IMG/VR virus record: IMGVR_UViG_3300018432_000014
Location: 9,488 to 73,487 of that record
Source of the DNA: a virus
Strand: one strand, 5' to 3'
Length of the DNA stretch: 64,000 bases
Below the pieces are notes generated by a model that saw only the letters and a list, made by a program, of their open reading frames with translations, did no database searches and was not told where the DNA came from. The translations under genes were made by a program, and so were the position numbers. Position 1 is the stretch's first letter. Every line of letters starts with the position of its first letter. Shown here one piece after another: positions 1 to 64,000 of this stretch.

Positions 1-210
1 CGTCTACGAGAGCGAGGCGCGATCGCGGTGGTCGTTGTGCCGGTCGTGATCGCGGATCGCGGGCCGAGCAAGGCAGACGAGAAGCGAGTGCATAAGAGTG
101 CCGAGCAGTGGATCAGTGCGTGGCTCGATGCCGTGCGCGGTGTCGAGCGTGAGGTTGCGCTGAGAGCGCTTGCCGAAGCCATGGCGAGCGCAGATGAGGC
201 TGGCTTGTGA
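1..210 (+). CDS. C-terminal end of a probable SbcD/Mre11-like nuclease (partial)
   Basis: Open frame from the window edge; stop overlaps the SbcC-like start (GTGA); call based on position. Confidence 0.5.
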   Translation, partial: RLRERGAIAVVVVPVVIADRGPSKADEKRVHKSAEQWISAWLDAVRGVEREVALRALAEAMASADEAGL

Positions 211-2147
211 GAATCGAACGACTCTACATCGCGGGGTGGATGCCGTTTGCGGGCGAGCACGACATCGTGCTTCCGGCAGGCCCGATCGCGGTCGTAGGGG
301 AACACAACGGCGATCCTCGCCGCTCGAATCGAGCCGGCAAGACGGCTCTGCTCGAGGCGATCACGTGGTGCTTGTTCGGCGTGCATCGCAAGCGGCTCGA
401 CGATGCGATCATCAATCGAGGTGCGGACCTCTGCGAGGTCACGGTCGATCTCGGCGGGTTGGGCGTGACTCGTAGCAGAGCGCGCGGCAAGGGCTCGACG
501 AAGCTGCAAGTCAATCTCGGCGGAACATCTCTCGTCGGCGAGTCGGCTCAAGCGAAGGTCAACGAGCATCTCGGGCTCGGGCTCGACGACTATCTTGCAA
601 CGGCGTGTTTTCGACAGGGCGACGTGGAGAGCATCGTGTCGAGAACGGCGGGCGATCGGCTTGCGCTCGTGAGTGAGTGGCTGCAGCTCGGGCGATGGGC
701 CGTCGCGAAGAAGGTCCAGGCGGCGAAGGTCAACGCAGCCGATGCAGCACTTGGCGCGAAGCGGTCATCGCTCGCGACACTCGAGGCGACCACGCTCACC
801 GAGGCTCGGCGACTGGAGCTGCAAGAGACCGAGACCCGGTTGACGGCCGACGGTGAGCGCGGGCAGAGGCGGCTCGCATCGATGCAAGCTCGGTCGGGTG
901 AGGCCGCAAATGCGCGGATCGCTCTAGAGCAGCATCTCGAGATCGAGAACCTGCGAACACGGGCGGGCGAGCTTCGAACACAGCTTGCAGGCAAGCGAGC
1001 GGCCGACGGTGAGACCGAGGCAAAGTTGCGGGCTGTTGAAGAAGCGGCTCAGGCGGAGCAAGCCGCTCGCAAGTTGGTCGATGAGGTCGCGACGATCGCG
1101 TCTAGCGGTTTCGATGGCATCTGCCCGGTGATGTGCGAGGCATGCCCGGTTGCGCCCGACGTAGAGGCTGCAGTGCGCTCCAACACCGAGCTTTACGAGG
1201 TCCGTAGCAAAGAGATGAGGGCATGCAGCGCGACGACTCGCGAGCGGCGCGGTGATGCAGTGCTTGCGCGGGCGGCGTCGACGCAGCTCGATCGAGCGTC
1301 CGCCGAGTACGCTGAGATCGTGCGACGCGGTAAAGAGCTTGCTGCGTCCGTGGTGTTGAGCGTCGACGAAGCGACCGAGCGTCTCAAGGACGGCGAAACC
1401 ATCGAGGCCGGTTTCGCAGAGGCGCAAGCCGAAGTCTCTGCGGCGGCGGTGCAACTCGGCAACGTGCAGCGCTTGCTTTCGGCCAGCGTTGAATCGGAGC
1501 TGCAGTGCCGAGCGTTGCGCGACAGTGTGGCGATTCTCGAAGAGTCGGCGCGCGTGAGTAGTTTGGCACTGCGCGCGATCTGCCAAGTACCGGCTGACAT
1601 CGCTCGTGACGAGCTGATCGTGCTCGAGGCTGACGCGAATCACTTGCTGCAAGGCACGGGCGTCAGTCTGCGATTTTCGTGGGCGCGAGAGCTAGCCGAG
1701 AAGTCGCCAGCCTGCGACGAGTGCGGGCACGTCTTCGCCTCGAAGCGAGGCGATGCATGTCCACGGTGCAGCGCGGCTCGAGGTAAGAAGCGGGCGCAAG
1801 AGCTAGAGATCCTCTGCGACGATGGGTCGGGGCTCGAAGAAGATGTCCGATTCAATAGCGGAGGAACACGGGCGATCGTGGGCGCGTCGATTCGACTCGC
1901 GGCGTCGGCTCTCTTGCGACGGCTACGCGGCGCTCCTGCAGCTTGGGCGATTGTCGACGAGCCATTCGGTCCGCTCGACAGCGAGAACCGAGAACAACTC
2001 GCGAGAAGCTTCGCGGGCATGCTCAACAGCGTGGGTCTCGAGCAAGCGCTCGTCGTGTCACACGACATGGTTTTACTCAGTGGTCTGCCGAGCAAGCTCG
2101 TGATCAACAAGACCGGTTCCGGATCCAAAATCAGATTGGAGATGTGA
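207..2147 (+). CDS. sbcC: SbcC/Rad50-like SMC-family ATPase
   Basis: Walker A (SNRAGKT), Q-loop (FRQG), coiled coil with central Cys cluster (CPVMCEACP), signature (NSGG), Walker B/D-loop (AIVDEPFGPLD), H-loop (VVSH). Confidence 0.9.
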   Translation: MRIERLYIAGWMPFAGEHDIVLPAGPIAVVGEHNGDPRRSNRAGKTALLEAITWCLFGVHRKRLDDAIINRGADLCEVTVDLGGLGVTRSRARGKGSTKLQVNLGGTSLVGESAQAKVNEHLGLGLDDYLATACFRQGDVESIVSRTAGDRLALVSEWLQLGRWAVAKKVQAAKVNAADAALGAKRSSLATLEATTLTEARRLELQETETRLTADGERGQRRLASMQARSGEAANARIALEQHLEIENLRTRAGELRTQLAGKRAADGETEAKLRAVEEAAQAEQAARKLVDEVATIASSGFDGICPVMCEACPVAPDVEAAVRSNTELYEVRSKEMRACSATTRERRGDAVLARAASTQLDRASAEYAEIVRRGKELAASVVLSVDEATERLKDGETIEAGFAEAQAEVSAAAVQLGNVQRLLSASVESELQCRALRDSVAILEESARVSSLALRAICQVPADIARDELIVLEADANHLLQGTGVSLRFSWARELAEKSPACDECGHVFASKRGDACPRCSAARGKKRAQELEILCDDGSGLEEDVRFNSGGTRAIVGASIRLAASALLRRLRGAPAAWAIVDEPFGPLDSENREQLARSFAGMLNSVGLEQALVVSHDMVLLSGLPSKLVINKTGSGSKIRLEM

Positions 2148-2653
2148 TGGTCGTCATTGGGATCGACAACGGGCTCGATGGCGGTCTAGTGGCACTCTCG
2201 TCGAAGGGTGTTGTTTGGATGGAGGTGACGCCGACGATCGGCAAGGGCAAGCGTTCGTTCGATCTCAGCGGCATGAGGCGCAGCCTGGTCGTGCTCAAGA
2301 GCGATGCGCGTGGCGATCTCATCGTCGGTCTCGAGCGCGCGCAAGCGATGCCGGGGCAAGGCGTCTCGTCGACGTTTTCGACCGGTTTTGGACACGGATT
2401 GTGGCAAGGCTTGCTCGTCGGGATCGGCATTCCGTTCGAGTTGGTGTCGCCTCAAAAGTGGCAACGCACGATGTTCGAGGGCATCAACCGGACCGACACG
2501 AAGGCAGCATCGGCGCTCGTCGCACAACGCTTGCGGCCTGACGTGGATTGGCGAGCGTCGCCCCGGTGTCGCAAGTCGCACGACGGTTTGACCGATGCGT
2601 TTTGCATTGCCGAGTTTCTTCGCAGGCGACTCGTTTCGGAGAGCGCCGAATGA
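2147..2653 (+). CDS. RuvC-like Holliday junction resolvase
   Basis: VIGIDNG, LE..QAMPGQG.SS.F..G, V.PQKW and DG..DAFCIA motifs of phage RuvC-like proteins. Confidence 0.85.
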   Translation: MVVIGIDNGLDGGLVALSSKGVVWMEVTPTIGKGKRSFDLSGMRRSLVVLKSDARGDLIVGLERAQAMPGQGVSSTFSTGFGHGLWQGLLVGIGIPFELVSPQKWQRTMFEGINRTDTKAASALVAQRLRPDVDWRASPRCRKSHDGLTDAFCIAEFLRRRLVSESAE

Positions 2654-3369
2654 CTCTCGCTCGGATCAAGAAGCTCGGCTCGGCAGAGGTGCGCGTCGGT
2701 CGATGGCAAGACGTGCTCGCAGACGTCTTGCCGGATGTGCTCGTGTCGGATCCGCCGTACTCAGAGAAGACGTGCTCCGGGCACGATGCGGCAGACACGA
2801 TGATCCGGGACGGCAAGGCTCGTCGAACGATGGGCTATCCAGCGTGGTCCCGAGACGACGTCGCGGAGTTCTGTCAGTGGTGGGCACCTCGCACTCGAGG
2901 ATGGTTCGTCGCGTTCACTGATGACGTGCTGTTCCCTGTCTATCGTGAGGTGCTCGGGGATCTCGGGCGCTTCGTGTTTGCGGCAGTGCCCTCGGTGCAA
3001 CGCGGCATGACGGTGAGACGACAGGGCGACGGGCATTCGAGTTGGACCACGTGGATCGTCGCGGCTCGACCGCGCACAAAGGAGTTCGCAAAATGGGGCA
3101 CGCTACAGGGCGCGTATATCCTCCCACCAGGATTCAAAGAGAAGGGGCAGAAGGTCACGGGCCAGAAGACGCTATGGGTGATGGATCAGGTGGTACGCGA
3201 TCACTCGAGAGCGGGGGATCTGGTTGTCGATCCGTGCTGCGGGTCGGGGACCACGTTGCTAGCGGCGGCACGCGCCGGACGAAACGCGCTCGGCTGCGAT
3301 CAGAGCGAGGGGGCTGTATCGATCGCGCGAGAGCGTTTGTTCGGTACACAAGTCAGCGCCGGAGAGTGA
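2650..3369 (+). CDS. N4/N6 DNA methyltransferase (orphan)
   Basis: Catalytic SDPPY, GQK, SAM-binding VVDPCCGSGTT. Confidence 0.85.
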   Translation: MTLARIKKLGSAEVRVGRWQDVLADVLPDVLVSDPPYSEKTCSGHDAADTMIRDGKARRTMGYPAWSRDDVAEFCQWWAPRTRGWFVAFTDDVLFPVYREVLGDLGRFVFAAVPSVQRGMTVRRQGDGHSSWTTWIVAARPRTKEFAKWGTLQGAYILPPGFKEKGQKVTGQKTLWVMDQVVRDHSRAGDLVVDPCCGSGTTLLAAARAGRNALGCDQSEGAVSIARERLFGTQVSAGE

Positions 3370-4560
3370 TGCAGATGGCGAGCGGTAAAGCTGTGCAAGA
3401 GGTGGTCGAGTTCGCACGGAGGTGGTCGGGCGCCGGGCCTCTCGTCGTGCAAGCGTGGGATTCGTGGGAGGCGATTGCGTGCGAGTTTTTCGGCGTGTCG
3501 GCGGCGGACTCTGCGGGCGAGATGCATGCGGTGATGTCGATCGTCGAGAGCGTTGCATTCGGTTCGCCCGAGGACGTCAAAGCTGCAGTGCGCGAGGCGC
3601 GGCCCGATGCGGTCGAGATCGCGCACGAGCTGCTCGCGCATCTGCCGCAGTTCGATGTGGTGCTCGAGGCCGAGATCAGATTTCGTGCGGGTGATCTGTG
3701 TTCGGATTGGTCACTTCAGCTCGTTGACGGGAAGTTGGTAGCACGTTCGGAATTTCGAGCGGGGCACGACACCCATTGATCGAGGTGACCATGACTGAGG
3801 ACAAAGACATCGACACGCTACGGCGCGAGCTAGAGCAGTTGCGAGGCAACGCCCAAGAGAGCCCGACGGCTTCGAGTCTTGTGAAGGGGCTCGAGGATCG
3901 ATGCGAGTCGTTGACGAAGGAGCTTGCGAAAGCCGACGTCGAAAACGAGAGGCTGCGAGTCGAGTCTTTGAAGGCTCGACGCGCAGTGACGCTCGCGGGC
4001 AAAGAAGCCGAGGCGAGCATTGCCGTGATCGCGGCCGAGCTGGCACACGAGCGGCTCGAGAAAGAGCGCGCGTTAGGCGAGCTGGCGCGCGCTCGATGGC
4101 TTCTCGATGGCTCGCCAGACCCGACTGCGGCAGTGGACTCCAAGACGAACGGCGCCGAGTCTGTCGAGCCTGCCTCTACGGAACACAGGTGAGCGCTCGG
4201 GTGCAAGTCGTCGCGGCGTTCGTGACGACGGGTTGGACCGATGTGTCGCGCTTGCGACTTTGGGCAAAGCAGGTGCCGACCTCGTTCTGCATCCTGCTTA
4301 CCGACGATGTCACCGAGGCGAATACGGTGCTTGCGCGGCAGCTCAAGTGCTCGGAGGTCACGGTCGGGCTCATCCGGCTACCCGGGGCCTTACGATCGGC
4401 CGAGGCCCTCTGGAAGGCTCGAGTGCGGCGCGATGAGGTGATGGTAGCGGTCGCAGATGAGGTCGTTGTGTTCGGAGCCGATCCGCGCGACCTCGAGACG
4501 TGGCGGCGCGTCGAGGCGACGGCTTTGAAGACAGTGACGATTTTTCATGCTGTCGAGGGC

Positions 4561-4580
4561 GTGTAATCCCGGGGCCACAC
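4561..4580. promoter_or_regulatory. 20-bp palindrome family, copy 1 (GTGTAATCCCGGGGCCACAC)
   Basis: 3 mismatches to GTGTGGCCCCGGGGCCACAC; exact reverse complement of the copy at 29229. Confidence 0.6.
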
Positions 4581-7124
4581 GATGACGGAGCGAGAGTATT
4601 GCCAGGCGGCGGCGGACGCGTTCTACCGGTCAGACGTGCTAGCGGCCGACTGGATCCTGCGAGAGCGCGATCAGGCGCGCAGAGACGTCGAGGCCCGATA
4701 CTGCGAGTTGCTTGCGGCGGCGCGGGCGGTGATCGAGTTCATCCCGCTACCGGTCGAGCATCGTGCCGCAAAGGTGTTCCGCTCGTTGAGGGCATGCATC
4801 GCCCGATTCACGAACTAGAGCAGTATGCTCACAAACATCGGTCCGTCTGCGTTGAATGAAAAGTTCGTCGAGCGCGAAGAGTCGCGCGAGAAGCTGCTCG
4901 AGTTGAGGCGCTCACTCGCTGGCAAGCGAGGCGAGCACGAGCTGCTCGGCAAAGAGATCGCGGCGATGGAGAAGCAGATCGCCAAAGAGCAGCAGAAGCT
5001 GGTCGACGCGACCAACGAGGTCTCGAAGCTTCTGCACTCGGACTTGGCTGGCATCGTGCCGAAGGCACCGACGACGATCCCGCCTGAGCCCGACAGGAGG
5101 GCGACATGAGTAAGGCGCCGTCGATCGAGACTCAGCTCAAGACAGCGCTTCGAGACCTCAAGCGGTGGAAGGCGAAGGCGTTCGAAGCCGAGCAACGAGA
5201 GCGAGGTCTGCGAAGCCATCTCAAGGCTTTGAATAGCTCGTACGATGAGTGCGAGAAGGAGCGCGCACTGCTCGTGATCGCGGTGGCCAAAAAGCTGACG
5301 GATGGGTGAAACACCGAGCGAGAAGAGAAGACTTCGCGAAGCCGAAAAGCGTCACGGGCGCCGGCACTGTGTTCTCTCGGATCGCGCGTGTTGCGTCTGC
5401 GGTGAGCTTGCGGCGGATCCTGAGAGTGCGTGCCCGGGCCCGGGATCATTCGAGGCGAACGATGGATGCGAAGAAGCCAACGGCGGTCGGTGACCTGCAG
5501 GAACAACGCAAGCAACACGATCAACGTGAGGCGTGGTTCAAGACGTACCGCGCTGCGATCGCGGGCGCTGCAGGTCGCATCGCAACGAGTGCCGGCACGG
5601 TCGACGATGCCGGGGAGATGATCAAACTCGCGGGTGCGTCGGCGACGATGCTTGCGGATGCCGTGCACGGAAAACTCGACGCATGAAGATTCTCACTCGA
5701 GACGAGCAGACCTATCAGGCGATCGCGTCAACGCAGCTCTGGCGCGACATCGTGATGCGCGCCGACCGGATGAAGGTCGCGGGCGTTGGCGCGATCGATC
5801 TCGAAGCGATGAGTGATGCAGAGCACGAGCGGATCCGAGGTTGGGCGAGCGGTGGCGCTCGCATCGAGGGCGCCCCTGCAGTGATCCTCGATTACTTTGC
5901 TCGGCTCGAGAAATGAGAGGCGGCTGCGAATGATTGGCAGAGAAGAGCAAGAGCATGTTGGCAAGGTCTCGGTTGATTTCGAGCTTGCGAAGACGACGCC
6001 GGAGATCTGCGATCTCATCATGCGTGAGCGAGAGCAAGTGCGGATGGAATGCACCGGGCTGATCCTTGAGGCGCTCAGAGAGCGCGATCGTTGGGTCGAG
6101 CGAGTGCGAGTGCTCGAGGATCGTCTTTCAGCGATTCGATTGATGTGCGGGTGACCATGGTCGCGCTCGGCAGTTGCGACTAACACATCGACACATGAAA
6201 CGAGAGACAGAGACGAAGACAGAGGCGCGCACCCGAGTCGAAACGATGTTGTTCGCTGAGGTGCGAGTGTTTCTCGATGCGCTCGAGAAGGCTAACCCGA
6301 TGTGGGAGGACGGTGATTCGCACACGCTCGAGATCGAGGGCGGTTTCGACGGTTACGACGATGCCGATTCGTATCGGTACAGCTTTCGAGTGAAGCGCAC
6401 TCAAGAGGAGGCGTTGTGAGCGCTCCGATAAACGCGCCGCTCTCGCCCGAGCATGAGCGGGTGTTGAGTGAGTGTCTTGATTTTTACGATCTGCTTTCCG
6501 ACGACGAGAATGAAGTGGAGTTCGACTCGTTGTACAACTTCGTACTTGAGCAACGTGCGGACGCGGTGGTTCAGGCTGCAGATGAAGCACTGCAGCGATC
6601 CGAGGATCTGCTCTCGCGGTTCGAAGAGTTGCGCAGTCTCTTCAACCATGCGGAACAGATCGCGGGATCGTGGCCCGACCGAGACGCGGTGCGTAAGGCT
6701 CTCGACGCGAAAGAGACCAAGCGAGAGCCGACAGCAGAACCGTTCTCGGTCGCGCTACGCACCGAGTTGGAACAGCTGCGGTACACGGAGCAGCTCATGT
6801 GCGCGCTCTACGCTGAGAAGACCGAGGGCATCGCGGCTCTCGACCAACCGAGGTTTACGCCACGCGAGCTAAAGACGGTGTTGCTTGCGCGGGTGCCTGC
6901 AAACGACAACAACAATCGTGATGGAGGTCGCTCGTGAGAGAGATGAAGCTAGGCGATCGCGTGCGAGACGTTTTCACAGGATTCTCTGGCGTGCTGGTTG
7001 CGCGGACCGAGTGGCTCAACGGCCCGATCCAGCTGACGATCGAGAGCACGCAGTTGTACCGAGGCAAGCCGATCGGGCGGCAGACGTTCGACGAGGTGCG
7101 GCTCGAGTTTTGGAACGAAGACGA

Positions 7125-7361
7125 GTGAAGAAGAAGATCGGCAGACCGAGCCGCGGGCTCGAGGCTGTGCTCTTCATTCGAGTCGATCAACCGTTGCTCG
7201 ACCGACTCGACGCGTTGCTCGAGATGCGGCGCGTGCAGAACGCGTCTCGTACGTACTCGCGATCGGATGTCGTGCGCGAGCTTCTGCAAGCGGCGCTCGA
7301 CAAGGATGAGCTGCAGGCGCGCGCGTTACAGATCGCTACAGCGAGGGAGTTCTTTCGATGA
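7125..7361 (+). CDS. Ribbon-helix-helix (CopG-like) DNA-binding protein
   Basis: GRP, then LFIRVDQPLLDRLD and SRSDVVRELL. Confidence 0.7.
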   Translation: MKKKIGRPSRGLEAVLFIRVDQPLLDRLDALLEMRRVQNASRTYSRSDVVRELLQAALDKDELQARALQIATAREFFR

Positions 7362-8322
7362 TCGTGGTCAAGGTCGAGCTGCATAGCGCCATCACGGGAC
7401 GAGTCAGCGAGATCGCACGAGCCGAGATCTGCAACGTGGGCGGCACGCGCGATAGTGGTGAATACGAAGCTGATCTGAAGTGGCGCAACAGTGAGTTCGG
7501 CAGTTGGCTGTCCCTTGCGAGAAAAGGCCGTGTGCGTGGCTATCCTCGGCTCAGCTCGAACATTTGGGTCCTCGTGATGCGTGCGCTACGGTCGGCGTTT
7601 CCAGAGGAAACGTGACCAGCTATCAAATCAGCTTTATTCCGATGTCTTGGGCGATCGGCGTGTGGCGCAGACAGCACAAGACGACGCTCGCGATCGGACC
7701 GTTGCGCTTCTCGGTGTCGCGTGGCTTGCGCGGCTGGAAAGAGCCGGGTGGTCGATGACGCAAGACGACATCGCGAAGCAACTCGCTCTCGAGAAGAAGG
7801 CTCTCGCGTTGCTCATTCAAGCGGTCGACACCGCGCTCGGGCACGTCAACAAAAAGCATCCGAGCGTGATGGCAGCGCCCGACGTGATGAAGCTTCGAAT
7901 CTACCTAGCAGCACTCAAGCTCAGACATCCACCGGAGCCGAAGACATGAGCCACGATCCAGACGGCGAGTATCGAGACGATGTGCCCGGGCGCACCCCGG
8001 CAGAGCAACAGCTCGCGATCAGCCGAGCGCAACTCGATCTGCAACAGACGCTTGCTCGGGCGTTGATCAAGTGGCTGGAAGACTCGGCGCGAGAGGTGGC
8101 GACGAACCGCGCAGAGGTGCAAGCCGAGACTGAGATGCTCAAGGCTCAACAGCCAGATCCGTGGGTCGAGGAATACCGAGAGCTGTTCCGCGAGACGACT
8201 CGCAACGATCGTCGACAAGCGCTGGCGCTCGAGAGCATCGCGGTAGCGCTTCATTCGCTCGAGACTATCGTCGTCGAGTCGATCAAGGCAGACACGGCGA
8301 GGCAAGCCGAGGCGAGTAGTTG

Positions 8323-8342
8323 ATGTGGCCCCGGGGCCACAC
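8323..8342. promoter_or_regulatory. 20-bp palindrome family, copy 2
   Basis: ATGTGGCCCCGGGGCCACAC at a gene junction. Confidence 0.65.
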
Positions 8343-9656
8343 GGGGCGATCCGAATGACGGACAACGATGCCGAGCGCAAGCACTGCGAAGAAGCGATCT
8401 TCGCGTGCGGTGGCTACTACGTCGATCCGAATGGCGGCGCAGATACGGTCGATGCCGAGGATGCGATCGAGTGCCTGATCCGAGAGCGCGCGGCGGCGCT
8501 CGCTGCAGGCTTGGACCGTCGTGCTGCGAAGGTCGCGTGCGTAACGCTGGCCTCTCATCGACGGGTGCAGAAACAGCTTCGCGAGCTGCATCGCAGACAC
8601 GAAGCGTTGTTCGCTGCAGCTGATCGAGTCGATCAGGCTTGGTATGAGGGGACGGACAACTCGACTCGGATTGCTATCGAATCGATGCGGCGGACGATGG
8701 ATGCCGAGAAGAGAGAGCCGAGCGAATGACAGATCACGTCTACATGGTCCCGATCCCGAAACAACCGACGACGCCGATCTTCATGCTCGTGCTGGAGCCT
8801 GACGCGCGAGTGCTTGGCGTCGTGGCGTCGGCGTGGCACGGATGCTTTTGCTTTGTTGTGCAAGCCGAGTGCGGTGCGCCAAAGACGAGTCATCGGCGCT
8901 TCTACTTCGCGTTCGATCAGACGCTCGTCGTGAACGGGGCGAGGTACCTCGGCACGATGGCTGAAGCCGAGGTCGATCGCGATGTCATGAGCGACGGGCT
9001 CGTTCGAGACCGACGTCGCGACTTGCACGTGTTCGAGGAGCCGCGCAAGTGACCAAAGAGCAACAGCACTGCTTACTCGTCGCGATCGAATGGCTCGATC
9101 AGGCGTGGCTCAAAGACCAAATCGGCGGGTCGCTTGCCGAGCTGATCCACAGAGAGCGTTCTGCCGCTCGAGTGAGCGTCGTACAGAGCCTGCAGCCGGT
9201 GCTCGACTTCAGAACGATCCTCTTGCAGGGTCGACGCTACGTGGCCGTGTCCGACCTGCGAGAGGCCTTGCAGACGGGCTCTCGGGAGGGCTAAACCGCG
9301 ATCATGACGACACTGCCCAAGCACACGGCTCGCGTGCATGCCGATCACACCGAGTGAAATCGAGAGGCGACCATGCGAACGATTCGACTCGAGTATGAAG
9401 CGCTACTCAATGCCGTGATCGACGAGCTGCAGCTCGATCCGAGCGACCCGCGATTCGCGGCGGCGCGAGACAAGCTTCGAGCGCTGGTAGCGATCGGCCT
9501 CGAGAGACAACAAGGCTACGAGCATCTCTGCAGAGCCGCTCGAGGGCGAGTCGATGGCGGGCTTGTCGTTGCCAAAGTCGATCCCGAGCAGATCGGGATC
9601 GAGTCGATTGTCCCCGAACGGATTTGACCGAGTCACCCCAACCGAGAGGAACACCC

Positions 9657-9791
9657 ATGACCGAGAGCACGAAGACGACCGAGAGCGAGACGCACAAAGA
9701 CCCGGTACCCGAGAAGACGACCGAGAAGACGACCGAGAAGACGGAACCGGCAGAGCACACGACCGAGAAGACGACCGAGACCAAACGCTAG
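9657..9791 (+). CDS. 44-aa Thr/Glu/Lys repeat peptide
   Basis: GAGGA SD then ATG; tandem GACCGAGAAGAC units encode (TEKT)n. Confidence 0.45.
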   Translation: MTESTKTTESETHKDPVPEKTTEKTTEKTEPAEHTTEKTTETKR

Positions 9792-10419
9792 CGCGATGCA
9801 GGTTCGGCACACGGCTCACCTCGTGTGCCGAACCGCTCGACTCGAGAGACAGCATGCCCAAGCAACAGCCGAAGTACCGACAGGGATCGACGCTCGTCGA
9901 CATCCCGTTTCGACTCGAGTCAGAGGGCCAGTGGTGGGATCGCTTCTACCGCTTGCAGCTTCGCGGCGTGTCGGTCGCGACGATGGTGTGCCGAGGCATC
10001 GAGGCGATCGAATCCGAACCGGATGGAGACACATGACAGGCTTCCCCGAGGTCCATCGCTGCGACTGCTACGACACGTTCGGTGAGCCCAAGCCCGGCTG
10101 CATCTTTCATCGCACGGGCACGACACCGAGCCCCGCTTGCCTCGAGCGATGGGAGCGCTACAGCAACGCTCAGGCCCTCGAGCCCGAGTGCAACCCGTCG
10201 GTGTGTCTCGGAGAGGATTGACCCATGAAAGCTTTCATTCGACCTGCCAACGATCGCTCTCTATTGGTCAAAGCAACCGAGGTCACGAGCCTCGAGATGC
10301 TCGTCGGTGTGTTGCGCGGCAAGCGAGCGCGCATCTCGGCCGAATGCGTCGAGTTCGAATACACGCTCTTGATCGAGGTCGACGACGACGCGTCCTTCGC
10401 AACGCTCGAGTCAGCGTGA

Positions 10420-11592
10420 TCACGACTCGCTCGGGACCTTTCGTAATGCAGCTTGCAACTCGGCCTGCAGCTCGACCGAGCGAGCCAGTAGATAGGCATT
10501 CTCTTTCTCAGCGGCCCGCGTGTGCACGCGCAAGCTCTCGAGCGCTGCAGTCAACGACTCGACCGTAGGCGCAGACGGCGCAGCATCGGCCGAGGCTGCA
10601 GAGGCCATGTCGCTTGGCTCGGCTGCCGAGCATGCCGGGCAGATGTGCACGGGGAGGGTTGCACCGTTGGCCAACCAGCATGTGGCAACGACACGCTCGC
10701 AGGCCCGGCACCGGGCCTCGTGCTGCGTGACCTCGAGAGGCATGTCCCCGAGCTTGCGCGCGCGAGCCTCGTCGATCGGGATGACATCGGCGATGTCGGC
10801 TCGCTTCGAGATCAGCGGGTAGAGATGCTCACGAACGAATGCAGCGTTGCGCCGACGAGCCTCGCCGATCGGCACGACCTCCGGATCGTCAGGCCGGCGC
10901 GCTTGCGGGATCAGACCCACGCTAGGCTCTGTGACCGTCTCGAGCATCGACTTGAGCAAAGCGATCTCGTCGATCGTGATCACAGCATGGCGACCATCGA
11001 GCATGTACCGCTCGTGCAGCGTGTCGGCGAGATGCCTGGCCACCTGCAGCACCAACCGCGTTTGCGGGTCGAGACCCTGATGCTCGACCATCTGCAATGC
11101 AGCATCGCGCTCGACTACGCACCGATCGTACCGAGCCAGTAGCATGGCCTTACCGGCAGCCAACTCGCGACGGCGTTCGAGCAACTGCACGACCGCATCG
11201 ACAAGCACAACGACGCATCGGGTCTCGGGCATCGGCAGAGCCGTGAGCAAGGCGCTGGCAACAGGGAAGTCATTGAACGCACGCAATCGATCGAACGTCG
11301 CAGTCCATGCAGGGGCCGGGCTCAGAGGCAACTCACTGAAGGCAGAGAGAGCCGAGGTAAAGCGGTCGAGAGAAGCGAACACGGCCCGATGAAATGCCTC
11401 GGGCGTGGTCGATGGATGAGAGAGGGCCTCGACGAGGCTCGTCTTTAGAAAGCTATGCGCAGAACGAGCGCGAGCGAGTGTGGCCGCAGAGAGGACCGAG
11501 CCGCTCGACTGCTCGTACTCCAAGAGGCGCTCATCGGCCAGATCGAGCAAGACGTGCACGCCGTCGAGAGGGGACGCAGGAGAGGTGTTCAT
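10420..11592 (-). CDS. Hypothetical protein with C-terminal Zn ribbon and coiled coil
   Basis: Long ORF; CRAC...CPAC; duplicated V(V/I)PI.EAR motif; start taken at ATG 11592. Confidence 0.55.
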   Translation of the reverse strand: MNTSPASPLDGVHVLLDLADERLLEYEQSSGSVLSAATLARARSAHSFLKTSLVEALSHPSTTPEAFHRAVFASLDRFTSALSAFSELPLSPAPAWTATFDRLRAFNDFPVASALLTALPMPETRCVVVLVDAVVQLLERRRELAAGKAMLLARYDRCVVERDAALQMVEHQGLDPQTRLVLQVARHLADTLHERYMLDGRHAVITIDEIALLKSMLETVTEPSVGLIPQARRPDDPEVVPIGEARRRNAAFVREHLYPLISKRADIADVIPIDEARARKLGDMPLEVTQHEARCRACERVVATCWLANGATLPVHICPACSAAEPSDMASAASADAAPSAPTVESLTAALESLRVHTRAAEKENAYLLARSVELQAELQAALRKVPSES

Positions 11593-11756
11593 CCGGGCCA
11601 CGTAGCGCACGAGGGCCGATTGCTCAAGTGACCTGCAAGGGGGATCGCGAGAGCCGACACAAGGGCCAGCAAGCGATCGAGAACGACCTTCAACAGATCG
11701 CCCGATGCCCTCAAGCGGCCTCAACAGATCCAGAATTGTAGCCGCACCCCGGTGAG

Positions 11757-12776
11757 ATGAGCGAGCCTCTAGGAATGCCGATCGCAGCAATCAGTCCTGA
11801 GAGGTGGGAAGCCATCTGCGAGATCTACCAGCACCACGCCGGGCCGAGCTTGCACGCCGCTCGCGACTTGGGTTGGCCCGCGGCGAGAACGCGACGAGTC
11901 TGGAATCGAGGCTATCCGTCGCAAGGCTTGCCCCCGGTCAAGACGGTGGTCGCGTCGACGGCCGAGAAGGTCGCTGCGATCCGAGCGGGTCGAGCTGAGA
12001 TCGAAGCGAGAGAGCGGGCGCAGAGCGAGGCGATGACTCGACCGAGCGATGCAGACGAGGCGGTCGAGCGCGCGGGGCACAACGTCGAGGTCGTGCAACC
12101 GGCAGAGCAACGTCGCATCGAGATGATGTTGCGACGAGAGAGCGACAGAGAGAAAGCCAGACAGGATGCGATCAAGAGTCGGTCTGAAGAAGCGGCCCTT
12201 GTCTCGCATGCCAGGCGCAACTCGCTCGCACTCAACGTCGTCACGGCTCAGATACTGCGCGGCGCGCAAGCGCTCGCAGGTCGGATACAACTGCAGCTCG
12301 AGAGAGAAGCGACGTCCGACAAGCCACTCACGATCGCAGAGCAGCTCGCACTCGTGCGACAGGCTGCAGCGATCGCTCGCTTCAACAGCGAGGCCGCAAT
12401 GATGGCGGTCAAGACCGAGCGCATGGTGCTCGGCACGAGTGAGCAAGCCGAGTCGAGCGAGCCGAATGGCTCGCTCGAAGAAGCCGCGCAATGGATCGAG
12501 TCGTCGGTCAAGGCAGTGCAACGCGCCAGACAGCGAGGCATGCTCGTGATCGTCGCGGGCGAGCAGACGCCGACGGTCGCGCACGGGCGTGTGGCCCCGG
12601 GGCCACAACCATCCCAGCTACCCGAGGATGCGACCGAGCCCGACGACGATGATGATGATGAGAGCGAGGGCGAGCGGGCCGAGCTGCCGACCGCGAAGGA
12701 ACAAGCCAAGCTCGGCGGGCCGAGCGACGAAGTGCTTCGAGCCAGAGTGCGAAAGCTCACGATGAGAAGCGTCTGA
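11757..12776 (+). CDS. Probable terminase small subunit
   Basis: N-terminal HTH-like segment, helical middle, acidic tail; lies upstream of TerL. Confidence 0.5.
   Translation: MSEPLGMPIAAISPERWEAICEIYQHHAGPSLHAARDLGWPAARTRRVWNRGYPSQGLPPVKTVVASTAEKVAAIRAGRAEIEARERAQSEAMTRPSDADEAVERAGHNVEVVQPAEQRRIEMMLRRESDREKARQDAIKSRSEEAALVSHARRNSLALNVVTAQILRGAQALAGRIQLQLEREATSDKPLTIAEQLALVRQAAAIARFNSEAAMMAVKTERMVLGTSEQAESSEPNGSLEEAAQWIESSVKAVQRARQRGMLVIVAGEQTPTVAHGRVAPGPQPSQLPEDATEPDDDDDDESEGERAELPTAKEQAKLGGPSDEVLRARVRKLTMRSV
12589..12608. promoter_or_regulatory. 20-bp palindrome family, copy 3 (intragenic)
   Basis: GTGTGGCCCCGGGGCCACAA. Confidence 0.65.
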
Positions 12777-12812
12777 GTAACATGCACCCTCCGGTGTGTG
12801 TTATACTTGAGC

Positions 12813-13505
12813 ATGATACGTCGACGAAGTCGCAAGACGGGCGGCAGCTCAAGAGTCGCCATCGCATACCTACGAGTCTCGACCTCGGATCAACGCGTCG
12901 AGCAACAGCGTGACGCGATCGAGCGTTGGGCTGCGGCGTCGGGCGTCACGGTGGTCGCGTGGTGCGAGGACATCGGCGTGTCGGGTGCAGCACCCATCGA
13001 CGAGCGACCGGGCTTGCTCGAGGCGCTCGCAGCCTTGCGTGAGCACAAGGCAGGTGTGCTCGTCGCGGCGAAGCGAGACCGACTCGCTCGAGACGTAGCG
13101 ACCGCGGCGGCGATCGAACGGTTGACCATTGAGGCCGGCGCTCGAGTCGTGACGAGTGACGGCCTCGACTCGAGCGACACGCCAGAGGGCGCGTTGATCC
13201 GGGCGATCATCGACGCGATGAGCCAATACGAGCGAGCGCTGATCCGAGCGCGCACGAAAGCCGCGCTGCGAGCGAAAGCCGCTCGAGGGGAACTATGCGG
13301 CGAGGCGCCTTTCGGTTTTCGCGCTCGAGAGGGCAAGCTCGTCGAGGATCCGGCCGAGCAACGAGCGCTGCGCAGCATGCGGGAACACCGAGCGGCGGGA
13401 ATGACGCAACACGCGATCGTCGCCAAGCTCACGGCCGAAGGACACAAGCCGCGCGGCGCGCGATGGCATGCGACCACGATCGGGCGACTCGTCAGAGACA
13501 TCTGA
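12813..13505 (+). CDS. Serine recombinase (resolvase domain plus short recombinase DNA-binding domain)
   Basis: AYLRVST, D.GVSG...RPGL, KRDRLARD, C-terminal RGARWHATTI; TATACT -10 five nt before the ATG. Confidence 0.9.
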   Translation: MIRRRSRKTGGSSRVAIAYLRVSTSDQRVEQQRDAIERWAAASGVTVVAWCEDIGVSGAAPIDERPGLLEALAALREHKAGVLVAAKRDRLARDVATAAAIERLTIEAGARVVTSDGLDSSDTPEGALIRAIIDAMSQYERALIRARTKAALRAKAARGELCGEAPFGFRAREGKLVEDPAEQRALRSMREHRAAGMTQHAIVAKLTAEGHKPRGARWHATTIGRLVRDI

Positions 13506-15588
13506 TAACGTCGACGTCGTGACTGATGACGCACACACCCATACGCGCGCGCGCATAGAAGGCACCCCTTCGAAAAGAGGCCGGCCTCGCATACGGGTGA
13601 AACGGGCGCCAGAGCACACCCCTGCGAGCCCGGCGACAAGCCCCGTCGAACGGCGCCCCTTAGACACCCCGGTGCCGACCCTAGGCGTCGACGACAGGGC
13701 CGGCTTTGAAGGGCTGCTATCTCAGGGCACCCCTACGCTAGAGGGCGACAGCGAGGCGCAGAGGAGCCCTGATGCAGAGGGCGCTCACGACGAGCACGGC
13801 GCTCAAGGGCAGGGGCTCGGGCCTAGCGCACACGTCGGGGACACCGATGTGCGCAGAGCATCCGACATGGAGGGGGGCGGGGGTTTTTCTCCACTTTTCT
13901 CCCCCTCTGAAATGCAGCCCTGCCAATCTCCTACGATCGATCAAAAAATCTCGGAATCGGCCGATCAAAAAATCTCGGAATCGATCGATCAAAAAATTCC
14001 AAAACTAGGGGTTGAGTCGGTTGAGTCGGTTGAGTCGGTTGAGCTGCAAACCTCGGTTGCGTCGGTTGCGCCGCACGACGAAGCCCCGCTCAGCGATCAA
14101 GAAGTCGCCATTTCGCTCAAGCAACGTGCGGCCGAGGCGCGTGCTCAACTGCACGAGCTGTGTCGGCAAGACATCAACGCGTTTGCCGAGTACGTGCTCA
14201 AAGACGACGAGACCGGGCTGCCGCTAGAGCAGGCGGATTTCCATGTGCGCGCGCAGCACGCGCTGACCGAGCACCGGCAGATCGTCGTGATGTCGCATCC
14301 CGAATCGGGCAAGACGACGAACATCGCGGTGGGTCGTGTGCTTTGGGAGCTGGGGCGCAATCCGAATCTGCGCGTGATGCTGCTTTACAACGCCGAAGAC
14401 TCAGCGGCGAAGACGCTCGGTGCGATCAAGCGCTACATCGAGACGAGCCGCGAGCTACACGCGGTATTCCCATTACTAAAACGCGGGTCGATCTGGAAAG
14501 ACGATCAGATTTTCGTGCAGCGCTCCGCTTACGATCGGAACCCGTCGATCGTCGCGGTCGGATACAACTCGAGGCGCATCGGCGGTTCGCGTGTTGACCT
14601 ACTGATCGTCGACGACTTGCTCGATGCGATCGTGACGGCGACCGAGGCGCAGCGGCGCAAGCTTTCATCGTGGGTCAAGAACACGGTCTTTACCCGTCTG
14701 TCGGCGAATGCTCTCGTCGCGTTTCTGACGAATGCGTGGCACCCGCGTGATCTCGCGCATGAGCTGATCAAAGAGCGCGGTTGGTTTCTCATCTGCCGAC
14801 CGATACGCAATCCAGACGGCACGATTTCGTGGTCGCGTTGGACCGAAAAGCGACTCAAGCAAAAGCGCAAAGACTTGGGTCCGCTCGAGTACGCTCGATC
14901 GTTCGAGTGCAATCCGCGCGACGATGAGGCGCGCGTGTTTCGGCCCGAGCACATCGAGCAAGCGCTCAAAGCGGGTAAGGGGTACGGGTTTCTGTCGGGC
15001 ATCGATGTGATGCCGCAAAACTGCCTGATCGTGACGGGCATCGATCTCGCGGCGGGCGACGACACGAAAACGAAGGGCGCGCGGACCGTCTTGTCGAGCG
15101 TGTTCTTTCATCCCAACCAGCAACGGCAGCTCGTGCGCATGCGCTCGGGTCGCTGGCGTGCCCGGCAGATCCTCGATCATGTCGCGGCGGTCGGGCAGCT
15201 GTTCCCGACCAACCATTGGATCGTCGTCGAGAACAACGGTGTGCAGCGTTACATTTTGGATCTCGCGCACGAGAACGGTGTCGACGTCGGCGTGGCCCTC
15301 GTGCCATTCACGACGGGCCGCAACAAGGCCGATCCCCGATTCGGGATCGCCTCACTCGCCGCCGAGTTCGAGGGCCGCCGATGGATCCTGCCGAGCGACT
15401 GCGATGCCGACGATCAAGAGGAGGTCGAGGGCCTCGTCTCTCAGCTCATCGACTACGTGCCGGAGGCCCATACAGGGGATAGACTTATGGCTACGTGGTT
15501 CGCGCGCGAGATCGGCCGGCGCATCTTTGCCCGGTTTTTCGGCAGCGGGCGTTTTTACTCGGGCTCGTCTGTACGCGCTATCGGTTAG
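13468..15588 (+). CDS. terL: Terminase large subunit (true start uncertain, possibly 13867 or later)
   Basis: Walker A-like SHPESGKTT, Walker B LLIVDD, TNAWH..D, nuclease GIDLA, VENNG.Q, C-terminal D..MA.W. Confidence 0.88.
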   Translation: MRPRSGDSSETSDNVDVVTDDAHTHTRARIEGTPSKRGRPRIRVKRAPEHTPASPATSPVERRPLDTPVPTLGVDDRAGFEGLLSQGTPTLEGDSEAQRSPDAEGAHDEHGAQGQGLGPSAHVGDTDVRRASDMEGGGGFSPLFSPSEMQPCQSPTIDQKISESADQKISESIDQKIPKLGVESVESVESVELQTSVASVAPHDEAPLSDQEVAISLKQRAAEARAQLHELCRQDINAFAEYVLKDDETGLPLEQADFHVRAQHALTEHRQIVVMSHPESGKTTNIAVGRVLWELGRNPNLRVMLLYNAEDSAAKTLGAIKRYIETSRELHAVFPLLKRGSIWKDDQIFVQRSAYDRNPSIVAVGYNSRRIGGSRVDLLIVDDLLDAIVTATEAQRRKLSSWVKNTVFTRLSANALVAFLTNAWHPRDLAHELIKERGWFLICRPIRNPDGTISWSRWTEKRLKQKRKDLGPLEYARSFECNPRDDEARVFRPEHIEQALKAGKGYGFLSGIDVMPQNCLIVTGIDLAAGDDTKTKGARTVLSSVFFHPNQQRQLVRMRSGRWRARQILDHVAAVGQLFPTNHWIVVENNGVQRYILDLAHENGVDVGVALVPFTTGRNKADPRFGIASLAAEFEGRRWILPSDCDADDQEEVEGLVSQLIDYVPEAHTGDRLMATWFAREIGRRIFARFFGSGRFYSGSSVRAIG
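13938..14045 (+). repeat. 3 x 24-bp direct repeat (CGATCAAAAAATCTCGGAATCG..) then 4 x GGTTGAGTC
   Basis: Units at 13938, 13962, 13986; 9-mers from 14010. Confidence 0.85.
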
Positions 15589-15614
15589 TGTTCCGGCCGT
15601 GGTATGTGTCCCGG

Positions 15615-17826
15615 ATGAACGCGCCGATCAAGCCCGTCGACACGAGTACACTCGAGGGGTACGTCGCGCAAGCCGCGAGCCTGATCGTCTCGCGCCGGGC
15701 AGAGACGGCCGAGGATTGGCGACTGCTCTTCATTTGGTTGCTCGGTTTCAGCTCGGGGCATGTGCTGCGATTGCGCGCGATGCTCAAGCAAGGCCGCTTG
15801 AATGATCCGGCTGCGATCGAGGCCGCGCTCGACGAGCTGCAGGTCGAGCTAGAGCAGATCCGAAAGGCGCATCTATGAGCGCCAAACCTGAATCGACGGT
15901 CGAGGCGGACGGCGGCAAGCGCACGCTCTCGATCTTTTACAAAGAGCTGCCCGATGGTCACGACGTCACGGTCTACCGCATGGCGCTCGGGCGCGCGCGC
16001 ATCTGTCTGGGTTGGGTCGACGACGAGGTCAACGTGCTCGATGCGTATTGCTACGACGATCCGGCGCTTGCCTGCGTGGCGGCCGAGCGTTGGTCGGGCG
16101 AGGGCGATCCGATCGATGGCTGGACCCGACACATCAACTCGGGTCGCAGGCGAATCGATGGCGACCCGAACAAAGAGAGCGTGCGTTGGTGATGGCGCTT
16201 GGCCCTGGAAAATACGATCACATCTGCACTCGGATCATGGAGGTGTACGGCGCGGAGGTCGCGATGGCGATCGTAGTCGGCGGTACCAACGGGACCGGGT
16301 TTAGCTGTCAGTTTCGGATCGGCTCGCGCGACGAGCTGCCTGATGTCGTGAGTGCTGCAGTGCATGCGCTTCGCACCGTGGCCGACGAGATCGAGGCCGA
16401 CGCATCTCGAGGATTAGCCGATGCATGACAATTGGTTCGAGATGATCGAGCTGGTGCGTGTGGATGAAGCCGACTCTAGATCAAGTGAATGAAGTGTTCT
16501 TATGGCTTGTATTCATGCGAGTTCTGCGCGGCATGCCGCCCGTCGATCTCGAGACCGTTTTACTTGGGGGATTTGCGTTGATGGTAGTCGCGTTGTCTCA
16601 TGCGGTGAGATCCAAATGTTAGCGGTGAGAGTATGACGCGGCGTCAATGCAAACTATGCCCGTGGAAGGTGTCGACCGATCCGCTCGACATACCGGGCGG
16701 CTACGAGGTCGCGTTGCACGAGCATCTACGTAGGACGATCGCCGATCGCGCTCGATTCGAAGATCTGTTGAGCGACAAGCCTCTGCGCATCATGGCGTGT
16801 CACGAGAGCAATCCAGATCGCCCGATCCCGTGCGTGGGTTGGCTCGTGAATCAACTCGAGCGGAACAACTTGCCGCTGCGGTTTGCGATGATCAAGGGTC
16901 GGATTGATTGCGACGTCGAGTTGGTCGGTCCGCAGCACGAGAACTTCGAAGACACTTTGCCAAAGAGGCGTACTTGATTGATCGCAACCGGGCTCTCGAC
17001 ATTTCGAACGACGTCGATTGCTTTCTGAAAGAGCTGTGCGCGCGCTACCCCGAGTACGCGATCCTCGTCGTGGTCGCGGACCTCGACGATGGCAACGTGT
17101 TCGTGACTACGCCCGTAGTCGCAGAGACGACGGCTGTATTACTTCGCGCTGCAGCAAACCAGATGCTCAACACGCCTATCGATCTAAGTGATAACGACGA
17201 GGTTAGTTAGATGCCGATGCTGCGAATGCTAATGAAACCAGATGAGGTCAACTCGTATCTCCTCGAGCATCATTTGACCCGGGGCTACGCGACGATCGAC
17301 GTCGCGTTGATGCAGAGCGGCGGTATGGGCAGCGGACAACCGGCCGTGTTGCTCGTGCTCGAGGTCGACGGGCGAAAGGTTGTCGCCAAGACGTCGCTGC
17401 AGATCCTCGAGACGATGACGAGCGCGATGTGCGCCGCGTCGGGCGTGAAACGAGCGCCATGAGTGAGGTCGGCAAGCGCTTGCTCGCAGCGGTCGGCGTG
17501 TTGTCACTCGCGCCGATCATCTTGCCGCGCGTCGAGCTGAATACGACTCAAGCGTTCGGTTTCGGTTGGTGTTGCGCGTGCCTCGTCGTGTTCGGTCGCA
17601 TCGTCCGCCCGGTCGAGAAGCGATGACGCCGGGGGAACATGTTCGGCAAGTCGAGCACGCTCGCGAATGCGTGATTTCGGCGCTCGTGTGCATTGAGCAG
17701 CGCGAGTTCATCGGCGCTTTCATTCTGTCGGCTGCCGCGGTTGTTGCGCTGTCGCATGTCGTCGGCAAAGCCGGGCTTGGCGCCGCTCGAGTGATCGTGG
17801 CAAAAGAGTTCAGCTCGCGCGCATGA
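15615..17826 (+). other. Cluster of small hypothetical genes, including short hydrophobic peptides
   Basis: Coupled ORFs at 15615, 15875, 16192, 16464, 16633, 16974, 17211, 17459, 17623. Confidence 0.6.
16633..16977 (+). CDS. Cys/His metal-binding protein (DUF6283-like)
   Basis: C..CPW, MACH, C.GWL pattern. Confidence 0.6.
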   Translation: MTRRQCKLCPWKVSTDPLDIPGGYEVALHEHLRRTIADRARFEDLLSDKPLRIMACHESNPDRPIPCVGWLVNQLERNNLPLRFAMIKGRIDCDVELVGPQHENFEDTLPKRRT

Positions 17827-18037
17827 GTCGCAGTCGGCGGCGTATCGTGCCGACCGAGCAACCGAGTCGCAGCGCAAGTTGCACGGCTGTCATTTGCCCG
17901 GTGAGCACGCGTGCGAGATCGCTCGGCTGAATCACGAGCGTCGGTCGACCGACGTGCACGCCATTCGCCCGAGCTTTGCGAATGCCCTTTTTCGTGGCAT
18001 CGGAGATCGCGTTTCGGCATTGGTCGCAGATGCTCAT
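17810..18037 (-). CDS. Stand-alone resolvase-type helix E plus HTH domain
   Basis: ISDATKKGIRKARANGVHVGRP followed by HTH (AVQLALRLGCSVGTIRRRL). Confidence 0.65.
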   Translation of the reverse strand: MSICDQCRNAISDATKKGIRKARANGVHVGRPTLVIQPSDLARVLTGQMTAVQLALRLGCSVGTIRRRLRLMRAS

Positions 18038-18636
18038 GATCCGGATGCTTTGCGATACGATGGAGCGTGAGTGTTGATCGGGTCGTGTTCCCTTACCAAG
18101 CCGAAGACCTCGGCTCGGTCAACGCTCACTTGCTTGCGCGCGCGCCGAGTCGCGAGCGTGAGCGCCCGGATGCAGGCGCGATGCTTCGTGCTGCCGTGGC
18201 GTAGCGGCTGCAGTGGTGACGGGCAGTGCTCGTAATCGCACCAATGCAGGGTCCTCGGCTTGGGCTCTCGAGGCCGCAGCCGAGCACGAGCCTCGGCTAC
18301 GGCAGCTCGTGCGCGCGCGGCCCGCATTTCGGCCAGTCGCGCCGCTCGGGCTGCCATGATGTCGTCGTGAGCAAGCACGCGTTGCAACTCGACGATTGCG
18401 AGCCGCTTGGCCCTGCCTGCGGCCTCGGGCGTGTCACCGAGTAGCTCACCAGCCTCGGCCGCAGTGAAGCCGCCTAGCGCCAGCCAGAGGGCACGACGGG
18501 CCCCTTCTGACAGGCGCCGGAGCGTCGAGTAGAAGTGCAGCGCATCCTCGGGCGACAGGCTTTCACGCCACGTCGACCCGAGAGATGCGATGGCGAGCGG
18601 TGGTCTGATGCGCATGAGGACCCTGATCCACGTCAC
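18034..18636 (-). CDS. Sigma-70 region 4-like (ECF-type) HTH protein with Cys/His tail
   Basis: LRRLSEGARRALWL..GGFTAAEAGELLG.T....GR...RA...L. Confidence 0.55.
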   Translation of the reverse strand: MTWIRVLMRIRPPLAIASLGSTWRESLSPEDALHFYSTLRRLSEGARRALWLALGGFTAAEAGELLGDTPEAAGRAKRLAIVELQRVLAHDDIMAARAARLAEMRAARARAAVAEARARLRPREPKPRTLHWCDYEHCPSPLQPLRHGSTKHRACIRALTLATRRARKQVSVDRAEVFGLVREHDPINTHAPSYRKASGS

Positions 18637-21193
18637 GACTTGTCGGCTTGTTCACTCTCGAGCTGCGCCAGATGGTTTTTTAGCATGGCGATTTGGCTAA
18701 GCCGATCGATCGAAGACGAGTGATAGACGCTATCGAGGCGATGGTCTGTGATCAGCAACAGAAACGACTCGGTTCTGTAGAGCATCTGCATCACGGTGTC
18801 CGAGATCGCGCGCAACTTGCTTGAGAGAGCATCTGGACTGTCGGGCTCGTGCGAGCTGGTAGACTTGCCTTCTTTGCGGATGAGCCATTCGTTGATCTGT
18901 CGGATGCGGTTGACCGGATACGCTCGCGGGTGATCGGCCGCCTGAACGTGCGCGAGAGCTGCGACGAGTAGCTCGTCGATGAGAATGGTCTCCATGCCAA
19001 ATTCCTCACCCGCGAGGCTGGCGATCTTCTGTGCACGGACGATCGTCTCGTTGAAATCCTCGGGGGCGCGCCCGAGGATCGCGTTGACGTAGTCGTCTTT
19101 TGCATTCGGGCGCCAGAGCTTTCGCTTGCTCATGACGACTGCTCCGGCACCTTGATCGGCATCGGTCCCATAGGCCCGACCTTCGCATCACGATTGCGCT
19201 CGTCGTGCTTGTCGAGCAACTCGAGGGCCTTGCGTACGCGATCGGGATCGCTCTGGATCAACTCCTCGAGCTGCAGCGATGCGATCTGCGTTTTGATCTC
19301 GGCGATCGAGGCTTCGTGCTCGCGTTGCTTCGCGGTCAGTAGCTCGATCTCGCGAGCGGCGTTGCGCGGCTCGGCTGCGATGACAGCCACTCGTGTCCGT
19401 GGTCGATACGCGCGCTCGCGTGGCGCTCGAGGCGCTCGAGGCGCTCGAGCTGTTCCCGTGCGAGCTTTGGGTTTGGCAGTAAAGTACGCCTCGGCTTCGC
19501 GGTCGAGCGCGATGCGCTCGCTCTGGCTCAACGCGGTTCGGCTGATCGCCTGCTTCGCGATCCCGACCGTTGCGTAGGTGCCGGACGTGATCTTCGCGTG
19601 CATGGTCTTGAACGTCATGAGTGGCTTGCTCTTCATGGCTTGCTCTTTTCGGTTGAGTTGGACTCGGGGTTACGATTGTTGCTCGGTGAGTTGTCGCGCC
19701 AGCGTTGCAGCGCTTCGTCTTCGGTCGTGCCGCGACCGGGGGCTCGATACGAATCGTCTCTTGACGAGACCATGCTGCATGCACACCAAGCCGCGAAGTT
19801 GCCGCCCGCTTCGCGCACGACGGTGACAGCGTGCGCGCATCGCGGACAGCGGGCTTTCATGACTTGCGGTGCTTCTTGCCTGGCTTCTTGGGCCGCGCAC
19901 TCTCGATCCTCGAGAGCGTCTCGACGAACGTAGCGTGAGCGAGTTTGGCATCAGCGATGCTTGAGGTTGCGATCGAGCTTTCCTCGGACGGTAGCCATTC
20001 GGCGGCGTTGAGCACGCGGGTCTCGAATACGAATCGACCGCGACCGACGCTGCTATCGACGCCAGTCCAGATCGTCGAGACGCAAATTTCGCCGATCATG
20101 GTCGACTCGATCTGAGTGTAACTTTTGTCCGCGTGCAGCTCGCGCCACGTCTCGAAGTCGATCGGGATGAGGTCGCGATCGTAGAAGTCGAGCGTGCTCG
20201 TGCGCTTCAACTCTGAGCTGATCCGTTTGACCTCTCGCTCGAAGAGAGTCGCGGGTTGAGCCGCAGCCGCCTCGGTTTCGCACAATAGCTCGAGACCGCC
20301 GAAGATCGTCGAGTCGCGCATACGACTGTGTTCCAATTCGTTGAGGTAGCCTCGAGTCACAACCAGGATGTCGGGCGAATCGGGTTCGAAAAACTCTTCG
20401 AATGCGGATTCGACCGCAGCCTCTCGCGATCCGAACATGTCTTGCAGGGTCGGCAGCCCAAGCCCGCCGAGTGGGCCTCGCTCGTGCTGCTCCCACCGAT
20501 CGATCCTCTCGGATGCGAGGATGCGCGCGCGTTGCTCGGTGAGGTCGACGAAAATGCGATCGCCTACCTCGGGCGTGTGTTGCGGTCTGTAGTCGGGTTG
20601 TAATCGCGCCGGCTCGGCTTCGACCACCATCAGATCGCCAGACATCGAGGGGATCTCGATCGGCACTGCACCATCGCGACTGTTCCAAAGCGACTCGCGT
20701 TGCCCGTCTTCGCTGACGTAGGTGACGAAGCAATAGGCCAACGAGTGCTTGTGCCGCCCGCGAATCATTTCGCGCTCACGCGGGCACCGACGTTGTGCAT
20801 CGTCTCGACGCGCACGATGCCGCGCGTTTTCGGCGCGTCTCCGCAGAGCGAGCGATACTCGTCAACCCACGGGCCGAAATGCAGGGTCCGCTCGTTTTCG
20901 ATCCGAGCTTGCACGTGCGTGTAACGCGTAAAGCGCTCGACGCTCATCTGCAGCATGAATCGCGCTCGCGGCATCGAATGCCAGACGATCACCGGCGCGT
21001 TGTCGGGATAGGCGCTCTGCAGCACGGCATCATCGGTCTCGATCCACGCGTGCGCGAATCGGACGCCGTTCATTACGCAGATGCCATGCACGAGATAGAA
21101 CCGCTCACGCATGGCGTGCGGTACGTCAGTCATGAAATCGAGCGTGTCGTCGAAGCAGGTGTGCGTCGGCCGCAGAGTGTGCATGTCGCGCAC
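18633..21193 (-). other. Leftward operon of five hypothetical genes (18633-19133, 19130-19636, 19633-19860, 19857-20768, 20765-21193)
   Basis: ATGA-coupled minus-strand ORFs. Confidence 0.65.
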
Positions 21194-21245
21194 CGTACGG
21201 CAGTGGACACAGCCGCGACAACCGGCTTCTTTCAGCTAACCCATA

Positions 21246-21261
21246 GTCCCGTATGCGGGAC
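21246..21261. promoter_or_regulatory. Class II operator, perfect GTCCCG-TATG-CGGGAC
   Basis: Perfect 6-bp arms; motif recurs more than 10 times. Confidence 0.7.
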
Positions 21262-21262
21262 G

Positions 21263-21294
21263 ATCGGTTACGTGAGGCGCCTCACGTAACCGAT
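21263..21294. repeat. Perfect 32-bp palindrome ATCGGTTACGTGAGGCGCCTCACGTAACCGAT
   Basis: Self-reverse-complementary with no loop. Confidence 0.9.
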
Positions 21295-21338
21295 GATCGC
21301 TCGATGTCCTCGAATCGGGACTAGAATTCTTGCGAGTC

Positions 21339-21365
21339 GACACGAGCCCCGCTCGGGCTCGTGTC
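21339..21365 (-). terminator. Stem-loop downstream of ORF 21384-21659
   Basis: GACACGAGCCC-CGCTC-GGGCTCGTGTC; no clear U tract. Confidence 0.4.
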
Positions 21366-21383
21366 TCATCGGCAGATTTCAAA

Positions 21384-21659
21384 TCAGCGGCTCGTGTGCC
21401 TGCAGGATTCCGTTGCGCCCCGCGCTATCGAGTCGCTGTCGCCAAGCTTGAGAATGACGGCGCGTTGATGGTCCTCATGAAAGATGCCGACGCTGTAGCT
21501 GAGCGAGCGCAGAGCACATGCGCGAGCGTTGCTCTCGTTGCCGGCTGCCAAGCATCGCTCGGCATCGTCGAGGCAGAGTCGCGCGCTCGAGGCCATCGCG
21601 GCGCCGTTGCTGACGTGCTTGCGTGCGAGGTCGAGAATCTGCGAGGTCGAGGTCGTCAT
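21384..21659 (-). CDS. Small hypothetical protein (class I cassette gene)
   Basis: GGAG SD; downstream of class I promoter 21709-21747. Confidence 0.6.
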   Translation of the reverse strand: MTTSTSQILDLARKHVSNGAAMASSARLCLDDAERCLAAGNESNARACALRSLSYSVGIFHEDHQRAVILKLGDSDSIARGATESCRHTSR

Positions 21660-21708
21660 CTGAGAGGCTCCGGGTCGGTCGGTCGCGGTGTGCGACCTGA
21701 CAACTCAC

Positions 21709-21747
21709 ATCCTAGCTCGGTCTTTGAAAAGCGCTAGCGGTATTTCA
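21709..21747 (-). promoter_or_regulatory. Class I promoter/operator, copy 1
   Basis: TGAAATACCGCTAGCGCTTTTCAAAGACCGAGC-TAGGAT. Confidence 0.85.
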
Positions 21748-21757
21748 CAAGTGCGCG

Positions 21758-21973
21758 TTACTCTGCAGGAACCTCGATCGGCAATCCGAGCCGCTGTCGC
21801 ATGTAGTACGAGAGCGTCAAGTTGAGCGCGCGAGCTTCTTTCTTCAGCTGCGCCTTCTCGCTGACGGTCAACCCGATGAAAGCCGGAGAGCCCTTGCGTT
21901 TTTTGCCGAGACGCGGTCGACCCGCGCCCTCACGTGCTCCGCCTTGTCCGGCGTGAGCGATTTTCTTAGTCAT
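21758..21973 (-). CDS. Small DNA-binding protein (GGAREGAGRP motif plus RHH-like)
   Basis: AT-hook-like GRP motif, then LT.SEKAQLKKEA...LTLSYYMRQR. Confidence 0.65.
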   Translation of the reverse strand: MTKKIAHAGQGGAREGAGRPRLGKKRKGSPAFIGLTVSEKAQLKKEARALNLTLSYYMRQRLGLPIEVPAE

Positions 21974-21978
21974 GCTCA

Positions 21979-22018
21979 ACCCTGGATCGTGCCAATGAAA
22001 AGCGCAAGCGGTATTTCA
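21979..22018 (-). promoter_or_regulatory. Class I promoter/operator, copy 2 (divergent)
   Basis: TGAAATACCGCTTGCGCTTTTCA...CAGGGT, 5 nt, ATG 21973. Confidence 0.7.
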
Positions 22019-22029
22019 GACTGCCCGGA

Positions 22030-22313
22030 TTCGCGGCCCGGATGTGCGAAGAAGGGCAGCATGTGCGCGCGCGAGAGAGGATCCGAGCGGGATCCCCGTC
22101 GGCGGGCCCGCGCCGCTCGAGACCGCGCCGGGGGAACATCCGATCGCGGCCGAGCACGGGCCCTCGAGCCCGCGTGCGACCTGCGACCGCGCCGACCTTG
22201 CCGAGCCCGCGCCGGCTTGTGCCCGGGCCCCTCGAGCCCGCACGGGCCCGCGCCGGGGCATCTTGCGACCGCGCCGCTCGAGAGGCCCGCGCCCCTCGAG
22301 CCCGGGGCTCGTC
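22030..22313 (+). repeat. GC-rich spacer built of CCCGCGCCG, CTCGAG and GGGCCC units
   Basis: Several CCGCGCC(G) units, all on the + strand. Confidence 0.7.
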
Positions 22314-22556
22314 TCAGACCGCCTTGAGCTTGCGGCCGACCGCGATCACCTCTTGACGCATGCCGTATCGCAGTTGCGAGAGCAGATTGCGCGACCATTC
22401 GGTATCGCGAATCGCGAGCAACGTCGCTGCGAGCTTCTCGACCGAGGCGTAACCCGCGCCGCTTCCGTCGCCCTCGCCATCCTCGCCCGCTGCGTTGACG
22501 CATCCGACGAGATTCGTTGCCGTGTTCTTGAGAGCGTTGAGGTTCGTCTTGTTCAC
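22314..22556 (-). CDS. Hypothetical protein, leaderless from a class II promoter
   Basis: TTGTCT-17-CATGCT-6-GTG with operator 22566-22581. Confidence 0.65.
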   Translation of the reverse strand: MNKTNLNALKNTATNLVGCVNAAGEDGEGDGSGAGYASVEKLAATLLAIRDTEWSRNLLSQLRYGMRQEVIAVGRKLKAV

Positions 22557-22636
22557 ACCCTAAGCATGCCGGATCCGGGACACTAAGACAAGAGCAGAGG
22601 CCCGATCCCGAGCCGATCATGCGGGTCGTGTAGGTA

Positions 22637-22675
22637 TGAAATACCGCTTGCGTCTTTCAAGGCCGGAGCTAGAGT
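22637..22675 (+). promoter_or_regulatory. Class I promoter/operator, copy 3
   Basis: TGAAATACCGCTTGCGTCTTTCAAG...TAGAGT; ATG 22685. Confidence 0.8.
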
Positions 22676-22684
22676 CAAAAACAG

Positions 22685-22987
22685 ATGGACACCAACGAAA
22701 CAACGCAGTCGTTTGAGGCAACTGTCGAGGCATATGTTGCCGCTCTCAATGCTCGTGCGAACGAGCTGATCGCAGCCGGAAAGGCGCCTCTTTACCTGAG
22801 CTTCGGCTTCACGATGGGGCCAAAGCACGCGCGGATCTTCGCGAATCACGGCGGCACGAGCCGCAGCTCGCGCGCCTTTTTCAGCCGAGACGGCCTGATC
22901 CGTCGCGCCGACAGCTGGAAAGCGGCGGGTCGGATCCTCGGCAAGCATGACAGCGCCGACGCTTTCGCCTACATCTTCGGTCGTTGA
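22685..22987 (+). CDS. Small hypothetical protein (cassette)
   Basis: 100 aa after class I promoter; G.I.RADSWKA motif seen in small phage proteins. Confidence 0.75.
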   Translation: MDTNETTQSFEATVEAYVAALNARANELIAAGKAPLYLSFGFTMGPKHARIFANHGGTSRSSRAFFSRDGLIRRADSWKAAGRILGKHDSADAFAYIFGR

Positions 22988-23040
22988 TCCGCGCCGGGGC
23001 CCTCTTGAGAGGGCCCGCGCAGACAATCGACCCGCGCCGG

Positions 23041-23079
23041 TGAAATACCGCTAGCGCTTTTCAAGCGCTCAGCTAGAGT
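23041..23079 (+). promoter_or_regulatory. Class I promoter/operator, copy 4
   Basis: TAGAGT, 6 nt, GTG 23086. Confidence 0.88.
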
Positions 23080-23085
23080 CAAGAC

Positions 23086-23373
23086 GTGGACAAGAAGACG
23101 ACAACGAAATCGAAGAAGTTGCAGATCGTGCTCGCGAAACTCGTCGACGATGTGCGGGTGATTGATCCCGGTGCTCGCGACCTCGGGATCGGGCCGAAGT
23201 TCGAGGCGATCAAGCGGCCTGTCGCGCTAGTTTGGATTCGCAGCGGCACCGGCGCCGACCTCGAAAAGGCGCAGAAGTTCGCGCCGACCGAGGGTTACAC
23301 GGTCTTTGTGTACGCGCCGACCGAGCGCAACCCGCTCGACCGAGCCCGCGCCGACATTGCGGCGACCGCCTGA
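23086..23373 (+). CDS. Small hypothetical protein (cassette, leaderless)
   Basis: 95 aa; starts 6 nt after the -10. Confidence 0.75.
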   Translation: MDKKTTTKSKKLQIVLAKLVDDVRVIDPGARDLGIGPKFEAIKRPVALVWIRSGTGADLEKAQKFAPTEGYTVFVYAPTERNPLDRARADIAATA

Positions 23374-23420
23374 GCCGAGGCCCGCGCCGCTCGAGATTCT
23401 CGAGCGGCTGCCGGGAGTTG

Positions 23421-23459
23421 TGAAATACCGCTAGCGCTTTTCAAGATGCGAGCTAGGAT
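23421..23459 (+). promoter_or_regulatory. Class I promoter/operator, copy 5
   Basis: TAGGAT, 6 nt, ATG 23466. Confidence 0.88.
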
Positions 23460-23465
23460 CTAGGC

Positions 23466-23615
23466 ATGGACAACGCAGTAACACGGTACGAGATCGCGGT
23501 CGCCAAGATGAAAGACGCGGAAGCGCGCAACCTGTCACGCACGACGATCGCCAAGCGTTGGCGCGAAGTTTTCGCGGCAGAAGACGCTCTGAAAGCTCGC
23601 GATTTCTACCGCTGA
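23466..23615 (+). CDS. 49-aa helical peptide (cassette, leaderless; not in ORF track)
   Basis: MDNAVTRYEIAVAKMKDAEARNLSRTTIAKRWREVFAAEDALKARDFYR. Confidence 0.7.
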   Translation: MDNAVTRYEIAVAKMKDAEARNLSRTTIAKRWREVFAAEDALKARDFYR

Positions 23616-23652
23616 AAACACCGGGGCCCTCTCGAGGGCCCGCGCCGCTCGG

Positions 23653-23672
23653 GTGTAGCCCCGGGGCCACAC
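23653..23672. promoter_or_regulatory. 20-bp palindrome family, copy 4
   Basis: GTGTAGCCCCGGGGCCACAC, intergenic. Confidence 0.65.
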
Positions 23673-23694
23673 GGCAGCAATCGACCCGCGCCGG

Positions 23695-23733
23695 TGAAAT
23701 ACCGCTAGCGCTTTTCAAGACCTGAGCTAGAGT
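23695..23733 (+). promoter_or_regulatory. Class I promoter/operator, copy 6 (consensus)
   Basis: TGAAATACCGCTAGCGCTTTTCAAGACCTGAGCTAGAGT, 6 nt, ATG 23740. Confidence 0.9.
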
Positions 23734-23739
23734 CAAAAC

Positions 23740-23970
23740 ATGGAAACGAAATCGACCCGCGCCGCTAGGTTCGACGCTCTTCTTGCGGCAGCTGCCGCCC
23801 GCACACCGGGATACGCTGCAGCCGCCGCCCGTTGCGCGGCAGAAAACGCCGCTCTCAAGACGCGCGACCTCGCCGACGCACATCGTGCGAGCCGTAGCCC
23901 GCGACCCGACGGCGGCGAGGATGACGGTTGGGGTGACTATTGCTCGCCCCGATCGGCTTTCGAGGTGTGA
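23740..23970 (+). CDS. Small hypothetical protein (cassette, leaderless)
   Basis: 76 aa; its TGA stop is the first triplet of the next promoter copy. Confidence 0.7.
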   Translation: METKSTRAARFDALLAAAAARTPGYAAAAARCAAENAALKTRDLADAHRASRSPRPDGGEDDGWGDYCSPRSAFEV

Positions 23971-24006
23971 AATACCGCTAGCGCTTTTCAAGACCTGAGC
24001 TAGGAT
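23968..24006 (+). promoter_or_regulatory. Class I promoter/operator, copy 7
   Basis: TAGGAT, 6 nt, ATG 24013. Confidence 0.9.
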
Positions 24007-24012
24007 CTGAGC

Positions 24013-24234
24013 ATGGACACGAAGCAAGCCCTCAAGTTGATTTACCGCCACACACACCGCGATTCGCGCGGAACACTCTCGGATTGCAAGACGATCCTCG
24101 TCTACCGCAACGGGACCTGCCTCGTGCCGCTCGAGGCCCTCACGGCTGCCGAGATTGCCGAGCGCTTGCCGCTCGCAGAACGCCGCGAAGCCGAGCGGCT
24201 CGAGAAGATCGCAGCGAAAAAGGCGGCGAAATGA
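24013..24234 (+). CDS. Small hypothetical protein (cassette, leaderless)
   Basis: 73 aa; IYRHTHRD motif. Confidence 0.75.
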   Translation: MDTKQALKLIYRHTHRDSRGTLSDCKTILVYRNGTCLVPLEALTAAEIAERLPLAERREAERLEKIAAKKAAK

Positions 24235-24425
24235 TCACCCGCGCACAACTCGACTCGCACGTCTGCGACCGATCGCGATCGTGGTGGGCACACGACGCAC
24301 AAGGGATCCCGCTCTGTCGGGTCTGCGACACCTGCGAGCGTGCCAAGCTCTCGCGATACCGGCCCGAGATCCTGAGCGGATACGATCAATCTGACGTCGA
24401 CGAGCCGATCGAGGCAGACGACTGA
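24231..24425 (+). CDS. Small Zn-finger protein with acidic tail
   Basis: ATGA-coupled; DAQGIPLCRVCDTC...YRPEIL. Confidence 0.7.
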   Translation: MITRAQLDSHVCDRSRSWWAHDAQGIPLCRVCDTCERAKLSRYRPEILSGYDQSDVDEPIEADD

Positions 24426-24585
24426 TCCCGGGGCCCTCGAGCCCGTGCCGGGCCCGGCAATCGGAGCCCGGCCCTCGAGCCCGTGCCCGGCGACCCGCGC
24501 CGCTCGAGAGCTGCAGCTCGGGCCCGTGCCGACTCGAGGGCCCGCGCCGCTCGAGAAGCCCGCGCCGACAATCGACCGGGGCCGT

Positions 24586-24624
24586 TGAAATACCGCTAGC
24601 GCTTTTCAAGGCCTGAGCTAGATT
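24586..24624 (+). promoter_or_regulatory. Class I promoter/operator, copy 8
   Basis: TAGATT, 6 nt, ATG 24631. Confidence 0.88.
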
Positions 24625-24630
24625 CAAAAC

Positions 24631-24936
24631 ATGGCAAACGAAGTCGCAAACACCATCGTCGCGCAACTCAGCAATCGCGGTCTTTTCATGCTTGGCGCGA
24701 AAGACCTCGTCGCAGGCGAAAACAGCCTCACCTTCAAGATCGGCCGGAACAGCAAGACGATCTCGCACATCCGGATCACGCTCGATGCGAGCGACACCTA
24801 CACGGTCGAGTCGATCCGAGTGCGCAAGAGTGCGGGCGTGCCGGTCGTGCGGATCGTCGAGACCTGCGGCGACGTGTATGCGGACAGTCTCAAGCGCACG
24901 ATCGAGACGTTTACCGGCATGTACATGAGCTTGTGA
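24631..24936 (+). CDS. Phage hypothetical protein (cassette, leaderless)
   Basis: 101 aa; VANTI..QL, I.L..SDTY.V, VY.D.L...IE..TG.Y.SL pattern recalled from phage proteins. Confidence 0.8.
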   Translation: MANEVANTIVAQLSNRGLFMLGAKDLVAGENSLTFKIGRNSKTISHIRITLDASDTYTVESIRVRKSAGVPVVRIVETCGDVYADSLKRTIETFTGMYMSL

Positions 24937-24979
24937 GAGGCCGCGCCGCTCGAGAATCTCGAGCGGCTGCCGGGGCTTG

Positions 24980-25001
24980 TGAAATACCGCCAGCGCTTTT
25001 C
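24980..25001 (+). promoter_or_regulatory. Class I motif, copy 9 (truncated, no -10)
   Basis: TGAAATACCGCCAGCGCTTTTC then GGGCCCGCGCCG. Confidence 0.7.
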
Positions 25002-25067
25002 GGGCCCGCGCCGAAAATCGGCTCGATGGCCCTGGACATCAGGGCCTGCATCCGGGACCACTAAACG

Positions 25068-25328
25068 ATGGCAAGCAAGAAAAAACCGACGGACCTCACG
25101 ACTCAGATACTGATCCAAATTCGCGATGAGATCCGGCAGACAAACGAGCGACTCGAGCGACTCGAGCGCCGGCAGACCGACTCGGAAACGCGATTGGCGA
25201 CCGAGCTTGTCGCGCTCGCGAAAGCCGTCAACGATGTACGCGTGCTGATCATCGACATGCGTCAGGATCAGCGCCGCATGGAAGCGCTCGAGGAACGCGT
25301 GCTCCATGTCGAGCGCAAGGTGAGCTGA
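25068..25328 (+). CDS. Small coiled-coil protein (myxobacterial-type), leaderless from a class II promoter
   Basis: TDLT..IL.QIRDEIR.TNERL; TGGACA-17-GACCAC-6-ATG. Confidence 0.7.
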   Translation: MASKKKPTDLTTQILIQIRDEIRQTNERLERLERRQTDSETRLATELVALAKAVNDVRVLIIDMRQDQRRMEALEERVLHVERKVS

Positions 25329-25352
25329 TTCTCGAGCGGTCTCGAGCGGTTG

Positions 25353-25391
25353 TGAAATACCGCTAGCGCTTTTCAAAGACCGAGCTAAGCT
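25353..25391 (+). promoter_or_regulatory. Class I promoter/operator, copy 10
   Basis: TAAGCT, 6 nt, ATG 25398. Confidence 0.88.
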
Positions 25392-25397
25392 CTGGTT

Positions 25398-25574
25398 ATG
25401 ACAACGACGAGCAACGCGAAGACCTGGATTGTGGCCGAGTATCGCAACGACGACTTTTTCGGGCAGACCGAGAACCTCACTCAGAAAGAGGCGACCGACC
25501 TCGCAAACAAGATGAGGGCAGCCGGTCTCGAGGTGACGATCGCAGACGGCCCGGGCGACCTCGAGAGCTTCTGA
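25398..25574 (+). CDS. 58-aa protein (cassette, leaderless; not in ORF track)
   Basis: MTTTSNAKTWIVAEYRNDDFFGQTENLTQKEATDLANKMRAAGLEVTIADGPGDLESF. Confidence 0.7.
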   Translation: MTTTSNAKTWIVAEYRNDDFFGQTENLTQKEATDLANKMRAAGLEVTIADGPGDLESF

Positions 25575-25636
25575 GACCCGATCGGGCCCGGCAAACACCG
25601 GGCCCGCGCCGTTTCCGAGCCGCGCAGACGACCTCG

Positions 25637-25675
25637 TGAAATACAGCTAGCGCTTTTCAAGACTTGAGCTAGAGT
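25637..25675 (+). promoter_or_regulatory. Class I promoter/operator, copy 11
   Basis: TAGAGT, 6 nt, ATG 25682. Confidence 0.88.
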
Positions 25676-25681
25676 CAACTC

Positions 25682-26221
25682 ATGGACAGCAACGCAACCG
25701 AGATGTCGACCGAGGCCAAAAAGATTCACCCTTTCGAGCGCAACGGTCTCGGGATCGCGCCCTTCAAATACGTAGGGTTCTACGTCTCGAAATACCAGGC
25801 GATCCCGGGCGACCCGAGCTGCCCGATTCAGCCCGGCAGCTCGTGCGACCATTGCGGCACGGCGATCATGAATGTCTGCCGGATCAAGTCGGCCGACGGT
25901 CGCGAATTCAAGGTCGGATCCGACTGCGTTGGCAAGGTCGGGCGCGCGCACGATGCCGCTCTCTTGACCGCCGTCGAGGCCGCCGCCCGGAAACGTGCCG
26001 GCGCCGCTCGTAAGAGCCTCGCAGCGGCCCGCGCTGCAGAGCTGGCGACCTTGCTCGCAACCGAGACGGTCCGGGCGACCCTGGCCCTGCAGCCGCACCC
26101 GCACCCCTACCGCGCCGGGCTCGGTGACACGCTTCTCGACGCGATCGAGTTCTCGGTCAAGCGCAGCGGCGCCGCTGGCATCGCTCGCACGCTCAAGACG
26201 GTCAAGGCGCAGATCGCCTGA
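25682..26221 (+). CDS. Zn-binding hypothetical protein (cassette, leaderless)
   Basis: CDHCGTAI...F.VGSDCV.K. Confidence 0.8.
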   Translation: MDSNATEMSTEAKKIHPFERNGLGIAPFKYVGFYVSKYQAIPGDPSCPIQPGSSCDHCGTAIMNVCRIKSADGREFKVGSDCVGKVGRAHDAALLTAVEAAARKRAGAARKSLAAARAAELATLLATETVRATLALQPHPHPYRAGLGDTLLDAIEFSVKRSGAAGIARTLKTVKAQIA

Positions 26222-26343
26222 CCGGGGCCCCTCTCGAGGGCCCGAGCGGCTCGAGGGCAGGAGGCCCGCTGCCCGAGCATGTCGCTCGAAATCCGCGCCG
26301 CTCGAGGGCTGCAGCGGTTCGCAGAGAAATCGACTCGGTCAGA

Positions 26344-26382
26344 TGAAATACCGCTAGCGCATTTCAAGACCTCGGCTAGGCT
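26344..26382 (+). promoter_or_regulatory. Class I promoter/operator, copy 12
   Basis: TAGGCT, 6 nt, ATG 26389. Confidence 0.85.
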
Positions 26383-26388
26383 CTAGAC

Positions 26389-27180
26389 ATGGACACGAAC
26401 AAACCGACTCTCAGCGTGAATCTCATCGCAATCGTCGACGGCTACCTCAGCGGCAAGCGCCGCGAGAAGTTTCGCGACAGCATCTCGATTCTCAACCGCT
26501 CGCTCGCACAAGGTGCCTGGACACCGCGGGGCTCGGTCAAGGCGAGCGCTGGTTTCTATCAGGGTCTCGCGAAAAAGATCGGCAATCTTCAACCTTACGA
26601 GCTTGACGCATGCGTACGCTACGGCCAGCCGATGCGGTCGGTGACACTTACAGACGAGATGTGCATGCAACTGTCGTCGTCTCGCGTGTTGCGCGCTTGG
26701 GTCACGCTCTGCTCGGAAGTCGCTGCAGCTCGCGCGTTTCTCGATGCGGCCCGCCCGACGCCGGTTGTCACGGCGATCGGTCTCTCGCCGAAAGTCACGA
26801 AGACTCTGAAAGACTGCAATCTCGACATCGATCTCGCGACGATCAAGCCCGCGAAGATCAGCTTTTACGAAGTGCAGGCGCGCGATAAGGCCGGCGAATT
26901 GCGGGTTGATCGCGACGGTAAGCCGGTGATGGAGCGAGTCTATTTCGTCGACTGGAGCGCGGGTTGCCTTTTCAACCGGTCGCGGTTTGCGATGGGTGAC
27001 GGCTGCCACGCTTGCGGCAAGACGATCCCGAGCGGCCGATTCGTGCCGATCGAGGCGAGCTGCAAGAAGCTCGGGCAGAAGGTCGCCCTCTGGCTCGGCT
27101 GCGACTGCGCGCGGAACATCTTTGGCGTCAAGGACATCGGCATCGACAAGAATGCGAAAGCGCCGACCGCGGGCGAGTGA
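26389..27180 (+). CDS. Hypothetical protein with C-terminal Zn finger (cassette, leaderless)
   Basis: CHACGK.I...LGCDCA, the same finger type as 25682-26221. Confidence 0.8.
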   Translation: MDTNKPTLSVNLIAIVDGYLSGKRREKFRDSISILNRSLAQGAWTPRGSVKASAGFYQGLAKKIGNLQPYELDACVRYGQPMRSVTLTDEMCMQLSSSRVLRAWVTLCSEVAAARAFLDAARPTPVVTAIGLSPKVTKTLKDCNLDIDLATIKPAKISFYEVQARDKAGELRVDRDGKPVMERVYFVDWSAGCLFNRSRFAMGDGCHACGKTIPSGRFVPIEASCKKLGQKVALWLGCDCARNIFGVKDIGIDKNAKAPTAGE

Positions 27181-27192
27181 AACTTTCTCGAG

Positions 27193-27219
27193 GGCTCGGG
27201 TCGAATATCGGCCCGAGCC
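27193..27219 (+). terminator. Stem-loop after the last cassette
   Basis: GGCTCGGGTCGA-ATA-TCGGCCCGAGCC. Confidence 0.45.
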
Positions 27220-27221
27220 TA

Positions 27222-27250
27222 TTGCATACGGGTCCCGCATCCGGGACACT
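27222..27250 (+). promoter_or_regulatory. Class II promoter with perfect operator
   Basis: TTGCAT-17-GACACT-6-ATG; GTCCCGCATCCGGGAC at 27232-27247. Confidence 0.8.
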
Positions 27251-27256
27251 AAAGGT

Positions 27257-27565
27257 ATGGATTACGTCAGCAAGACGGGGCTCGCGAAAATGCGCAAGGT
27301 CGTGAGAGAGACTCGAGCGCTTTATGCGGAGGCCCGATGGGTTGCGCTCGCAGCCGGCAGACAGGCTCGGTCGCGTGACACGAGCCGAGCCCGGCTGATC
27401 CTCGAAGACGCACTCGACGCGGCTCTCGAGGCTCGCCAGACCATGCGGCATTACGCAGGCGTGCTTGCCAAGATGGAGGCTCTCCCGATCGAGCCGCATG
27501 CAGGTCGAGTGAGCCCGGCTGCGCTCGCTCGGCTGCGCTCGCTCGGCCGACTCAATCCGGCTTGA
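27257..27565 (+). CDS. Hypothetical protein, leaderless
   Basis: Starts 6 nt after the class II -10. Confidence 0.65.
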   Translation: MDYVSKTGLAKMRKVVRETRALYAEARWVALAAGRQARSRDTSRARLILEDALDAALEARQTMRHYAGVLAKMEALPIEPHAGRVSPAALARLRSLGRLNPA

Positions 27566-27647
27566 CCGTACACCGGACAAGGGTACACTCAATGAGTTAC
27601 CGGTGTCACGGGCGTCGACAAACACCTCTACTGAAAATGAGGACGGC

Positions 27648-28013
27648 ATGACTGCAAAGAAGACTGAATCGAAGCTCAAGCCGGGCGATCGCGAAGCAGG
27701 CGAGTTTCTCGACGAGCTTTTGGGAGGCCCGCTGACGTTTGGTGCGATGGTTCGCTCGACTCGAATGACAGACAATTTCACGCTCGCGACGTTCGCGAAG
27801 AAGCTCGGTGTGTCGCGGCAATTCGTGTGTGATGTGGAACAGGGGCGGCGCGCTGTGTCGGCTGTTACGGCTGCGAAATGGGCTCGGTTGCTTGGCTACG
27901 CAGAGGCCGTATGGATTGCGCTTGCGTTGCAAGCGTCTCTCGATGCATCCGGCCTCAAGTATCGTGTGCGCGTTGAATCAATCGCACGCTCGCGAATGCG
28001 CAAGGCGTCGTGA
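27648..28013 (+). CDS. XRE-family HTH protein, HigA antitoxin-like, no adjacent toxin
   Basis: GGPLTFG.M....R......FAKKLGVSRQFVCDVEQGRRAVS...AAKWA; own TTGACC/TACACT promoter. Confidence 0.75.
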   Translation: MTAKKTESKLKPGDREAGEFLDELLGGPLTFGAMVRSTRMTDNFTLATFAKKLGVSRQFVCDVEQGRRAVSAVTAAKWARLLGYAEAVWIALALQASLDASGLKYRVRVESIARSRMRKAS

Positions 28014-28017
28014 TCCA

Positions 28018-29055
28018 GTGAGCACGCCAGCGAACATGTTCGACGCGACTCGGCTCAGTGCGAGCTACGCGTTGCAGTTTTCGAAAGCATGGTTGAGCGA
28101 TCCTCTTTCGACGGCGTCTGCTCTCACCGAGCGGATTTGCGAGCGCATGCATTTCCGAAAGCCGAAGGACGATCCCGAGGCGGACGGCGCCTATCACACC
28201 GTGCTGATGAACACGCTCATTTGCGGTCGGTGGGCCATGGCTGGGCTACCGGTTGTGACTCTCGGGCATCGTACGGCGGCGGCTCTCATGGCGACTCGGA
28301 TGAAGCCGGAGGATGCTGAGGAATTCGTGCGCGCGCCGTGGCCCGCATTCGCGATCCGGCTGCCGGTGCCGTTGCTCACGATCGAAAAGCAGGGAGTGCT
28401 ACTCGACGCGAATCTCGTGATGGTGACGAGTGTGCCGAGAGAGCATGTGCACGCGAGCGACGGCCTGCCCGGGCGCGAGAGGTGGTGGTACAAGCTCGTC
28501 GCGCTCGATTCTGAAGATCTGCCCGACGTTGCGATGATGCCGCCCGAGACGATCGGGTTTCTAGGCGGCCTCAACATTTGGGGCTTCAACATGCCGACTC
28601 GGTATCTCGCGACGCCCGACACGAGTGACGAAGAAGGTTTCACGAGATGGGATCTTCGCGAGACGGTCTCGAGCGACCAACGCTCGGATCAGATGGTGCG
28701 ATCGTTGATCATCGCATGCTGTCTGTATCTCAGCGGCGACCCGCTCTCGAGGGCCGCTCGGACAGAGGGCGAGGGCGCAGTCACGATCACGACTCGCTCG
28801 AGGGCGCAGCGACACGGCGACGATCTGCCGGGCTACACCGAGCACGAGATCCGATCGTCGATCAAGATCAACCTGCATCACGCGATCCGCGACTACGTCA
28901 AGCACGGCGGCGGCACACCATCGGTGCAGACGCTCGTCGCTGGCCACTGGAAACGCCAAGCTCACGGCCCGGGCCGGACCGAGCGCCGGATCATTCACGT
29001 GCAACCGTATTGGCGAGGTCCGATCGACGCGCCGGTCTCGATTCGGATCAAGTGA
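28018..29055 (+). CDS. Hypothetical protein with C-terminal V.GHW..Q..G...R..I.V.PYWRG motif
   Basis: 345-aa ORF; motif recalled from uncharacterised phage proteins. Confidence 0.7.
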   Translation: MSTPANMFDATRLSASYALQFSKAWLSDPLSTASALTERICERMHFRKPKDDPEADGAYHTVLMNTLICGRWAMAGLPVVTLGHRTAAALMATRMKPEDAEEFVRAPWPAFAIRLPVPLLTIEKQGVLLDANLVMVTSVPREHVHASDGLPGRERWWYKLVALDSEDLPDVAMMPPETIGFLGGLNIWGFNMPTRYLATPDTSDEEGFTRWDLRETVSSDQRSDQMVRSLIIACCLYLSGDPLSRAARTEGEGAVTITTRSRAQRHGDDLPGYTEHEIRSSIKINLHHAIRDYVKHGGGTPSVQTLVAGHWKRQAHGPGRTERRIIHVQPYWRGPIDAPVSIRIK

Positions 29056-29228
29056 CGGCCGAGATCGAAGACTCGGTGCAACCTCGTGAGTAAGGTCTCG
29101 GACGATGTGGCGGCATGGTACGCGGGGAGATCCCGCGGCGCCTCTGTCAGGTGGGTCATGAAACACCGCTGCATCGTTCTCGGCTGGCCAAGACAGGCGA
29201 TCGACTTCCCGTGAATCCGTGGGCCCGC

Positions 29229-29248
29229 GTGTGGCCCCGGGATTACAC
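29229..29248. promoter_or_regulatory. 20-bp palindrome family, copy 5
   Basis: GTGTGGCCCCGGGATTACAC upstream of the gene at 29280. Confidence 0.6.
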
Positions 29249-29279
29249 GCTCGGTTACCCTCTCGAGAGAGGTGACACC

Positions 29280-30068
29280 ATGAGCAAGGATCTGCGGTCG
29301 ATCAACGAAGTAAATGCATTGGGCGATCGCGTGTTCGGCGATCCCGGTACGACTCAGCGTGAGTGCGGAACAGTCGTCGAGGTCGACAAGACCACTCGAC
29401 GGTGCCGAGTGCAGTGGGATTCGGGGCTGTCGACGTATGCCGAGCACGAGAACCTCGAGCCCGAGGATCTCAACAAGGTCGCTCGACGGCCGCTCGTACG
29501 AGCGGGCAACGTGCTCAAAGACAAGGGCCCCGACACGGCGGTTGCGACACCGACCGCGACGAAGCCCCGTGAGACGCTAGGCGGCGTCGTGCACGTCTCG
29601 GTCGGCGAAGTACCTGCGGTCGGCGACGAGTCGGGTGTGCCGCCCGTGCAGGTCAGCAATCGGCGTGTTTCGGAGAGGCCGCGCGCAGAGGCCGCGATCG
29701 ACGACGAGACCGACTCGATTGTGCAGGGGCAACACGAGCGCGACGACGAGACGCTTCGCAAGCTCGAGGCCGGCGCCTCGAAGGGCGAGACCTCGAAGAC
29801 GTCGACGGGTGAGCCTTGGAAGCCCGGCGCCGAGACCGCGAAGCTCGACACCGCGAAGGTCGAGACCGACGGCAACGTGCAGGCGCGCGAGACGCCCGAC
29901 GGTGTGCAGGTGCGGAACACCCCGGACGCTCCGAATGCTGCAGCGCCCGAGGCTCAGCCGCTCGGCAAGGTCGCGATCGAAAAAGACGACGACGAGGCTG
30001 ATGACGAAGACGACGACGAGAGCACAACCGTAGTCGACGCGTCCAAGAAGCCCGCCTCGGCCGAATAG
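29280..30068 (+). CDS. Small beta-barrel (SH3/KOW-like) domain plus long acidic disordered tail
   Basis: LGDRV.......GTVVEV......RVQWDSG; SD GAGAGG. Confidence 0.65.
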   Translation: MSKDLRSINEVNALGDRVFGDPGTTQRECGTVVEVDKTTRRCRVQWDSGLSTYAEHENLEPEDLNKVARRPLVRAGNVLKDKGPDTAVATPTATKPRETLGGVVHVSVGEVPAVGDESGVPPVQVSNRRVSERPRAEAAIDDETDSIVQGQHERDDETLRKLEAGASKGETSKTSTGEPWKPGAETAKLDTAKVETDGNVQARETPDGVQVRNTPDAPNAAAPEAQPLGKVAIEKDDDEADDEDDDESTTVVDASKKPASAE

Positions 30069-30761
30069 GGTCGAGAGAGTTCGGCCCGTTGCCGGGCGAG
30101 TGAACCGGCCAACTCACGAACGGGCCTAGCCGTTGATCCCAACCCGGGATCTCTGGCGACGAAACAACATGGGTGACAGTCGGGAGAGACCGGCATTCAA
30201 TCCGAGCGGCGTCCGTGCTTATCTTGCGGGGTACTAGTGCAGACTGTCACCTCGAGCGAGCCCATGACGAACGACCGAGCCAGCAACGTCATCCGGGCTC
30301 TAGCGGGCGCGTGGTGCCTGCTCATGTTGCTCGGCATACTCGCGGGCGTGCTGCGGCAGCTCGACGGCTCTGCGAGCCTCGAGCGGCGCACTGCAGCCAT
30401 GATCGAGCCCGAGCCCGAGTCGCTGCGACAGGCGCGACGGCGGATCCGATCTCAAGCGGTGGTCAATGCTCGACTCGCACCCGAACTAGGTGCGAGCGAG
30501 GTGACTGCACATGAGGATCGACGACGCTGAAACGACCGACACGTTGCGCCGAGAGCGCAACGTGTATCGTGAGCTTGCAGAGCAGCAAGAGGCTGCGACC
30601 GTGAGACTCGTGAGCCATTGGCGCTCGGTTGCCGACAAGCTCTCGATATTCGAGTCGTTCGACAGAGGGGCGACGGCTGCATATCGATGCGCTGCGAACG
30701 AGCTTAGCGAAGAGTTCTCGAGTCTCAAGCCAGTCAAGGACAAGCCACTCGAGGGCAAGTC

Positions 30762-31397
30762 ATGAGGATCGACGCCGACCGCTGGCCCCTTGATTGGCCT
30801 ACTGACTGGCCACGCACGACACGCCGCGAAAACACCGCTCGCTACAGTCTTTCGTTCGATGCGAGTCGCGAGCGTCTAGTCCGACACCTGAAGATGCTCG
30901 GTGCGACCGAGTTCGTTCTCTCGACGAATGTTCCGTTGCGCAAAGATGGCTTCCCGCGCACGACGACTGAGCCGCGCGATCCGGGCGTCGCGGTCTATTG
31001 GGTCGAGGCGTACGCGCAGCCTGCGAACGGTAAGCCCTCGACTCGAGCGTACCGATCGAAGGTGATTGCGTGCGACCACTGGACTCGCGTCCGAGACAAC
31101 TTGCGTGCATGCGGCATGGCGATCGAAGCGCTGCGCGCGCTGCAGCGATCGGGCGCGACTCAGGTGATCGACCGCGTGTTCACGGGCTTCGCGGCGTTGC
31201 CTGCGAATGCGAGTAAGAGCAACTGGCGAACGGTGCTCGGCTTCGATCCTGAGATCGAGATCGTCTCGCCCGAGATCCTCAAGGCCGCATACTTCGCGGC
31301 GTCGCTTGCTGCACATCCGGATCGCGGCGGCAGTCACGAGGAACAATCCCGCGTCAACCAAGCGCATGTCGACGCGCGACGGGAGCTTGGTCTATGA
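30762..31397 (+). CDS. Phage DnaJ/J-domain protein
   Basis: WP.DWPRT, STN.PLRKDG.P, DPGVAVY, ACD.W..V.DN, HPDRGGS. Confidence 0.85.
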   Translation: MRIDADRWPLDWPTDWPRTTRRENTARYSLSFDASRERLVRHLKMLGATEFVLSTNVPLRKDGFPRTTTEPRDPGVAVYWVEAYAQPANGKPSTRAYRSKVIACDHWTRVRDNLRACGMAIEALRALQRSGATQVIDRVFTGFAALPANASKSNWRTVLGFDPEIEIVSPEILKAAYFAASLAAHPDRGGSHEEQSRVNQAHVDARRELGL

Positions 31398-31846
31398 CCG
31401 AGTGGCAACGCATGCAGTGCGCACGCTCGGGTTGCTCGAACGAGTTCACGCCGGACCGATCGTCGCAGCGCTATTGCTCGAGATCGTGCCTGCATCGCAG
31501 ACGCAACGCAGAGCCGCTCGACGCGCGCGAGTGCAAGGCATGCTCGCGATCGTTTCGCCCGCGGACGGTGCAAGGTCTCTACTGCAGCCCGCGCTGTCAG
31601 GTGTCCGCTGCACAGAAAGCCTACGCGCGCCGGCTGCCGCTACCCGAGAAGAGCGAGCCCGAGCGCACCGGTGTTCCCCGGACCATCACGCTCGAGGCCG
31701 ATGTGTTTGCAGAGCTGGAGTTTCAAGCCGAGCGCTTGGATCGCTCGGTGTCTTGGATCGTCTCGCGTTGCTTGGATATCGCGATGCCATCGATCTACGA
31801 GCTGCCCACCATGCCCGAGCCGGAGATTTGGAGAGGATCGCGATGA
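31394..31846 (+). CDS. Two YCS..C Zn fingers fused to an RHH domain resembling the myxobacterial TIGR04563 family
   Basis: QAERLDRSVSWIV...LP. Confidence 0.6.
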   Translation: MTEWQRMQCARSGCSNEFTPDRSSQRYCSRSCLHRRRNAEPLDARECKACSRSFRPRTVQGLYCSPRCQVSAAQKAYARRLPLPEKSEPERTGVPRTITLEADVFAELEFQAERLDRSVSWIVSRCLDIAMPSIYELPTMPEPEIWRGSR

Positions 31847-32657
31847 ATCAGACGAACACCGAATGTTACGAGTGCGGTGGCACGGATGCGCAGCGACCGG
31901 GTTTGCCATGCGATGCGTGCATGGAGCGAGCTATTCCGGGTTGGCTGCGTCTCCGAGACGATCACGAGCGGCTTCTCGCTGCGGGCGTGCATCCGGACAT
32001 CGCATCGCGTCGTCTGTGCGTGGCGGTCGAGCACGGAGATTACGACTGATGAATCACTCGAGCAGACCCGCAGAGCCAGAAGAGATGAGCCCGTTTCGCT
32101 CGAGGCTTGAATCGGCAGCCGTCAGGCTCGAGGTGCTCAGGTCACGATCGAGCCCGACGGTCGCCATGGACATCTTGCGCGAGATCGTCGCGGTTCGCGA
32201 GGCCGCGACACGACTCGAGGGCGAGCCCTGCCACGCATGCGCAACGCTCGCCTCTGCGAAATGCAGATGGTGCGCGGGCAAGGGGGCGCTATGAGCGCAC
32301 GACAGTTGCTCGAGGTGCTCGGTGTCTACGCGTTTCGACGCGCGCGTTTCGGGCGACAGGAACACACGCGTCGCCCGATCATCTTCACTGGCGTTAGCGT
32401 CGGTTGGTTCGCGTTCGGTCGATTCAAGCTCGACACCGAGTGGCAACCAGAGCCTCGACCGCCGATCGATTTCGACGAGATGCTTGCCGAGGTCGACCCG
32501 AAAGAGGGGACGACGTGATCCTCGATTCGGTACGTCTGCCGATGAGGTCCGTGGAAAAATCGGCGGTTCGACGCGTCTTGACGCTTTTCCTCTTGATCAA
32601 GCGTCGGTTCCGAGTATGGACGCCTTTCTCGAGCGCATGCCTTGTCGGCGGTAGCAC

Positions 32658-33074
32658 GTGAGCCAGATCCCTCGACTGGTCTCGCCGACAGAGGTCATGC
32701 GAGTGCTGAGTTGCGGGCGCAGAAATGCGTATGTCGTGATGGCGCGTCTTGGCGGTCACAAGATCGAGGGCATCGGCTGGCGTGTGTCTGAGAAACGACT
32801 GCGTGAATACGTTTGTAAACTCGAGCGAGGATGTAGCGACGAATGGAAACCAAATCTCGAAAGCGAAAGAACGGCAAACGATTCTGGTACGCAACCATCC
32901 ATTGGTCCGATGGACAACGGATGTGCAGCAAGCTCGTCGCAACCCACGTTGCAGACGATGGAACTGCAGCCTCAAGAAAAGCAGCCGAGCAAAACGGCAG
33001 AGAGATCCAAAATACATTCGCGAATCGTCGTAGCAGCAAAGAGAGCACGCTCCTTACGCTCGAAAAGGCGATAG
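32658..33074 (+). CDS. Excisionase-like HTH protein overlapping the integrase start
   Basis: LVSPTEVMRVLSCGRRNAY...WRVSEKRLREYV. Confidence 0.6.
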   Translation: MSQIPRLVSPTEVMRVLSCGRRNAYVVMARLGGHKIEGIGWRVSEKRLREYVCKLERGCSDEWKPNLESERTANDSGTQPSIGPMDNGCAASSSQPTLQTMELQPQEKQPSKTAERSKIHSRIVVAAKRARSLRSKRR

Positions 33075-33967
33075 CTGATCTCGTTTTGGCAAAAACGCTT
33101 GCAGGGAAGTCAGATGCCACTCTCGAGATCATTGCAGACAAGGCAGCTCGTCTCTTCGAGGTGTTCGGGCCCGACTGCAGGATGTACGCGATCGATCGAC
33201 AGGCTGCTAAAGCCTATCTCGAGGAGAGATCGAAGCCGGATGAAAACGGAAACGTGCCAGCGGCGACGACGTTGTATCGCGAGTTTCTGATCCTCAAGCA
33301 AGCGTTCAACGAAGCCGGCATACCGCATCCCGAATGGCCCGAGATACCAGACGCGCCGCCATCACGTGATCGTATTCTTGAGGTACCTGAACAGATCAAG
33401 TTGCTTGCGGCGGTCGCACCTCAACGACGAGTGCTTGTCCAAGCGTATCTGCAGCTCGGGGGCATGCGTAAGAGCGAGCCAGAGACGATCAGTCGCGTGA
33501 ATTGGAAAACACGCATGGCCACTATCAACGGCACGAAGACTAGACGATCGGTCCGTGAGGCGCCGATCCCGGATGGTCTTTATGAGTTGATGAAGGAAAT
33601 GGGCGATCCGTTTCCTGGATTCGAGCCATGGGCAAACGCTGATCGTGATTTGCGTGCGGCGTGCGTGCGAGCTGAGATCCCGATCGTGAGCTTCAATGAT
33701 CTGCGGCGTACATACGCGACGTTTATGGCGCGCTCAGGATGCCCTCAACTCTTGCTTGCTCGGTACATGGGAACAAGCGTCAAGATGATCGACGAGGTCT
33801 ATGCTCGGCTCGAGGCAGAGGGCGAGCATCATCTCGCATCGGTTCGAAAGGGCGTGCCCGACCTCGAGCGACACAAGCGCAAGGCGAGCAAAGCAATCCG
33901 GGCTCGAGAGGCACTCGCTGCGCCAATCGCGAAAGCCGTCGACAAGGCACGTGCGAAGACACCCTAG
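32843..33967 (+). CDS. int: Tyrosine integrase
   Basis: N-terminal arm-binding-like strands; GMRKSE (R), GTKT (K), NDLRRT, MGT...VY (Tyr). Confidence 0.88.
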   Translation: METKSRKRKNGKRFWYATIHWSDGQRMCSKLVATHVADDGTAASRKAAEQNGREIQNTFANRRSSKESTLLTLEKAIADLVLAKTLAGKSDATLEIIADKAARLFEVFGPDCRMYAIDRQAAKAYLEERSKPDENGNVPAATTLYREFLILKQAFNEAGIPHPEWPEIPDAPPSRDRILEVPEQIKLLAAVAPQRRVLVQAYLQLGGMRKSEPETISRVNWKTRMATINGTKTRRSVREAPIPDGLYELMKEMGDPFPGFEPWANADRDLRAACVRAEIPIVSFNDLRRTYATFMARSGCPQLLLARYMGTSVKMIDEVYARLEAEGEHHLASVRKGVPDLERHKRKASKAIRAREALAAPIAKAVDKARAKTP

Positions 33968-34185
33968 CGAGCCTCGTGTTCGACGCACCATCGGATCAAC
34001 TCGCTTCGCGGTATGATGAGTCGCGAAGCGCCCGACAGCTTGGATCGCATCGCTCTCAACTCACCGGCTGCGATCAAGCGCTGCAACGACCTCGGGTGCA
34101 TGCACAGTGCGCGCGCTGCATCTCGCAGGCCGACCGTTGCGGGCAGTGACGATTCGAGATCGCGCAGATGAGGGGCGATCGCTAC
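33964..34185 (-). CDS. HTH_17/excisionase-like protein (start unclear)
   Basis: VGLRDAARALCMHPRSLQRLIAAGELRA...IPRSELIRW. Confidence 0.6.
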   Translation of the reverse strand, partial: VAIAPHLRDLESSLPATVGLRDAARALCMHPRSLQRLIAAGELRAMRSKLSGASRLIIPRSELIRWCVEHEAR

Positions 34186-35017
34186 GGGTACCCTCGACGG
34201 GCTCGACGTGCTGCGACCTCTGCGATGTCTGCCTCGCTCGGCTGAACCTCTGAGCGAGGCAGTGCTTTTTTTGCGAGAGGCTTTTCGTCGAGTGTGGGTC
34301 GAGCCGCAAACTTTTGAGCGAGTAGCACTGCCACGCGACGAGCAATGCGCTCGATGTCTTCGTCGCTGAGCTTGACGTCGATCATGGCTTGGCCCGTTTG
34401 CGCAACGTCTGGCGCGCGTCTTTGAGAGCAGCTGCAGCTTCGTCGGGTCGCAGCTTTGCAAGCTCAGTTTTTGCGGTGCGCTGCACACGGGCGGCGATCG
34501 TTTGCATGCGTTTGGCTGCGGGGCTCAGGTCGAGCCGGTCGTATGGTCCTTGCGCGCGGCGCTTGCCCTCGACCGCTCGCACGAGCTGAGCGAGCAGAGC
34601 CTCGATTGCGCAGAGCCGAGCGTTGAGTTCCGGGTCCATGGTCAATCCGCTAGCACGGTTGGCACGAGGCCCGTACACGGCCCGGGCGAATCGCACAGGG
34701 CCCGAATCTTCCAGAGACGGCAGAATCTCAGATCTGACGACTAGCATAGTCCCAAAACAGTCGAGGTTTACAGCGTGATCAGCATGCTAAGAGATCGCGA
34801 CCTCAACACGTCCCGCATCCGGGGCGCACTTCTCTGCAGTTTGAGGGCCAAAGTGACACTATCAAAAGTGTGTAGTGTTGGATCTGCGACACAACACAAT
34901 TTCGATTTTAGGTCTGGGCTCGCTCTGGGCTCCGAAAACGACCCCTGCGAGACCTAAAGGAACAGGTGCGCGCGAATCCTACACTGTCTTTTGCCGTGAA
35001 ATCATTGGATAAAATAG

Positions 35018-35063
35018 TGGAGTCAGGGGGGATCGAACCCCCGGCCTCCGCACTGCCAGTGCG
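35018..35063 (-). other. attP core: 3' half of tRNA-Ala(GGC)
   Basis: Minus strand CGCA-CTGGCAG-TGCG-GAGGCC-GGGGG-TTCGATC-CCCCC-TGACTCCA gives anticodon arm, T arm and acceptor 3' strand; no D arm or 5' strand; about 1 kb from the integrase. Confidence 0.85.
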
Positions 35064-35340
35064 AAAGTCATTCCGAAATCCCCTGTGATTGCAGCTAGTT
35101 ACAGCCGCGAAATTCTTGGGCTCGCTCTGGGCTCAGGCTGCCGCGGGGTTGTGGGCCGTTTGAGCCCGTCCTGCCTACCAGCGCCGTGCTCGGGCTTTCT
35201 GAGCCCGAGCCTCTCAGCGGTCTTACCACGGCAGGGCCCGACCGACCTAGCGGCCTGCCCGAGACCGCCCCTATGGCGAGCCCGAGGGGCCTGCGATTGG
35301 GCTTCTCCCGAGCCCGTCTCGAGGGCTACCGTCGGGCCCC

Positions 35341-35598
35341 GTGGCCACCTCTCGACGAGACGACAGCATCGCGCCCGGATTCGGCTTACGCGTTCAAGAA
35401 GCACGGCAGCGGCTATGGATGTCGCAAGCCGCTCTCGGTGAGGCGATCGGCGGCGACACGGCGACCATCTATCGGACCGAGGCAGGCGACAATCTGCCGC
35501 AGCTCGCAACGTTTGCAGCGTTGTGCATCGCGCTCGACGTCTCGGCCGACTTTCTGTTGTTCGGCGACAGTGGGCGCCCTCGAGTCTTGAAGCGATAG
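35341..35598 (+). CDS. XRE/CI-like repressor
   Basis: FGLRVQEARQRL.MSQAALGEAIG....TIYRTEAG...P.......LC.ALDVSADFLL. Confidence 0.85.
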   Translation: MATSRRDDSIAPGFGLRVQEARQRLWMSQAALGEAIGGDTATIYRTEAGDNLPQLATFAALCIALDVSADFLLFGDSGRPRVLKR

Positions 35599-35599
35599 C

Positions 35600-35619
35600 G
35601 TGTGGCCCCGGGGTTACAT
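35600..35619. promoter_or_regulatory. 20-bp palindrome family, copy 6
   Basis: GTGTGGCCCCGGGGTTACAT just after the repressor stop. Confidence 0.6.
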
Positions 35620-36050
35620 CGCGTGTCTCACGAGGCCCGCTTGAGGCAACCTCGTGAGCATGCCCGACGCAACCGTACTCTGCGAGCACCATTGGTCGAG
35701 ACACAAGTACGAGCCCGAGGTCGAGCGCGAAACGCGCTACTGCATGCGGTGCGGCCGATGCCAGCAACGAGAGGGCAACGGCAGCAACCATTTCGCTCGG
35801 TGGCGGAACAATCGGCAACGCGCCGGTCGCTACGTTCGGCCGATTCAGATCACGTGACGATTCGCGTGAGCAAGCATCGCCTCCCAAACGGCCGACTGCA
35901 GCTCGGGCACGTGAGCAAGGCTGCGTCGAGTGCGTCGTGCCAACTCGACGCCCGCGCGAAACCGAAACCGCGGATTGAGATCGGCGTTGTTCGTCATGCG
36001 AAAGAGTTCCTCGCTCTCGAGAAACTCGATCTCGATTTCGAGAGACTCGT

Positions 36051-36368
36051 TCACGACGCACCCGCTTGCAGCTCGAAGAGATCGCGAGCGAGCTTCTCGT
36101 CTGCATCGGTGATCGAGACGTACTCGGTACCGAGTGCGCGCACGACGAAGAATGTTCCGACGAGGTCGCTCCGATTCGGCGGCAGACCGATCAACCGACC
36201 TTCTTCGTTGCAGATCACGAAGAGCCAATGCTTGGCGAGCGCCGGGATGTGCACTTGCTCGATGTAGCCGCCGACGATCCGCTGCATGGCTTTCAGCTCG
36301 TCGTCGATCTCGATCATCTCGCCCGGCTTGCTCGGCTCGTAGACGAGCACCTTGATCTGCTTGCTCAC
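36051..36368 (-). CDS. DUF3846-like protein
   Basis: L..MQ.IVGGYIE...ICNEEG.L.GLP.NR...VG. Confidence 0.8.
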   Translation of the reverse strand: MSKQIKVLVYEPSKPGEMIEIDDELKAMQRIVGGYIEQVHIPALAKHWLFVICNEEGRLIGLPPNRSDLVGTFFVVRALGTEYVSITDADEKLARDLFELQAGAS

Positions 36369-36610
36369 TCGCTGGTCTCGTATACGAACCGCGAGTCAAT
36401 GCGAGATGTGATGCCGAGGAACCGATCGCCAAGCTCTTCGGCCAACTCGAGCGCGCGTTTTCGGTTGCAGTATCGCGACACGCAGAGCTGTCGATCCTCG
36501 TCGAGGTAATGAACGTCGTACGGCAAAGACTTCGTAAGTCGACGAAGCGAATTGAACGCGACGTTCGATGAGTGTTTTCGCGCCGCATCGGGATCGGTAA
36601 ACTTGATCAT
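36365..36610 (-). CDS. Hypothetical protein, leaderless from a class II promoter
   Basis: TTGACA (36645-36640), 17 nt, GACTGC, 6 nt, ATG; operator 36620-36635. Confidence 0.65.
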   Translation of the reverse strand: MIKFTDPDAARKHSSNVAFNSLRRLTKSLPYDVHYLDEDRQLCVSRYCNRKRALELAEELGDRFLGITSRIDSRFVYETSE

Positions 36611-36721
36611 CGGCCGGCAGTCCCGCATCCGGGTCTTGTTGTCAAGAGTCGTCGGGCTCTCGAGATGCCATTCACGATCTGGCAAGGTCAGGTTTCCCTT
36701 TCGGCCGAATCGAGTTGAGCT

Positions 36722-37264
36722 ATGGGCGTGCAACACGAGATGTTCCCCGATCACGTGCAACCGCTGGCTCCGAGAGACGAGCCCGCGCCGGGCGAGCCGC
36801 AGGTAGCGGCACCCTCCGGCCGGCGCCGCTTGAAGGCTGCAGGGCTCGCGGACAAGCCGTCTGCGGTCGAGTTCGATGTGGTCGCCGCAAGCGAGGGCCG
36901 TGGCCCGTGGTCGACACGCACGAGAGCTTCGACCGAGGCCTATCACGCGAAGACGATCGCAGCCGAGCCCGCGCCGGTGTGCATGGTCTCGGTCCAGATC
37001 ACTCGAGGCTCGCCCGAGCCGTTACCCGATCGGGTCGAATCGCTGCAGGCTGCGCTCGCGAAAGCCAAGCAAACGATCACCGAGCTACGCGCGCGCATCA
37101 TCCGAGCCGATACGGTCGCCGAGATGTGGCGGTCGGCCTCGGATCCGGAAAATCTCGAGCGTCGAAAGTGCGGGCTCGTGATCCGACAGATCCTGCAGAC
37201 CGACGGCGATCAAAGTCTCAAGACGGCACTCGCAGAGCTTGCGCGCGAAAGGGGCGAGACATGA
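36722..37264 (+). CDS. Hypothetical protein
   Basis: 180-aa ORF coupled to the next gene. Confidence 0.55.
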   Translation: MGVQHEMFPDHVQPLAPRDEPAPGEPQVAAPSGRRRLKAAGLADKPSAVEFDVVAASEGRGPWSTRTRASTEAYHAKTIAAEPAPVCMVSVQITRGSPEPLPDRVESLQAALAKAKQTITELRARIIRADTVAEMWRSASDPENLERRKCGLVIRQILQTDGDQSLKTALAELARERGET

Positions 37265-37542
37265 AAGCAGAGACGACAGCGGCACCGACTCGGCGCGTGC
37301 TGAAACGACGCGAGGCGATCGAGGTGTTCCAAGCCGAGCCGCAACGCGAGATGACAAGCGCCGATCTCGCGAGAGCGCTCTGTTGCTCGAGGGCCGACGC
37401 GATCGCGACGTTGCGATCGCTCGAGACCGCTCTCACGATCACGAGCCGGCTCGTCTCGAGCCCGCACCGAGAGGGCCTCGGTCGACGGCGGCGGTTCTAC
37501 CGCCTGCATCGGCGAGTCGCTGCAGCCCCGCGTCTCGCGTGA
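37261..37542 (+). CDS. Winged-helix DNA-binding protein
   Basis: MTSADLARAL.CSR......L..LE....I........GRRRRFYRL. Confidence 0.65.
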   Translation: MKAETTAAPTRRVLKRREAIEVFQAEPQREMTSADLARALCCSRADAIATLRSLETALTITSRLVSSPHREGLGRRRRFYRLHRRVAAAPRLA

Positions 37543-37564
37543 CTCTCAATCGGTCACAACAGTC

Positions 37565-37603
37565 ACTCTAGCTGAGACGTTGAAACGTACAAGCTGTATT
37601 TCA
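37565..37603 (-). promoter_or_regulatory. Class I promoter/operator, copy 13 (antisense to 37261-37542)
   Basis: TGAAATACAGCTTGTACGTTTCAACGTCTCAGC-TAGAGT; followed only by GTG-ACC-GAT-TGA. Confidence 0.7.
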
Positions 37604-37623
37604 GCCGCCCGGGCCCGCGCCGC

Positions 37624-37806
37624 TCAGACCTTGACGGTGCACGCGACAGGATACTGCCCGGCAGTCTGCGACATCCAACGGCCCGCGCCGACCTCGTACA
37701 CGTGCAAGCCGCGAAGCACGTACGTATGCGGCGCCTCGCCCGGGCCGACCGAAAACGTGTTGCGCACTTCCATCCACTGCCCGTTGACTCTGATCTGTTT
37801 CGCCAC
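37624..37806 (-). CDS. 60-aa beta-rich protein, leaderless from a class II promoter
   Basis: TTGCGT-17-TACGGT-6-GTG with GTCCCGGATG in the spacer. Confidence 0.65.
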   Translation of the reverse strand: MAKQIRVNGQWMEVRNTFSVGPGEAPHTYVLRGLHVYEVGAGRWMSQTAGQYPVACTVKV

Positions 37807-37996
37807 ACAACAACCGTAGCTCATCCGGGACACTAACGCAAGAGGCTAGGCTCGAGATTCAACCGGCGCCGCTCGAGGCCCGCGCCGCTCGAGGCGAGCC
37901 CGAGCAGACCGGATCGCGTATCCGCGGAAGACTAGAGAAGCGCCGGGCGCTATCCGGGACACTAGCGCCCGATTCCCGAGGCGCTGTCGCAAGTTA

Positions 37997-38035
37997 TGAA
38001 ATACCGCAAGCGCTTTTCAGGACCCGAGCTAGAGT
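37997..38035 (+). promoter_or_regulatory. Class I promoter/operator, copy 14
   Basis: TAGAGT, 7 nt, GTG 38043. Confidence 0.82.
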
Positions 38036-38042
38036 GTCTGTT

Positions 38043-38972
38043 GTGAGCACGACGATGAAAACGCTTGGTTTCGGGATTGAGATTGAGACCGTAGGTCTCC
38101 GCCGCACGGCGATTGCCGCTGCGATTGCATCGGTGCTCGGCACCGACTCGCACGGCGGCGAGACGGCGACCGACTCGCTCGGTCGCACTTGGAAGGTTGT
38201 GCCCGATGGCAGCCTTGCAGGCGGCTACGACAACAGCGGCGAGATCGTCTCGCCCAAACTCACCTACGCCGACCTCGACACGTTGCAGGCGATTGTGCGT
38301 GCAGTGCGCGCAGCTGGCGCGCGGGTCGATGCCTCTTGCGGCATTCACGTGCACATCGACAGCTCGGTCTTTACGGCTAAGTCGGTCGTGAATCTCGTCA
38401 AGATCGTGCACAAGCAAGAGCGCTTGATCGAGCATGCCTTGCGCATCGCGCAAAGCCGTCTCGAGCGCTACTGCCTGCCGATCGATGCTGGTTTTATTCA
38501 GCGGCTCGAGGCGAGCCCGGTTCGCACGATGGCCGACGTCTCGCGCGCTTGGTACGGCTACGACAACTCGAGCCCGACGCGCTACGACTCGAGCCGCTAC
38601 CACGGCCTCAACCTCAACAGTCACTTTTTCCGCGGCACCGTTGAGTTTCGCTACTTTACGGGCTCGTTGCATGCGGGCGAGGTCAAGGCGTATGTGCAGT
38701 TTTCGCTCGCACTCGCGGCCCGCGCGCTCACGACGAAATCGGCCTCGAGCAAGCGCCGCGAATTCAACGTGTCGACCGCGAAGTACGACTTTCGCGTGCT
38801 CATGATCAAGCTCGGCCTCATCGGTGACGAGTTCAAAACGTGCCGCCTACACCTCTCGAAGCATCTCGAGGGTACGAGCGCGACGAAGCGCGCCGCGGTT
38901 GTCGCGGTTGCCGCGCCCGAGGCCGCTGCAGCCTCCGAGTCGACCGACAACGGTGCGAACCATGGCTCATAA
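38043..38972 (+). CDS. Amidoligase (COOH-NH2 ligase, Amidoligase_2 family)
   Basis: FGIEIE, WKVVPDGSL, EIVSP.L, CGIHVH, RYHGLN, TVEFRYF. Confidence 0.9.
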   Translation: MSTTMKTLGFGIEIETVGLRRTAIAAAIASVLGTDSHGGETATDSLGRTWKVVPDGSLAGGYDNSGEIVSPKLTYADLDTLQAIVRAVRAAGARVDASCGIHVHIDSSVFTAKSVVNLVKIVHKQERLIEHALRIAQSRLERYCLPIDAGFIQRLEASPVRTMADVSRAWYGYDNSSPTRYDSSRYHGLNLNSHFFRGTVEFRYFTGSLHAGEVKAYVQFSLALAARALTTKSASSKRREFNVSTAKYDFRVLMIKLGLIGDEFKTCRLHLSKHLEGTSATKRAAVVAVAAPEAAAASESTDNGANHGS

Positions 38973-39462
38973 GCCCCGCGGCAAGCGGCCGACAGCGGCC
39001 CGCAAGCTCGGTCGTGACGCACTCTACTTTGCGTATGGCTCGAACCTGAGCGCGGCTCAGATGCAGGCGCGATGTCCCGGCGCCGTGATCGAGGCCCGCG
39101 CCACGTTGACCGACTACACGATCGCATTCGGTGGTTTCTCTGCGCGTTGGGGCGGCGGTGTCGCGAGCCTCGTACGAGTGCGCGGCGCATGCACAGAAGG
39201 TCTGATCTACCGAATCGACCGAGACCTCATGCGCCAGCTGGATCAGTACGAGGGTGTTCCCCGCTCGTACGTACGCATCGCGAAAGAGGTACTCGACGAG
39301 CACGGCCGCCGACGTCGCGCGCAAGTGTATCTGCAGACCGACGACGCATTCACATCCGAGTGTCTGCCCTCTGCGAGGTACTTCGCGCAGATCCTCGCCG
39401 CATACGACCGACTAGGTTTCGACACCGATCCGCTACGCGCCGCCATTGGAGGCTATCAGTGA
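38962..39462 (+). CDS. Gamma-glutamylcyclotransferase (GGCT-like)
   Basis: YFAYGSNL...QM..RCP, LD.YEG.P..Y, PS..Y. Confidence 0.88.
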   Translation: MAHKPRGKRPTAARKLGRDALYFAYGSNLSAAQMQARCPGAVIEARATLTDYTIAFGGFSARWGGGVASLVRVRGACTEGLIYRIDRDLMRQLDQYEGVPRSYVRIAKEVLDEHGRRRRAQVYLQTDDAFTSECLPSARYFAQILAAYDRLGFDTDPLRAAIGGYQ

Positions 39463-39827
39463 CGACGATCGTGTTTGTGTACGGCTCGCTCCTTGCAGGG
39501 CAGGGCAATCACCGAGTGCTGCGCACGGCTCGCTTCGTCGGGCGCGCGCAGACCGCGCCCGAGTACACCATGCATTCGCTAGGCGGGTTTCCGGGCGTTG
39601 TGAGCGGCGGCAGCACCCCGATCGAGGGCGAGTGCTACGAGGTCGACGGCCCGACGCTCGAGGCTTTAGACCGGCTTGAGGGACACCCAAGTTTCTACCG
39701 CCGAACGCGGATTGTGCTAGAGGACAAGATGTCGGTTGAAATCTACTTGCTCACTTCCGAGCAAGTCGACGAGCTGCCGATCGTGGTTTCGGGTTGCTGG
39801 TTACAGTACCGACAGGGGCAAAGATGA
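39459..39827 (+). CDS. Gamma-glutamylcyclotransferase (AIG2/YtfP-like)
   Basis: VFVYGSL..G.GNH, GE.YEVD...L..LD.LEGHP.FY.R. Confidence 0.88.
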   Translation: MTTIVFVYGSLLAGQGNHRVLRTARFVGRAQTAPEYTMHSLGGFPGVVSGGSTPIEGECYEVDGPTLEALDRLEGHPSFYRRTRIVLEDKMSVEIYLLTSEQVDELPIVVSGCWLQYRQGQR

Positions 39828-40069
39828 GAATCGAAATTCGTGATGGTCGCGTGCTGCAGGGCACGGCATTGCAGATTGTAAAAGCGATGCAGGATCTGGC
39901 ATTCGGCGTCGACGATTTTACGGTTGCGCAGTACGTCGCTTGGGTTGTCGACAACACGCTGCGCATCGAAGAGCTAGCGCTCGACGTCAAGGGCGAGACA
40001 GACGACGAGCTTGCGCAGTCGCTCGTCGACGAGATGCTGCGGCACAACTTCGCGCGAAAGCTCGACTGA
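39824..40069 (+). CDS. Small protein coupled to the amidoligase operon
   Basis: DGRVLQGTALQIV.AM; ATGA overlap. Confidence 0.65.
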   Translation: MRIEIRDGRVLQGTALQIVKAMQDLAFGVDDFTVAQYVAWVVDNTLRIEELALDVKGETDDELAQSLVDEMLRHNFARKLD

Positions 40070-40075
40070 GACGAG

Positions 40076-40104
40076 TTGACAACGAGGCCCGCATCCGGGA
40101 CACT
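40076..40104 (+). promoter_or_regulatory. Class II promoter
   Basis: TTGACA-17-GACACT-6-ATG 40111; operator GGCCCGCATCCGGGAC 40086-40101. Confidence 0.85.
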
Positions 40105-40110
40105 ATAAGC

Positions 40111-40296
40111 ATGGCTGCGAAACGTCGTCGTCGGTGTGTAGTGTGCGAGCGAGAATGCGTGCTTCTTTTGTGCGCGCGATGTTCGCGCTCATACGACAGG
40201 TCTTGTCGGAGAGACGACTCGACGCTCGCAGCTGTCATCGAATGGGCCGCGACACGAGCCCGCAGGTTTGTGAAAGGTGATCCACGTGGCCAGTAA
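40111..40296 (+). CDS. Small Cys-rich protein, leaderless
   Basis: CVVC...CARC. Confidence 0.6.
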   Translation: MAAKRRRRCVVCERECVLLLCARCSRSYDRSCRRDDSTLAAVIEWAATRARRFVKGDPRGQ

Positions 40297-41182
40297 ACAG
40301 TTTCGCCCGATGCTCGCAGAGACGCTCGAGTCAGTGACTCAGCTTCGTTTTCCGGTGCTCGTGTCACCCAAGCTCGACGGCATTCGGTGCGTGATCCGAG
40401 AGGGCAAAGCTCTGAGCCGGAGCCTCAAACCGATCCCGAACGAAGCCGTGCGGAAGTTTCTCGAGGGCCGCCCGGAACTTGAGGGCCTCGACGGCGAGTT
40501 GATGGTCCACGGCGCGACGTTTCAGACCGTCACGAGCACGTTTATGAGCCGCTCGGGCGCGTTGCCGGGAGGTTGGTATTTCGGCGTGTTCGATGCTCTG
40601 CCGATTGTCGAGCGCGAGCCCTACACGACTCGGTTGATTCGAGCGACGGCTGCGGTCGCTGCAGCGGGCCCGCACATCGTGCTTGTCGAGCAGAGCGAGA
40701 TCGCGAATGCGGATCAGCTCGATACGTACGAGGCGAAAGCTCTCGAGCTTGGCTTCGAAGGCGTGATGATTCGTCGCGCTGCAGCGTTCTACAAGCACGG
40801 CCGTTCGACCGCGACCGACGGCGCCTTGCTCAAGCTCAAGCGCTTTGCCGACGGCGAGGCGACGGTAATCGGCTTTGCCGAGCGCATGCACAACGGCAAC
40901 ATTGCGACGACGAGCGCGATCGGTCGCACGCAACGATCATCAGCGAAAGCAGGCAAGTCGCAGACGGGCTCGCTCGGTGCGTTGCTTGTGCGTGAGTGCG
41001 CGACCGGGATCGAGTTTGAGGTCGGCACCGGTTTCACCGAGTCGCAACGCCAGTCATTTTGGCGCGAGCAGACCGAGTTGCTCGGTCGCACGATCAAGTA
41101 CAAGCATTTCGTGATCGGCGCGATGCTCAAGCCGCGGTTCCCGACCTTCGTCGGCTTCCGAGCGGCCGAAGACATGGGCTAG
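40277..41182 (+). CDS. ATP-dependent DNA ligase
   Basis: PKLDG.R, LDGEL, FGVFD, FEGVM.R, KLK, OB-fold VGTGF, PRFP.F.GFR. Confidence 0.93.
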   Translation: MIHVASKQFRPMLAETLESVTQLRFPVLVSPKLDGIRCVIREGKALSRSLKPIPNEAVRKFLEGRPELEGLDGELMVHGATFQTVTSTFMSRSGALPGGWYFGVFDALPIVEREPYTTRLIRATAAVAAAGPHIVLVEQSEIANADQLDTYEAKALELGFEGVMIRRAAAFYKHGRSTATDGALLKLKRFADGEATVIGFAERMHNGNIATTSAIGRTQRSSAKAGKSQTGSLGALLVRECATGIEFEVGTGFTESQRQSFWREQTELLGRTIKYKHFVIGAMLKPRFPTFVGFRAAEDMG

Positions 41183-41347
41183 CGCGTCGCTCGAGGGCCC
41201 GAGCTGCCCGATCGCCTCGAGGCCGCTACGTCGACGAGCCCGCTCGAGGCCCGCGCCACTCAGAGCCTGCAGGCTACCGCCGATCGGCAGCTCGAGGCCC
41301 GCGCCGACCTGCAGCCCGCGCCGCTCGAGACCGCCGATCGGCTCTCG

Positions 41348-41386
41348 TGAAATACAGCTAGCGCTTTTCAAGACCTGAGCTAGAGT
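41348..41386 (+). promoter_or_regulatory. Class I promoter/operator, copy 15
   Basis: TAGAGT, 6 nt, GTG 41393. Confidence 0.88.
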
Positions 41387-41392
41387 CTTGGT

Positions 41393-41656
41393 GTGGCGAG
41401 CAAGAACAAAGACGACGGTTATCGAGATTCGATCGACACTGCCGCGTATGAATGCGATCAGGCGAAAGCAGGTCGACCTGAGCGCAGTTGGGCAGATGCA
41501 ATCGATGCGCGTGCTGATCAGGTTGAGGCTGAACAACTTCTTCCCGAGCTATCTAGCGCCAAACGGATCCGCGTCGTTCGGCACATGCGCGACACTGCCG
41601 AGGCGAAACGTCGGCCGGTTGCCGAAGGGCTGACGTGGTTGAGAAAACGACAGTAA
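41393..41656 (+). CDS. Small hypothetical protein (cassette, leaderless)
   Basis: 87 aa. Confidence 0.7.
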   Translation: MASKNKDDGYRDSIDTAAYECDQAKAGRPERSWADAIDARADQVEAEQLLPELSSAKRIRVVRHMRDTAEAKRRPVAEGLTWLRKRQ

Positions 41657-41669
41657 TCGCGAGCGGTTG

Positions 41670-41708
41670 TGAAATACCGCTAGCGCTTTTCAAGACCTGA
41701 GCTAGAGT
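41670..41708 (+). promoter_or_regulatory. Class I promoter/operator, copy 16
   Basis: Consensus; TAGAGT, 6 nt, GTG 41715. Confidence 0.9.
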
Positions 41709-41714
41709 CTTGGT

Positions 41715-41960
41715 GTGGGCAACAAAACGAAAACGAAACGAATCTCACCAACGTACAAAGACCGTGGAATCGTGGCGCATGTGACGATCGTCGCGCGTCG
41801 GGGCAGTCAGCGAGGGCTCGGCACGGGCTCGCGATACAACGTATGCGGCGCAGAGCTAACCGCCTACGACATGAGCGTTGCAGAAGCCAAGGGCGAGAAG
41901 CTCGCAGGCATGCTCGAAGAGTGGCTCACATGCCCGGCATGTCGTGCGCTCGAAAAGTGA
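41715..41960 (+). CDS. Small Zn-finger protein (cassette, leaderless)
   Basis: H...CG...TCPAC. Confidence 0.72.
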   Translation: MGNKTKTKRISPTYKDRGIVAHVTIVARRGSQRGLGTGSRYNVCGAELTAYDMSVAEAKGEKLAGMLEEWLTCPACRALEK

Positions 41961-42004
41961 GAGGCCCGCGCCGCTCGAGATTCTCGAGCGGCTGCCGGGG
42001 CTTG

Positions 42005-42043
42005 TGAAATACCGCTAGCATTTTTCAAGACCTGAGCTAGAGT
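42005..42043 (+). promoter_or_regulatory. Class I promoter/operator, copy 17
   Basis: TGAAATACCGCTAGCATTTTTCAAGACCTGAGCTAGAGT. Confidence 0.88.
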
Positions 42044-42081
42044 CTTGTTGTGGGCACGAGAGCCCCGAGACGGAGTCGAAG

Positions 42082-42330
42082 ATGTCGGAACAGAGCAACT
42101 ATTACGAGAACTACTGCCGCGCCGGTGCTTTTGCGAGCGAGGATGCCGACGAGTGCGGTTGTCGCGGATCAGGTTGGTTTCTGTCGGAGGTCGACACGTG
42201 GCACGAGTGCCCGGTGCATTACGTAGCCGGTCAACGTCACCCCGAAGACGGTGATGTCTTCGAGGGCCCGACACAAGCTGCCCCGGTCGCGGTCGCGGTT
42301 GCTGCAAACGACGACGACATCCTGTTTTGA
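42082..42330 (+). CDS. Small acidic Cys/His protein (cassette)
   Basis: C.CRGSGW.LS..DTWHECP.H....HPE; GGAG SD. Confidence 0.72.
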   Translation: MSEQSNYYENYCRAGAFASEDADECGCRGSGWFLSEVDTWHECPVHYVAGQRHPEDGDVFEGPTQAAPVAVAVAANDDDILF

Positions 42331-43013
42331 GATTTTGCCGACGGGCCGGGGAACACCCCGGCTCTCTGGCGAACACTCAGGAGCAAGACGACATGAGCAA
42401 GAATCGCAGAGCGTTTTTCGTACGGTCGACGACTCGGATCGATCGACCCGAGCTGCGAGGCCCGACATTCTACCCTGTCGTGCCTGGCACGCGTTGCCAG
42501 AACCTTGACCGGTTCTCGACCGCAAAGGCAGCTCGTGAGCGCATGGTCGCATTGCTCGCAGGCATCGACGACTCGGCGGGCGAGTACATCTCGAGCGTCG
42601 ACGCGTACTCGGTTGAGATTCGGACCACGATCAACGAGCACGGTCGTGAGGTCGTGACGGAGATTGGTAGGCGGCATTACCTTTGCCCGATGCAGTTGCG
42701 AGCGCGCGCAGACGGCACCGAGCAAGTGACTGCCTAAGCACCGACATCTCGGTTCGAGTGATCGACCCGTTCGTTTTACCGCAAGCACTGGATCGTCTGA
42801 CGTCGGTAGGTGTCCCGGATACGGTTTGCATGACGTCGATCAACTAGGGCTCGGATCGTAATCGCGATCCGATCGTTTGTTGCCTTGACCCTGTCGCGCG
42901 ATCGTCGGTAAACCGCAGAGCAGTCGCGCCGGTGTTAGCGTGGCCACGGATCGCGGGTCGTGGTGATCCTCGCGGTTGCAGCGAATACATCCGAGCAACG
43001 GAGATCGTTGATC

Positions 43014-43994
43014 ATGGCGAGAGCAAAGCTGCCGACGGGCATGTTTGGTTCCGAGGCAGAGCTGTGCGAGTTGCTCGCGAAGGTAGCTCGCGCCGCAGGG
43101 TTTCTCGTGCACGCCGAGGTCGGCTGTTGGGACATGGTCATCGTGTCGCGCGAGACCGGTCTGCAGTGCGGCGTTCAGGCGAAGTTGAGACCGAGCGTTG
43201 ATGTCTTGGCTCAGGCGTTCGGTACCGATTCGCACGAGCCCGGGCCCTCGGTGCATGCGGTGCTCGTACCGGTGCCCTCGAGAGCATTCCTGCAGGTCGC
43301 AGCGCGGCTCGACGTGATGGTGATCCAAGGCGTGACGCTCGACCGCTTCGACTTGGCGAGCGCAGTCTCGAGGGCGCCTCGTTGGCAGCACAAGGCGCCG
43401 CTCTGGGTGCCCGACGTCGAGATCATCACGCCGGCCGGGGTAGCGAGCCCGCGCAAGGTCACCGAATGGAAGGTCAACGCGGTCAAGTTGTGCTTGCTGC
43501 TTCGCGAGCGCGAATACGTGACGACGTCAGACATGCGGCGACTCGGACAGAATCGATCGTGGTGGTTCATGCGATCGGCGCCGATCCTCGTGCGCTCGGA
43601 ACACGAGTCGCGACAAGCCCGCTATGTCTTCGCGGATCCCTCGAGCCCTCTCGTGCCGGATCTTCGCTGGCCCGAGATCGTGACAGCTCTGCAGATCGGT
43701 GAGCGCAACCTTCGCGACCGAGAGGCGCGCGAGCTGGAGATCATCGAGTCGATCGCCGCTCACGCGTTGCCGCCGCAATCGTCGACGCCATCGCCTGTCA
43801 TCGTGCCGAGAGGTCGACCGCGAGTGCGCACGAAGGTCGAACAAAATGTTCCCCGGCAGTCGATGCTGCCGCCGCCGATGGGCAACGCGTCAGACTTCGA
43901 GCCCGTCTCGGAGCGGATCCTCAAGCCGCCCGCGAATGCTCGGCACGCACTCGCATGTGTCGAGCCTCTCGCCAAGCGACGCGCGCGCGCCTGA
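43014..43994 (+). CDS. PD-(D/E)xK-like phage protein
   Basis: SEAELC, E...WD..., G.QAKL motif order; Pro-rich tail. Confidence 0.55.
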   Translation: MARAKLPTGMFGSEAELCELLAKVARAAGFLVHAEVGCWDMVIVSRETGLQCGVQAKLRPSVDVLAQAFGTDSHEPGPSVHAVLVPVPSRAFLQVAARLDVMVIQGVTLDRFDLASAVSRAPRWQHKAPLWVPDVEIITPAGVASPRKVTEWKVNAVKLCLLLREREYVTTSDMRRLGQNRSWWFMRSAPILVRSEHESRQARYVFADPSSPLVPDLRWPEIVTALQIGERNLRDREARELEIIESIAAHALPPQSSTPSPVIVPRGRPRVRTKVEQNVPRQSMLPPPMGNASDFEPVSERILKPPANARHALACVEPLAKRRARA

Positions 43995-44138
43995 GATTGC
44001 GCGCGAGCATGTCTGCGTCGCCACTCTGATCGGAATACCGTGCAAGGGACCCTCCTAGGTCTCGGGTGATCGGTGCGTGATTGGCGAGGCCCTTTTCAGA
44101 CAAGGGCCTCGCCTGTCATTTCGATCGGGAGGTCGTTT

Positions 44139-44555
44139 GTGAAACGTCGACATGCGGTCAACATCGACGATCGCCGTTGGGGCCGAGTGCCTCGCTTCCA
44201 ATGCAGCGGCAAGATCCTGCGAGACGCGCGCGAGAGCGCATCGCTCACGTTGCGAGTCGTGAGCGACAGCACGGGGATCGCAGGCTGCTCAATCAGCGAC
44301 ATGGAGCGCGGCATCGTGGCAACGCCTCTGCATCACGTGCACGTGCTCTGTCGCAGTCTGAAGCTCGATCAGGCGAAGCTCGTCGAAGCCATTTTGCAAG
44401 ACAAACTTTTCGAGGTCGGGTTGCTCGGCTTCGAGGTGCGTGTGGCCCCGGGGCCACACGGCCCGATCGCAGCGCCCGAGCCGACCGAGGTGGTTGACCG
44501 GCCCGGCTCATCTGAGCCCGCTAGCGGCTCGCAGACGGGCTCGAGGAGGTCGTAG
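44139..44555 (+). CDS. XRE-family HTH protein
   Basis: GKILRDARE...LTLR.VS..TGI....ISDMERG; SD GGGAGG. Confidence 0.75.
   Translation: MKRRHAVNIDDRRWGRVPRFQCSGKILRDARESASLTLRVVSDSTGIAGCSISDMERGIVATPLHHVHVLCRSLKLDQAKLVEAILQDKLFEVGLLGFEVRVAPGPHGPIAAPEPTEVVDRPGSSEPASGSQTGSRRS
44440..44459. promoter_or_regulatory. 20-bp palindrome family, copy 7 (perfect, intragenic)
   Basis: GTGTGGCCCCGGGGCCACAC. Confidence 0.7.
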
Positions 44556-44697
44556 CGCTAGGTCGCCACGTCTACCAGGCTGCAGCCGTCAAAACGTCTC
44601 GCAGAGGCCCGGTGAGCCGATGTGGGACATGGCTATGCTGAGAGCGCTAGACAGCGGGCCCCTGATGCGGGACACTAATGGTGTGACGGGACTACGT

Positions 44698-45279
44698 TCA
44701 GCCTTGCGCAACGCTAGCAGGCGCAGCCGCTTGTGCAGCACGCAACCAAGCTGCCGCGGCGGCACTCGGGCGCTTGCGTCGACGCGTGCTCTCGCAGACG
44801 GCGCAGAGAGTCTGTCGCCCGGTCTTGCGTACGTAAGCCTCGCCACACTTGCGACAATCAGGCGTTGCGATCGTTTGAGTACCGAGCCAAGTGACATCGC
44901 CTCCGGTGTTGTCGGCGATTTTACTCAGAGCCATGTTTTCGATCTGCCGCACTCGCTCGCGTGTGATGCACATGACACGGCCAATTTCTTCGAGCGTCAT
45001 GCCGAAAGGGTGCTCGCTTACGGCACGTTGCGCGGCGGGGTGCATTTCCCATTCGAGATCCGACCACGGATCGGGTATGTGCGCCGGGGCTCGACCGCGT
45101 CTCGGTGCGGGTCTTTGGGGACAGACCTCTGGCACGGATTGAGATGTCGCAGCGATCGGCGTTTTTCGGATGCGAATCTTGTACGGCACGTCAGACGTTT
45201 TAGTGGCTACCGCAATGTGGGAGCTAGGTGCTCCAGCTATTGCGCGGGCGATTTTGGTTGCACATAAACGAGTCTTCAA
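44698..45279 (-). CDS. Stand-alone sigma-70 region 4 domain plus Zn ribbon (start uncertain)
   Basis: MTLEEIGRVMCITRERVRQIENMALSKI, close to RpoD TLEEVG..F.VTRERIRQIEAKALRKL; CRKC...CAVC. Confidence 0.75.
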   Translation of the reverse strand: MKTRLCATKIARAIAGAPSSHIAVATKTSDVPYKIRIRKTPIAATSQSVPEVCPQRPAPRRGRAPAHIPDPWSDLEWEMHPAAQRAVSEHPFGMTLEEIGRVMCITRERVRQIENMALSKIADNTGGDVTWLGTQTIATPDCRKCGEAYVRKTGRQTLCAVCESTRRRKRPSAAAAAWLRAAQAAAPASVAQG

Positions 45280-45322
45280 GAGGGACGCCTAACGGCCCGC
45301 ATCGGGCACGAGACGAAAGATC

Positions 45323-45670
45323 ATGAGAAAAGTATTGTTGTTGAGTGCGATTCGGATGGTGCGCGGCGACAAGGCGGCTTTAGAAGAGATTCTGCGCGCT
45401 CTGCGCAAGACGTCCGGAAATATGCGGCAAGCCTGTGAGCAACTCGGGCTCGGCAAATCGTCGATGTACCGGCTCATCGAAGAGCTTGGTGCGCGAGACG
45501 CGGTCGACGCTCTGATCGAAGCGAAGGGCTACAAGATCAAGGGCCGCGACAAGGATCGCGCAGTCGAGCCGGCTCGTAAGCGCAAGGCTTCTGTGACGAC
45601 TCTCAAGACGAAGCCCGAGCCCGTAGCTGCACCGGGCCCGCGCGCTCGCGTCAAAAAGGCGTCTGCGTGA
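45323..45670 (+). CDS. Stand-alone Fis-type (HTH_8) DNA-binding protein with basic tail
   Basis: ILRALRKTSGNMRQACEQLGLGKSSMYRLIEELG. Confidence 0.75.
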   Translation: MRKVLLLSAIRMVRGDKAALEEILRALRKTSGNMRQACEQLGLGKSSMYRLIEELGARDAVDALIEAKGYKIKGRDKDRAVEPARKRKASVTTLKTKPEPVAAPGPRARVKKASA

Positions 45671-46357
45671 GCTTGTCTGACAAAACCTGTCGAACGTTCG
45701 CGATCAACACTCGAACGTTCGTGCTGCAGTCGGCCCCGGAGGTCTCGCCAAGCGAGAAGCTGATCAGTAGCGCGACGGTGCTAGCGATTGGCTCGCACGA
45801 GCACGTCAGCATTTGGAATCGAGGCTGCCACGCGGGCGATCTCGTGATGAAAGAGGGCGACGGCGTGCCATTCGCGATCGCACTCGGGTTGGTCGAGGTC
45901 GACAAGTGAGATGCAACTTCTGCAACCTGCGAGACGTCCGACGTTGGGCTGAGTTGAAAGGGCAAGTCGTGCACCTCGTCGACAACAAGCTCGACGGCGG
46001 CGTTACGGTTATCGTGTGTCGGCCCGACGAAACGCCGACACACCCCGATCACTTCGTCGCGTGGTTCATGGCTCTGCCGGATGCTTGCGCATGTTGACCT
46101 TGCTCGAGGGCCGGGTCCGAGTGCCCGATCTCTGGCGTGGCTATCGCGTGCTCTCGTGCGATCCACATCCCGACTTCGCAAACAACTACGAGTTGATCAT
46201 GACCGATGGTGACCACGTCGCGTTTCAGCTCATCAGCAACGTGTGTCTCGAGCGTGCATACAATCCGCAACCGTTCATCATCAGCGCGTTAAATCGCTGC
46301 GCCGATCTGCTCGATCAACAAAGGCGTAAGCGCACAAAGACGTGATAGGCCTCGCGA

Positions 46358-46672
46358 GTGCTCTGCACTCGGTGTCACAAGCAAGCCGCTGTCGAGGGAA
46401 CACGTCGCTGCGATTCGTGTCGCGCGTACTCGAACGCTCGACAACGCGAGCAACGCATCCGACGCGAGCGCGAAGCCAGATGCCTCTGCGGGCAACCGTG
46501 CGGCGAGTACCTCACTCGGTGCGATGCATGTCTCGACGAAGAAATGCGCGCTCGCGAAGAGTTGCAGGCCCGACGCGAGCGCGAGCATGCGTGCATCTTG
46601 TGCGGCAAACGTAGCCCTACAGCCGGCCTCAAGACGTGCCGAGTCTGTATCGACCGGCTACTGCGGCGTTGA
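46358..46672 (+). CDS. Cys-rich repeat protein
   Basis: Three units of paired Cys motifs. Confidence 0.6.
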   Translation: MLCTRCHKQAAVEGTRRCDSCRAYSNARQREQRIRREREARCLCGQPCGEYLTRCDACLDEEMRAREELQARREREHACILCGKRSPTAGLKTCRVCIDRLLRR

Positions 46673-47872
46673 GACCGCTGCGGCCCGCACGCGCGCTCGA
46701 GGGCCGGTCGTACGCTTCGCTTTGCCTGACGTGAGTCTTTCCCAGCGCTCGACGATGACGTCGCAGTATTCGGGCGACAGCTCGATCGATGTGCAGGAGC
46801 GTCCGAGCTGTTCCGCTGCGATGAGAGTCGAGCCCGAGCCTGCAAACGGGTCGAGGACCGTGCCCTCGCTGAAACCCAAACACCAAGCCATCAGAGCGAC
46901 AGGCTTTTGAGTCGGGTGCTGCCGCTTCTCGGATTCGCCCGCGCGAATCATGCCATTCCAGAGCTGCCGATGAATGCGAGCGGGCCCGGGCCGATTCGAC
47001 CAAGCAAGCTCGGCATCTGCAAAGTTGTTTTGGATCTCGGTGTCGACTCGCTTGTCCCAAATCAACCAGCCACCGACGGGCGGCAGCTGATCGGCGAAGT
47101 AGTTGCCTCCCCAAATCGTGACGACATCAGCGAGCGCGATGAGCCATCGGACCTCGGGCGTTTTGCCGTCGCCTGCGATCGGCGTGTACTTGCCCTTCTT
47201 CGCTTTGTGCCACGGCCCATCGATGCAACCGACGACGCCCTTTTGCACAACGGCAATGCCGTATGGCGGATCAGCCAACACGGCGCCGAATCGATCCGCA
47301 TGTTTCACGGTCAACGCATCGCCACAAATCAGCCGATGCTTGCCGAGCGTCCACACATCCCCGAGCTTGCTGACCGGCTTGCCTTTCGGCAGCTCGGGGA
47401 CCTCGTCTTCGGTGATCTCGCTGCGAGCTTCGCGATCGGCATCGGCGATCAGCTTCTCGACCTCGGCAGCCGTCCAACCGGTGCCGGGCAGATCGTCGGT
47501 ATGCTTCGACATCAACGCGGCGAGTTCGGTGTCATTCCAACCGCCTTTGATCACGAGTTGATTCGAGGTGACTAGGTACGCCTCGGCTTCGTGCTCGTTG
47601 CGGAAGTTCACGCCGCGCACGACGGGAACACACCATGTGCCGTCTGCAGAGACCTCGATGCGATCGGGCGGCGGCTGGCCCATGGCTTTCTTCGCAAGCA
47701 ACTTCTCGAGGCGACCATGCCCCGCAACGATGCGCTGCGTACCCTCGTCGAAGCAGATCGGCTCGACGTAGCCGAACCGATCGAGCGACTCACCGAGCCC
47801 GTCGAGGTCGTGCTCTTTGGGGTTGCCTGGCCATGTCGCCAGCTCTTCGAGGGGCACCCACTCGAGGCGCAT
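46658..47872 (-). CDS. ParB-like N-terminal domain fused to N4/N6 DNA methyltransferase
   Basis: NPKEH, SL.RFG..EPI, IVAGHGR; ADPPYG, HPTQKPVAL, VLDPFAGSGST. Confidence 0.9.
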   Translation of the reverse strand: MRLEWVPLEELATWPGNPKEHDLDGLGESLDRFGYVEPICFDEGTQRIVAGHGRLEKLLAKKAMGQPPPDRIEVSADGTWCVPVVRGVNFRNEHEAEAYLVTSNQLVIKGGWNDTELAALMSKHTDDLPGTGWTAAEVEKLIADADREARSEITEDEVPELPKGKPVSKLGDVWTLGKHRLICGDALTVKHADRFGAVLADPPYGIAVVQKGVVGCIDGPWHKAKKGKYTPIAGDGKTPEVRWLIALADVVTIWGGNYFADQLPPVGGWLIWDKRVDTEIQNNFADAELAWSNRPGPARIHRQLWNGMIRAGESEKRQHPTQKPVALMAWCLGFSEGTVLDPFAGSGSTLIAAEQLGRSCTSIELSPEYCDVIVERWERLTSGKAKRTTGPRARVRAAAVSTPQ

Positions 47873-47878
47873 CTTGCT

Positions 47879-47898
47879 TTGTGGCCCCGGGGCCACAC
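47879..47898. promoter_or_regulatory. 20-bp palindrome family, copy 8, just upstream of the ParB-MTase start
   Basis: TTGTGGCCCCGGGGCCACAC. Confidence 0.7.
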
Positions 47899-47916
47899 GG
47901 GTGTTCCGACGTTGAG

Positions 47917-48327
47917 TCAAAGGCCAGCAACCTTTCCGTTGTTCCAACCGGCATGAAAGCCGGGCGTGCTGCCGATCCTGGGATCTTGCTCGGTCCAATC
48001 GCGCCCGAGCGTTCGATACTGCACCGGGATGTCGTGATCGCCCGCAAGCTGGACCGCGATCAGCATGCCGTCGCTGACGCCGAGATCGGTGCAGACGATC
48101 ACGGTTTCCGCGAGTAGCAGCCAAGCACAATGCGATGCGATGCCGTGCGTGCGATCGGCGTCTCGTGTGTCGTCGAGGACTCTCGGATAGAGCAGATGGC
48201 CCAAGAATGGCGCCTCGCCTCGACGAAGCGAATCGAGCATGCACGCGTCCGCATATTGGAGGTTGAGCTTGAGATCACCTCTGAAGGGCGACTCAATGCA
48301 GACGGGCTTCGCGGTCGGTAGGATCAT
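47917..48327 (-). CDS. Nucleoside deoxyribosyltransferase-fold-like protein (DUF4406/DUF7768-like)
   Basis: IESPF.G....N..YA....DSL.RGEAP...HLLY..VLDD, DLG.S.GM. Confidence 0.7.
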   Translation of the reverse strand: MILPTAKPVCIESPFRGDLKLNLQYADACMLDSLRRGEAPFLGHLLYPRVLDDTRDADRTHGIASHCAWLLLAETVIVCTDLGVSDGMLIAVQLAGDHDIPVQYRTLGRDWTEQDPRIGSTPGFHAGWNNGKVAGL

Positions 48328-48407
48328 TTCGATTGGCTCGGCTATCCGACGATCGGGTTGGTCTTGAGATACGCTGCGGGCAGTTACGAGAGCAAGTTGA
48401 GGGATCG

Positions 48408-48689
48408 ATGAGCCTGCAGCTTCTACAACTAGCAGTTCCCGCGAGTGGCGATACCGGACCCGGCGCCGGTCGAAGCGTTCGCGATCTCAGTCACAAGACC
48501 CTGCAGATCGTCGGCGGCGAGGGATCGTGGGATGTCCAAATCTCGCTGAATGGCACCGACTTCTCGACGATACTCAGTGGCGTCGACCCGGGCGGGATCT
48601 ACATTCTCGAGCACGCGTGCTCGCACGTTCGAATCAACGCTCTCGTCAACACGGTCGCGCCGGTCGTGTGGCTCGCGGGCCACAACTAA
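48408..48689 (+). CDS. Small beta-rich protein heading the structural operon
   Basis: VQ.SL.GTDF motif; upstream of the portal. Confidence 0.6.
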   Translation: MSLQLLQLAVPASGDTGPGAGRSVRDLSHKTLQIVGGEGSWDVQISLNGTDFSTILSGVDPGGIYILEHACSHVRINALVNTVAPVVWLAGHN

Positions 48690-48701
48690 AGACTGGATCC
48701 G

Positions 48702-51700
48702 ATGGCCCCTCGAGACGGCGAGATCAGCGCGGAGCAGCGCATCGAGAGTGTCGCGCAACAGCGCGACACCGTGGTCAAGGCGTACGAGATCGGGCGCGAC
48801 TACGCCGGGCTCGAGAAAGCAGAGCAGCAGAGCGAGTCGTCTGACGACACGATCATGAGCATCTCGACGGCGTTCGCTCGAGACCAGATCGAGCCGCCAT
48901 ACAGCCCGGATCACCTCTGCAAGTTGTTCGAGCATTCGGCGTCGTTGCGACAGAACGTCGACGCGTACATGACGAACATCGACGGGTTTGGACACACGTT
49001 CGATCCGGTGATTCAGCTGAAAGAAGCCGCGGGCCGCGACATGGTGCGCGACGCGATTTTCATCGAGCGATACGAGGCCGCGCATAGCGGCTCGGTGCGG
49101 CAACCGGGCGGGCCTGTGACACCGACGCCGGGCACGCCCGCGAAGCCGACGCCGGAAGTGCTGATGCCGACCGATGAAGACATCGAGGCTCGGATCGAGC
49201 AGTTGCGGGCACAGATGCGCATGGAGCGCGCGCGAGTCGAGAGCTTCTTCTCGTACTGCGTTGCCGAAGAGAGTTTCACGAGCTTGCGGCGCCGCACTCG
49301 CCAAGACATCGAGGTCACCGGGAACGGCTATTGGGAAGTGATCCGCAACGGTGTCGGCGAGATCTCGCAGTTCGTACACATCCCGTCGCGGTCGATGCGC
49401 GTGACCTCGAAGAAGGCGCACTCGGTCGAGGTGCCGCAGCTCGTGCGATTCGGTTCGCTCGCCCATCGCAAGGAAACGTTTCGCCGCAAGTTTCGCCGCT
49501 ACCTGCAGACGGGCGGCGATCATCCGATCTGGTTCAAGGAGTTCGGCGACCCGCAGATCCTCAGCTCGAAGACGGGCAAGTCATACGACTCGGTGCCAGC
49601 GCTCGAGGCCGCCGAAGTAGGCGTCCCGGAAGCAACCGAGGTGTTCCATTTCAAGATTCATGCGCTCACGACGAGTGCCTACGGTGTTCCGCGGTGGATC
49701 GGGAACCTGCTCTCGGTGCTCGGCTCGCGAGCTGCCGAAGAAGTGAACCTCGCCTATTTCGACAACAAGGCGATCCCGCCGATGGCGATCCTCGTGAGCG
49801 GCGGTCGACTCGGCGAAGAGTCAGTCAAGCGCATCGAGGATTTCGTCGAGATCCAGATCAAGGGCCGCAAGAACTTTCACAAGATCCTCGTGATCGAAGC
49901 TGAGACGACACAGGGCGCGATCGGGCTCGGCAGCGAGAACGCCGGGCACATGCGGGTCGAGATCAAGACGTTGACAGACGCGCAACTCAAAGACGGTCTG
50001 TTCCTCGCCTACGACAGCGCGAACATGGACAAGGTCGGGATGGGTTTCCGGCTGCCCCGATTGCTACGTGGCGACATTCGCGATTTCAACCGCGCATGTT
50101 ATTCGGGCGACACTGAGACGCTCACCGAGGATGGTTGGAAGCTGCATCGCGAGATCGAACCTCACGAGAAAATCGCGGTTTATGATCCCGAGGCCGCAGA
50201 ACTGCGGTTCGAAGTGCCAGCTGCGAAGCATGTGTACGAGGTCGACGAGGACCTCTATCGGTTCGAAAGCCAACACACGGACGCTCGTGTCACCGGCAAT
50301 CACAAGATGCTCGTGCGCTGTCCGCAACGCGGTTGGCAGCAAGAGCCGGCTGCATTCGCGGCAACGCGAAGCCGGCTCGAGGTGATCAGTGCGCCCGAGG
50401 TCGACCGGCACGGTTGCGCGCTCTCGAATTTCGTGTTGCCAAAGCAGTGTCAGATCGAGCGAGGGCATTCGCATGAACCGATCGCTGCGAGCGATTGGCT
50501 CGAATTTCTCGGCTACTACCTCTCCGACGGCGGTCTGCTCGAGACCGACAACCCCGGAGCCCCGTATGTCGTGTTCCTGCGACAGAAAAAAGAGCCGTTT
50601 CGAACGCAGATGCAGGCGTGTCTCGATCGCATCGGTTGGCACTATTCGACGCAGATCAAGGCCGACGGGACGAGCGTGTTCTGCATCTCGAACCGCTGCC
50701 TGCGATCGTGGTTGATCGAGGCTTGCGGAGGTCGCTCTGCAGGCCGGCGCATGCCAGAGGGTTACGCGACCGGCTTGCCTCGAGAGCAACTCAAAATCCT
50801 CTGGACTGCGATGCAGGCAGGCGATGGCTCGAGGGGCCGGCAAGACACGAACGGTGGATATTACTCGGCGTCGAAAGCGTTGATCGACGACACTCAAATC
50901 GTCGCGCTGCGGCTCGGTTTGCGGACGGTCGTTCGATGGTCGGAGAGCGCCCGAGTGTTCCAGCTCGGTTGGTCGAGCTGGAAAACGGCTCAGCTCCGTG
51001 ACAGTCATGTCGAGCGAGAGCGCTACGTCGGCGAGGTGTTTTGCTTCGAGTGCCCGGGCGCTGGATTCTTCGTCACCCGACGCAACGGCAAGATTGCGAT
51101 CCAGGGGAACAGTGCAGAGGCCGCGCTCGACTTTGCTGAAAGCCAAGTCTTCGGGCCCGAGCGTAACGACTTCGACTTCTCGATGAACAGACACGTGCTC
51201 CCGGCGCTCGGGATCCACCACTGGCAATTCAAAAGCAACGGCCCGCGCCTGAGCGACTCGCAGAGCTGGGGGGACATGATCATCAAGCTCACGACCGCTG
51301 GCATTCTGACGCCCGAGGATGCGCGCGCGCTCACGGGCACGAAGGTGCTCTCGCAAGAGTTGCCTCTCATCACGGCCGACTGGATTCGCCAGCCTCTGCC
51401 TCTGACGATCGCAGGCGTGCAGCTCGACACCTCGCTCGACAACAACATCCCGCTAGCCGCGGCAGAGGGCGCTGGAGGCGCTGGGTTGCCCGATACGACC
51501 ACGGGCCCGACGCCAGCACCGGGACTCGTCTCGGCTGCCAAAGCGCGGTTGCTGGCGCGCGCGAAAGACATGATCCGGCTGCGAGACGCGTTTCGTAAAC
51601 AAGAGACCGCTCAGGCGGTGGCCACGCACAAGAAACTGCAGGCTGCGGTCGAGGCTCAACCCGCAGACGACGAGATCGTGATCCGTATGACGGCCGAAGA

Positions 51701-51740
51701 GCTGGCGACGAATTTCGGAATCACACGCAAAGACTCATGA
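48702..51740 (+). CDS. Portal protein (PBSX/XkdE-like) interrupted by an intein
   Basis: GNGYWEV.R, HFKIH....YGVPRW, N..YFDN.AIP, F.LP....G...DFNRA|SA. Confidence 0.9.
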   Translation: MAPRDGEISAEQRIESVAQQRDTVVKAYEIGRDYAGLEKAEQQSESSDDTIMSISTAFARDQIEPPYSPDHLCKLFEHSASLRQNVDAYMTNIDGFGHTFDPVIQLKEAAGRDMVRDAIFIERYEAAHSGSVRQPGGPVTPTPGTPAKPTPEVLMPTDEDIEARIEQLRAQMRMERARVESFFSYCVAEESFTSLRRRTRQDIEVTGNGYWEVIRNGVGEISQFVHIPSRSMRVTSKKAHSVEVPQLVRFGSLAHRKETFRRKFRRYLQTGGDHPIWFKEFGDPQILSSKTGKSYDSVPALEAAEVGVPEATEVFHFKIHALTTSAYGVPRWIGNLLSVLGSRAAEEVNLAYFDNKAIPPMAILVSGGRLGEESVKRIEDFVEIQIKGRKNFHKILVIEAETTQGAIGLGSENAGHMRVEIKTLTDAQLKDGLFLAYDSANMDKVGMGFRLPRLLRGDIRDFNRACYSGDTETLTEDGWKLHREIEPHEKIAVYDPEAAELRFEVPAAKHVYEVDEDLYRFESQHTDARVTGNHKMLVRCPQRGWQQEPAAFAATRSRLEVISAPEVDRHGCALSNFVLPKQCQIERGHSHEPIAASDWLEFLGYYLSDGGLLETDNPGAPYVVFLRQKKEPFRTQMQACLDRIGWHYSTQIKADGTSVFCISNRCLRSWLIEACGGRSAGRRMPEGYATGLPREQLKILWTAMQAGDGSRGRQDTNGGYYSASKALIDDTQIVALRLGLRTVVRWSESARVFQLGWSSWKTAQLRDSHVERERYVGEVFCFECPGAGFFVTRRNGKIAIQGNSAEAALDFAESQVFGPERNDFDFSMNRHVLPALGIHHWQFKSNGPRLSDSQSWGDMIIKLTTAGILTPEDARALTGTKVLSQELPLITADWIRQPLPLTIAGVQLDTSLDNNIPLAAAEGAGGAGLPDTTTGPTPAPGLVSAAKARLLARAKDMIRLRDAFRKQETAQAVATHKKLQAAVEAQPADDEIVIRMTAEELATNFGITRKDS
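50097..51110 (+). mobile_element. Intein (338 aa) with LAGLIDADG homing endonuclease
   Basis: Starts CYSGDTETLT..GW; block B VT.NH; LGYYLSDG and AMQAGDGS; ends RRNGKIAIQGN followed by Ser. Confidence 0.9.
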
Positions 51741-53578
51741 GCATCTGGTCACGCGGTGTGGCAGCAGCCGAGGACCTTGCGACCGAGCTGCTCGGCGTGA
51801 GCGTGCACAAGGCCATCGACCCGCTCGACCCGGACGGTTTCGTCGTGATCGGCGATCGCGTGGCCGCTGCGTTGCGCAAGGCGGTTCGAGGCGGCGAGGC
51901 CGACGTCGTGCGCGGCGCCCTCGATGCGCTCAACATCGATTGGAACAAGGCCTCTCCGAACGCAGTCGACCGGGCGATCGAAGCCGCGAAAGTTTCGATC
52001 AAAGCGCACTACGAAAAGTTCGTGCTGCCGAAGGTCAACGACACGCTCGAGTTACAGGGTCCGATCCTGATGAAGGGCGTCAAGCGGGCCGTGATCGCTC
52101 GCGAGCAGATCGAGATAGCCCCGGTGCTCACGCTGCGAGATGAGGGCGCCGAGACCGCGATCCGACGGCAGCACGTCAACTTCATTCGCAACGGCGCGGG
52201 CAAGCGGCTCGAGAGGATGAGTGAAGAAGCCAGAGCCATCGTTGCTCGAGGCTTTTCGGAGGGCCTCGGTCGCAACGTCATCGGGCGAGACCTCAAAGAC
52301 CATTTCACTGATCGGATCGTGCGACCCGACTCGTATTGGAACGTCGTAGCGAGCGCGTACATCGGTCGAGCACGGTCGACGTCGCAGGTCTACGCGTACG
52401 AGGATGCGGGGATCCAGACGTTCGAGGTCGTCGCGGTGCTCGACGAGGTGACGACCGATCAGTGCCGATTCATGGACGGCAAGGTGTTCACGATCCGATC
52501 GGCTCGCCAGATCCTCGATACGGTCGAAGACATCGAGGATCCCGAGGACGTCGTGCTCGCGAATCCGTGGATTCGAAAGGGCCGAGATCCCGCAGGTGGT
52601 ATGCGGCTCTTCGTGCCGACGAAAGGCGGGGGAACAGAAACGCTGGCGAAGATCGATCGCAGCGGCCTCGGCAAGCTCGACGACAAGGGCTCATTCTCGG
52701 GCGGCAAGAGCGCTGCCGGCATGAGCAAGCTCGGTGTTTCGATGCCGCCTTATCACGGGCTCTGCCGAACGGTGATCGTCGCTGGCGCAGAGATGTCCGA
52801 AGAGAAGCCGGTGCGTGCGCCGAGAGCGAAGCCAGCGCCGAAACCGAAACCGAAGCCGCCGCCCGGTGCCATGGGTGCCGGTGTGTTGCCAGATGTTCCG
52901 AGACCGTCTGCAGCTCTGAAGAAGAAAGCTTCGACATTGCATACTGAGTCACCGCGTTTCTACTACGACAGCAAGAACACGCCGACCTCGCCAGAAGCGT
53001 TGCTCGAGTTTCGAGCTGGTAAGTGCATGGCGTTGATGTCTTCGCCAGAGACCAAACGCGAGTACGCAGATTGGATGTCTTCGTGGGTCGGTCGAAGCAC
53101 AAAAGAGCTTGCGACGAAGGCGCGAAAAGGCGTGCTCGTCGAGAAGACAGCTGCGCAAGATGGCTATCTCGCAACGCAGGCCTGGATCGAAGCGCACATG
53201 CCCGAGTTGCGGAAGCCGCGCGTGATCAACGGCGTGGATGCTCCGCCGCTCATCGACGAAGACGGGTTTGTAACGCTCTTTCGAGGCGTGCACGGGCAGC
53301 CTGCACGAGAGTGCCGCAAGGCTCACTCGAAGAAGGAAACCCCCAAGCTCGAGATTCGCGATGCTGCGTCATGGTCGGAGGATCGCGATATCGCTCGCAG
53401 CTTCACTTTCGGCGGTGATGACGGTGTCGTGTTGATGCAAAAAATCCACTACACGCGTGCTTTCAGCTGCTTTCGCGCAAATGGGTCGGGTTGGATCGGC
53501 AACAACGAGCAAGAGTGGACGATGCTGCATGACGACGACTTTATTGAGGTAAATGTCGTAGAACTGATGACACGTTGA
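51737..53578 (+). CDS. MuF (gpF/gp7-like) minor head protein with C-terminal ADP-ribosyltransferase-like domain
   Basis: AVLDE.TT.QCR.MDGK.F and PPYH.LCRT; Pro/Lys linker; LFRG, SWS...IA..F, EQE. Confidence 0.8.
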   Translation: MSIWSRGVAAAEDLATELLGVSVHKAIDPLDPDGFVVIGDRVAAALRKAVRGGEADVVRGALDALNIDWNKASPNAVDRAIEAAKVSIKAHYEKFVLPKVNDTLELQGPILMKGVKRAVIAREQIEIAPVLTLRDEGAETAIRRQHVNFIRNGAGKRLERMSEEARAIVARGFSEGLGRNVIGRDLKDHFTDRIVRPDSYWNVVASAYIGRARSTSQVYAYEDAGIQTFEVVAVLDEVTTDQCRFMDGKVFTIRSARQILDTVEDIEDPEDVVLANPWIRKGRDPAGGMRLFVPTKGGGTETLAKIDRSGLGKLDDKGSFSGGKSAAGMSKLGVSMPPYHGLCRTVIVAGAEMSEEKPVRAPRAKPAPKPKPKPPPGAMGAGVLPDVPRPSAALKKKASTLHTESPRFYYDSKNTPTSPEALLEFRAGKCMALMSSPETKREYADWMSSWVGRSTKELATKARKGVLVEKTAAQDGYLATQAWIEAHMPELRKPRVINGVDAPPLIDEDGFVTLFRGVHGQPARECRKAHSKKETPKLEIRDAASWSEDRDIARSFTFGGDDGVVLMQKIHYTRAFSCFRANGSGWIGNNEQEWTMLHDDDFIEVNVVELMTR

Positions 53579-53609
53579 CGACGTGTCCCGGATATGGGAT
53601 TATTGCTCA

Positions 53610-53870
53610 GTGGGGATTCTCAAAATGACCGACGTGATCAAACTGCCCGACGAGCAACACGACTGGCTCGGCTCGATGCGACTCAACGCGTTGCGCGAGC
53701 GAGGTTGGACAGGGTCGGCTCTTGAGTTTCGTGTGATGGCAGATCGGCTCAATGCGGACCCGATCGCAGGCGGTTTCACAGAGCCGGCAGAAGAAGACCG
53801 GATCGAAGCCGAGCGAATCGAAGCGGGCGCGTTGCAGATCTCGGACCCGCATTCCGACGACGATAGCTGA
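53610..53870 (+). CDS. Small acidic protein, candidate immunity protein, with its own class II promoter
   Basis: TTGACG (53575), 17 nt, GATTAT, 6 nt, GTG; GTCCCGGATATGGGAT in the spacer. Confidence 0.5.
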   Translation: MGILKMTDVIKLPDEQHDWLGSMRLNALRERGWTGSALEFRVMADRLNADPIAGGFTEPAEEDRIEAERIEAGALQISDPHSDDDS

Positions 53871-53955
53871 ATCGAGGGACACAAGCGCTGGCGATGTGGG
53901 CGGATAGTGCGCCTGGAAATCGACAGCGAGTGCGCGAGCCCGGTAGGGCTTTCGT

Positions 53956-54255
53956 ATGGCCGGTGAGCTGATCGAGTTGTTCGTCGACAAGACGCTCGGG
54001 CGTCGCGTGTTGACGAAAATCCAAGACGTGATCTCGACCTCGTTCGTCGACGATCGTTCTCGCATCACTCGAGCTGAGACGATACGGCGATTCAAGATCG
54101 TCGAGACGCTGTTCCGCGAGTTGCGGGCCGAGGGTTGGCCTCATCAACGCATCCTCGATGTGATGCCCGAGGCTCTGCGAAGCAAGCTCGACGGCACGCC
54201 ATGGGAGCCAGACTTCACTCGCAACGTTTGGATGCCGAGCGGTAGTCGCGGTTGA
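53956..54255 (+). CDS. Hypothetical protein
   Basis: 99-aa ORF in the head module. Confidence 0.65.
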   Translation: MAGELIELFVDKTLGRRVLTKIQDVISTSFVDDRSRITRAETIRRFKIVETLFRELRAEGWPHQRILDVMPEALRSKLDGTPWEPDFTRNVWMPSGSRG

Positions 54256-54324
54256 CGGACGCGTCACAAGTTGCGCCGGTCAGTCGATCGAGCATCTACT
54301 TGCCGGCTAAGGGAGCCCGACAGA

Positions 54325-55086
54325 ATGCCGACCTTTGCAGAGCAGATCGCCGCTACGAACGCCAAACTCGACGCACTGATCGCCGGGCCGCCGCCGCCCG
54401 CGCCGCCTGCACCCGAAGAGTTGAAGCTCACTCCTGCAGAGGCGCTCGCGACGATCACGGCCGAGCTGAACAAGAGTGACACGACGCCAGATCGCGCGAC
54501 TTACCTCAAGTCGGTACTCGCCGAGATCGCCAAGTCGCACTGGGAAGCGACCTCGTTCATTCAACTCAAGGTGTTGCACGACCCGCTTCTGCAGGTCGCG
54601 ACGACGACGGTTACCCCGGTCGCGAATGCGAGCACGGGCCCGGCAGCCACTGGCTTCTCGAGCAACGCGCCATTGACCGGCATGGCCAAAGCTCAAGAGA
54701 TGCAGAAGCTGATCGTCGACCGCGATGCGCTCAAGAAGGCGATCGAGAAGTCGCGGCTCACGGACAAGATGGCCGAGATCAAGACCGTCTTTCAGATCGC
54801 GGACACCGAGATGGAGAGCGAGTACGACCTGCGATGGAAGATCGGCGATATCGTCGACATGCTGCAGAAGGCGATCAAGCTGGAGCAGTTCGTCGGGGAT
54901 CCGATGCTCGCGCCGGTCGCGGCGCCGTATGCACCTCCGGGCACGACGCCCCCAACGCCGACGAGTTTCACGGCGAATGATAAGTCGCCCTGGCCCGCCG
55001 ACATGGCGAAAGCCAAGTTCGACGACAAAGAAGGCCTTTTCAAGGCCGAGCTGCCCTCTTGGGGCCGTGACGGCGAGAAAGCCTAA
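54325..55086 (+). CDS. Hypothetical head-associated protein
   Basis: GGGAG SD; WP.DM motif shared with the scaffold C-terminus (WGMDM). Confidence 0.7.
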   Translation: MPTFAEQIAATNAKLDALIAGPPPPAPPAPEELKLTPAEALATITAELNKSDTTPDRATYLKSVLAEIAKSHWEATSFIQLKVLHDPLLQVATTTVTPVANASTGPAATGFSSNAPLTGMAKAQEMQKLIVDRDALKKAIEKSRLTDKMAEIKTVFQIADTEMESEYDLRWKIGDIVDMLQKAIKLEQFVGDPMLAPVAAPYAPPGTTPPTPTSFTANDKSPWPADMAKAKFDDKEGLFKAELPSWGRDGEKA

Positions 55087-55824
55087 GTGCCAGAGGCAAC
55101 GTTCAAGTCGGCGATCGCAGGGGCTCTCGCTCTCGTACCCGAGGGCCCCGATACCGTTGTGGTCGACGGCGGCGACGAAGCGGCCGACGTCATGACGTTG
55201 ATCGCGACCGCGCAGCAGTCGGGCTCATCGTGGGTCGTTGAGATCCCGCAAGTTGGCTCGATGCTCGAGAAGCTCTCGAAGCAAGAGAACCTCTCGGTGT
55301 TCTACATCGAGGCGTTGCCGGGCAGTCTCTTCGTGACATGCGAGCCACTCGCGGCGGGCCGCAGTAGCGTATTGATGAGCAAGGGCGTGATCGGCTACAC
55401 CGCGCCCGAGCCGCCGCCCGAGATCAAGCCGGGGCACGAAGCGACGCACAAGCGGATCACCAAGCTGCTCAAGACTGAAGAAGAGCGCTATGTGCTCGGC
55501 GTCGTGCTCGTACCGGAACACGCCGACTCGCAAGGCGACATCTACTCGCACGAAGAGGTCCGCAACGCGGCTCACGTGTACATGGAAAAGGCTCAGGCTC
55601 TCGGCAAGCAACACGGCGAGATCGTGACGGGCAAGCTCAAGATCCTCGAGAGCTACGTCGCACCGGTCGACTTCGTGCTCGAGGCAGAGACGATCACAAA
55701 GGGCACGTGGATCCTCGGTATCCGAGTCGTCGATGACGACCTCTGGACCGAGGTCAAAAAGGGGAGCTTTACCGGCTTCTCGATCGGCGGCGAGGCGTAC
55801 CGCTCACCCGAGTCACGCGGGTAG
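55087..55824 (+). CDS. XkdF-like prohead protease
   Basis: EERYVLGVVL.P...D.QGD, QH, ESY.AP.D, GTW.LG..V.DD.LW..VK.G..TGFSIGG. Confidence 0.85.
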   Translation: MPEATFKSAIAGALALVPEGPDTVVVDGGDEAADVMTLIATAQQSGSSWVVEIPQVGSMLEKLSKQENLSVFYIEALPGSLFVTCEPLAAGRSSVLMSKGVIGYTAPEPPPEIKPGHEATHKRITKLLKTEEERYVLGVVLVPEHADSQGDIYSHEEVRNAAHVYMEKAQALGKQHGEIVTGKLKILESYVAPVDFVLEAETITKGTWILGIRVVDDDLWTEVKKGSFTGFSIGGEAYRSPESRG

Positions 55825-55882
55825 TTTCATTGCGGTGCGGATCCGCACTCAGTTACGTTGATCGACAAGAGGGCTGAACTGT

Positions 55883-56734
55883 ATGACACACCGACAGCGA
55901 GTGCGGGTCCGCAAAGAGGAACCGGCTGCAGGCGCAAAGACTCGATTGACGGAGATCGTCGTCAACGAAGTCTCGATCGTCGATCGCGCTGCAAACCAGC
56001 GGAAGTTTCTCGTCGTCAAGGCGGACCCACCGGCGCCGCCCGCGCCGCCCGCGCCGCCCGCAGCGACGCCGCCCGCGGCTGCACTGCAGATGTCGCCAGA
56101 GTTCAAGGCGACCGTGGCTCAGGTGCTCAAGAGTGCGACCGAGAAGATCGCACTCGTCTCGAGGGCTCTCGAAGGCGCAGTCGAGACACCTGGAGCCCCT
56201 CCGCCGCCCGAGCTACTGCAGCAGATGGTCGCGATCGGCGGTCTCTTCGCAGCCAAGCCGACGGCGCCAGCGGCCCCTCCGCCGCCCGCGCCAGCTGCCG
56301 CGCCGACCTTCAAGGCCGGTCGCAAGATCAGCGCGGCTCGTCTGGCGCAGCTCAACGCAGCCAAGCTCGCGATCGACAGCGTGATCAACGACGTCGCAGA
56401 GCCCGACGACAGCGACGACGACGACAAGGACACCGACAAGGGTGCGCCCGACAAGACGACGAAGAGCGACGAGCCTGTTCCTACGCCGCCCGCGGCATCG
56501 CCCGAGATGACGGCGATCCAATCCGCGGTCGCTGCACTCGCTGCGAGCATGGAAAAGATGACGCTCGTTTTCGACGCGCAGAATAGCCGCCTCGAGTCGC
56601 TCTCGAAGTCACGCGGCGAGAGCCGACAAGTCGACATCGACAAGGCCGCGCCCAAGCCAGCCAAGCCCGTCGTTTGGGGCATGGACATGAACAAGCCGCT
56701 TCCGACCGATGCGCCGATCGAGCGCAGTTTCTAA
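55883..56734 (+). CDS. Scaffolding protein
   Basis: N-terminal EVSIVDRAAN.RKF.VVK; K.GRKIS.A; Pro/Ala-rich; precedes the capsid gene. Confidence 0.75.
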   Translation: MTHRQRVRVRKEEPAAGAKTRLTEIVVNEVSIVDRAANQRKFLVVKADPPAPPAPPAPPAATPPAAALQMSPEFKATVAQVLKSATEKIALVSRALEGAVETPGAPPPPELLQQMVAIGGLFAAKPTAPAAPPPPAPAAAPTFKAGRKISAARLAQLNAAKLAIDSVINDVAEPDDSDDDDKDTDKGAPDKTTKSDEPVPTPPAASPEMTAIQSAVAALAASMEKMTLVFDAQNSRLESLSKSRGESRQVDIDKAAPKPAKPVVWGMDMNKPLPTDAPIERSF

Positions 56735-56798
56735 ACCCCGAACCTGACTGATCACCGTTTGAACGGGCGACCCGACCGGGCGCTCTTTGGAGATTTCC

Positions 56799-57734
56799 GT
56801 GCAAGCAAACAAGACGATCCTCGAAAAAGCCGACATGGCTCTAGGCGACCTGACGGCCGGAGGGTTGCTCTTGCCGGCTCAGGCTCAGAAGTTCATTCGC
56901 ATCCTCATCGACGAGGGCAAGCTAATGAAGCTTGCGACCGTTACGCCGATGAAGTCGCACACGCAGGAGATCAACAAGATCAAGTTCGGCACTCGTGTGC
57001 TACGCGCCGGGCAAGAGAACACGGCACTGCTCGCGGCCGAGCGTGCGAAGCCGACGACGAGCAAGGTCTCGCTCGTTGCGAAGCTCTTCAAGGGTCAGGT
57101 CAATCTGACCTACGAAGTGCTCGAGGACTCGATCGAGCAAGAGACTCTGAAGACGACGATCATGCAGCTGATGGGCGAAGCCATCGCTCGCGACATCGAC
57201 GAAATTCTCGTGCGTGGCGATACGACGCTCGTAGCCGATCCGTTTCTCGCGCAGTTCGACGGCGTGCTCCGACAGGCGGTGAGCAACATCGTCGACGCGT
57301 CGCAGACGTCGCTTACGAAGTCGATTCTGCGCGACATGATCAAGGCAATGCCGAGCGCATTCCTGCGCAACAAGCAGGACCTGCGATTCCTCACGTCGGT
57401 CGATGCAGAGATCGACTATCGCGACTCGATCAGCAACCGCATGACCGACAAGGGCGACAAGGCTCTCGACGGCGCAGCGCCGGTCGGCTACTCGGGCATC
57501 CCGGTGATCGACGTGCCTTTGTTCCCTGAGAACCTCGGCGTCGGTACCAACGAGACGGACATCTTGTTGCTCGACCCGAAGAACATCAACGTCGGCATCT
57601 GGCGCAACATCCAGATCGAGACCGACAAGGACATCGAGGCCGGTCGCGTGATCATCGTCGTGACGATGCGCATGGACATGAAGTTCATCGAAGAGACCGC
57701 GGTCGTCAAAGCTGTCGGCGTGACTGTTTCCTGA
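56799..57734 (+). CDS. Major capsid protein (HK97 fold, XkdG-like)
   Basis: GG.L.P.QA.KF, EVLED.IE, GD......FL..FDG, P.NI..GIWR.I.IE. Confidence 0.9.
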
Positions 57735-57819
57735 ATCTCGGGTTGCGCTCTCAGGCGCGCACCGAGAGGGGCCGCCGACCAACCGGTCTGGCGGCTCTGT
57801 TATTTGAAAGGACCGAACG

Positions 57820-59094
57820 ATGTCGATGCTAGTCAGACTCAAGCCGATCAACGAGCGCAAGGGCTTCGTGGTCCGAACCTACATGGTCGAGGGCGCTCGA
57901 TTTTACGTCGACCGCGGTTGGTACGAGGTCGACGACTCGTTGGCCGACAAGCTCTCGAACCTGCATCAGAACTATGACGATCCCGACAGCCCGCCGTTGT
58001 TCGACGTGCTGTCGCGCTCGGCTGCAGAAGCTCTAGAGCAGCAAGAGATCGATCGCGAAGCGAATGCACGTGCGTCTGCGAGTCGACCGGCTACCCCTGC
58101 AGGCTCGCGGCGAGTCTCGACGCCGGGCCGTGCTCGTACGGGTCGAGCAGAAGGCGAGGGCGACTTGACCTCGGCAGACGTCACGGGTCGGCGCCCACTG
58201 CTTGACCCGGATCCCGACGGCGAAGAGCTGGTCAACGAGAACGACGAAGGTCGAGCGGAGCGCTACTACCACGGCCCGCGGAACAACCCGTCGCACAAGA
58301 ACAAGCATCAGCACGAAGACGACGGCACCGAGAGCGCGCCCGACTACGACGGCACCGACGCGGGCGCTGACAGCGGGCCCGACAACACGTTGAGCAGCGG
58401 GAACTTTCTCGCTCGCGACGAGCCGAAGAGCGACGACGAGCGCAACACGCGCGAGCGCGTTGCGGACATCGCTCGCGTCAAGTCGGTTGCCGACAAGACC
58501 CGAGCGCTCGCGAAGATTCATCGGCGCGACACGGCCGAGGATCGACACGAGCACGATCGCGAGGTCGACTCTGAACAAGCGAGCCGGCACGACAAGGATC
58601 CGGCCGAGATGTACGCGCGCACCAAGACGCTCGAGGTCACTCAGTACGACGACGTCGAGAAGCCTTCGACGCATGTGTTGCAGGGGCGAGGCGATCGGCA
58701 CGAGGAGCACAAAGAGCGTGCGCGCGATCAGCAGTTGGCTCAGGACAAGACACAGGTCGGGCGCAACAAGCCCGATACCACGCACCACACCGACGAGACG
58801 CGCGAAGAGCTTGCGGCGCGCAAGCGTATCGAGCACGACCGCACGATCAACGACCGCACTCGTGCTGCAGCTCGACCGGATGACAAGGCCGTAGTCGAGA
58901 ACGCGAATCGCACGCATGCCACTCGCACGAAGGGCGAGCACGCGACTCGAGTGAAGGGCGAGCAACTCTCTGCGAAGGACGCTCCGCAACACAGCGCGTC
59001 CGAGAAGACGAAGGCCGAGGTGTCCGAGCGCAACCGCGCAGAGAACGCGGCTCACACGACCGAGAGCGGGCGCCAGACTCGGCGCAAGCACTGA
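57820..59094 (+). CDS. Head-associated protein with long charged disordered extension
   Basis: Folded N-terminal about 80 aa, then an H/R/D/E/T-rich region. Confidence 0.7.
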   Translation: MSMLVRLKPINERKGFVVRTYMVEGARFYVDRGWYEVDDSLADKLSNLHQNYDDPDSPPLFDVLSRSAAEALEQQEIDREANARASASRPATPAGSRRVSTPGRARTGRAEGEGDLTSADVTGRRPLLDPDPDGEELVNENDEGRAERYYHGPRNNPSHKNKHQHEDDGTESAPDYDGTDAGADSGPDNTLSSGNFLARDEPKSDDERNTRERVADIARVKSVADKTRALAKIHRRDTAEDRHEHDREVDSEQASRHDKDPAEMYARTKTLEVTQYDDVEKPSTHVLQGRGDRHEEHKERARDQQLAQDKTQVGRNKPDTTHHTDETREELAARKRIEHDRTINDRTRAAARPDDKAVVENANRTHATRTKGEHATRVKGEQLSAKDAPQHSASEKTKAEVSERNRAENAAHTTESGRQTRRKH

Positions 59095-59163
59095 GACTGC
59101 ACCCCGATCGCGGGGTTGTTCCGAGCGGGCAAACTTACTCGCTCGAGAGAAGGATGAATCGCA

Positions 59164-59829
59164 GTGCCGAGCCTCTACGCGACTGTTGCGCAGCTTCGCG
59201 ACGAGGGCGTTGCAGAAGAGATGCCCGATGCACGGTTGATCGAAAAGATCGGCCGTGCATCGCGTCAGATCGATCGGTGGTGTGGATGGTGGTTCTGGCC
59301 GAAGCCGATGGATATCGTGCTTGACGGCTCTGGCTCGCACATCCTGCAGCTCGGGGTTCCGATCTGTGAGCTGACGAGCATGGTGATCGACGGCGAGATT
59401 ACGCCTCTCACCGAGGTGCGCGTGTACAACCGGCATCTCACGCAAGACCTGTCCAACCCGGACGATCGGAACAACCCCAAGCTCGTTTGGGATGGACGGT
59501 TCCCGCGGGGCACGGTCAACACTCGTCTGATCGGATACTTCGGCTACACCGATTTCAGCGAGACCGATCCGCTTGGCGAGACGCCGGTTCTGATCGCTCA
59601 GGCTTGCGCCATGATGGTGATCGCAGACCTCGCAGTGCTCGGTGATGCCGATGCTCGAGACGAGGCACGCAACCGCGGCCGAGTGACGGGGCTGCGAACG
59701 CGAGACCAAGAGATCTCGTATGCCGATCCGGCGCGCGACTCACGCGGTGTCGGCGTGTGGACGGGCGACAGCACGATCGACAGCATCATTGCCTCGTATC
59801 GCAGGCCGCCGACGCTCGGTGCCGTCTGA
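59164..59829 (+). CDS. Head-tail adaptor
   Basis: YATV..LR.EG, AS..ID..CG..F, G..G.T....G.TP..I..A. Confidence 0.8.
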   Translation: MPSLYATVAQLRDEGVAEEMPDARLIEKIGRASRQIDRWCGWWFWPKPMDIVLDGSGSHILQLGVPICELTSMVIDGEITPLTEVRVYNRHLTQDLSNPDDRNNPKLVWDGRFPRGTVNTRLIGYFGYTDFSETDPLGETPVLIAQACAMMVIADLAVLGDADARDEARNRGRVTGLRTRDQEISYADPARDSRGVGVWTGDSTIDSIIASYRRPPTLGAV

Positions 59830-60031
59830 TGGGCACCCGCATTGTTTTTACGTGTGAGCGCTGCTCCTGTGAACAGACGTTGGCAGACCCTCACGTGCCG
59901 GGCGAACGGTATCGAGTGTCCGTCGTCGACGAAGGCGCACCGGTCTTGCGCGGGATCAGAACGACCACCATTGAGATTTGCGCGCGATGCGAGACAGCGC
60001 TCCGCGTGTGGCTTACTCGAAGAGGATCGCC

Positions 60032-60568
60032 ATGCCTAGAGGCCGGCTGATCTTCCCGTTCATCGTCGAGCTAGGTTTGCTCGACACCGCTGCGACCGCT
60101 GCGGATCCCGACGGCGCGGGCCCGCAGACCTCGGGCTACGACGACGAGTTTCGCGAGCCGGTGATGCTGCCGCCGACAGCGGGCGGCAGTGCGCGCGGCA
60201 CGATCCATCGAGTCGAGACGACGGTCCGTTTCAAGGCGCAGATCGAAGACGACACGGCCGATGCGCTGCAGATGGCAGCCGCGGGCAACAGCCCGACGAG
60301 CACGATGGGTCTCGTGTTCCATTTCAGCGACCTCGAGAAGGTCGGCGCGGTGTCGATGCTCACGGGCAAGCCGTCGATCAAGGCGCCGGGCGCGCGACTG
60401 ATCGCGATCTACAACCCTCGTAGCGGGCAGCTCATCGAACGATTCGACGAAGAGCCCGGGCTCTTCGCGACTCAGGCAAAGAGCCTAGGCTTTGGCCTCG
60501 GGCCCGATCGAAATCTGTTGCTCGTGATCTTCCAAGAACGCTCCGTCAGCGCTCAGGCGACGAGCTAA
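60032..60568 (+). CDS. Head closure / neck protein
   Basis: RGRLIFPF, GYDDEFREP; position after the adaptor. Confidence 0.65.
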   Translation: MPRGRLIFPFIVELGLLDTAATAADPDGAGPQTSGYDDEFREPVMLPPTAGGSARGTIHRVETTVRFKAQIEDDTADALQMAAAGNSPTSTMGLVFHFSDLEKVGAVSMLTGKPSIKAPGARLIAIYNPRSGQLIERFDEEPGLFATQAKSLGFGLGPDRNLLLVIFQERSVSAQATS

Positions 60569-60569
60569 T

Positions 60570-61244
60570 GTGTTCAAGGTTCAGCTCACCGGCGATTGGT
60601 CGAAGGCCAAAGGCATCTTAGGCGACTCGACGAGCCTCAAAGCCGCGATCAATTACGCGGTGATGCAAGAGGCGCAGCAAGTCAGACGCCAGATCGTCAA
60701 GGGCATCACGTCGCAGGCGCCGGGCGGTAAACAGTTCGCTCCGCTCGCAGCGACGACGCTTGCGCTACGCAAAGCGAAAGGTTTCAAGGGCAGTAAGGCG
60801 CTGCTCGTGACAGGTGGTCTGCGCAACTCGGTTACGGTCAAGCAAACCGCGACCGGGCGAGTGTTCGTCGGCGTGCTGAGAAACGCGCGCGGCAAGGACG
60901 GCAAGTCGCTCGTGAACATCGCTCAGGTGCACGAGTTCGGCGCGACGATCGTGATCAAGGTCACGCCCCGCATGCGCAGGATGCTTATGGCCAACCTTGC
61001 GAAGAGCAAGCTCGGCAAGACGAAAGAGAGCGGCGGTCGCGGCCCGGGCGGGCGTTTCAAGAAGTGGAAATTCAAGGCGAGCGGCGGCGGGCAGTTGAGC
61101 AAGGGGATCCTCGTGATCAAGATTCCGGCGCGACCGTTTATCGGGCCGGTGATCGATCAAGTGCTCTCGGATCCGAAAGCGTTGCAGCGACGACTCGCAG
61201 TGCGCATCGCCAAGAAGCTCCGACTCGCTCTCGGTTCGGCGTAG
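60570..61244 (+). CDS. Virion morphogenesis / neck protein
   Basis: APL...T...R, L..TG.LRNS, A.VHEFG, IPARPF. Confidence 0.8.
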   Translation: MFKVQLTGDWSKAKGILGDSTSLKAAINYAVMQEAQQVRRQIVKGITSQAPGGKQFAPLAATTLALRKAKGFKGSKALLVTGGLRNSVTVKQTATGRVFVGVLRNARGKDGKSLVNIAQVHEFGATIVIKVTPRMRRMLMANLAKSKLGKTKESGGRGPGGRFKKWKFKASGGGQLSKGILVIKIPARPFIGPVIDQVLSDPKALQRRLAVRIAKKLRLALGSA

Positions 61245-61253
61245 GCTTCGCGG

Positions 61254-62231
61254 GTGAGCATCCCGACGATCACAAGCGTGAGCCCGGCTCGAGGCCACAC
61301 AGGCGGGCTCGGACTCGTCGAGGTACTTGGTACCGGCTTCAAAACGTGGGCTATCCCGGCGCCGACAGGAGCGCCTAGCGGGCCTGTCTGGCCGACCGTT
61401 GAGGTGTTGTTCGGTGGCAGGCGCGGATCGAATGTCGCGGTGGTCTCGTCGACGCGATTGTTTGTGCGCGCGCCGCCGTCGCCTCTCGCAGTGACAGGCC
61501 CGCGCTACGGCGAAGGGCCGGTCGACGTGACGGTCCGGAACATCAACGAGGACGGCTCGGTGGTGACGGCCGAGACGGCGACGCTCGCGGATGCGTACAC
61601 CTACGAGCGACCGCAGCTCGGGCACATGAGCGATCTCGGTCGCTTGGTACGAGAGCTGATCCGCGCCTTGCGCTCGCAGACGTTAGCGAACGTTTCGATC
61701 TCGACTCATACCGATTGGGATGGCGACGTTTCGGACCTCGAGAACATCGTCGAGGTCGCAGCGTTGCCGGCAGTGGTGCTCTTCGGCCCGCGGTTGATCG
61801 AGAACAAGTTCTTTACCCAACACGGCACGTTGACGGCTGCAGCCCCGGGCGGCGGATACGCGGAGAGGCCCGCGCCGCAGACCGACGATCTCGTGTTCAT
61901 GCTCGTCGGCGTGAGCAACCAAAAGCTCGAGGCATTCGCGCTGCAGTCGGCCGTTCGGCAGTTCTTCAAAAAGAACCCATGGCTGTACCTCGAGCGCGAT
62001 CCAGAGCAGCCGGATCTCGGCTTCGTCAAGTACGACATGGTCCTAGATCCCGCGGGCATCGGCTTCGATCCGGCCTCGGACCAGAAGTCGAACCTCAGAT
62101 CCTTTTCCGGTAGCTTCGTCGTGCGCGGCTTCGATCACGAAGACCTAGCGGGCTTCCCGGGGGACGATGTGATTGCTCGAGGCGCGATAGTCACCGAGTC
62201 ACCGGAGATCACGACCGTCAAAAAGGGTTGA
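61254..62231 (+). CDS. IPT/TIG domain plus probable tail terminator
   Basis: PTITSVSP..G.T.G...V...GTGF; position before the sheath. Confidence 0.65.
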   Translation: MSIPTITSVSPARGHTGGLGLVEVLGTGFKTWAIPAPTGAPSGPVWPTVEVLFGGRRGSNVAVVSSTRLFVRAPPSPLAVTGPRYGEGPVDVTVRNINEDGSVVTAETATLADAYTYERPQLGHMSDLGRLVRELIRALRSQTLANVSISTHTDWDGDVSDLENIVEVAALPAVVLFGPRLIENKFFTQHGTLTAAAPGGGYAERPAPQTDDLVFMLVGVSNQKLEAFALQSAVRQFFKKNPWLYLERDPEQPDLGFVKYDMVLDPAGIGFDPASDQKSNLRSFSGSFVVRGFDHEDLAGFPGDDVIARGAIVTESPEITTVKKG

Positions 62232-62232
62232 A

Positions 62233-62523
62233 ATGGCATCCACGCTCAAGAACGAATCACGGCAAGCGGTGGTGCTGATCCTGGATCACCCCGCCTTTCT
62301 GACGAAGGCTCACGGCTGGCGTCGCACGACCGAAAAGTTTGCGTCGCAGAACGCGGCCGGTGTGCAGTCCGTCGTCGAGAAACGCCGATCCTATCCGGGC
62401 TCACTCACGCTGCAGCCGGGCGAGCAAGTGACCGATCTCGACGACGCGATCGCCGAGTGTTCGCAAGTGCCGGCGCTCGTCGCTGCAAGAGTTCTCTCGA
62501 TTCGCACGGAGGCTAGCCGATGA
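62233..62523 (+). CDS. Hypothetical tail-module protein
   Basis: 96 aa; ATGA-coupled to the sheath. Confidence 0.65.
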   Translation: MASTLKNESRQAVVLILDHPAFLTKAHGWRRTTEKFASQNAAGVQSVVEKRRSYPGSLTLQPGEQVTDLDDAIAECSQVPALVAARVLSIRTEASR

Positions 62524-64000
62524 GCGCGCAGTTACTCAGCTCGAAGATCGTGATCCAAGAAGAGCCGCCCTCGCTACGCACGATCCCGAACGTTGCGAGC
62601 GGTGTGCTCGCGATGACGGGGATCGCGGCGAAAGGCCCGGTCGGTGTCTCGACGCTCGTGACGTCGTTCGAAGAGTTCGTCCGCGTGTTCGGCGGCGACA
62701 TCGCGAGCGGCATCGCAACGAGCGCGGCGCGCGGCTATTTCACGGGCGGCGGGCGGCGGATGTACTTCACTCGCGTCGTGCATTACGCCGACATCACGAT
62801 CCCGACCTCGCAGACGAGCGCGCCGGGAACACTTGCACTCGCGACCGCGGCGGCGGCGCCGACGAGCGGTCGGCTCACCGGAACGATCGTTGGGCCGTAC
62901 TCGCTCACGGATGGCGACACGTTGCTGATCTCGGTCGATGGCGCTCCGGCAGTCTCGGTTGTCATCGAGGCGGCCGACGTGGACGACATCGAGGCGGTGA
63001 CGGCTGCGGAGATCAAGACAATCATCGAGGCGGCAGTCAACGGCGTACTCGTGACCGAGGTCGCGGGCGTGCTGCAGATCGCCTCGGCGACTACGGGCCC
63101 CTCGAGCGCCATACAGGTCACGGCGGTGTCGACGGCAGATGACGAGCTAGGTCTCGACAACGTGGCACACGCGGGCAGCTCGGGCGCTGCAGTGCCGACG
63201 TTGACCATCGATGCGAAGTACGACGGGATCTACTCCAACGATCTGACTGTGCTAATCACGTCAGCGACGTCGGGCAACGCGAGCGAATTCAATCTGAGCG
63301 TGCTCGACGGCGGCTACGTCGTCGCGAAGTACCCGAATCTCACGATGGTCGATTGGGCGCCTCGCTACGTCGAGACGGTGATCAACGCGACCGACGGATC
63401 GGGATCGGAACACATCCAGGTCACGGTGATCGGCGCCTCGGCCGATGCGCTTGCTGAACGACCGAGCAACAGCCCCGGCAGCCCGCCTGTCGCGTTCGGT
63501 CCGCTCGTCGGCGGCGATGACGGGCTCGTCGGTCTCACCGATGTCGATTTCGTCGGCGACGCCTCGAGCCATCTCGGATTTTCGTCGTTCAACCTCAACG
63601 CAGACGTCGACATTCTCATCTGCCCGGACCGAGCGACGCCGGCAGTGCACAACGCGGGTCTCTCGTATGCGAGCGTGACTCGCAATCAAGAGGTGTTCTT
63701 CATCGTCGACCCGCCTGCAGGCCTGAGCCCCGCTGGGATCATCGCGTACGTCGAGGCCACGGCCTCAATCAAAGAGTTGACCGAGGCAGGCGCGGTGTAT
63801 TGGCCTCGTGTGAAAGTGCTCAATCCGAACAAGTCGGTGTTCGGTTCGAGCGACACGATCATTGTTCCGCCGTCTGGGCATCTCGCAGGCATGTTCGCTC
63901 GCGTCGACAGCGCTCGCGTCGGCGGCATCTACGATCCTCCGGGCGGTGTCGAGCGAGGCACGTTGCCGGGCGTGCTCGGATTCGAAAACGATCAGGTGAT
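62520..64000 (+). CDS. Contractile tail sheath protein (partial, runs off the window)
   Basis: SKIVI.EEP, G...KGPVG...VTSF.EF..VFG, YF..GG, GG.DG, D.P, VYWP.VKV, VPPSG..AG..AR.D. Confidence 0.9.
   Translation, partial: MSAQLLSSKIVIQEEPPSLRTIPNVASGVLAMTGIAAKGPVGVSTLVTSFEEFVRVFGGDIASGIATSAARGYFTGGGRRMYFTRVVHYADITIPTSQTSAPGTLALATAAAAPTSGRLTGTIVGPYSLTDGDTLLISVDGAPAVSVVIEAADVDDIEAVTAAEIKTIIEAAVNGVLVTEVAGVLQIASATTGPSSAIQVTAVSTADDELGLDNVAHAGSSGAAVPTLTIDAKYDGIYSNDLTVLITSATSGNASEFNLSVLDGGYVVAKYPNLTMVDWAPRYVETVINATDGSGSEHIQVTVIGASADALAERPSNSPGSPPVAFGPLVGGDDGLVGLTDVDFVGDASSHLGFSSFNLNADVDILICPDRATPAVHNAGLSYASVTRNQEVFFIVDPPAGLSPAGIIAYVEATASIKELTEAGAVYWPRVKVLNPNKSVFGSSDTIIVPPSGHLAGMFARVDSARVGGIYDPPGGVERGTLPGVLGFENDQV

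What the first reader, a model, noticed from the sequence alone, without database searches (positions are those of the whole stretch)
22030..26310. Strand-polar CCCGCGCCG(CTCGAG) motif fills the cassette spacers regardless of gene direction (Chi-like?)
Seen: spacers at 22030-22313, 22988-23040, 23374-23420, 23616-23694, 24426-24585, 24937-25020, 25575-25636, 26222-26343, 37604-37623, 37850-37960, 41183-41347 and 41961-42004 are largely made of CCGCGCCG, often as GGCCCGCGCCGCTCGAG. By eye there are roughly 30 copies, all on the + strand. The polarity holds between leftward genes (22030-22313; near 37611 and 37681), so it follows the chromosome rather than transcription. I did not see the reverse CGGCGCGG in these spacers. 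Established: Chi and KOPS are short polar motifs read by translocating enzymes. Inference: a Chi-like signal that protects incoming DNA from host RecBCD/AddAB, or focuses recombination at cassette borders (the phage encodes SbcCD-like and RuvC-like proteins).
Basis: partly seen in the sequence, partly recalled or inferred. Interest (0 to 1): 0.8.

Follow-up and report, generated by a model that had tools for sequence, protein, structure and literature searches.

The report
Polar GC-rich repeats between phage cassettes
A short C-rich DNA word really does sit on only one strand in the gaps between small genes of this uncultured soil phage, but it behaves like a fast-changing private repeat family at shuffled gene-cassette joints, not like a Chi-type signal.

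Summary
CCGCGCCG occurs 36 times on + and 6 on - in the window. It is the most strand-skewed 8/9-mer of the 73.5-kb phage record.

The bias is local. It is confined to about 2.4 kb of intergenic DNA next to one repeated leaderless promoter ("class I"). Other intergenic DNA (3+/4-) shows none; coding DNA is 24+/10- here and 35/35 in the relative.

One close relative (G001) has the same word and polarity. Three further relatives have neither the word bias nor the promoter.

Orthologous spacers differ greatly in length and copy number, and G001 carries overt tandem arrays. Cassettes are shuffled between the two phages.

Best reading (about 0.5): a hypervariable minisatellite family at PeSL-like joints. 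It would be kept on one strand by head-to-tail slippage and by homologous exchange, which preserves orientation.

A Chi-like role is not supported, but it is untestable here because the host is unknown. Docking sites for a protein remain the main rival.

This scan has reported polar boundary words in phage cassette arrays on other DNA before.

The parts
22018..22313 (+). Left spacer, flanked by leftward genes on both sides. It holds 7 copies of CCGCGCC on + and 0 on -. Its counterpart in G001 is a long (CGGCGCCCTCGAGCC)n array followed by a (GCCCGCGCCGCTCGAGA)n array.
22988..23040 (+). Spacer with 2 copies. The proximal copy lies 2 nt before the class I promoter match (junction type B, ACAATCGACCCGCGCCGGT).
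23374..23420 (+). Type A junction. The word forms the 5' arm of the hairpin GCCGCTCGAGA-T-TCTCGAGCGGC, which sits directly after a stop codon and before a class I promoter.
   Evidence: z = -2.6 on +
23616..23694 (+). Spacer with 2 copies (one of type B), plus a GGGCCC-based hairpin and a dispersed palindrome.
24426..24585 (+). Spacer with 3 perfect copies and CCCGTGCC variants. Tandem Repeats Finder reports arrays with periods of 14 to 19.
24937..24979 (+). Type A junction hairpin, carrying one copy as GGCCGCGCCG.
   Evidence: z = -4.5
24981..25013 (+). Degenerate class I promoter whose downstream half is replaced by GGGCCCGCGCCG.
25575..25636 (+). Spacer with 1 copy. The orthologous spacer in G001 is 192 nt long with 8 copies.
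26222..26343 (+). Spacer with 1 copy. The spacer after the orthologous gene in G001 is unrelated, 58 nt long, with 0 copies.
37604..37623 (+). Single copy between the stop of a leftward gene and a diverged leftward class-I-like promoter (18 of 24 positions by my own reading). It is absent at the G001 counterpart.
37850..37960 (+). Divergent region with CCGGCGCCGCTCGAGGCCCGCGCCGCTCGAG. At this place G001 has a (GCAGACG)x7 array instead.
41183..41347 (+). Spacer after the DNA ligase gene. It holds 2 perfect copies and one decayed copy (CCCGCGCCA). TRF reports a period of 24.
41961..42004 (+). Type A junction hairpin with one copy.
   Evidence: z = -4.2
21723..21746 (-). Class I promoter core on the - strand. 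No word-bearing spacer lies upstream.
21994..22017 (-). Class I promoter core on the - strand, driving the RHH-like gene. The left spacer lies upstream of it with the word in the opposite sense.
22638..22661 (+). Class I promoter core, the first rightward cassette.
23042..23065 (+). Class I promoter core.
23422..23445 (+). Class I promoter core.
23696..23719 (+). Class I promoter core.
23969..23992 (+). Class I promoter core, with no word-bearing spacer before it.
24587..24610 (+). Class I promoter core.
25354..25377 (+). Class I promoter core, preceded only by TCTCGAGCGG x2 and no copy of the word.
25638..25661 (+). Class I promoter core.
26345..26368 (+). Class I promoter core.
37998..38021 (+). 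Class I promoter core, for the amidoligase gene.
41349..41372 (+). Class I promoter core.
41671..41694 (+). Class I promoter core, with no word-bearing spacer before it.
42006..42029 (+). Class I promoter core.
21758..21979 (-). Leftward 73-aa gene to the left of the left spacer. It has a ribbon-helix-helix-like sequence, with a NikA-like Pfam hit below the curated cut-off (E 5.3e-4, 20.5 bits against 27).
22314..22556 (-). Leftward 80-aa gene to the right of the left spacer. It matches no family.

Best explanation
The word (consensus RRCCCGCGCCG, often followed by CTCGAG; longest shared unit about GGGCCCGCGCCGCTCGAGACCGC) is the signature of a lineage-private family of GC-rich minisatellite spacers. 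These spacers sit at the joints of a promoter-gene-(terminator) cassette array in a roughly 110-kb temperate soil phage.

The seeds are asymmetric pieces of the joint itself. One is the 5' arm of the post-stop hairpin (type A: CCCGC-GCCGCTCGAGA-T-TCTCGAGCGGC-T-GCCGGG). The other is the box just upstream of the promoter (type B: ACAATCGACCCGCGCCGGT).

I propose three steps. First, head-to-tail slippage or unequal exchange multiplies and deletes units, which keeps orientation within a spacer. Second, homologous exchange between spacers moves units from joint to joint; this can happen on one chromosome or between co-infecting relatives. Third, such exchange preserves orientation relative to the chromosome, whichever way the neighbouring genes point, which gives the one-strand pattern without any reader enzyme.

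Shown here: the enrichment, the polarity, the confinement to the cassette spacers, the tandem arrays, the copy-number turnover, the shared direct-orientation words and the cassette shuffling.

Inferred, not shown: the slippage and exchange mechanism, and any role of the spacers as insulating or terminating filler or as extra homology for shuffling.
For: 1. Confinement. CCGCGCC is 24+/0- in 2,375 nt of class-I intergenic DNA, 3+/4- in 10,119 nt of other intergenic DNA, and 24+/10- in about 61 kb of coding DNA. In G001 the figures are 14+/1- and 35+/35- for coding.

2. Overt tandem arrays in the relative G001: (CGGCGCCCTCGAGCC) x13.3 at 1-191 and again at the contig end, (CGCCGCTCGAGAC) x5.4, and a 9-10-mer x8.6 at 5534-5615. 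The window has degenerate arrays at 24432-24569 and 41242-41315.

3. Turnover at orthologous joints. One joint is 62 nt with 1 copy against 192 nt with 8 copies. Others are 165 nt/3 against 114 nt/1, and 122 nt/1 against 58 nt/0. At 37834-37996 G001 carries a different array, (GCAGACG)x7, so the places themselves are prone to slippage whatever the unit. Copies also decay at orthologous positions.

4. A common pool in direct orientation. The left spacer shares words of up to 19-25 nt with rightward-array spacers in direct orientation. In inverted orientation it shares only CTCGAG- or GGGCCC-centred words of 13 nt or less.

5. The word is dispensable. Several class I promoters have no word-bearing spacer: 23969, 25354 and 41671 here, and 1006, 2640, 22303, 22760 and 69767 in G001. 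G003 has an analogous array with its own promoter, short spacers and ordinary hairpin-plus-T terminators, and no minisatellites.

6. There is no fixed distance from the word to the promoter. From the gaps are 2, 2, 19, 25, 26, 32, 32, 32, 44 and 110 nt.

7. Cassette exchange is real. 9 of 11 array ORFs have homologues in G001 at 59-86% amino-acid identity, with two order changes.

8. The 18-nt unit is private to this lineage in IMG/VR. It matched 3 stretches: G001, plus two unrelated contigs with single hits inside apparent coding sequence, by my reading of the printed flanks.
Against: All 17 perfect 9-mer copies in the window's spacers, and all 15 in G001's, sit in different 29-nt contexts. 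The flanks lose conservation sharply outside about 11 nt plus CTCGAG. That profile also fits a discrete protein-binding word kept by selection.

The uniform orientation across at least 12 spacers and two genomes (29+/0- and 27+/0- at up to 1 mismatch) is stronger than slippage alone predicts. It needs the added assumption of orientation-preserving exchange, which I infer and did not observe.

The left spacer and the copy at 37615 are inverted relative to their own leftward cassettes, so descent with the promoter cannot explain them.

Population-level length variation could not be checked, because only contigs of two runs were available. Only two genomes carry the system, so the comparative evidence is thin.
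Confidence: 0.5

Rival explanations
1. The word is a docking site for a phage-encoded or host DNA-binding protein. Arrays of variable copy number upstream of cassette promoters would act as a roadblock or insulator, as a titration array, or as a regulator of the class I regulon. Known parallels are arrays of short direct repeats bound by ribbon-helix-helix proteins.
For: The core is sharply bounded (RRCCCGCGCCG) and sits in 17 of 17 and 15 of 15 unique contexts. It co-occurs strictly with class I cassette spacers. Small DNA-binding candidates lie nearby: an RHH-like 73-aa gene at 21758-21979 directly beside the largest array (Pfam hit below cut-off), and HTH proteins at 17810-18037 and 35341-35598. 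The half-site CCGCT is shared by the word, the type A palindrome and the class I operator CCGCTAGCGC (my own reading). Earlier notes of this scan on other phages reached similar readings, but those are not independent evidence.
Against: There is no fixed distance or helical register to the promoter; gaps run from 2 to 110 nt. Many class I promoters lack the word. Copies decay at orthologous positions, and copy number varies from 0 to 8 between close relatives. G003 also carries an RHH-like gene next to its array but has no such repeats (the RHH reading there is mine, from the printed sequence, and was not searched). No binding was tested.
Confidence: 0.2
2. This is the first reader's idea: a Chi-like, strand-specific signal. 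It would be read by a translocating helicase-nuclease (the G-rich complement 5'-CGGCGCGG on the - strand, met by an enzyme moving rightward). It would either protect the DNA or make cassette borders hot for recombination.
For: The word is asymmetric, and in the left spacer its orientation is independent of gene direction. Its complement is G-rich, as the known Chi sequences are (recalled from memory, no call). Cassette borders are exchange points. The phage encodes an SbcC-like protein.
Against: The signal is not dispersed. Enrichment and polarity are confined to about 2.4 kb, and the coding DNA of G001 is 35/35. It is absent from three relatives with TerL identity of 49-76%, and the unit is private to this lineage in IMG/VR. 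Copies decay and copy number is unstable. Sister lineage G003 has such an array without the word. The near-identical promoters already supply homology for exchange.
Confidence: 0.07
3. The word acts at the RNA level. It would be part of the 3' ends of cassette transcripts, as a terminator or attenuator hairpin, a C-rich Rho-loading (rut) tract, or a processing or stability signal.
For: In the three type A junctions the word is the 5' arm of a hairpin right after the stop codon, and these fold far better than shuffles (z = -2.6, -4.5 and -4.2 on +). Most copies lie downstream of rightward genes.
Against: The long, word-rich spacers fold no better than shuffles (z from +0.9 to -1.1 on the + strand). 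The C-over-G excess is slight, with (C-G)/(C+G) from -0.12 to +0.12, so the tracts are not rut-like. In 21000-27500 the only + strand terminator-like hits (22505, 26531) lie inside called genes, so no hairpin-plus-T terminator sits on the + strand in these spacers. In the left spacer and at 37615 the transcript of the adjacent leftward gene would carry the complement. No Rfam family matches.
Confidence: 0.08
4. The word acts through a strand-specific physical feature of the DNA. One option is site-specific single-strand nicks, as in T5-like or phiKMV-like phages. The other is G-quadruplex or i-motif formation on one strand.
For: Canonical G4 motifs (G3+ runs, loops of 1-7) occur only on the - strand. 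The window's genome has 0 on + and 3 on -, two of them in spacers. G001 has 0 on + and 11 on -, nine of them in the left spacer array.
Against: Only 2 of the 12 spacers in the window contain a canonical G4 motif. Nicks cannot be seen in contigs, and I searched for no nickase. The comparison with T5 nick sites is from memory.
Confidence: 0.05

Closest known systems
PeSLs (promoter-early stem-loops) of T4-type phages. Sources: Arbiol et al. 2010, PMC2839356 (I read the abstract and section 13); Comeau et al. 2014, PMC4122927 (abstract only).
   Same: Both are repeated composite promoter plus stem-loop joints between small orphan genes in a plastic region. Close relatives differ by gain, loss and re-ordering of cassettes at these joints.
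   Different: The phage lineage is different: temperate, about 110 kb, GC-rich and from soil metagenomes. The promoters are leaderless (-10 followed by about 6 nt and then ATG) with an internal palindrome, and there is no Shine-Dalgarno sequence. On top of this, many joints carry hypervariable arrays of a one-strand GC-rich word, which neither the abstracts of the two PeSL papers nor section 13 of the first mention.
Chi sites (RecBCD or AddAB) and KOPS (FtsK). Recalled from memory, no call.
   Same: Both are short asymmetric words whose orientation can be independent of transcription.
   Different: Chi and KOPS are dispersed genome-wide and oriented with replication. This word is confined to about 2.4 kb of cassette spacers, varies in copy number, is absent from related phages, and has no known reader.
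Bacterial and phage minisatellites (VNTR-type tandem repeats). General knowledge.
   Same: Both form head-to-tail arrays of 9-24-nt units. Copy number differs between close relatives, and different units can expand at the same place.
   Different: One word family is shared by a dozen separate loci in one orientation, which needs exchange between loci as well as slippage.
Stoperators of Cluster A mycobacteriophages. Recalled from memory, no call.
   Same: Both are asymmetric short sites repeated in short intergenic regions of a phage.
   Different: As I recall, stoperators are oriented with transcription and spread through the genome. This word keeps its + orientation between leftward genes and is confined to the cassette array.
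Arrays of short direct repeats bound by ribbon-helix-helix proteins (omega heptads, ParR-parC, MetJ boxes). Recalled from memory, no call.
   Same: Both show a variable number of short repeats upstream of promoters, and here an RHH-like gene lies next to the largest array.
   Different: No binding has been shown. There is no regular phasing, and units are mixed with other words.

Membership tests
Chi-like or KOPS-like polar signal | Over-representation and strand polarity along the whole replicon, not only in one locus. | tested here: not met
   Class-I spacers give 24+/0- in 2,375 nt. Other intergenic DNA gives 3+/4-. Coding DNA gives 24+/10- in G000 and 35+/35- in G001.
Chi-like or KOPS-like polar signal | Recognition by a translocating enzyme (RecBCD, AddAB or FtsK) with an orientation-dependent effect. 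| not testable with these tools
   This needs a biochemical or genetic assay, and the host is unknown.
Chi-like or KOPS-like polar signal | The same word is enriched and skewed in the host chromosome. | not testable with these tools
   No host or prophage relative was found. The promoter pattern scan of genome contigs gave 0 hits, and the TerL profile scan gave 0 confirmed.
Chi-like or KOPS-like polar signal | Shared by related phages (whether they share a host is unknown). | tested here: not met
   G001 gives 28/5. G002 gives 0/4, G003 2/2 and G004 2/0. The 18-nt unit is found elsewhere only as 2 single hits, which lie inside apparent coding sequence by my reading.
PeSL-type mobile regulatory cassette | A repeated composite of promoter and stable stem-loop between small genes. 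| tested here: met
   The class I promoter core matches 16 times. Three type A joints have hairpins with z = -2.6 to -4.5 against shuffles. Other joints lack a significant hairpin.
PeSL-type mobile regulatory cassette | Indels, replacements and re-ordering between close relatives, with breakpoints at the joints. | tested here: met
   9 of 11 array ORFs are shared with G001, with two order changes and extra cassettes in G001. DNA homology starts at the promoter edges.
PeSL-type mobile regulatory cassette | Sigma-70 early promoter with an AT-rich upstream region and a Shine-Dalgarno sequence, in T4-type myoviruses (PMC2839356, section 13). | tested here: not met
   The promoters are leaderless with GC-rich upstream spacers, and the consensus scan finds no TTGACA-17-TATAAT promoters on + here. 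The phage carries an integrase. Among relatives found by TerL search, none is named or annotated as T4-type.
PeSL-type mobile regulatory cassette | Demonstrated promoter and terminator activity. | not testable with these tools
   No RNA run is listed, so reporter assays are needed.
Minisatellite (VNTR) | Head-to-tail arrays of short units. | tested here: met
   TRF rows at 24432-24569 and 41242-41315 in the window, and at 1-319, 3088-3228, 5038-5076 and 5473-5615 in G001.
Minisatellite (VNTR) | Copy-number differences between close relatives at the same locus. | tested here: met
   1 against 8, 3 against 1, and 1 against 0 copies. A different unit sits at 37834-37996.
Minisatellite (VNTR) | Length polymorphism within a population. 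| tested here: inconclusive
   Only Logan contigs of two runs were available. The region is broken into short contigs at the repeats, and the joints seen may be assembly paths.
Stoperator-type repressor sites | Orientation tied to the direction of transcription (recalled from memory). | tested here: not met
   7 copies lie on + between two leftward genes, and 1 copy lies on + upstream of a leftward promoter.

The most novel reading that the evidence does not exclude
The 11-nt word RRCCCGCGCCG is a phage-private signal read from one DNA strand by a phage enzyme or DNA-binding protein, such as a nickase, a recombination initiator or a polar roadblock. It would mark cassette borders and promote or police the exchange of self-expressed gene cassettes. 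In effect this would be a private, Chi- or attC-like recombination signal layered on PeSL-like joints. The uniform orientation regardless of gene direction, and the sharply bounded core in unique contexts, would then reflect selection and not descent.
Probability: 0.12. Interest if true: 0.75.

Novelty: new variant of a known kind. Interest (0 to 1): 0.33.

Why it matters
Arrays of self-expressed small genes are where phages keep and trade accessory and probably anti-host functions. This case shows a PeSL-like shuffling architecture in an unrelated, GC-rich, temperate soil phage lineage with leaderless promoters.

It also carries an extra layer of fast-evolving repeats on one strand. The case gives a simple, testable explanation for a pattern this scan keeps meeting: polar words at cassette borders whose orientation ignores gene direction. 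Exchange by homologous recombination preserves chromosomal orientation, so no reader enzyme is needed.

If the word is instead read by a protein, it would be a handle on how cassette exchange or insulation is controlled.

As it stands, the finding is a well-documented oddity of one small lineage with no demonstrated function.

Tried and rejected
Genome-wide Chi/KOPS reading: rejected on distribution and on absence from relatives.

CTCGAG as a special signal: it occurs 218 times (about 9 times the zero-order expectation). A 4th-order Markov model already expects 188, and 104 of the 162 coding copies are in frame 0 (CTC-GAG). So this is genome composition, not a spacer signal.

Hairpin or terminator reading for all spacers: only type A joints fold better than shuffles (mononucleotide shuffles, 40 each). 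My first script, which used dinucleotide shuffles, timed out. In 21000-27500 the scan found 8 terminator-like sites against 4.9 +/- 2.4 in shuffles. The two on + (22505, 26531) lie inside called genes, so none sits in a word-bearing spacer on +.

Rut-like C-rich tracts: the skew is too small.

Rfam: 0 matches at gathering score over the whole window.

Host search:
- The promoter pattern gave 0 hits in genome contigs.
- The TerL profile gave 40 pattern hits in genome contigs, none confirmed.
- Atlas neighbours of the integrase come from several phyla (Planctomycetota, Acidobacteriota, Verrucomicrobiota and others), so they give no host.
- The phages collection gave no DNA match for 20000-30000 and no match for the 424-aa protein at 57820-59094. 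The amidoligase has only distant hits below 60% identity.

Relatives: the promoter pattern found only G001 in viral and metagenome contigs, and it is the same 110,308-bp contig under two names. TerL homologues on long contigs (P0008, P0016, P0018, P0024, P0030) could not be fetched.

Sequencing runs: 2 listed, both kept as contigs, with no RNA holder listed. When laid, they gave fragmented contigs. Two joints were seen (22126 to 25633 with 9 other letters between, and 23734 to 25343). These may be assembly paths through the repeated promoters, so I draw nothing from them. X2 holds near-identical pieces of cassettes at 25832-26894 and a type A joint, which hints at a third relative.

Regular phasing of copies: the spacings are mixed (15, 17, 18, 20, 21, 36, 41, 43, 46, 47, 64, 65 nt), so I rejected this as evidence.

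Resemblance of TCGAG repeats to SARP boxes: this was recalled only and dropped, because CTCGAG is common genome-wide.

Supplements of the PeSL papers were not opened. Figure S1 of PMC2839356, with the reporter data, may bear on how terminator activity was defined.

Full report
WHAT THE WINDOW IS. The window is bases 9488-73487 of a single 73,487-bp virus record. It encodes these proteins:
- a portal with a LAGLIDADG insert, an SbcC-like ATPase, an ATP-dependent DNA ligase and an amidoligase;
- a large terminase, a tyrosine integrase and a ParB-methyltransferase fusion.

So it is a temperate tailed phage. GC content is about 62%.

It is collinear with G001, a 110,308-bp IMG/VR contig. The 424-aa protein at 57820-59094 is 86% identical between them, and the window's record maps to G001 79866-110308 plus 1-44161. 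The record is therefore a fragment of a genome of about 110 kb.

THE OBSERVATION. Counts for the word:
- CCGCGCCG occurs 36 times on + and 6 on - in the window, 42 in all. Shuffles average 16.9 and never exceed 30.
- In the whole record CCCGCGCCG is 30+/3-, and the 14-mer with CTCGAG is 10+/0-.
- These are the most strand-skewed 8- and 9-mers of the genome.
The 8-mer covers only 15% of those bases, and the 17-mer occurs 5 times.
- With up to one mismatch the spacers give 29+/0-. With two mismatches the counts are 40+/15-.

WHERE THE WORD IS. I made a crude gene map by codon-usage scoring. On that map the enrichment and polarity belong to one compartment: intergenic DNA that carries the repeated 'class I' promoter. 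That promoter is GAAATACCGCTAGCGCTTTTCAAG...GAGCTAGAGT, about 6 nt, then ATG, with 16 matches at 3 mismatches or fewer.

By compartment, CCGCGCC gives:
- 24+/0- in 2,375 nt of class-I intergenic DNA;
- 3+/4- in 10,119 nt of other intergenic DNA;
- 24+/10- in coding DNA.

G001 shows the same picture, with 14+/1- in class-I intergenic DNA and 35+/35- in coding DNA. So this is a local feature of the cassette array. It is not a chromosome-wide polar signal.

ANATOMY OF THE JOINTS. Printing 110 nt upstream of every class I promoter in both genomes shows recurrent joint types.
- Type A: a stop codon, then (GA)GGCCCGCGCCGCTCGAGAWTCTCGAGCGGCTGCCG..., then the promoter. Here the word is the 5' arm of a long hairpin whose 3' arm is an imperfect complement (CGGC-T-GCCGGG). 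That alone hides the reverse word.
- Type B: ...ACAATCGACCCGCGCCGGT, then the promoter. Variants are CCGGGGCCG, and in G001 CCGGCGCCG.

Further upstream come mixed runs of the word, CTCGAG, GGGCCC and GAGCCCG. Several promoters have no such spacer at all.

Only type A joints fold better than shuffled sequence (z = -2.6, -4.5 and -4.2). The long word-rich spacers do not (z from +0.9 to -1.1 on +).

C-over-G excess in the spacers is small. In 21000-27500 the only hairpin-plus-T sites on + (22505, 26531) lie inside called genes, not in a spacer. No Rfam family matches.

RELATIVES. G001 has the same word with the same polarity. The 9-mer is 28 forward and 5 reverse, against 1 and 3 for the control. 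It clusters at 239-6024, among G001's class I promoters.

There the repeat nature is plain:
- (CGGCGCCCTCGAGCC) x13 at the contig start and again at its end, so the contig 'terminal repeat' is this array;
- (CGCCGCTCGAGAC) x5;
- a 9-10-mer x8.6.

Orthologous joints differ sharply:
- 62 nt with 1 copy against 192 nt with 8 copies;
- 165 nt with 3 copies against 114 nt with 1 copy;
- 122 nt with 1 copy against 58 nt with 0 copies.

Where the window has CCGGCGCCGCTCGAGGCCCGCGCCGCTCGAG (37862-37892), G001 has (GCAGACG)x7. Copies at orthologous positions are decayed differently in the two phages. So these places expand and contract whatever unit they hold.

The next relatives by TerL are G002 (76%), G003 (74%) and G004 (49%). 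They have no bias (0/4, 2/2, 2/0) and no class I promoter.

G003 has an analogous array of at least 6 cassettes. Its promoter has the same architecture but a different inner palindrome (TGAAATCGTGTTGCAC...). The spacers I read in the printed array are short, with ordinary hairpin-plus-T terminators or none at all. The repeat family is therefore not needed for such an array to exist.

The 18-nt unit occurs nowhere else in IMG/VR, except as two single hits inside apparent coding sequence, by my reading.

DOES POLARITY IGNORE TRANSCRIPTION? The informative case is the left spacer, 22018-22313. It lies between the stop of a leftward 80-aa gene and the leftward class I promoter of an RHH-like gene. 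It carries 7 copies on +, and its G001 counterpart is likewise on +.

A single copy at 37615 lies on + between a leftward stop and a diverged leftward class-I-like promoter. It is absent in G001.

The left spacer shares words of up to 19-25 nt with the rightward spacers in direct orientation. In inverted orientation it shares only palindrome-centred words of 13 nt or less. So it draws on the same sequence pool.

MECHANISM PROPOSED. Slippage and unequal exchange make head-to-tail copies. Homologous exchange between loci, or between co-infecting genomes, can move sequence only in the same chromosomal orientation. Together these predict three things:
- one polarity across all joints, whichever way the neighbouring genes point;
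- unstable copy number;
- decaying copies.

All three are seen. Cassette exchange itself is documented: 9 of 11 array ORFs have homologues in G001 (59-86% identity). The last cassette of the window is the second in G001, and the gene at 24013 sits in another cassette there. G001 also has extra cassettes.

This matches the logic of PeSLs in T4-type phages. Those are composite promoter/stem-loop motifs in hyperplastic regions, and recombination between them shuffles genes (PMC2839356, abstract and section 13; PMC4122927, abstract). The steps 'slippage' and 'exchange' are inferred here, not observed.

WHAT SPEAKS AGAINST IT. All perfect copies (17 in the window's spacers, 15 in G001's) have different 29-nt contexts. 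Conservation also drops sharply outside RRCCCGCGCCG(CTCGAG), as it would for a selected binding word.

I therefore keep a docking-site reading at 0.2. Points in its favour are the small RHH-like and HTH proteins encoded nearby and the CCGCT half-site, which the word, the type A palindrome and the class I operator share. Points against it are the absence of any fixed register to the promoter (gaps of 2 to 110 nt), the many promoters without the word, and the lack of per-copy conservation.

The other rivals score lower:
- Chi-like, 0.07. It is not dispersed, is private to one lineage, and its copy number is unstable.
- RNA-level signal, 0.08. This fits type A hairpins only.
- Strand-specific nicks or G4 structures, 0.05. 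Canonical G4 motifs lie only on the - strand (0/3 and 0/11), but in just 2 of the 12 spacers of the window.

LIMITS.
- The host is unknown.
- Only contigs of two soil runs were available, so I have no population or RNA evidence.
- My gene map is heuristic.
- The comparative evidence rests on two genomes that carry the system and one sister array that does not.

VERDICT. The Chi-like interpretation is not supported, though the link to exchange at cassette borders is compatible with the data.

The feature is a new variant of a known kind: PeSL-like cassette joints carrying a private, polar, hypervariable repeat family. Interest is moderate to low unless a reader protein is found.

Earlier notes of this scan describe similar polar boundary words in cassette arrays of other phages. 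I used them as leads only.

Noticed in passing
window 21723-42029 (16 matches) and L031 16914-19453: The class I promoter has a fixed architecture: TGAAAT, an inner palindrome, TTCAAG, GCTAGAGT, about 6 nt, then ATGGAC. The sister lineage G003 keeps the frame but swaps the inner palindrome (CGTGTTGCACG in place of CCGCTAGCGC), as if a lineage-specific regulator changed its operator. The repeat runs into the first codons, and many cassette proteins start with MD.
   Followed up: partly
whole record and G001: GAGCTC is absent from both phages: 0 in 73.5 kb and 0 in 110 kb, where a 4th-order Markov model expects 68 in G001. AGGCCT is 0 in G001 but 9 in G000. This looks like restriction-site avoidance. 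The class I promoter carries GAGCTAG, one base away from GAGCTC.
   Followed up: partly
window 22222-22249, 24472-24496, 25804-25834; G001 1-190 and 110187-110301: Canonical G-quadruplex motifs occur only on the - strand in both genomes (0+/3- and 0+/11-). Nine of G001's eleven lie in the 15-mer array of the left spacer.
   Followed up: partly
window 24981-25013: A class I promoter is truncated after TTTTC and continues as GGGCCCGCGCCG. The next gene (25068) is instead preceded by a class II-like element on the opposite strand. This looks like a scar of exchange inside a promoter.
   Followed up: no
window 32843-33967 and 35017-35092: A tyrosine integrase sits in a lower-GC stretch (0.58), and a tRNA-Ala(GGC) gene lies on the - strand about 1 kb away. 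This may be the attachment region of a temperate phage.
   Followed up: no
window 13468-15588 and 48702-51740; G001 TerL (P0002, 1013 aa): Intein-type domains come and go in this phage family. The portal here carries a LAGLIDADG domain. TerL of G001 and of several relatives carries Hint/LAGLIDADG domains (PF05204, PF14528), and these proteins are about 300 aa longer than the window's 706-aa TerL.
   Followed up: no
window 46658-48244 (-): A fusion of a ParB-like domain and a DNA methyltransferase (PHROG 498, E 1.5e-72; PHROG 620, E 5e-23).
   Followed up: no
window 22566-22585, 25043-25062, 37816-37835, 37945-37965: A second repeated element, CCGGGACACTA on +, reads on the - strand as TTAGTGTCCCGG-ATG. 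That is a second class of leaderless promoter pointing leftward. At 25051 it would drive an antisense 46-aa ORF across a junction.
   Followed up: no
window 21336-21366: A strong perfect hairpin, GACACGAGCCC-CGCT-CGGGCTCGTGTC, lies after the leftward 91-aa gene. It is conserved in G001 (109413-109445).
   Followed up: no
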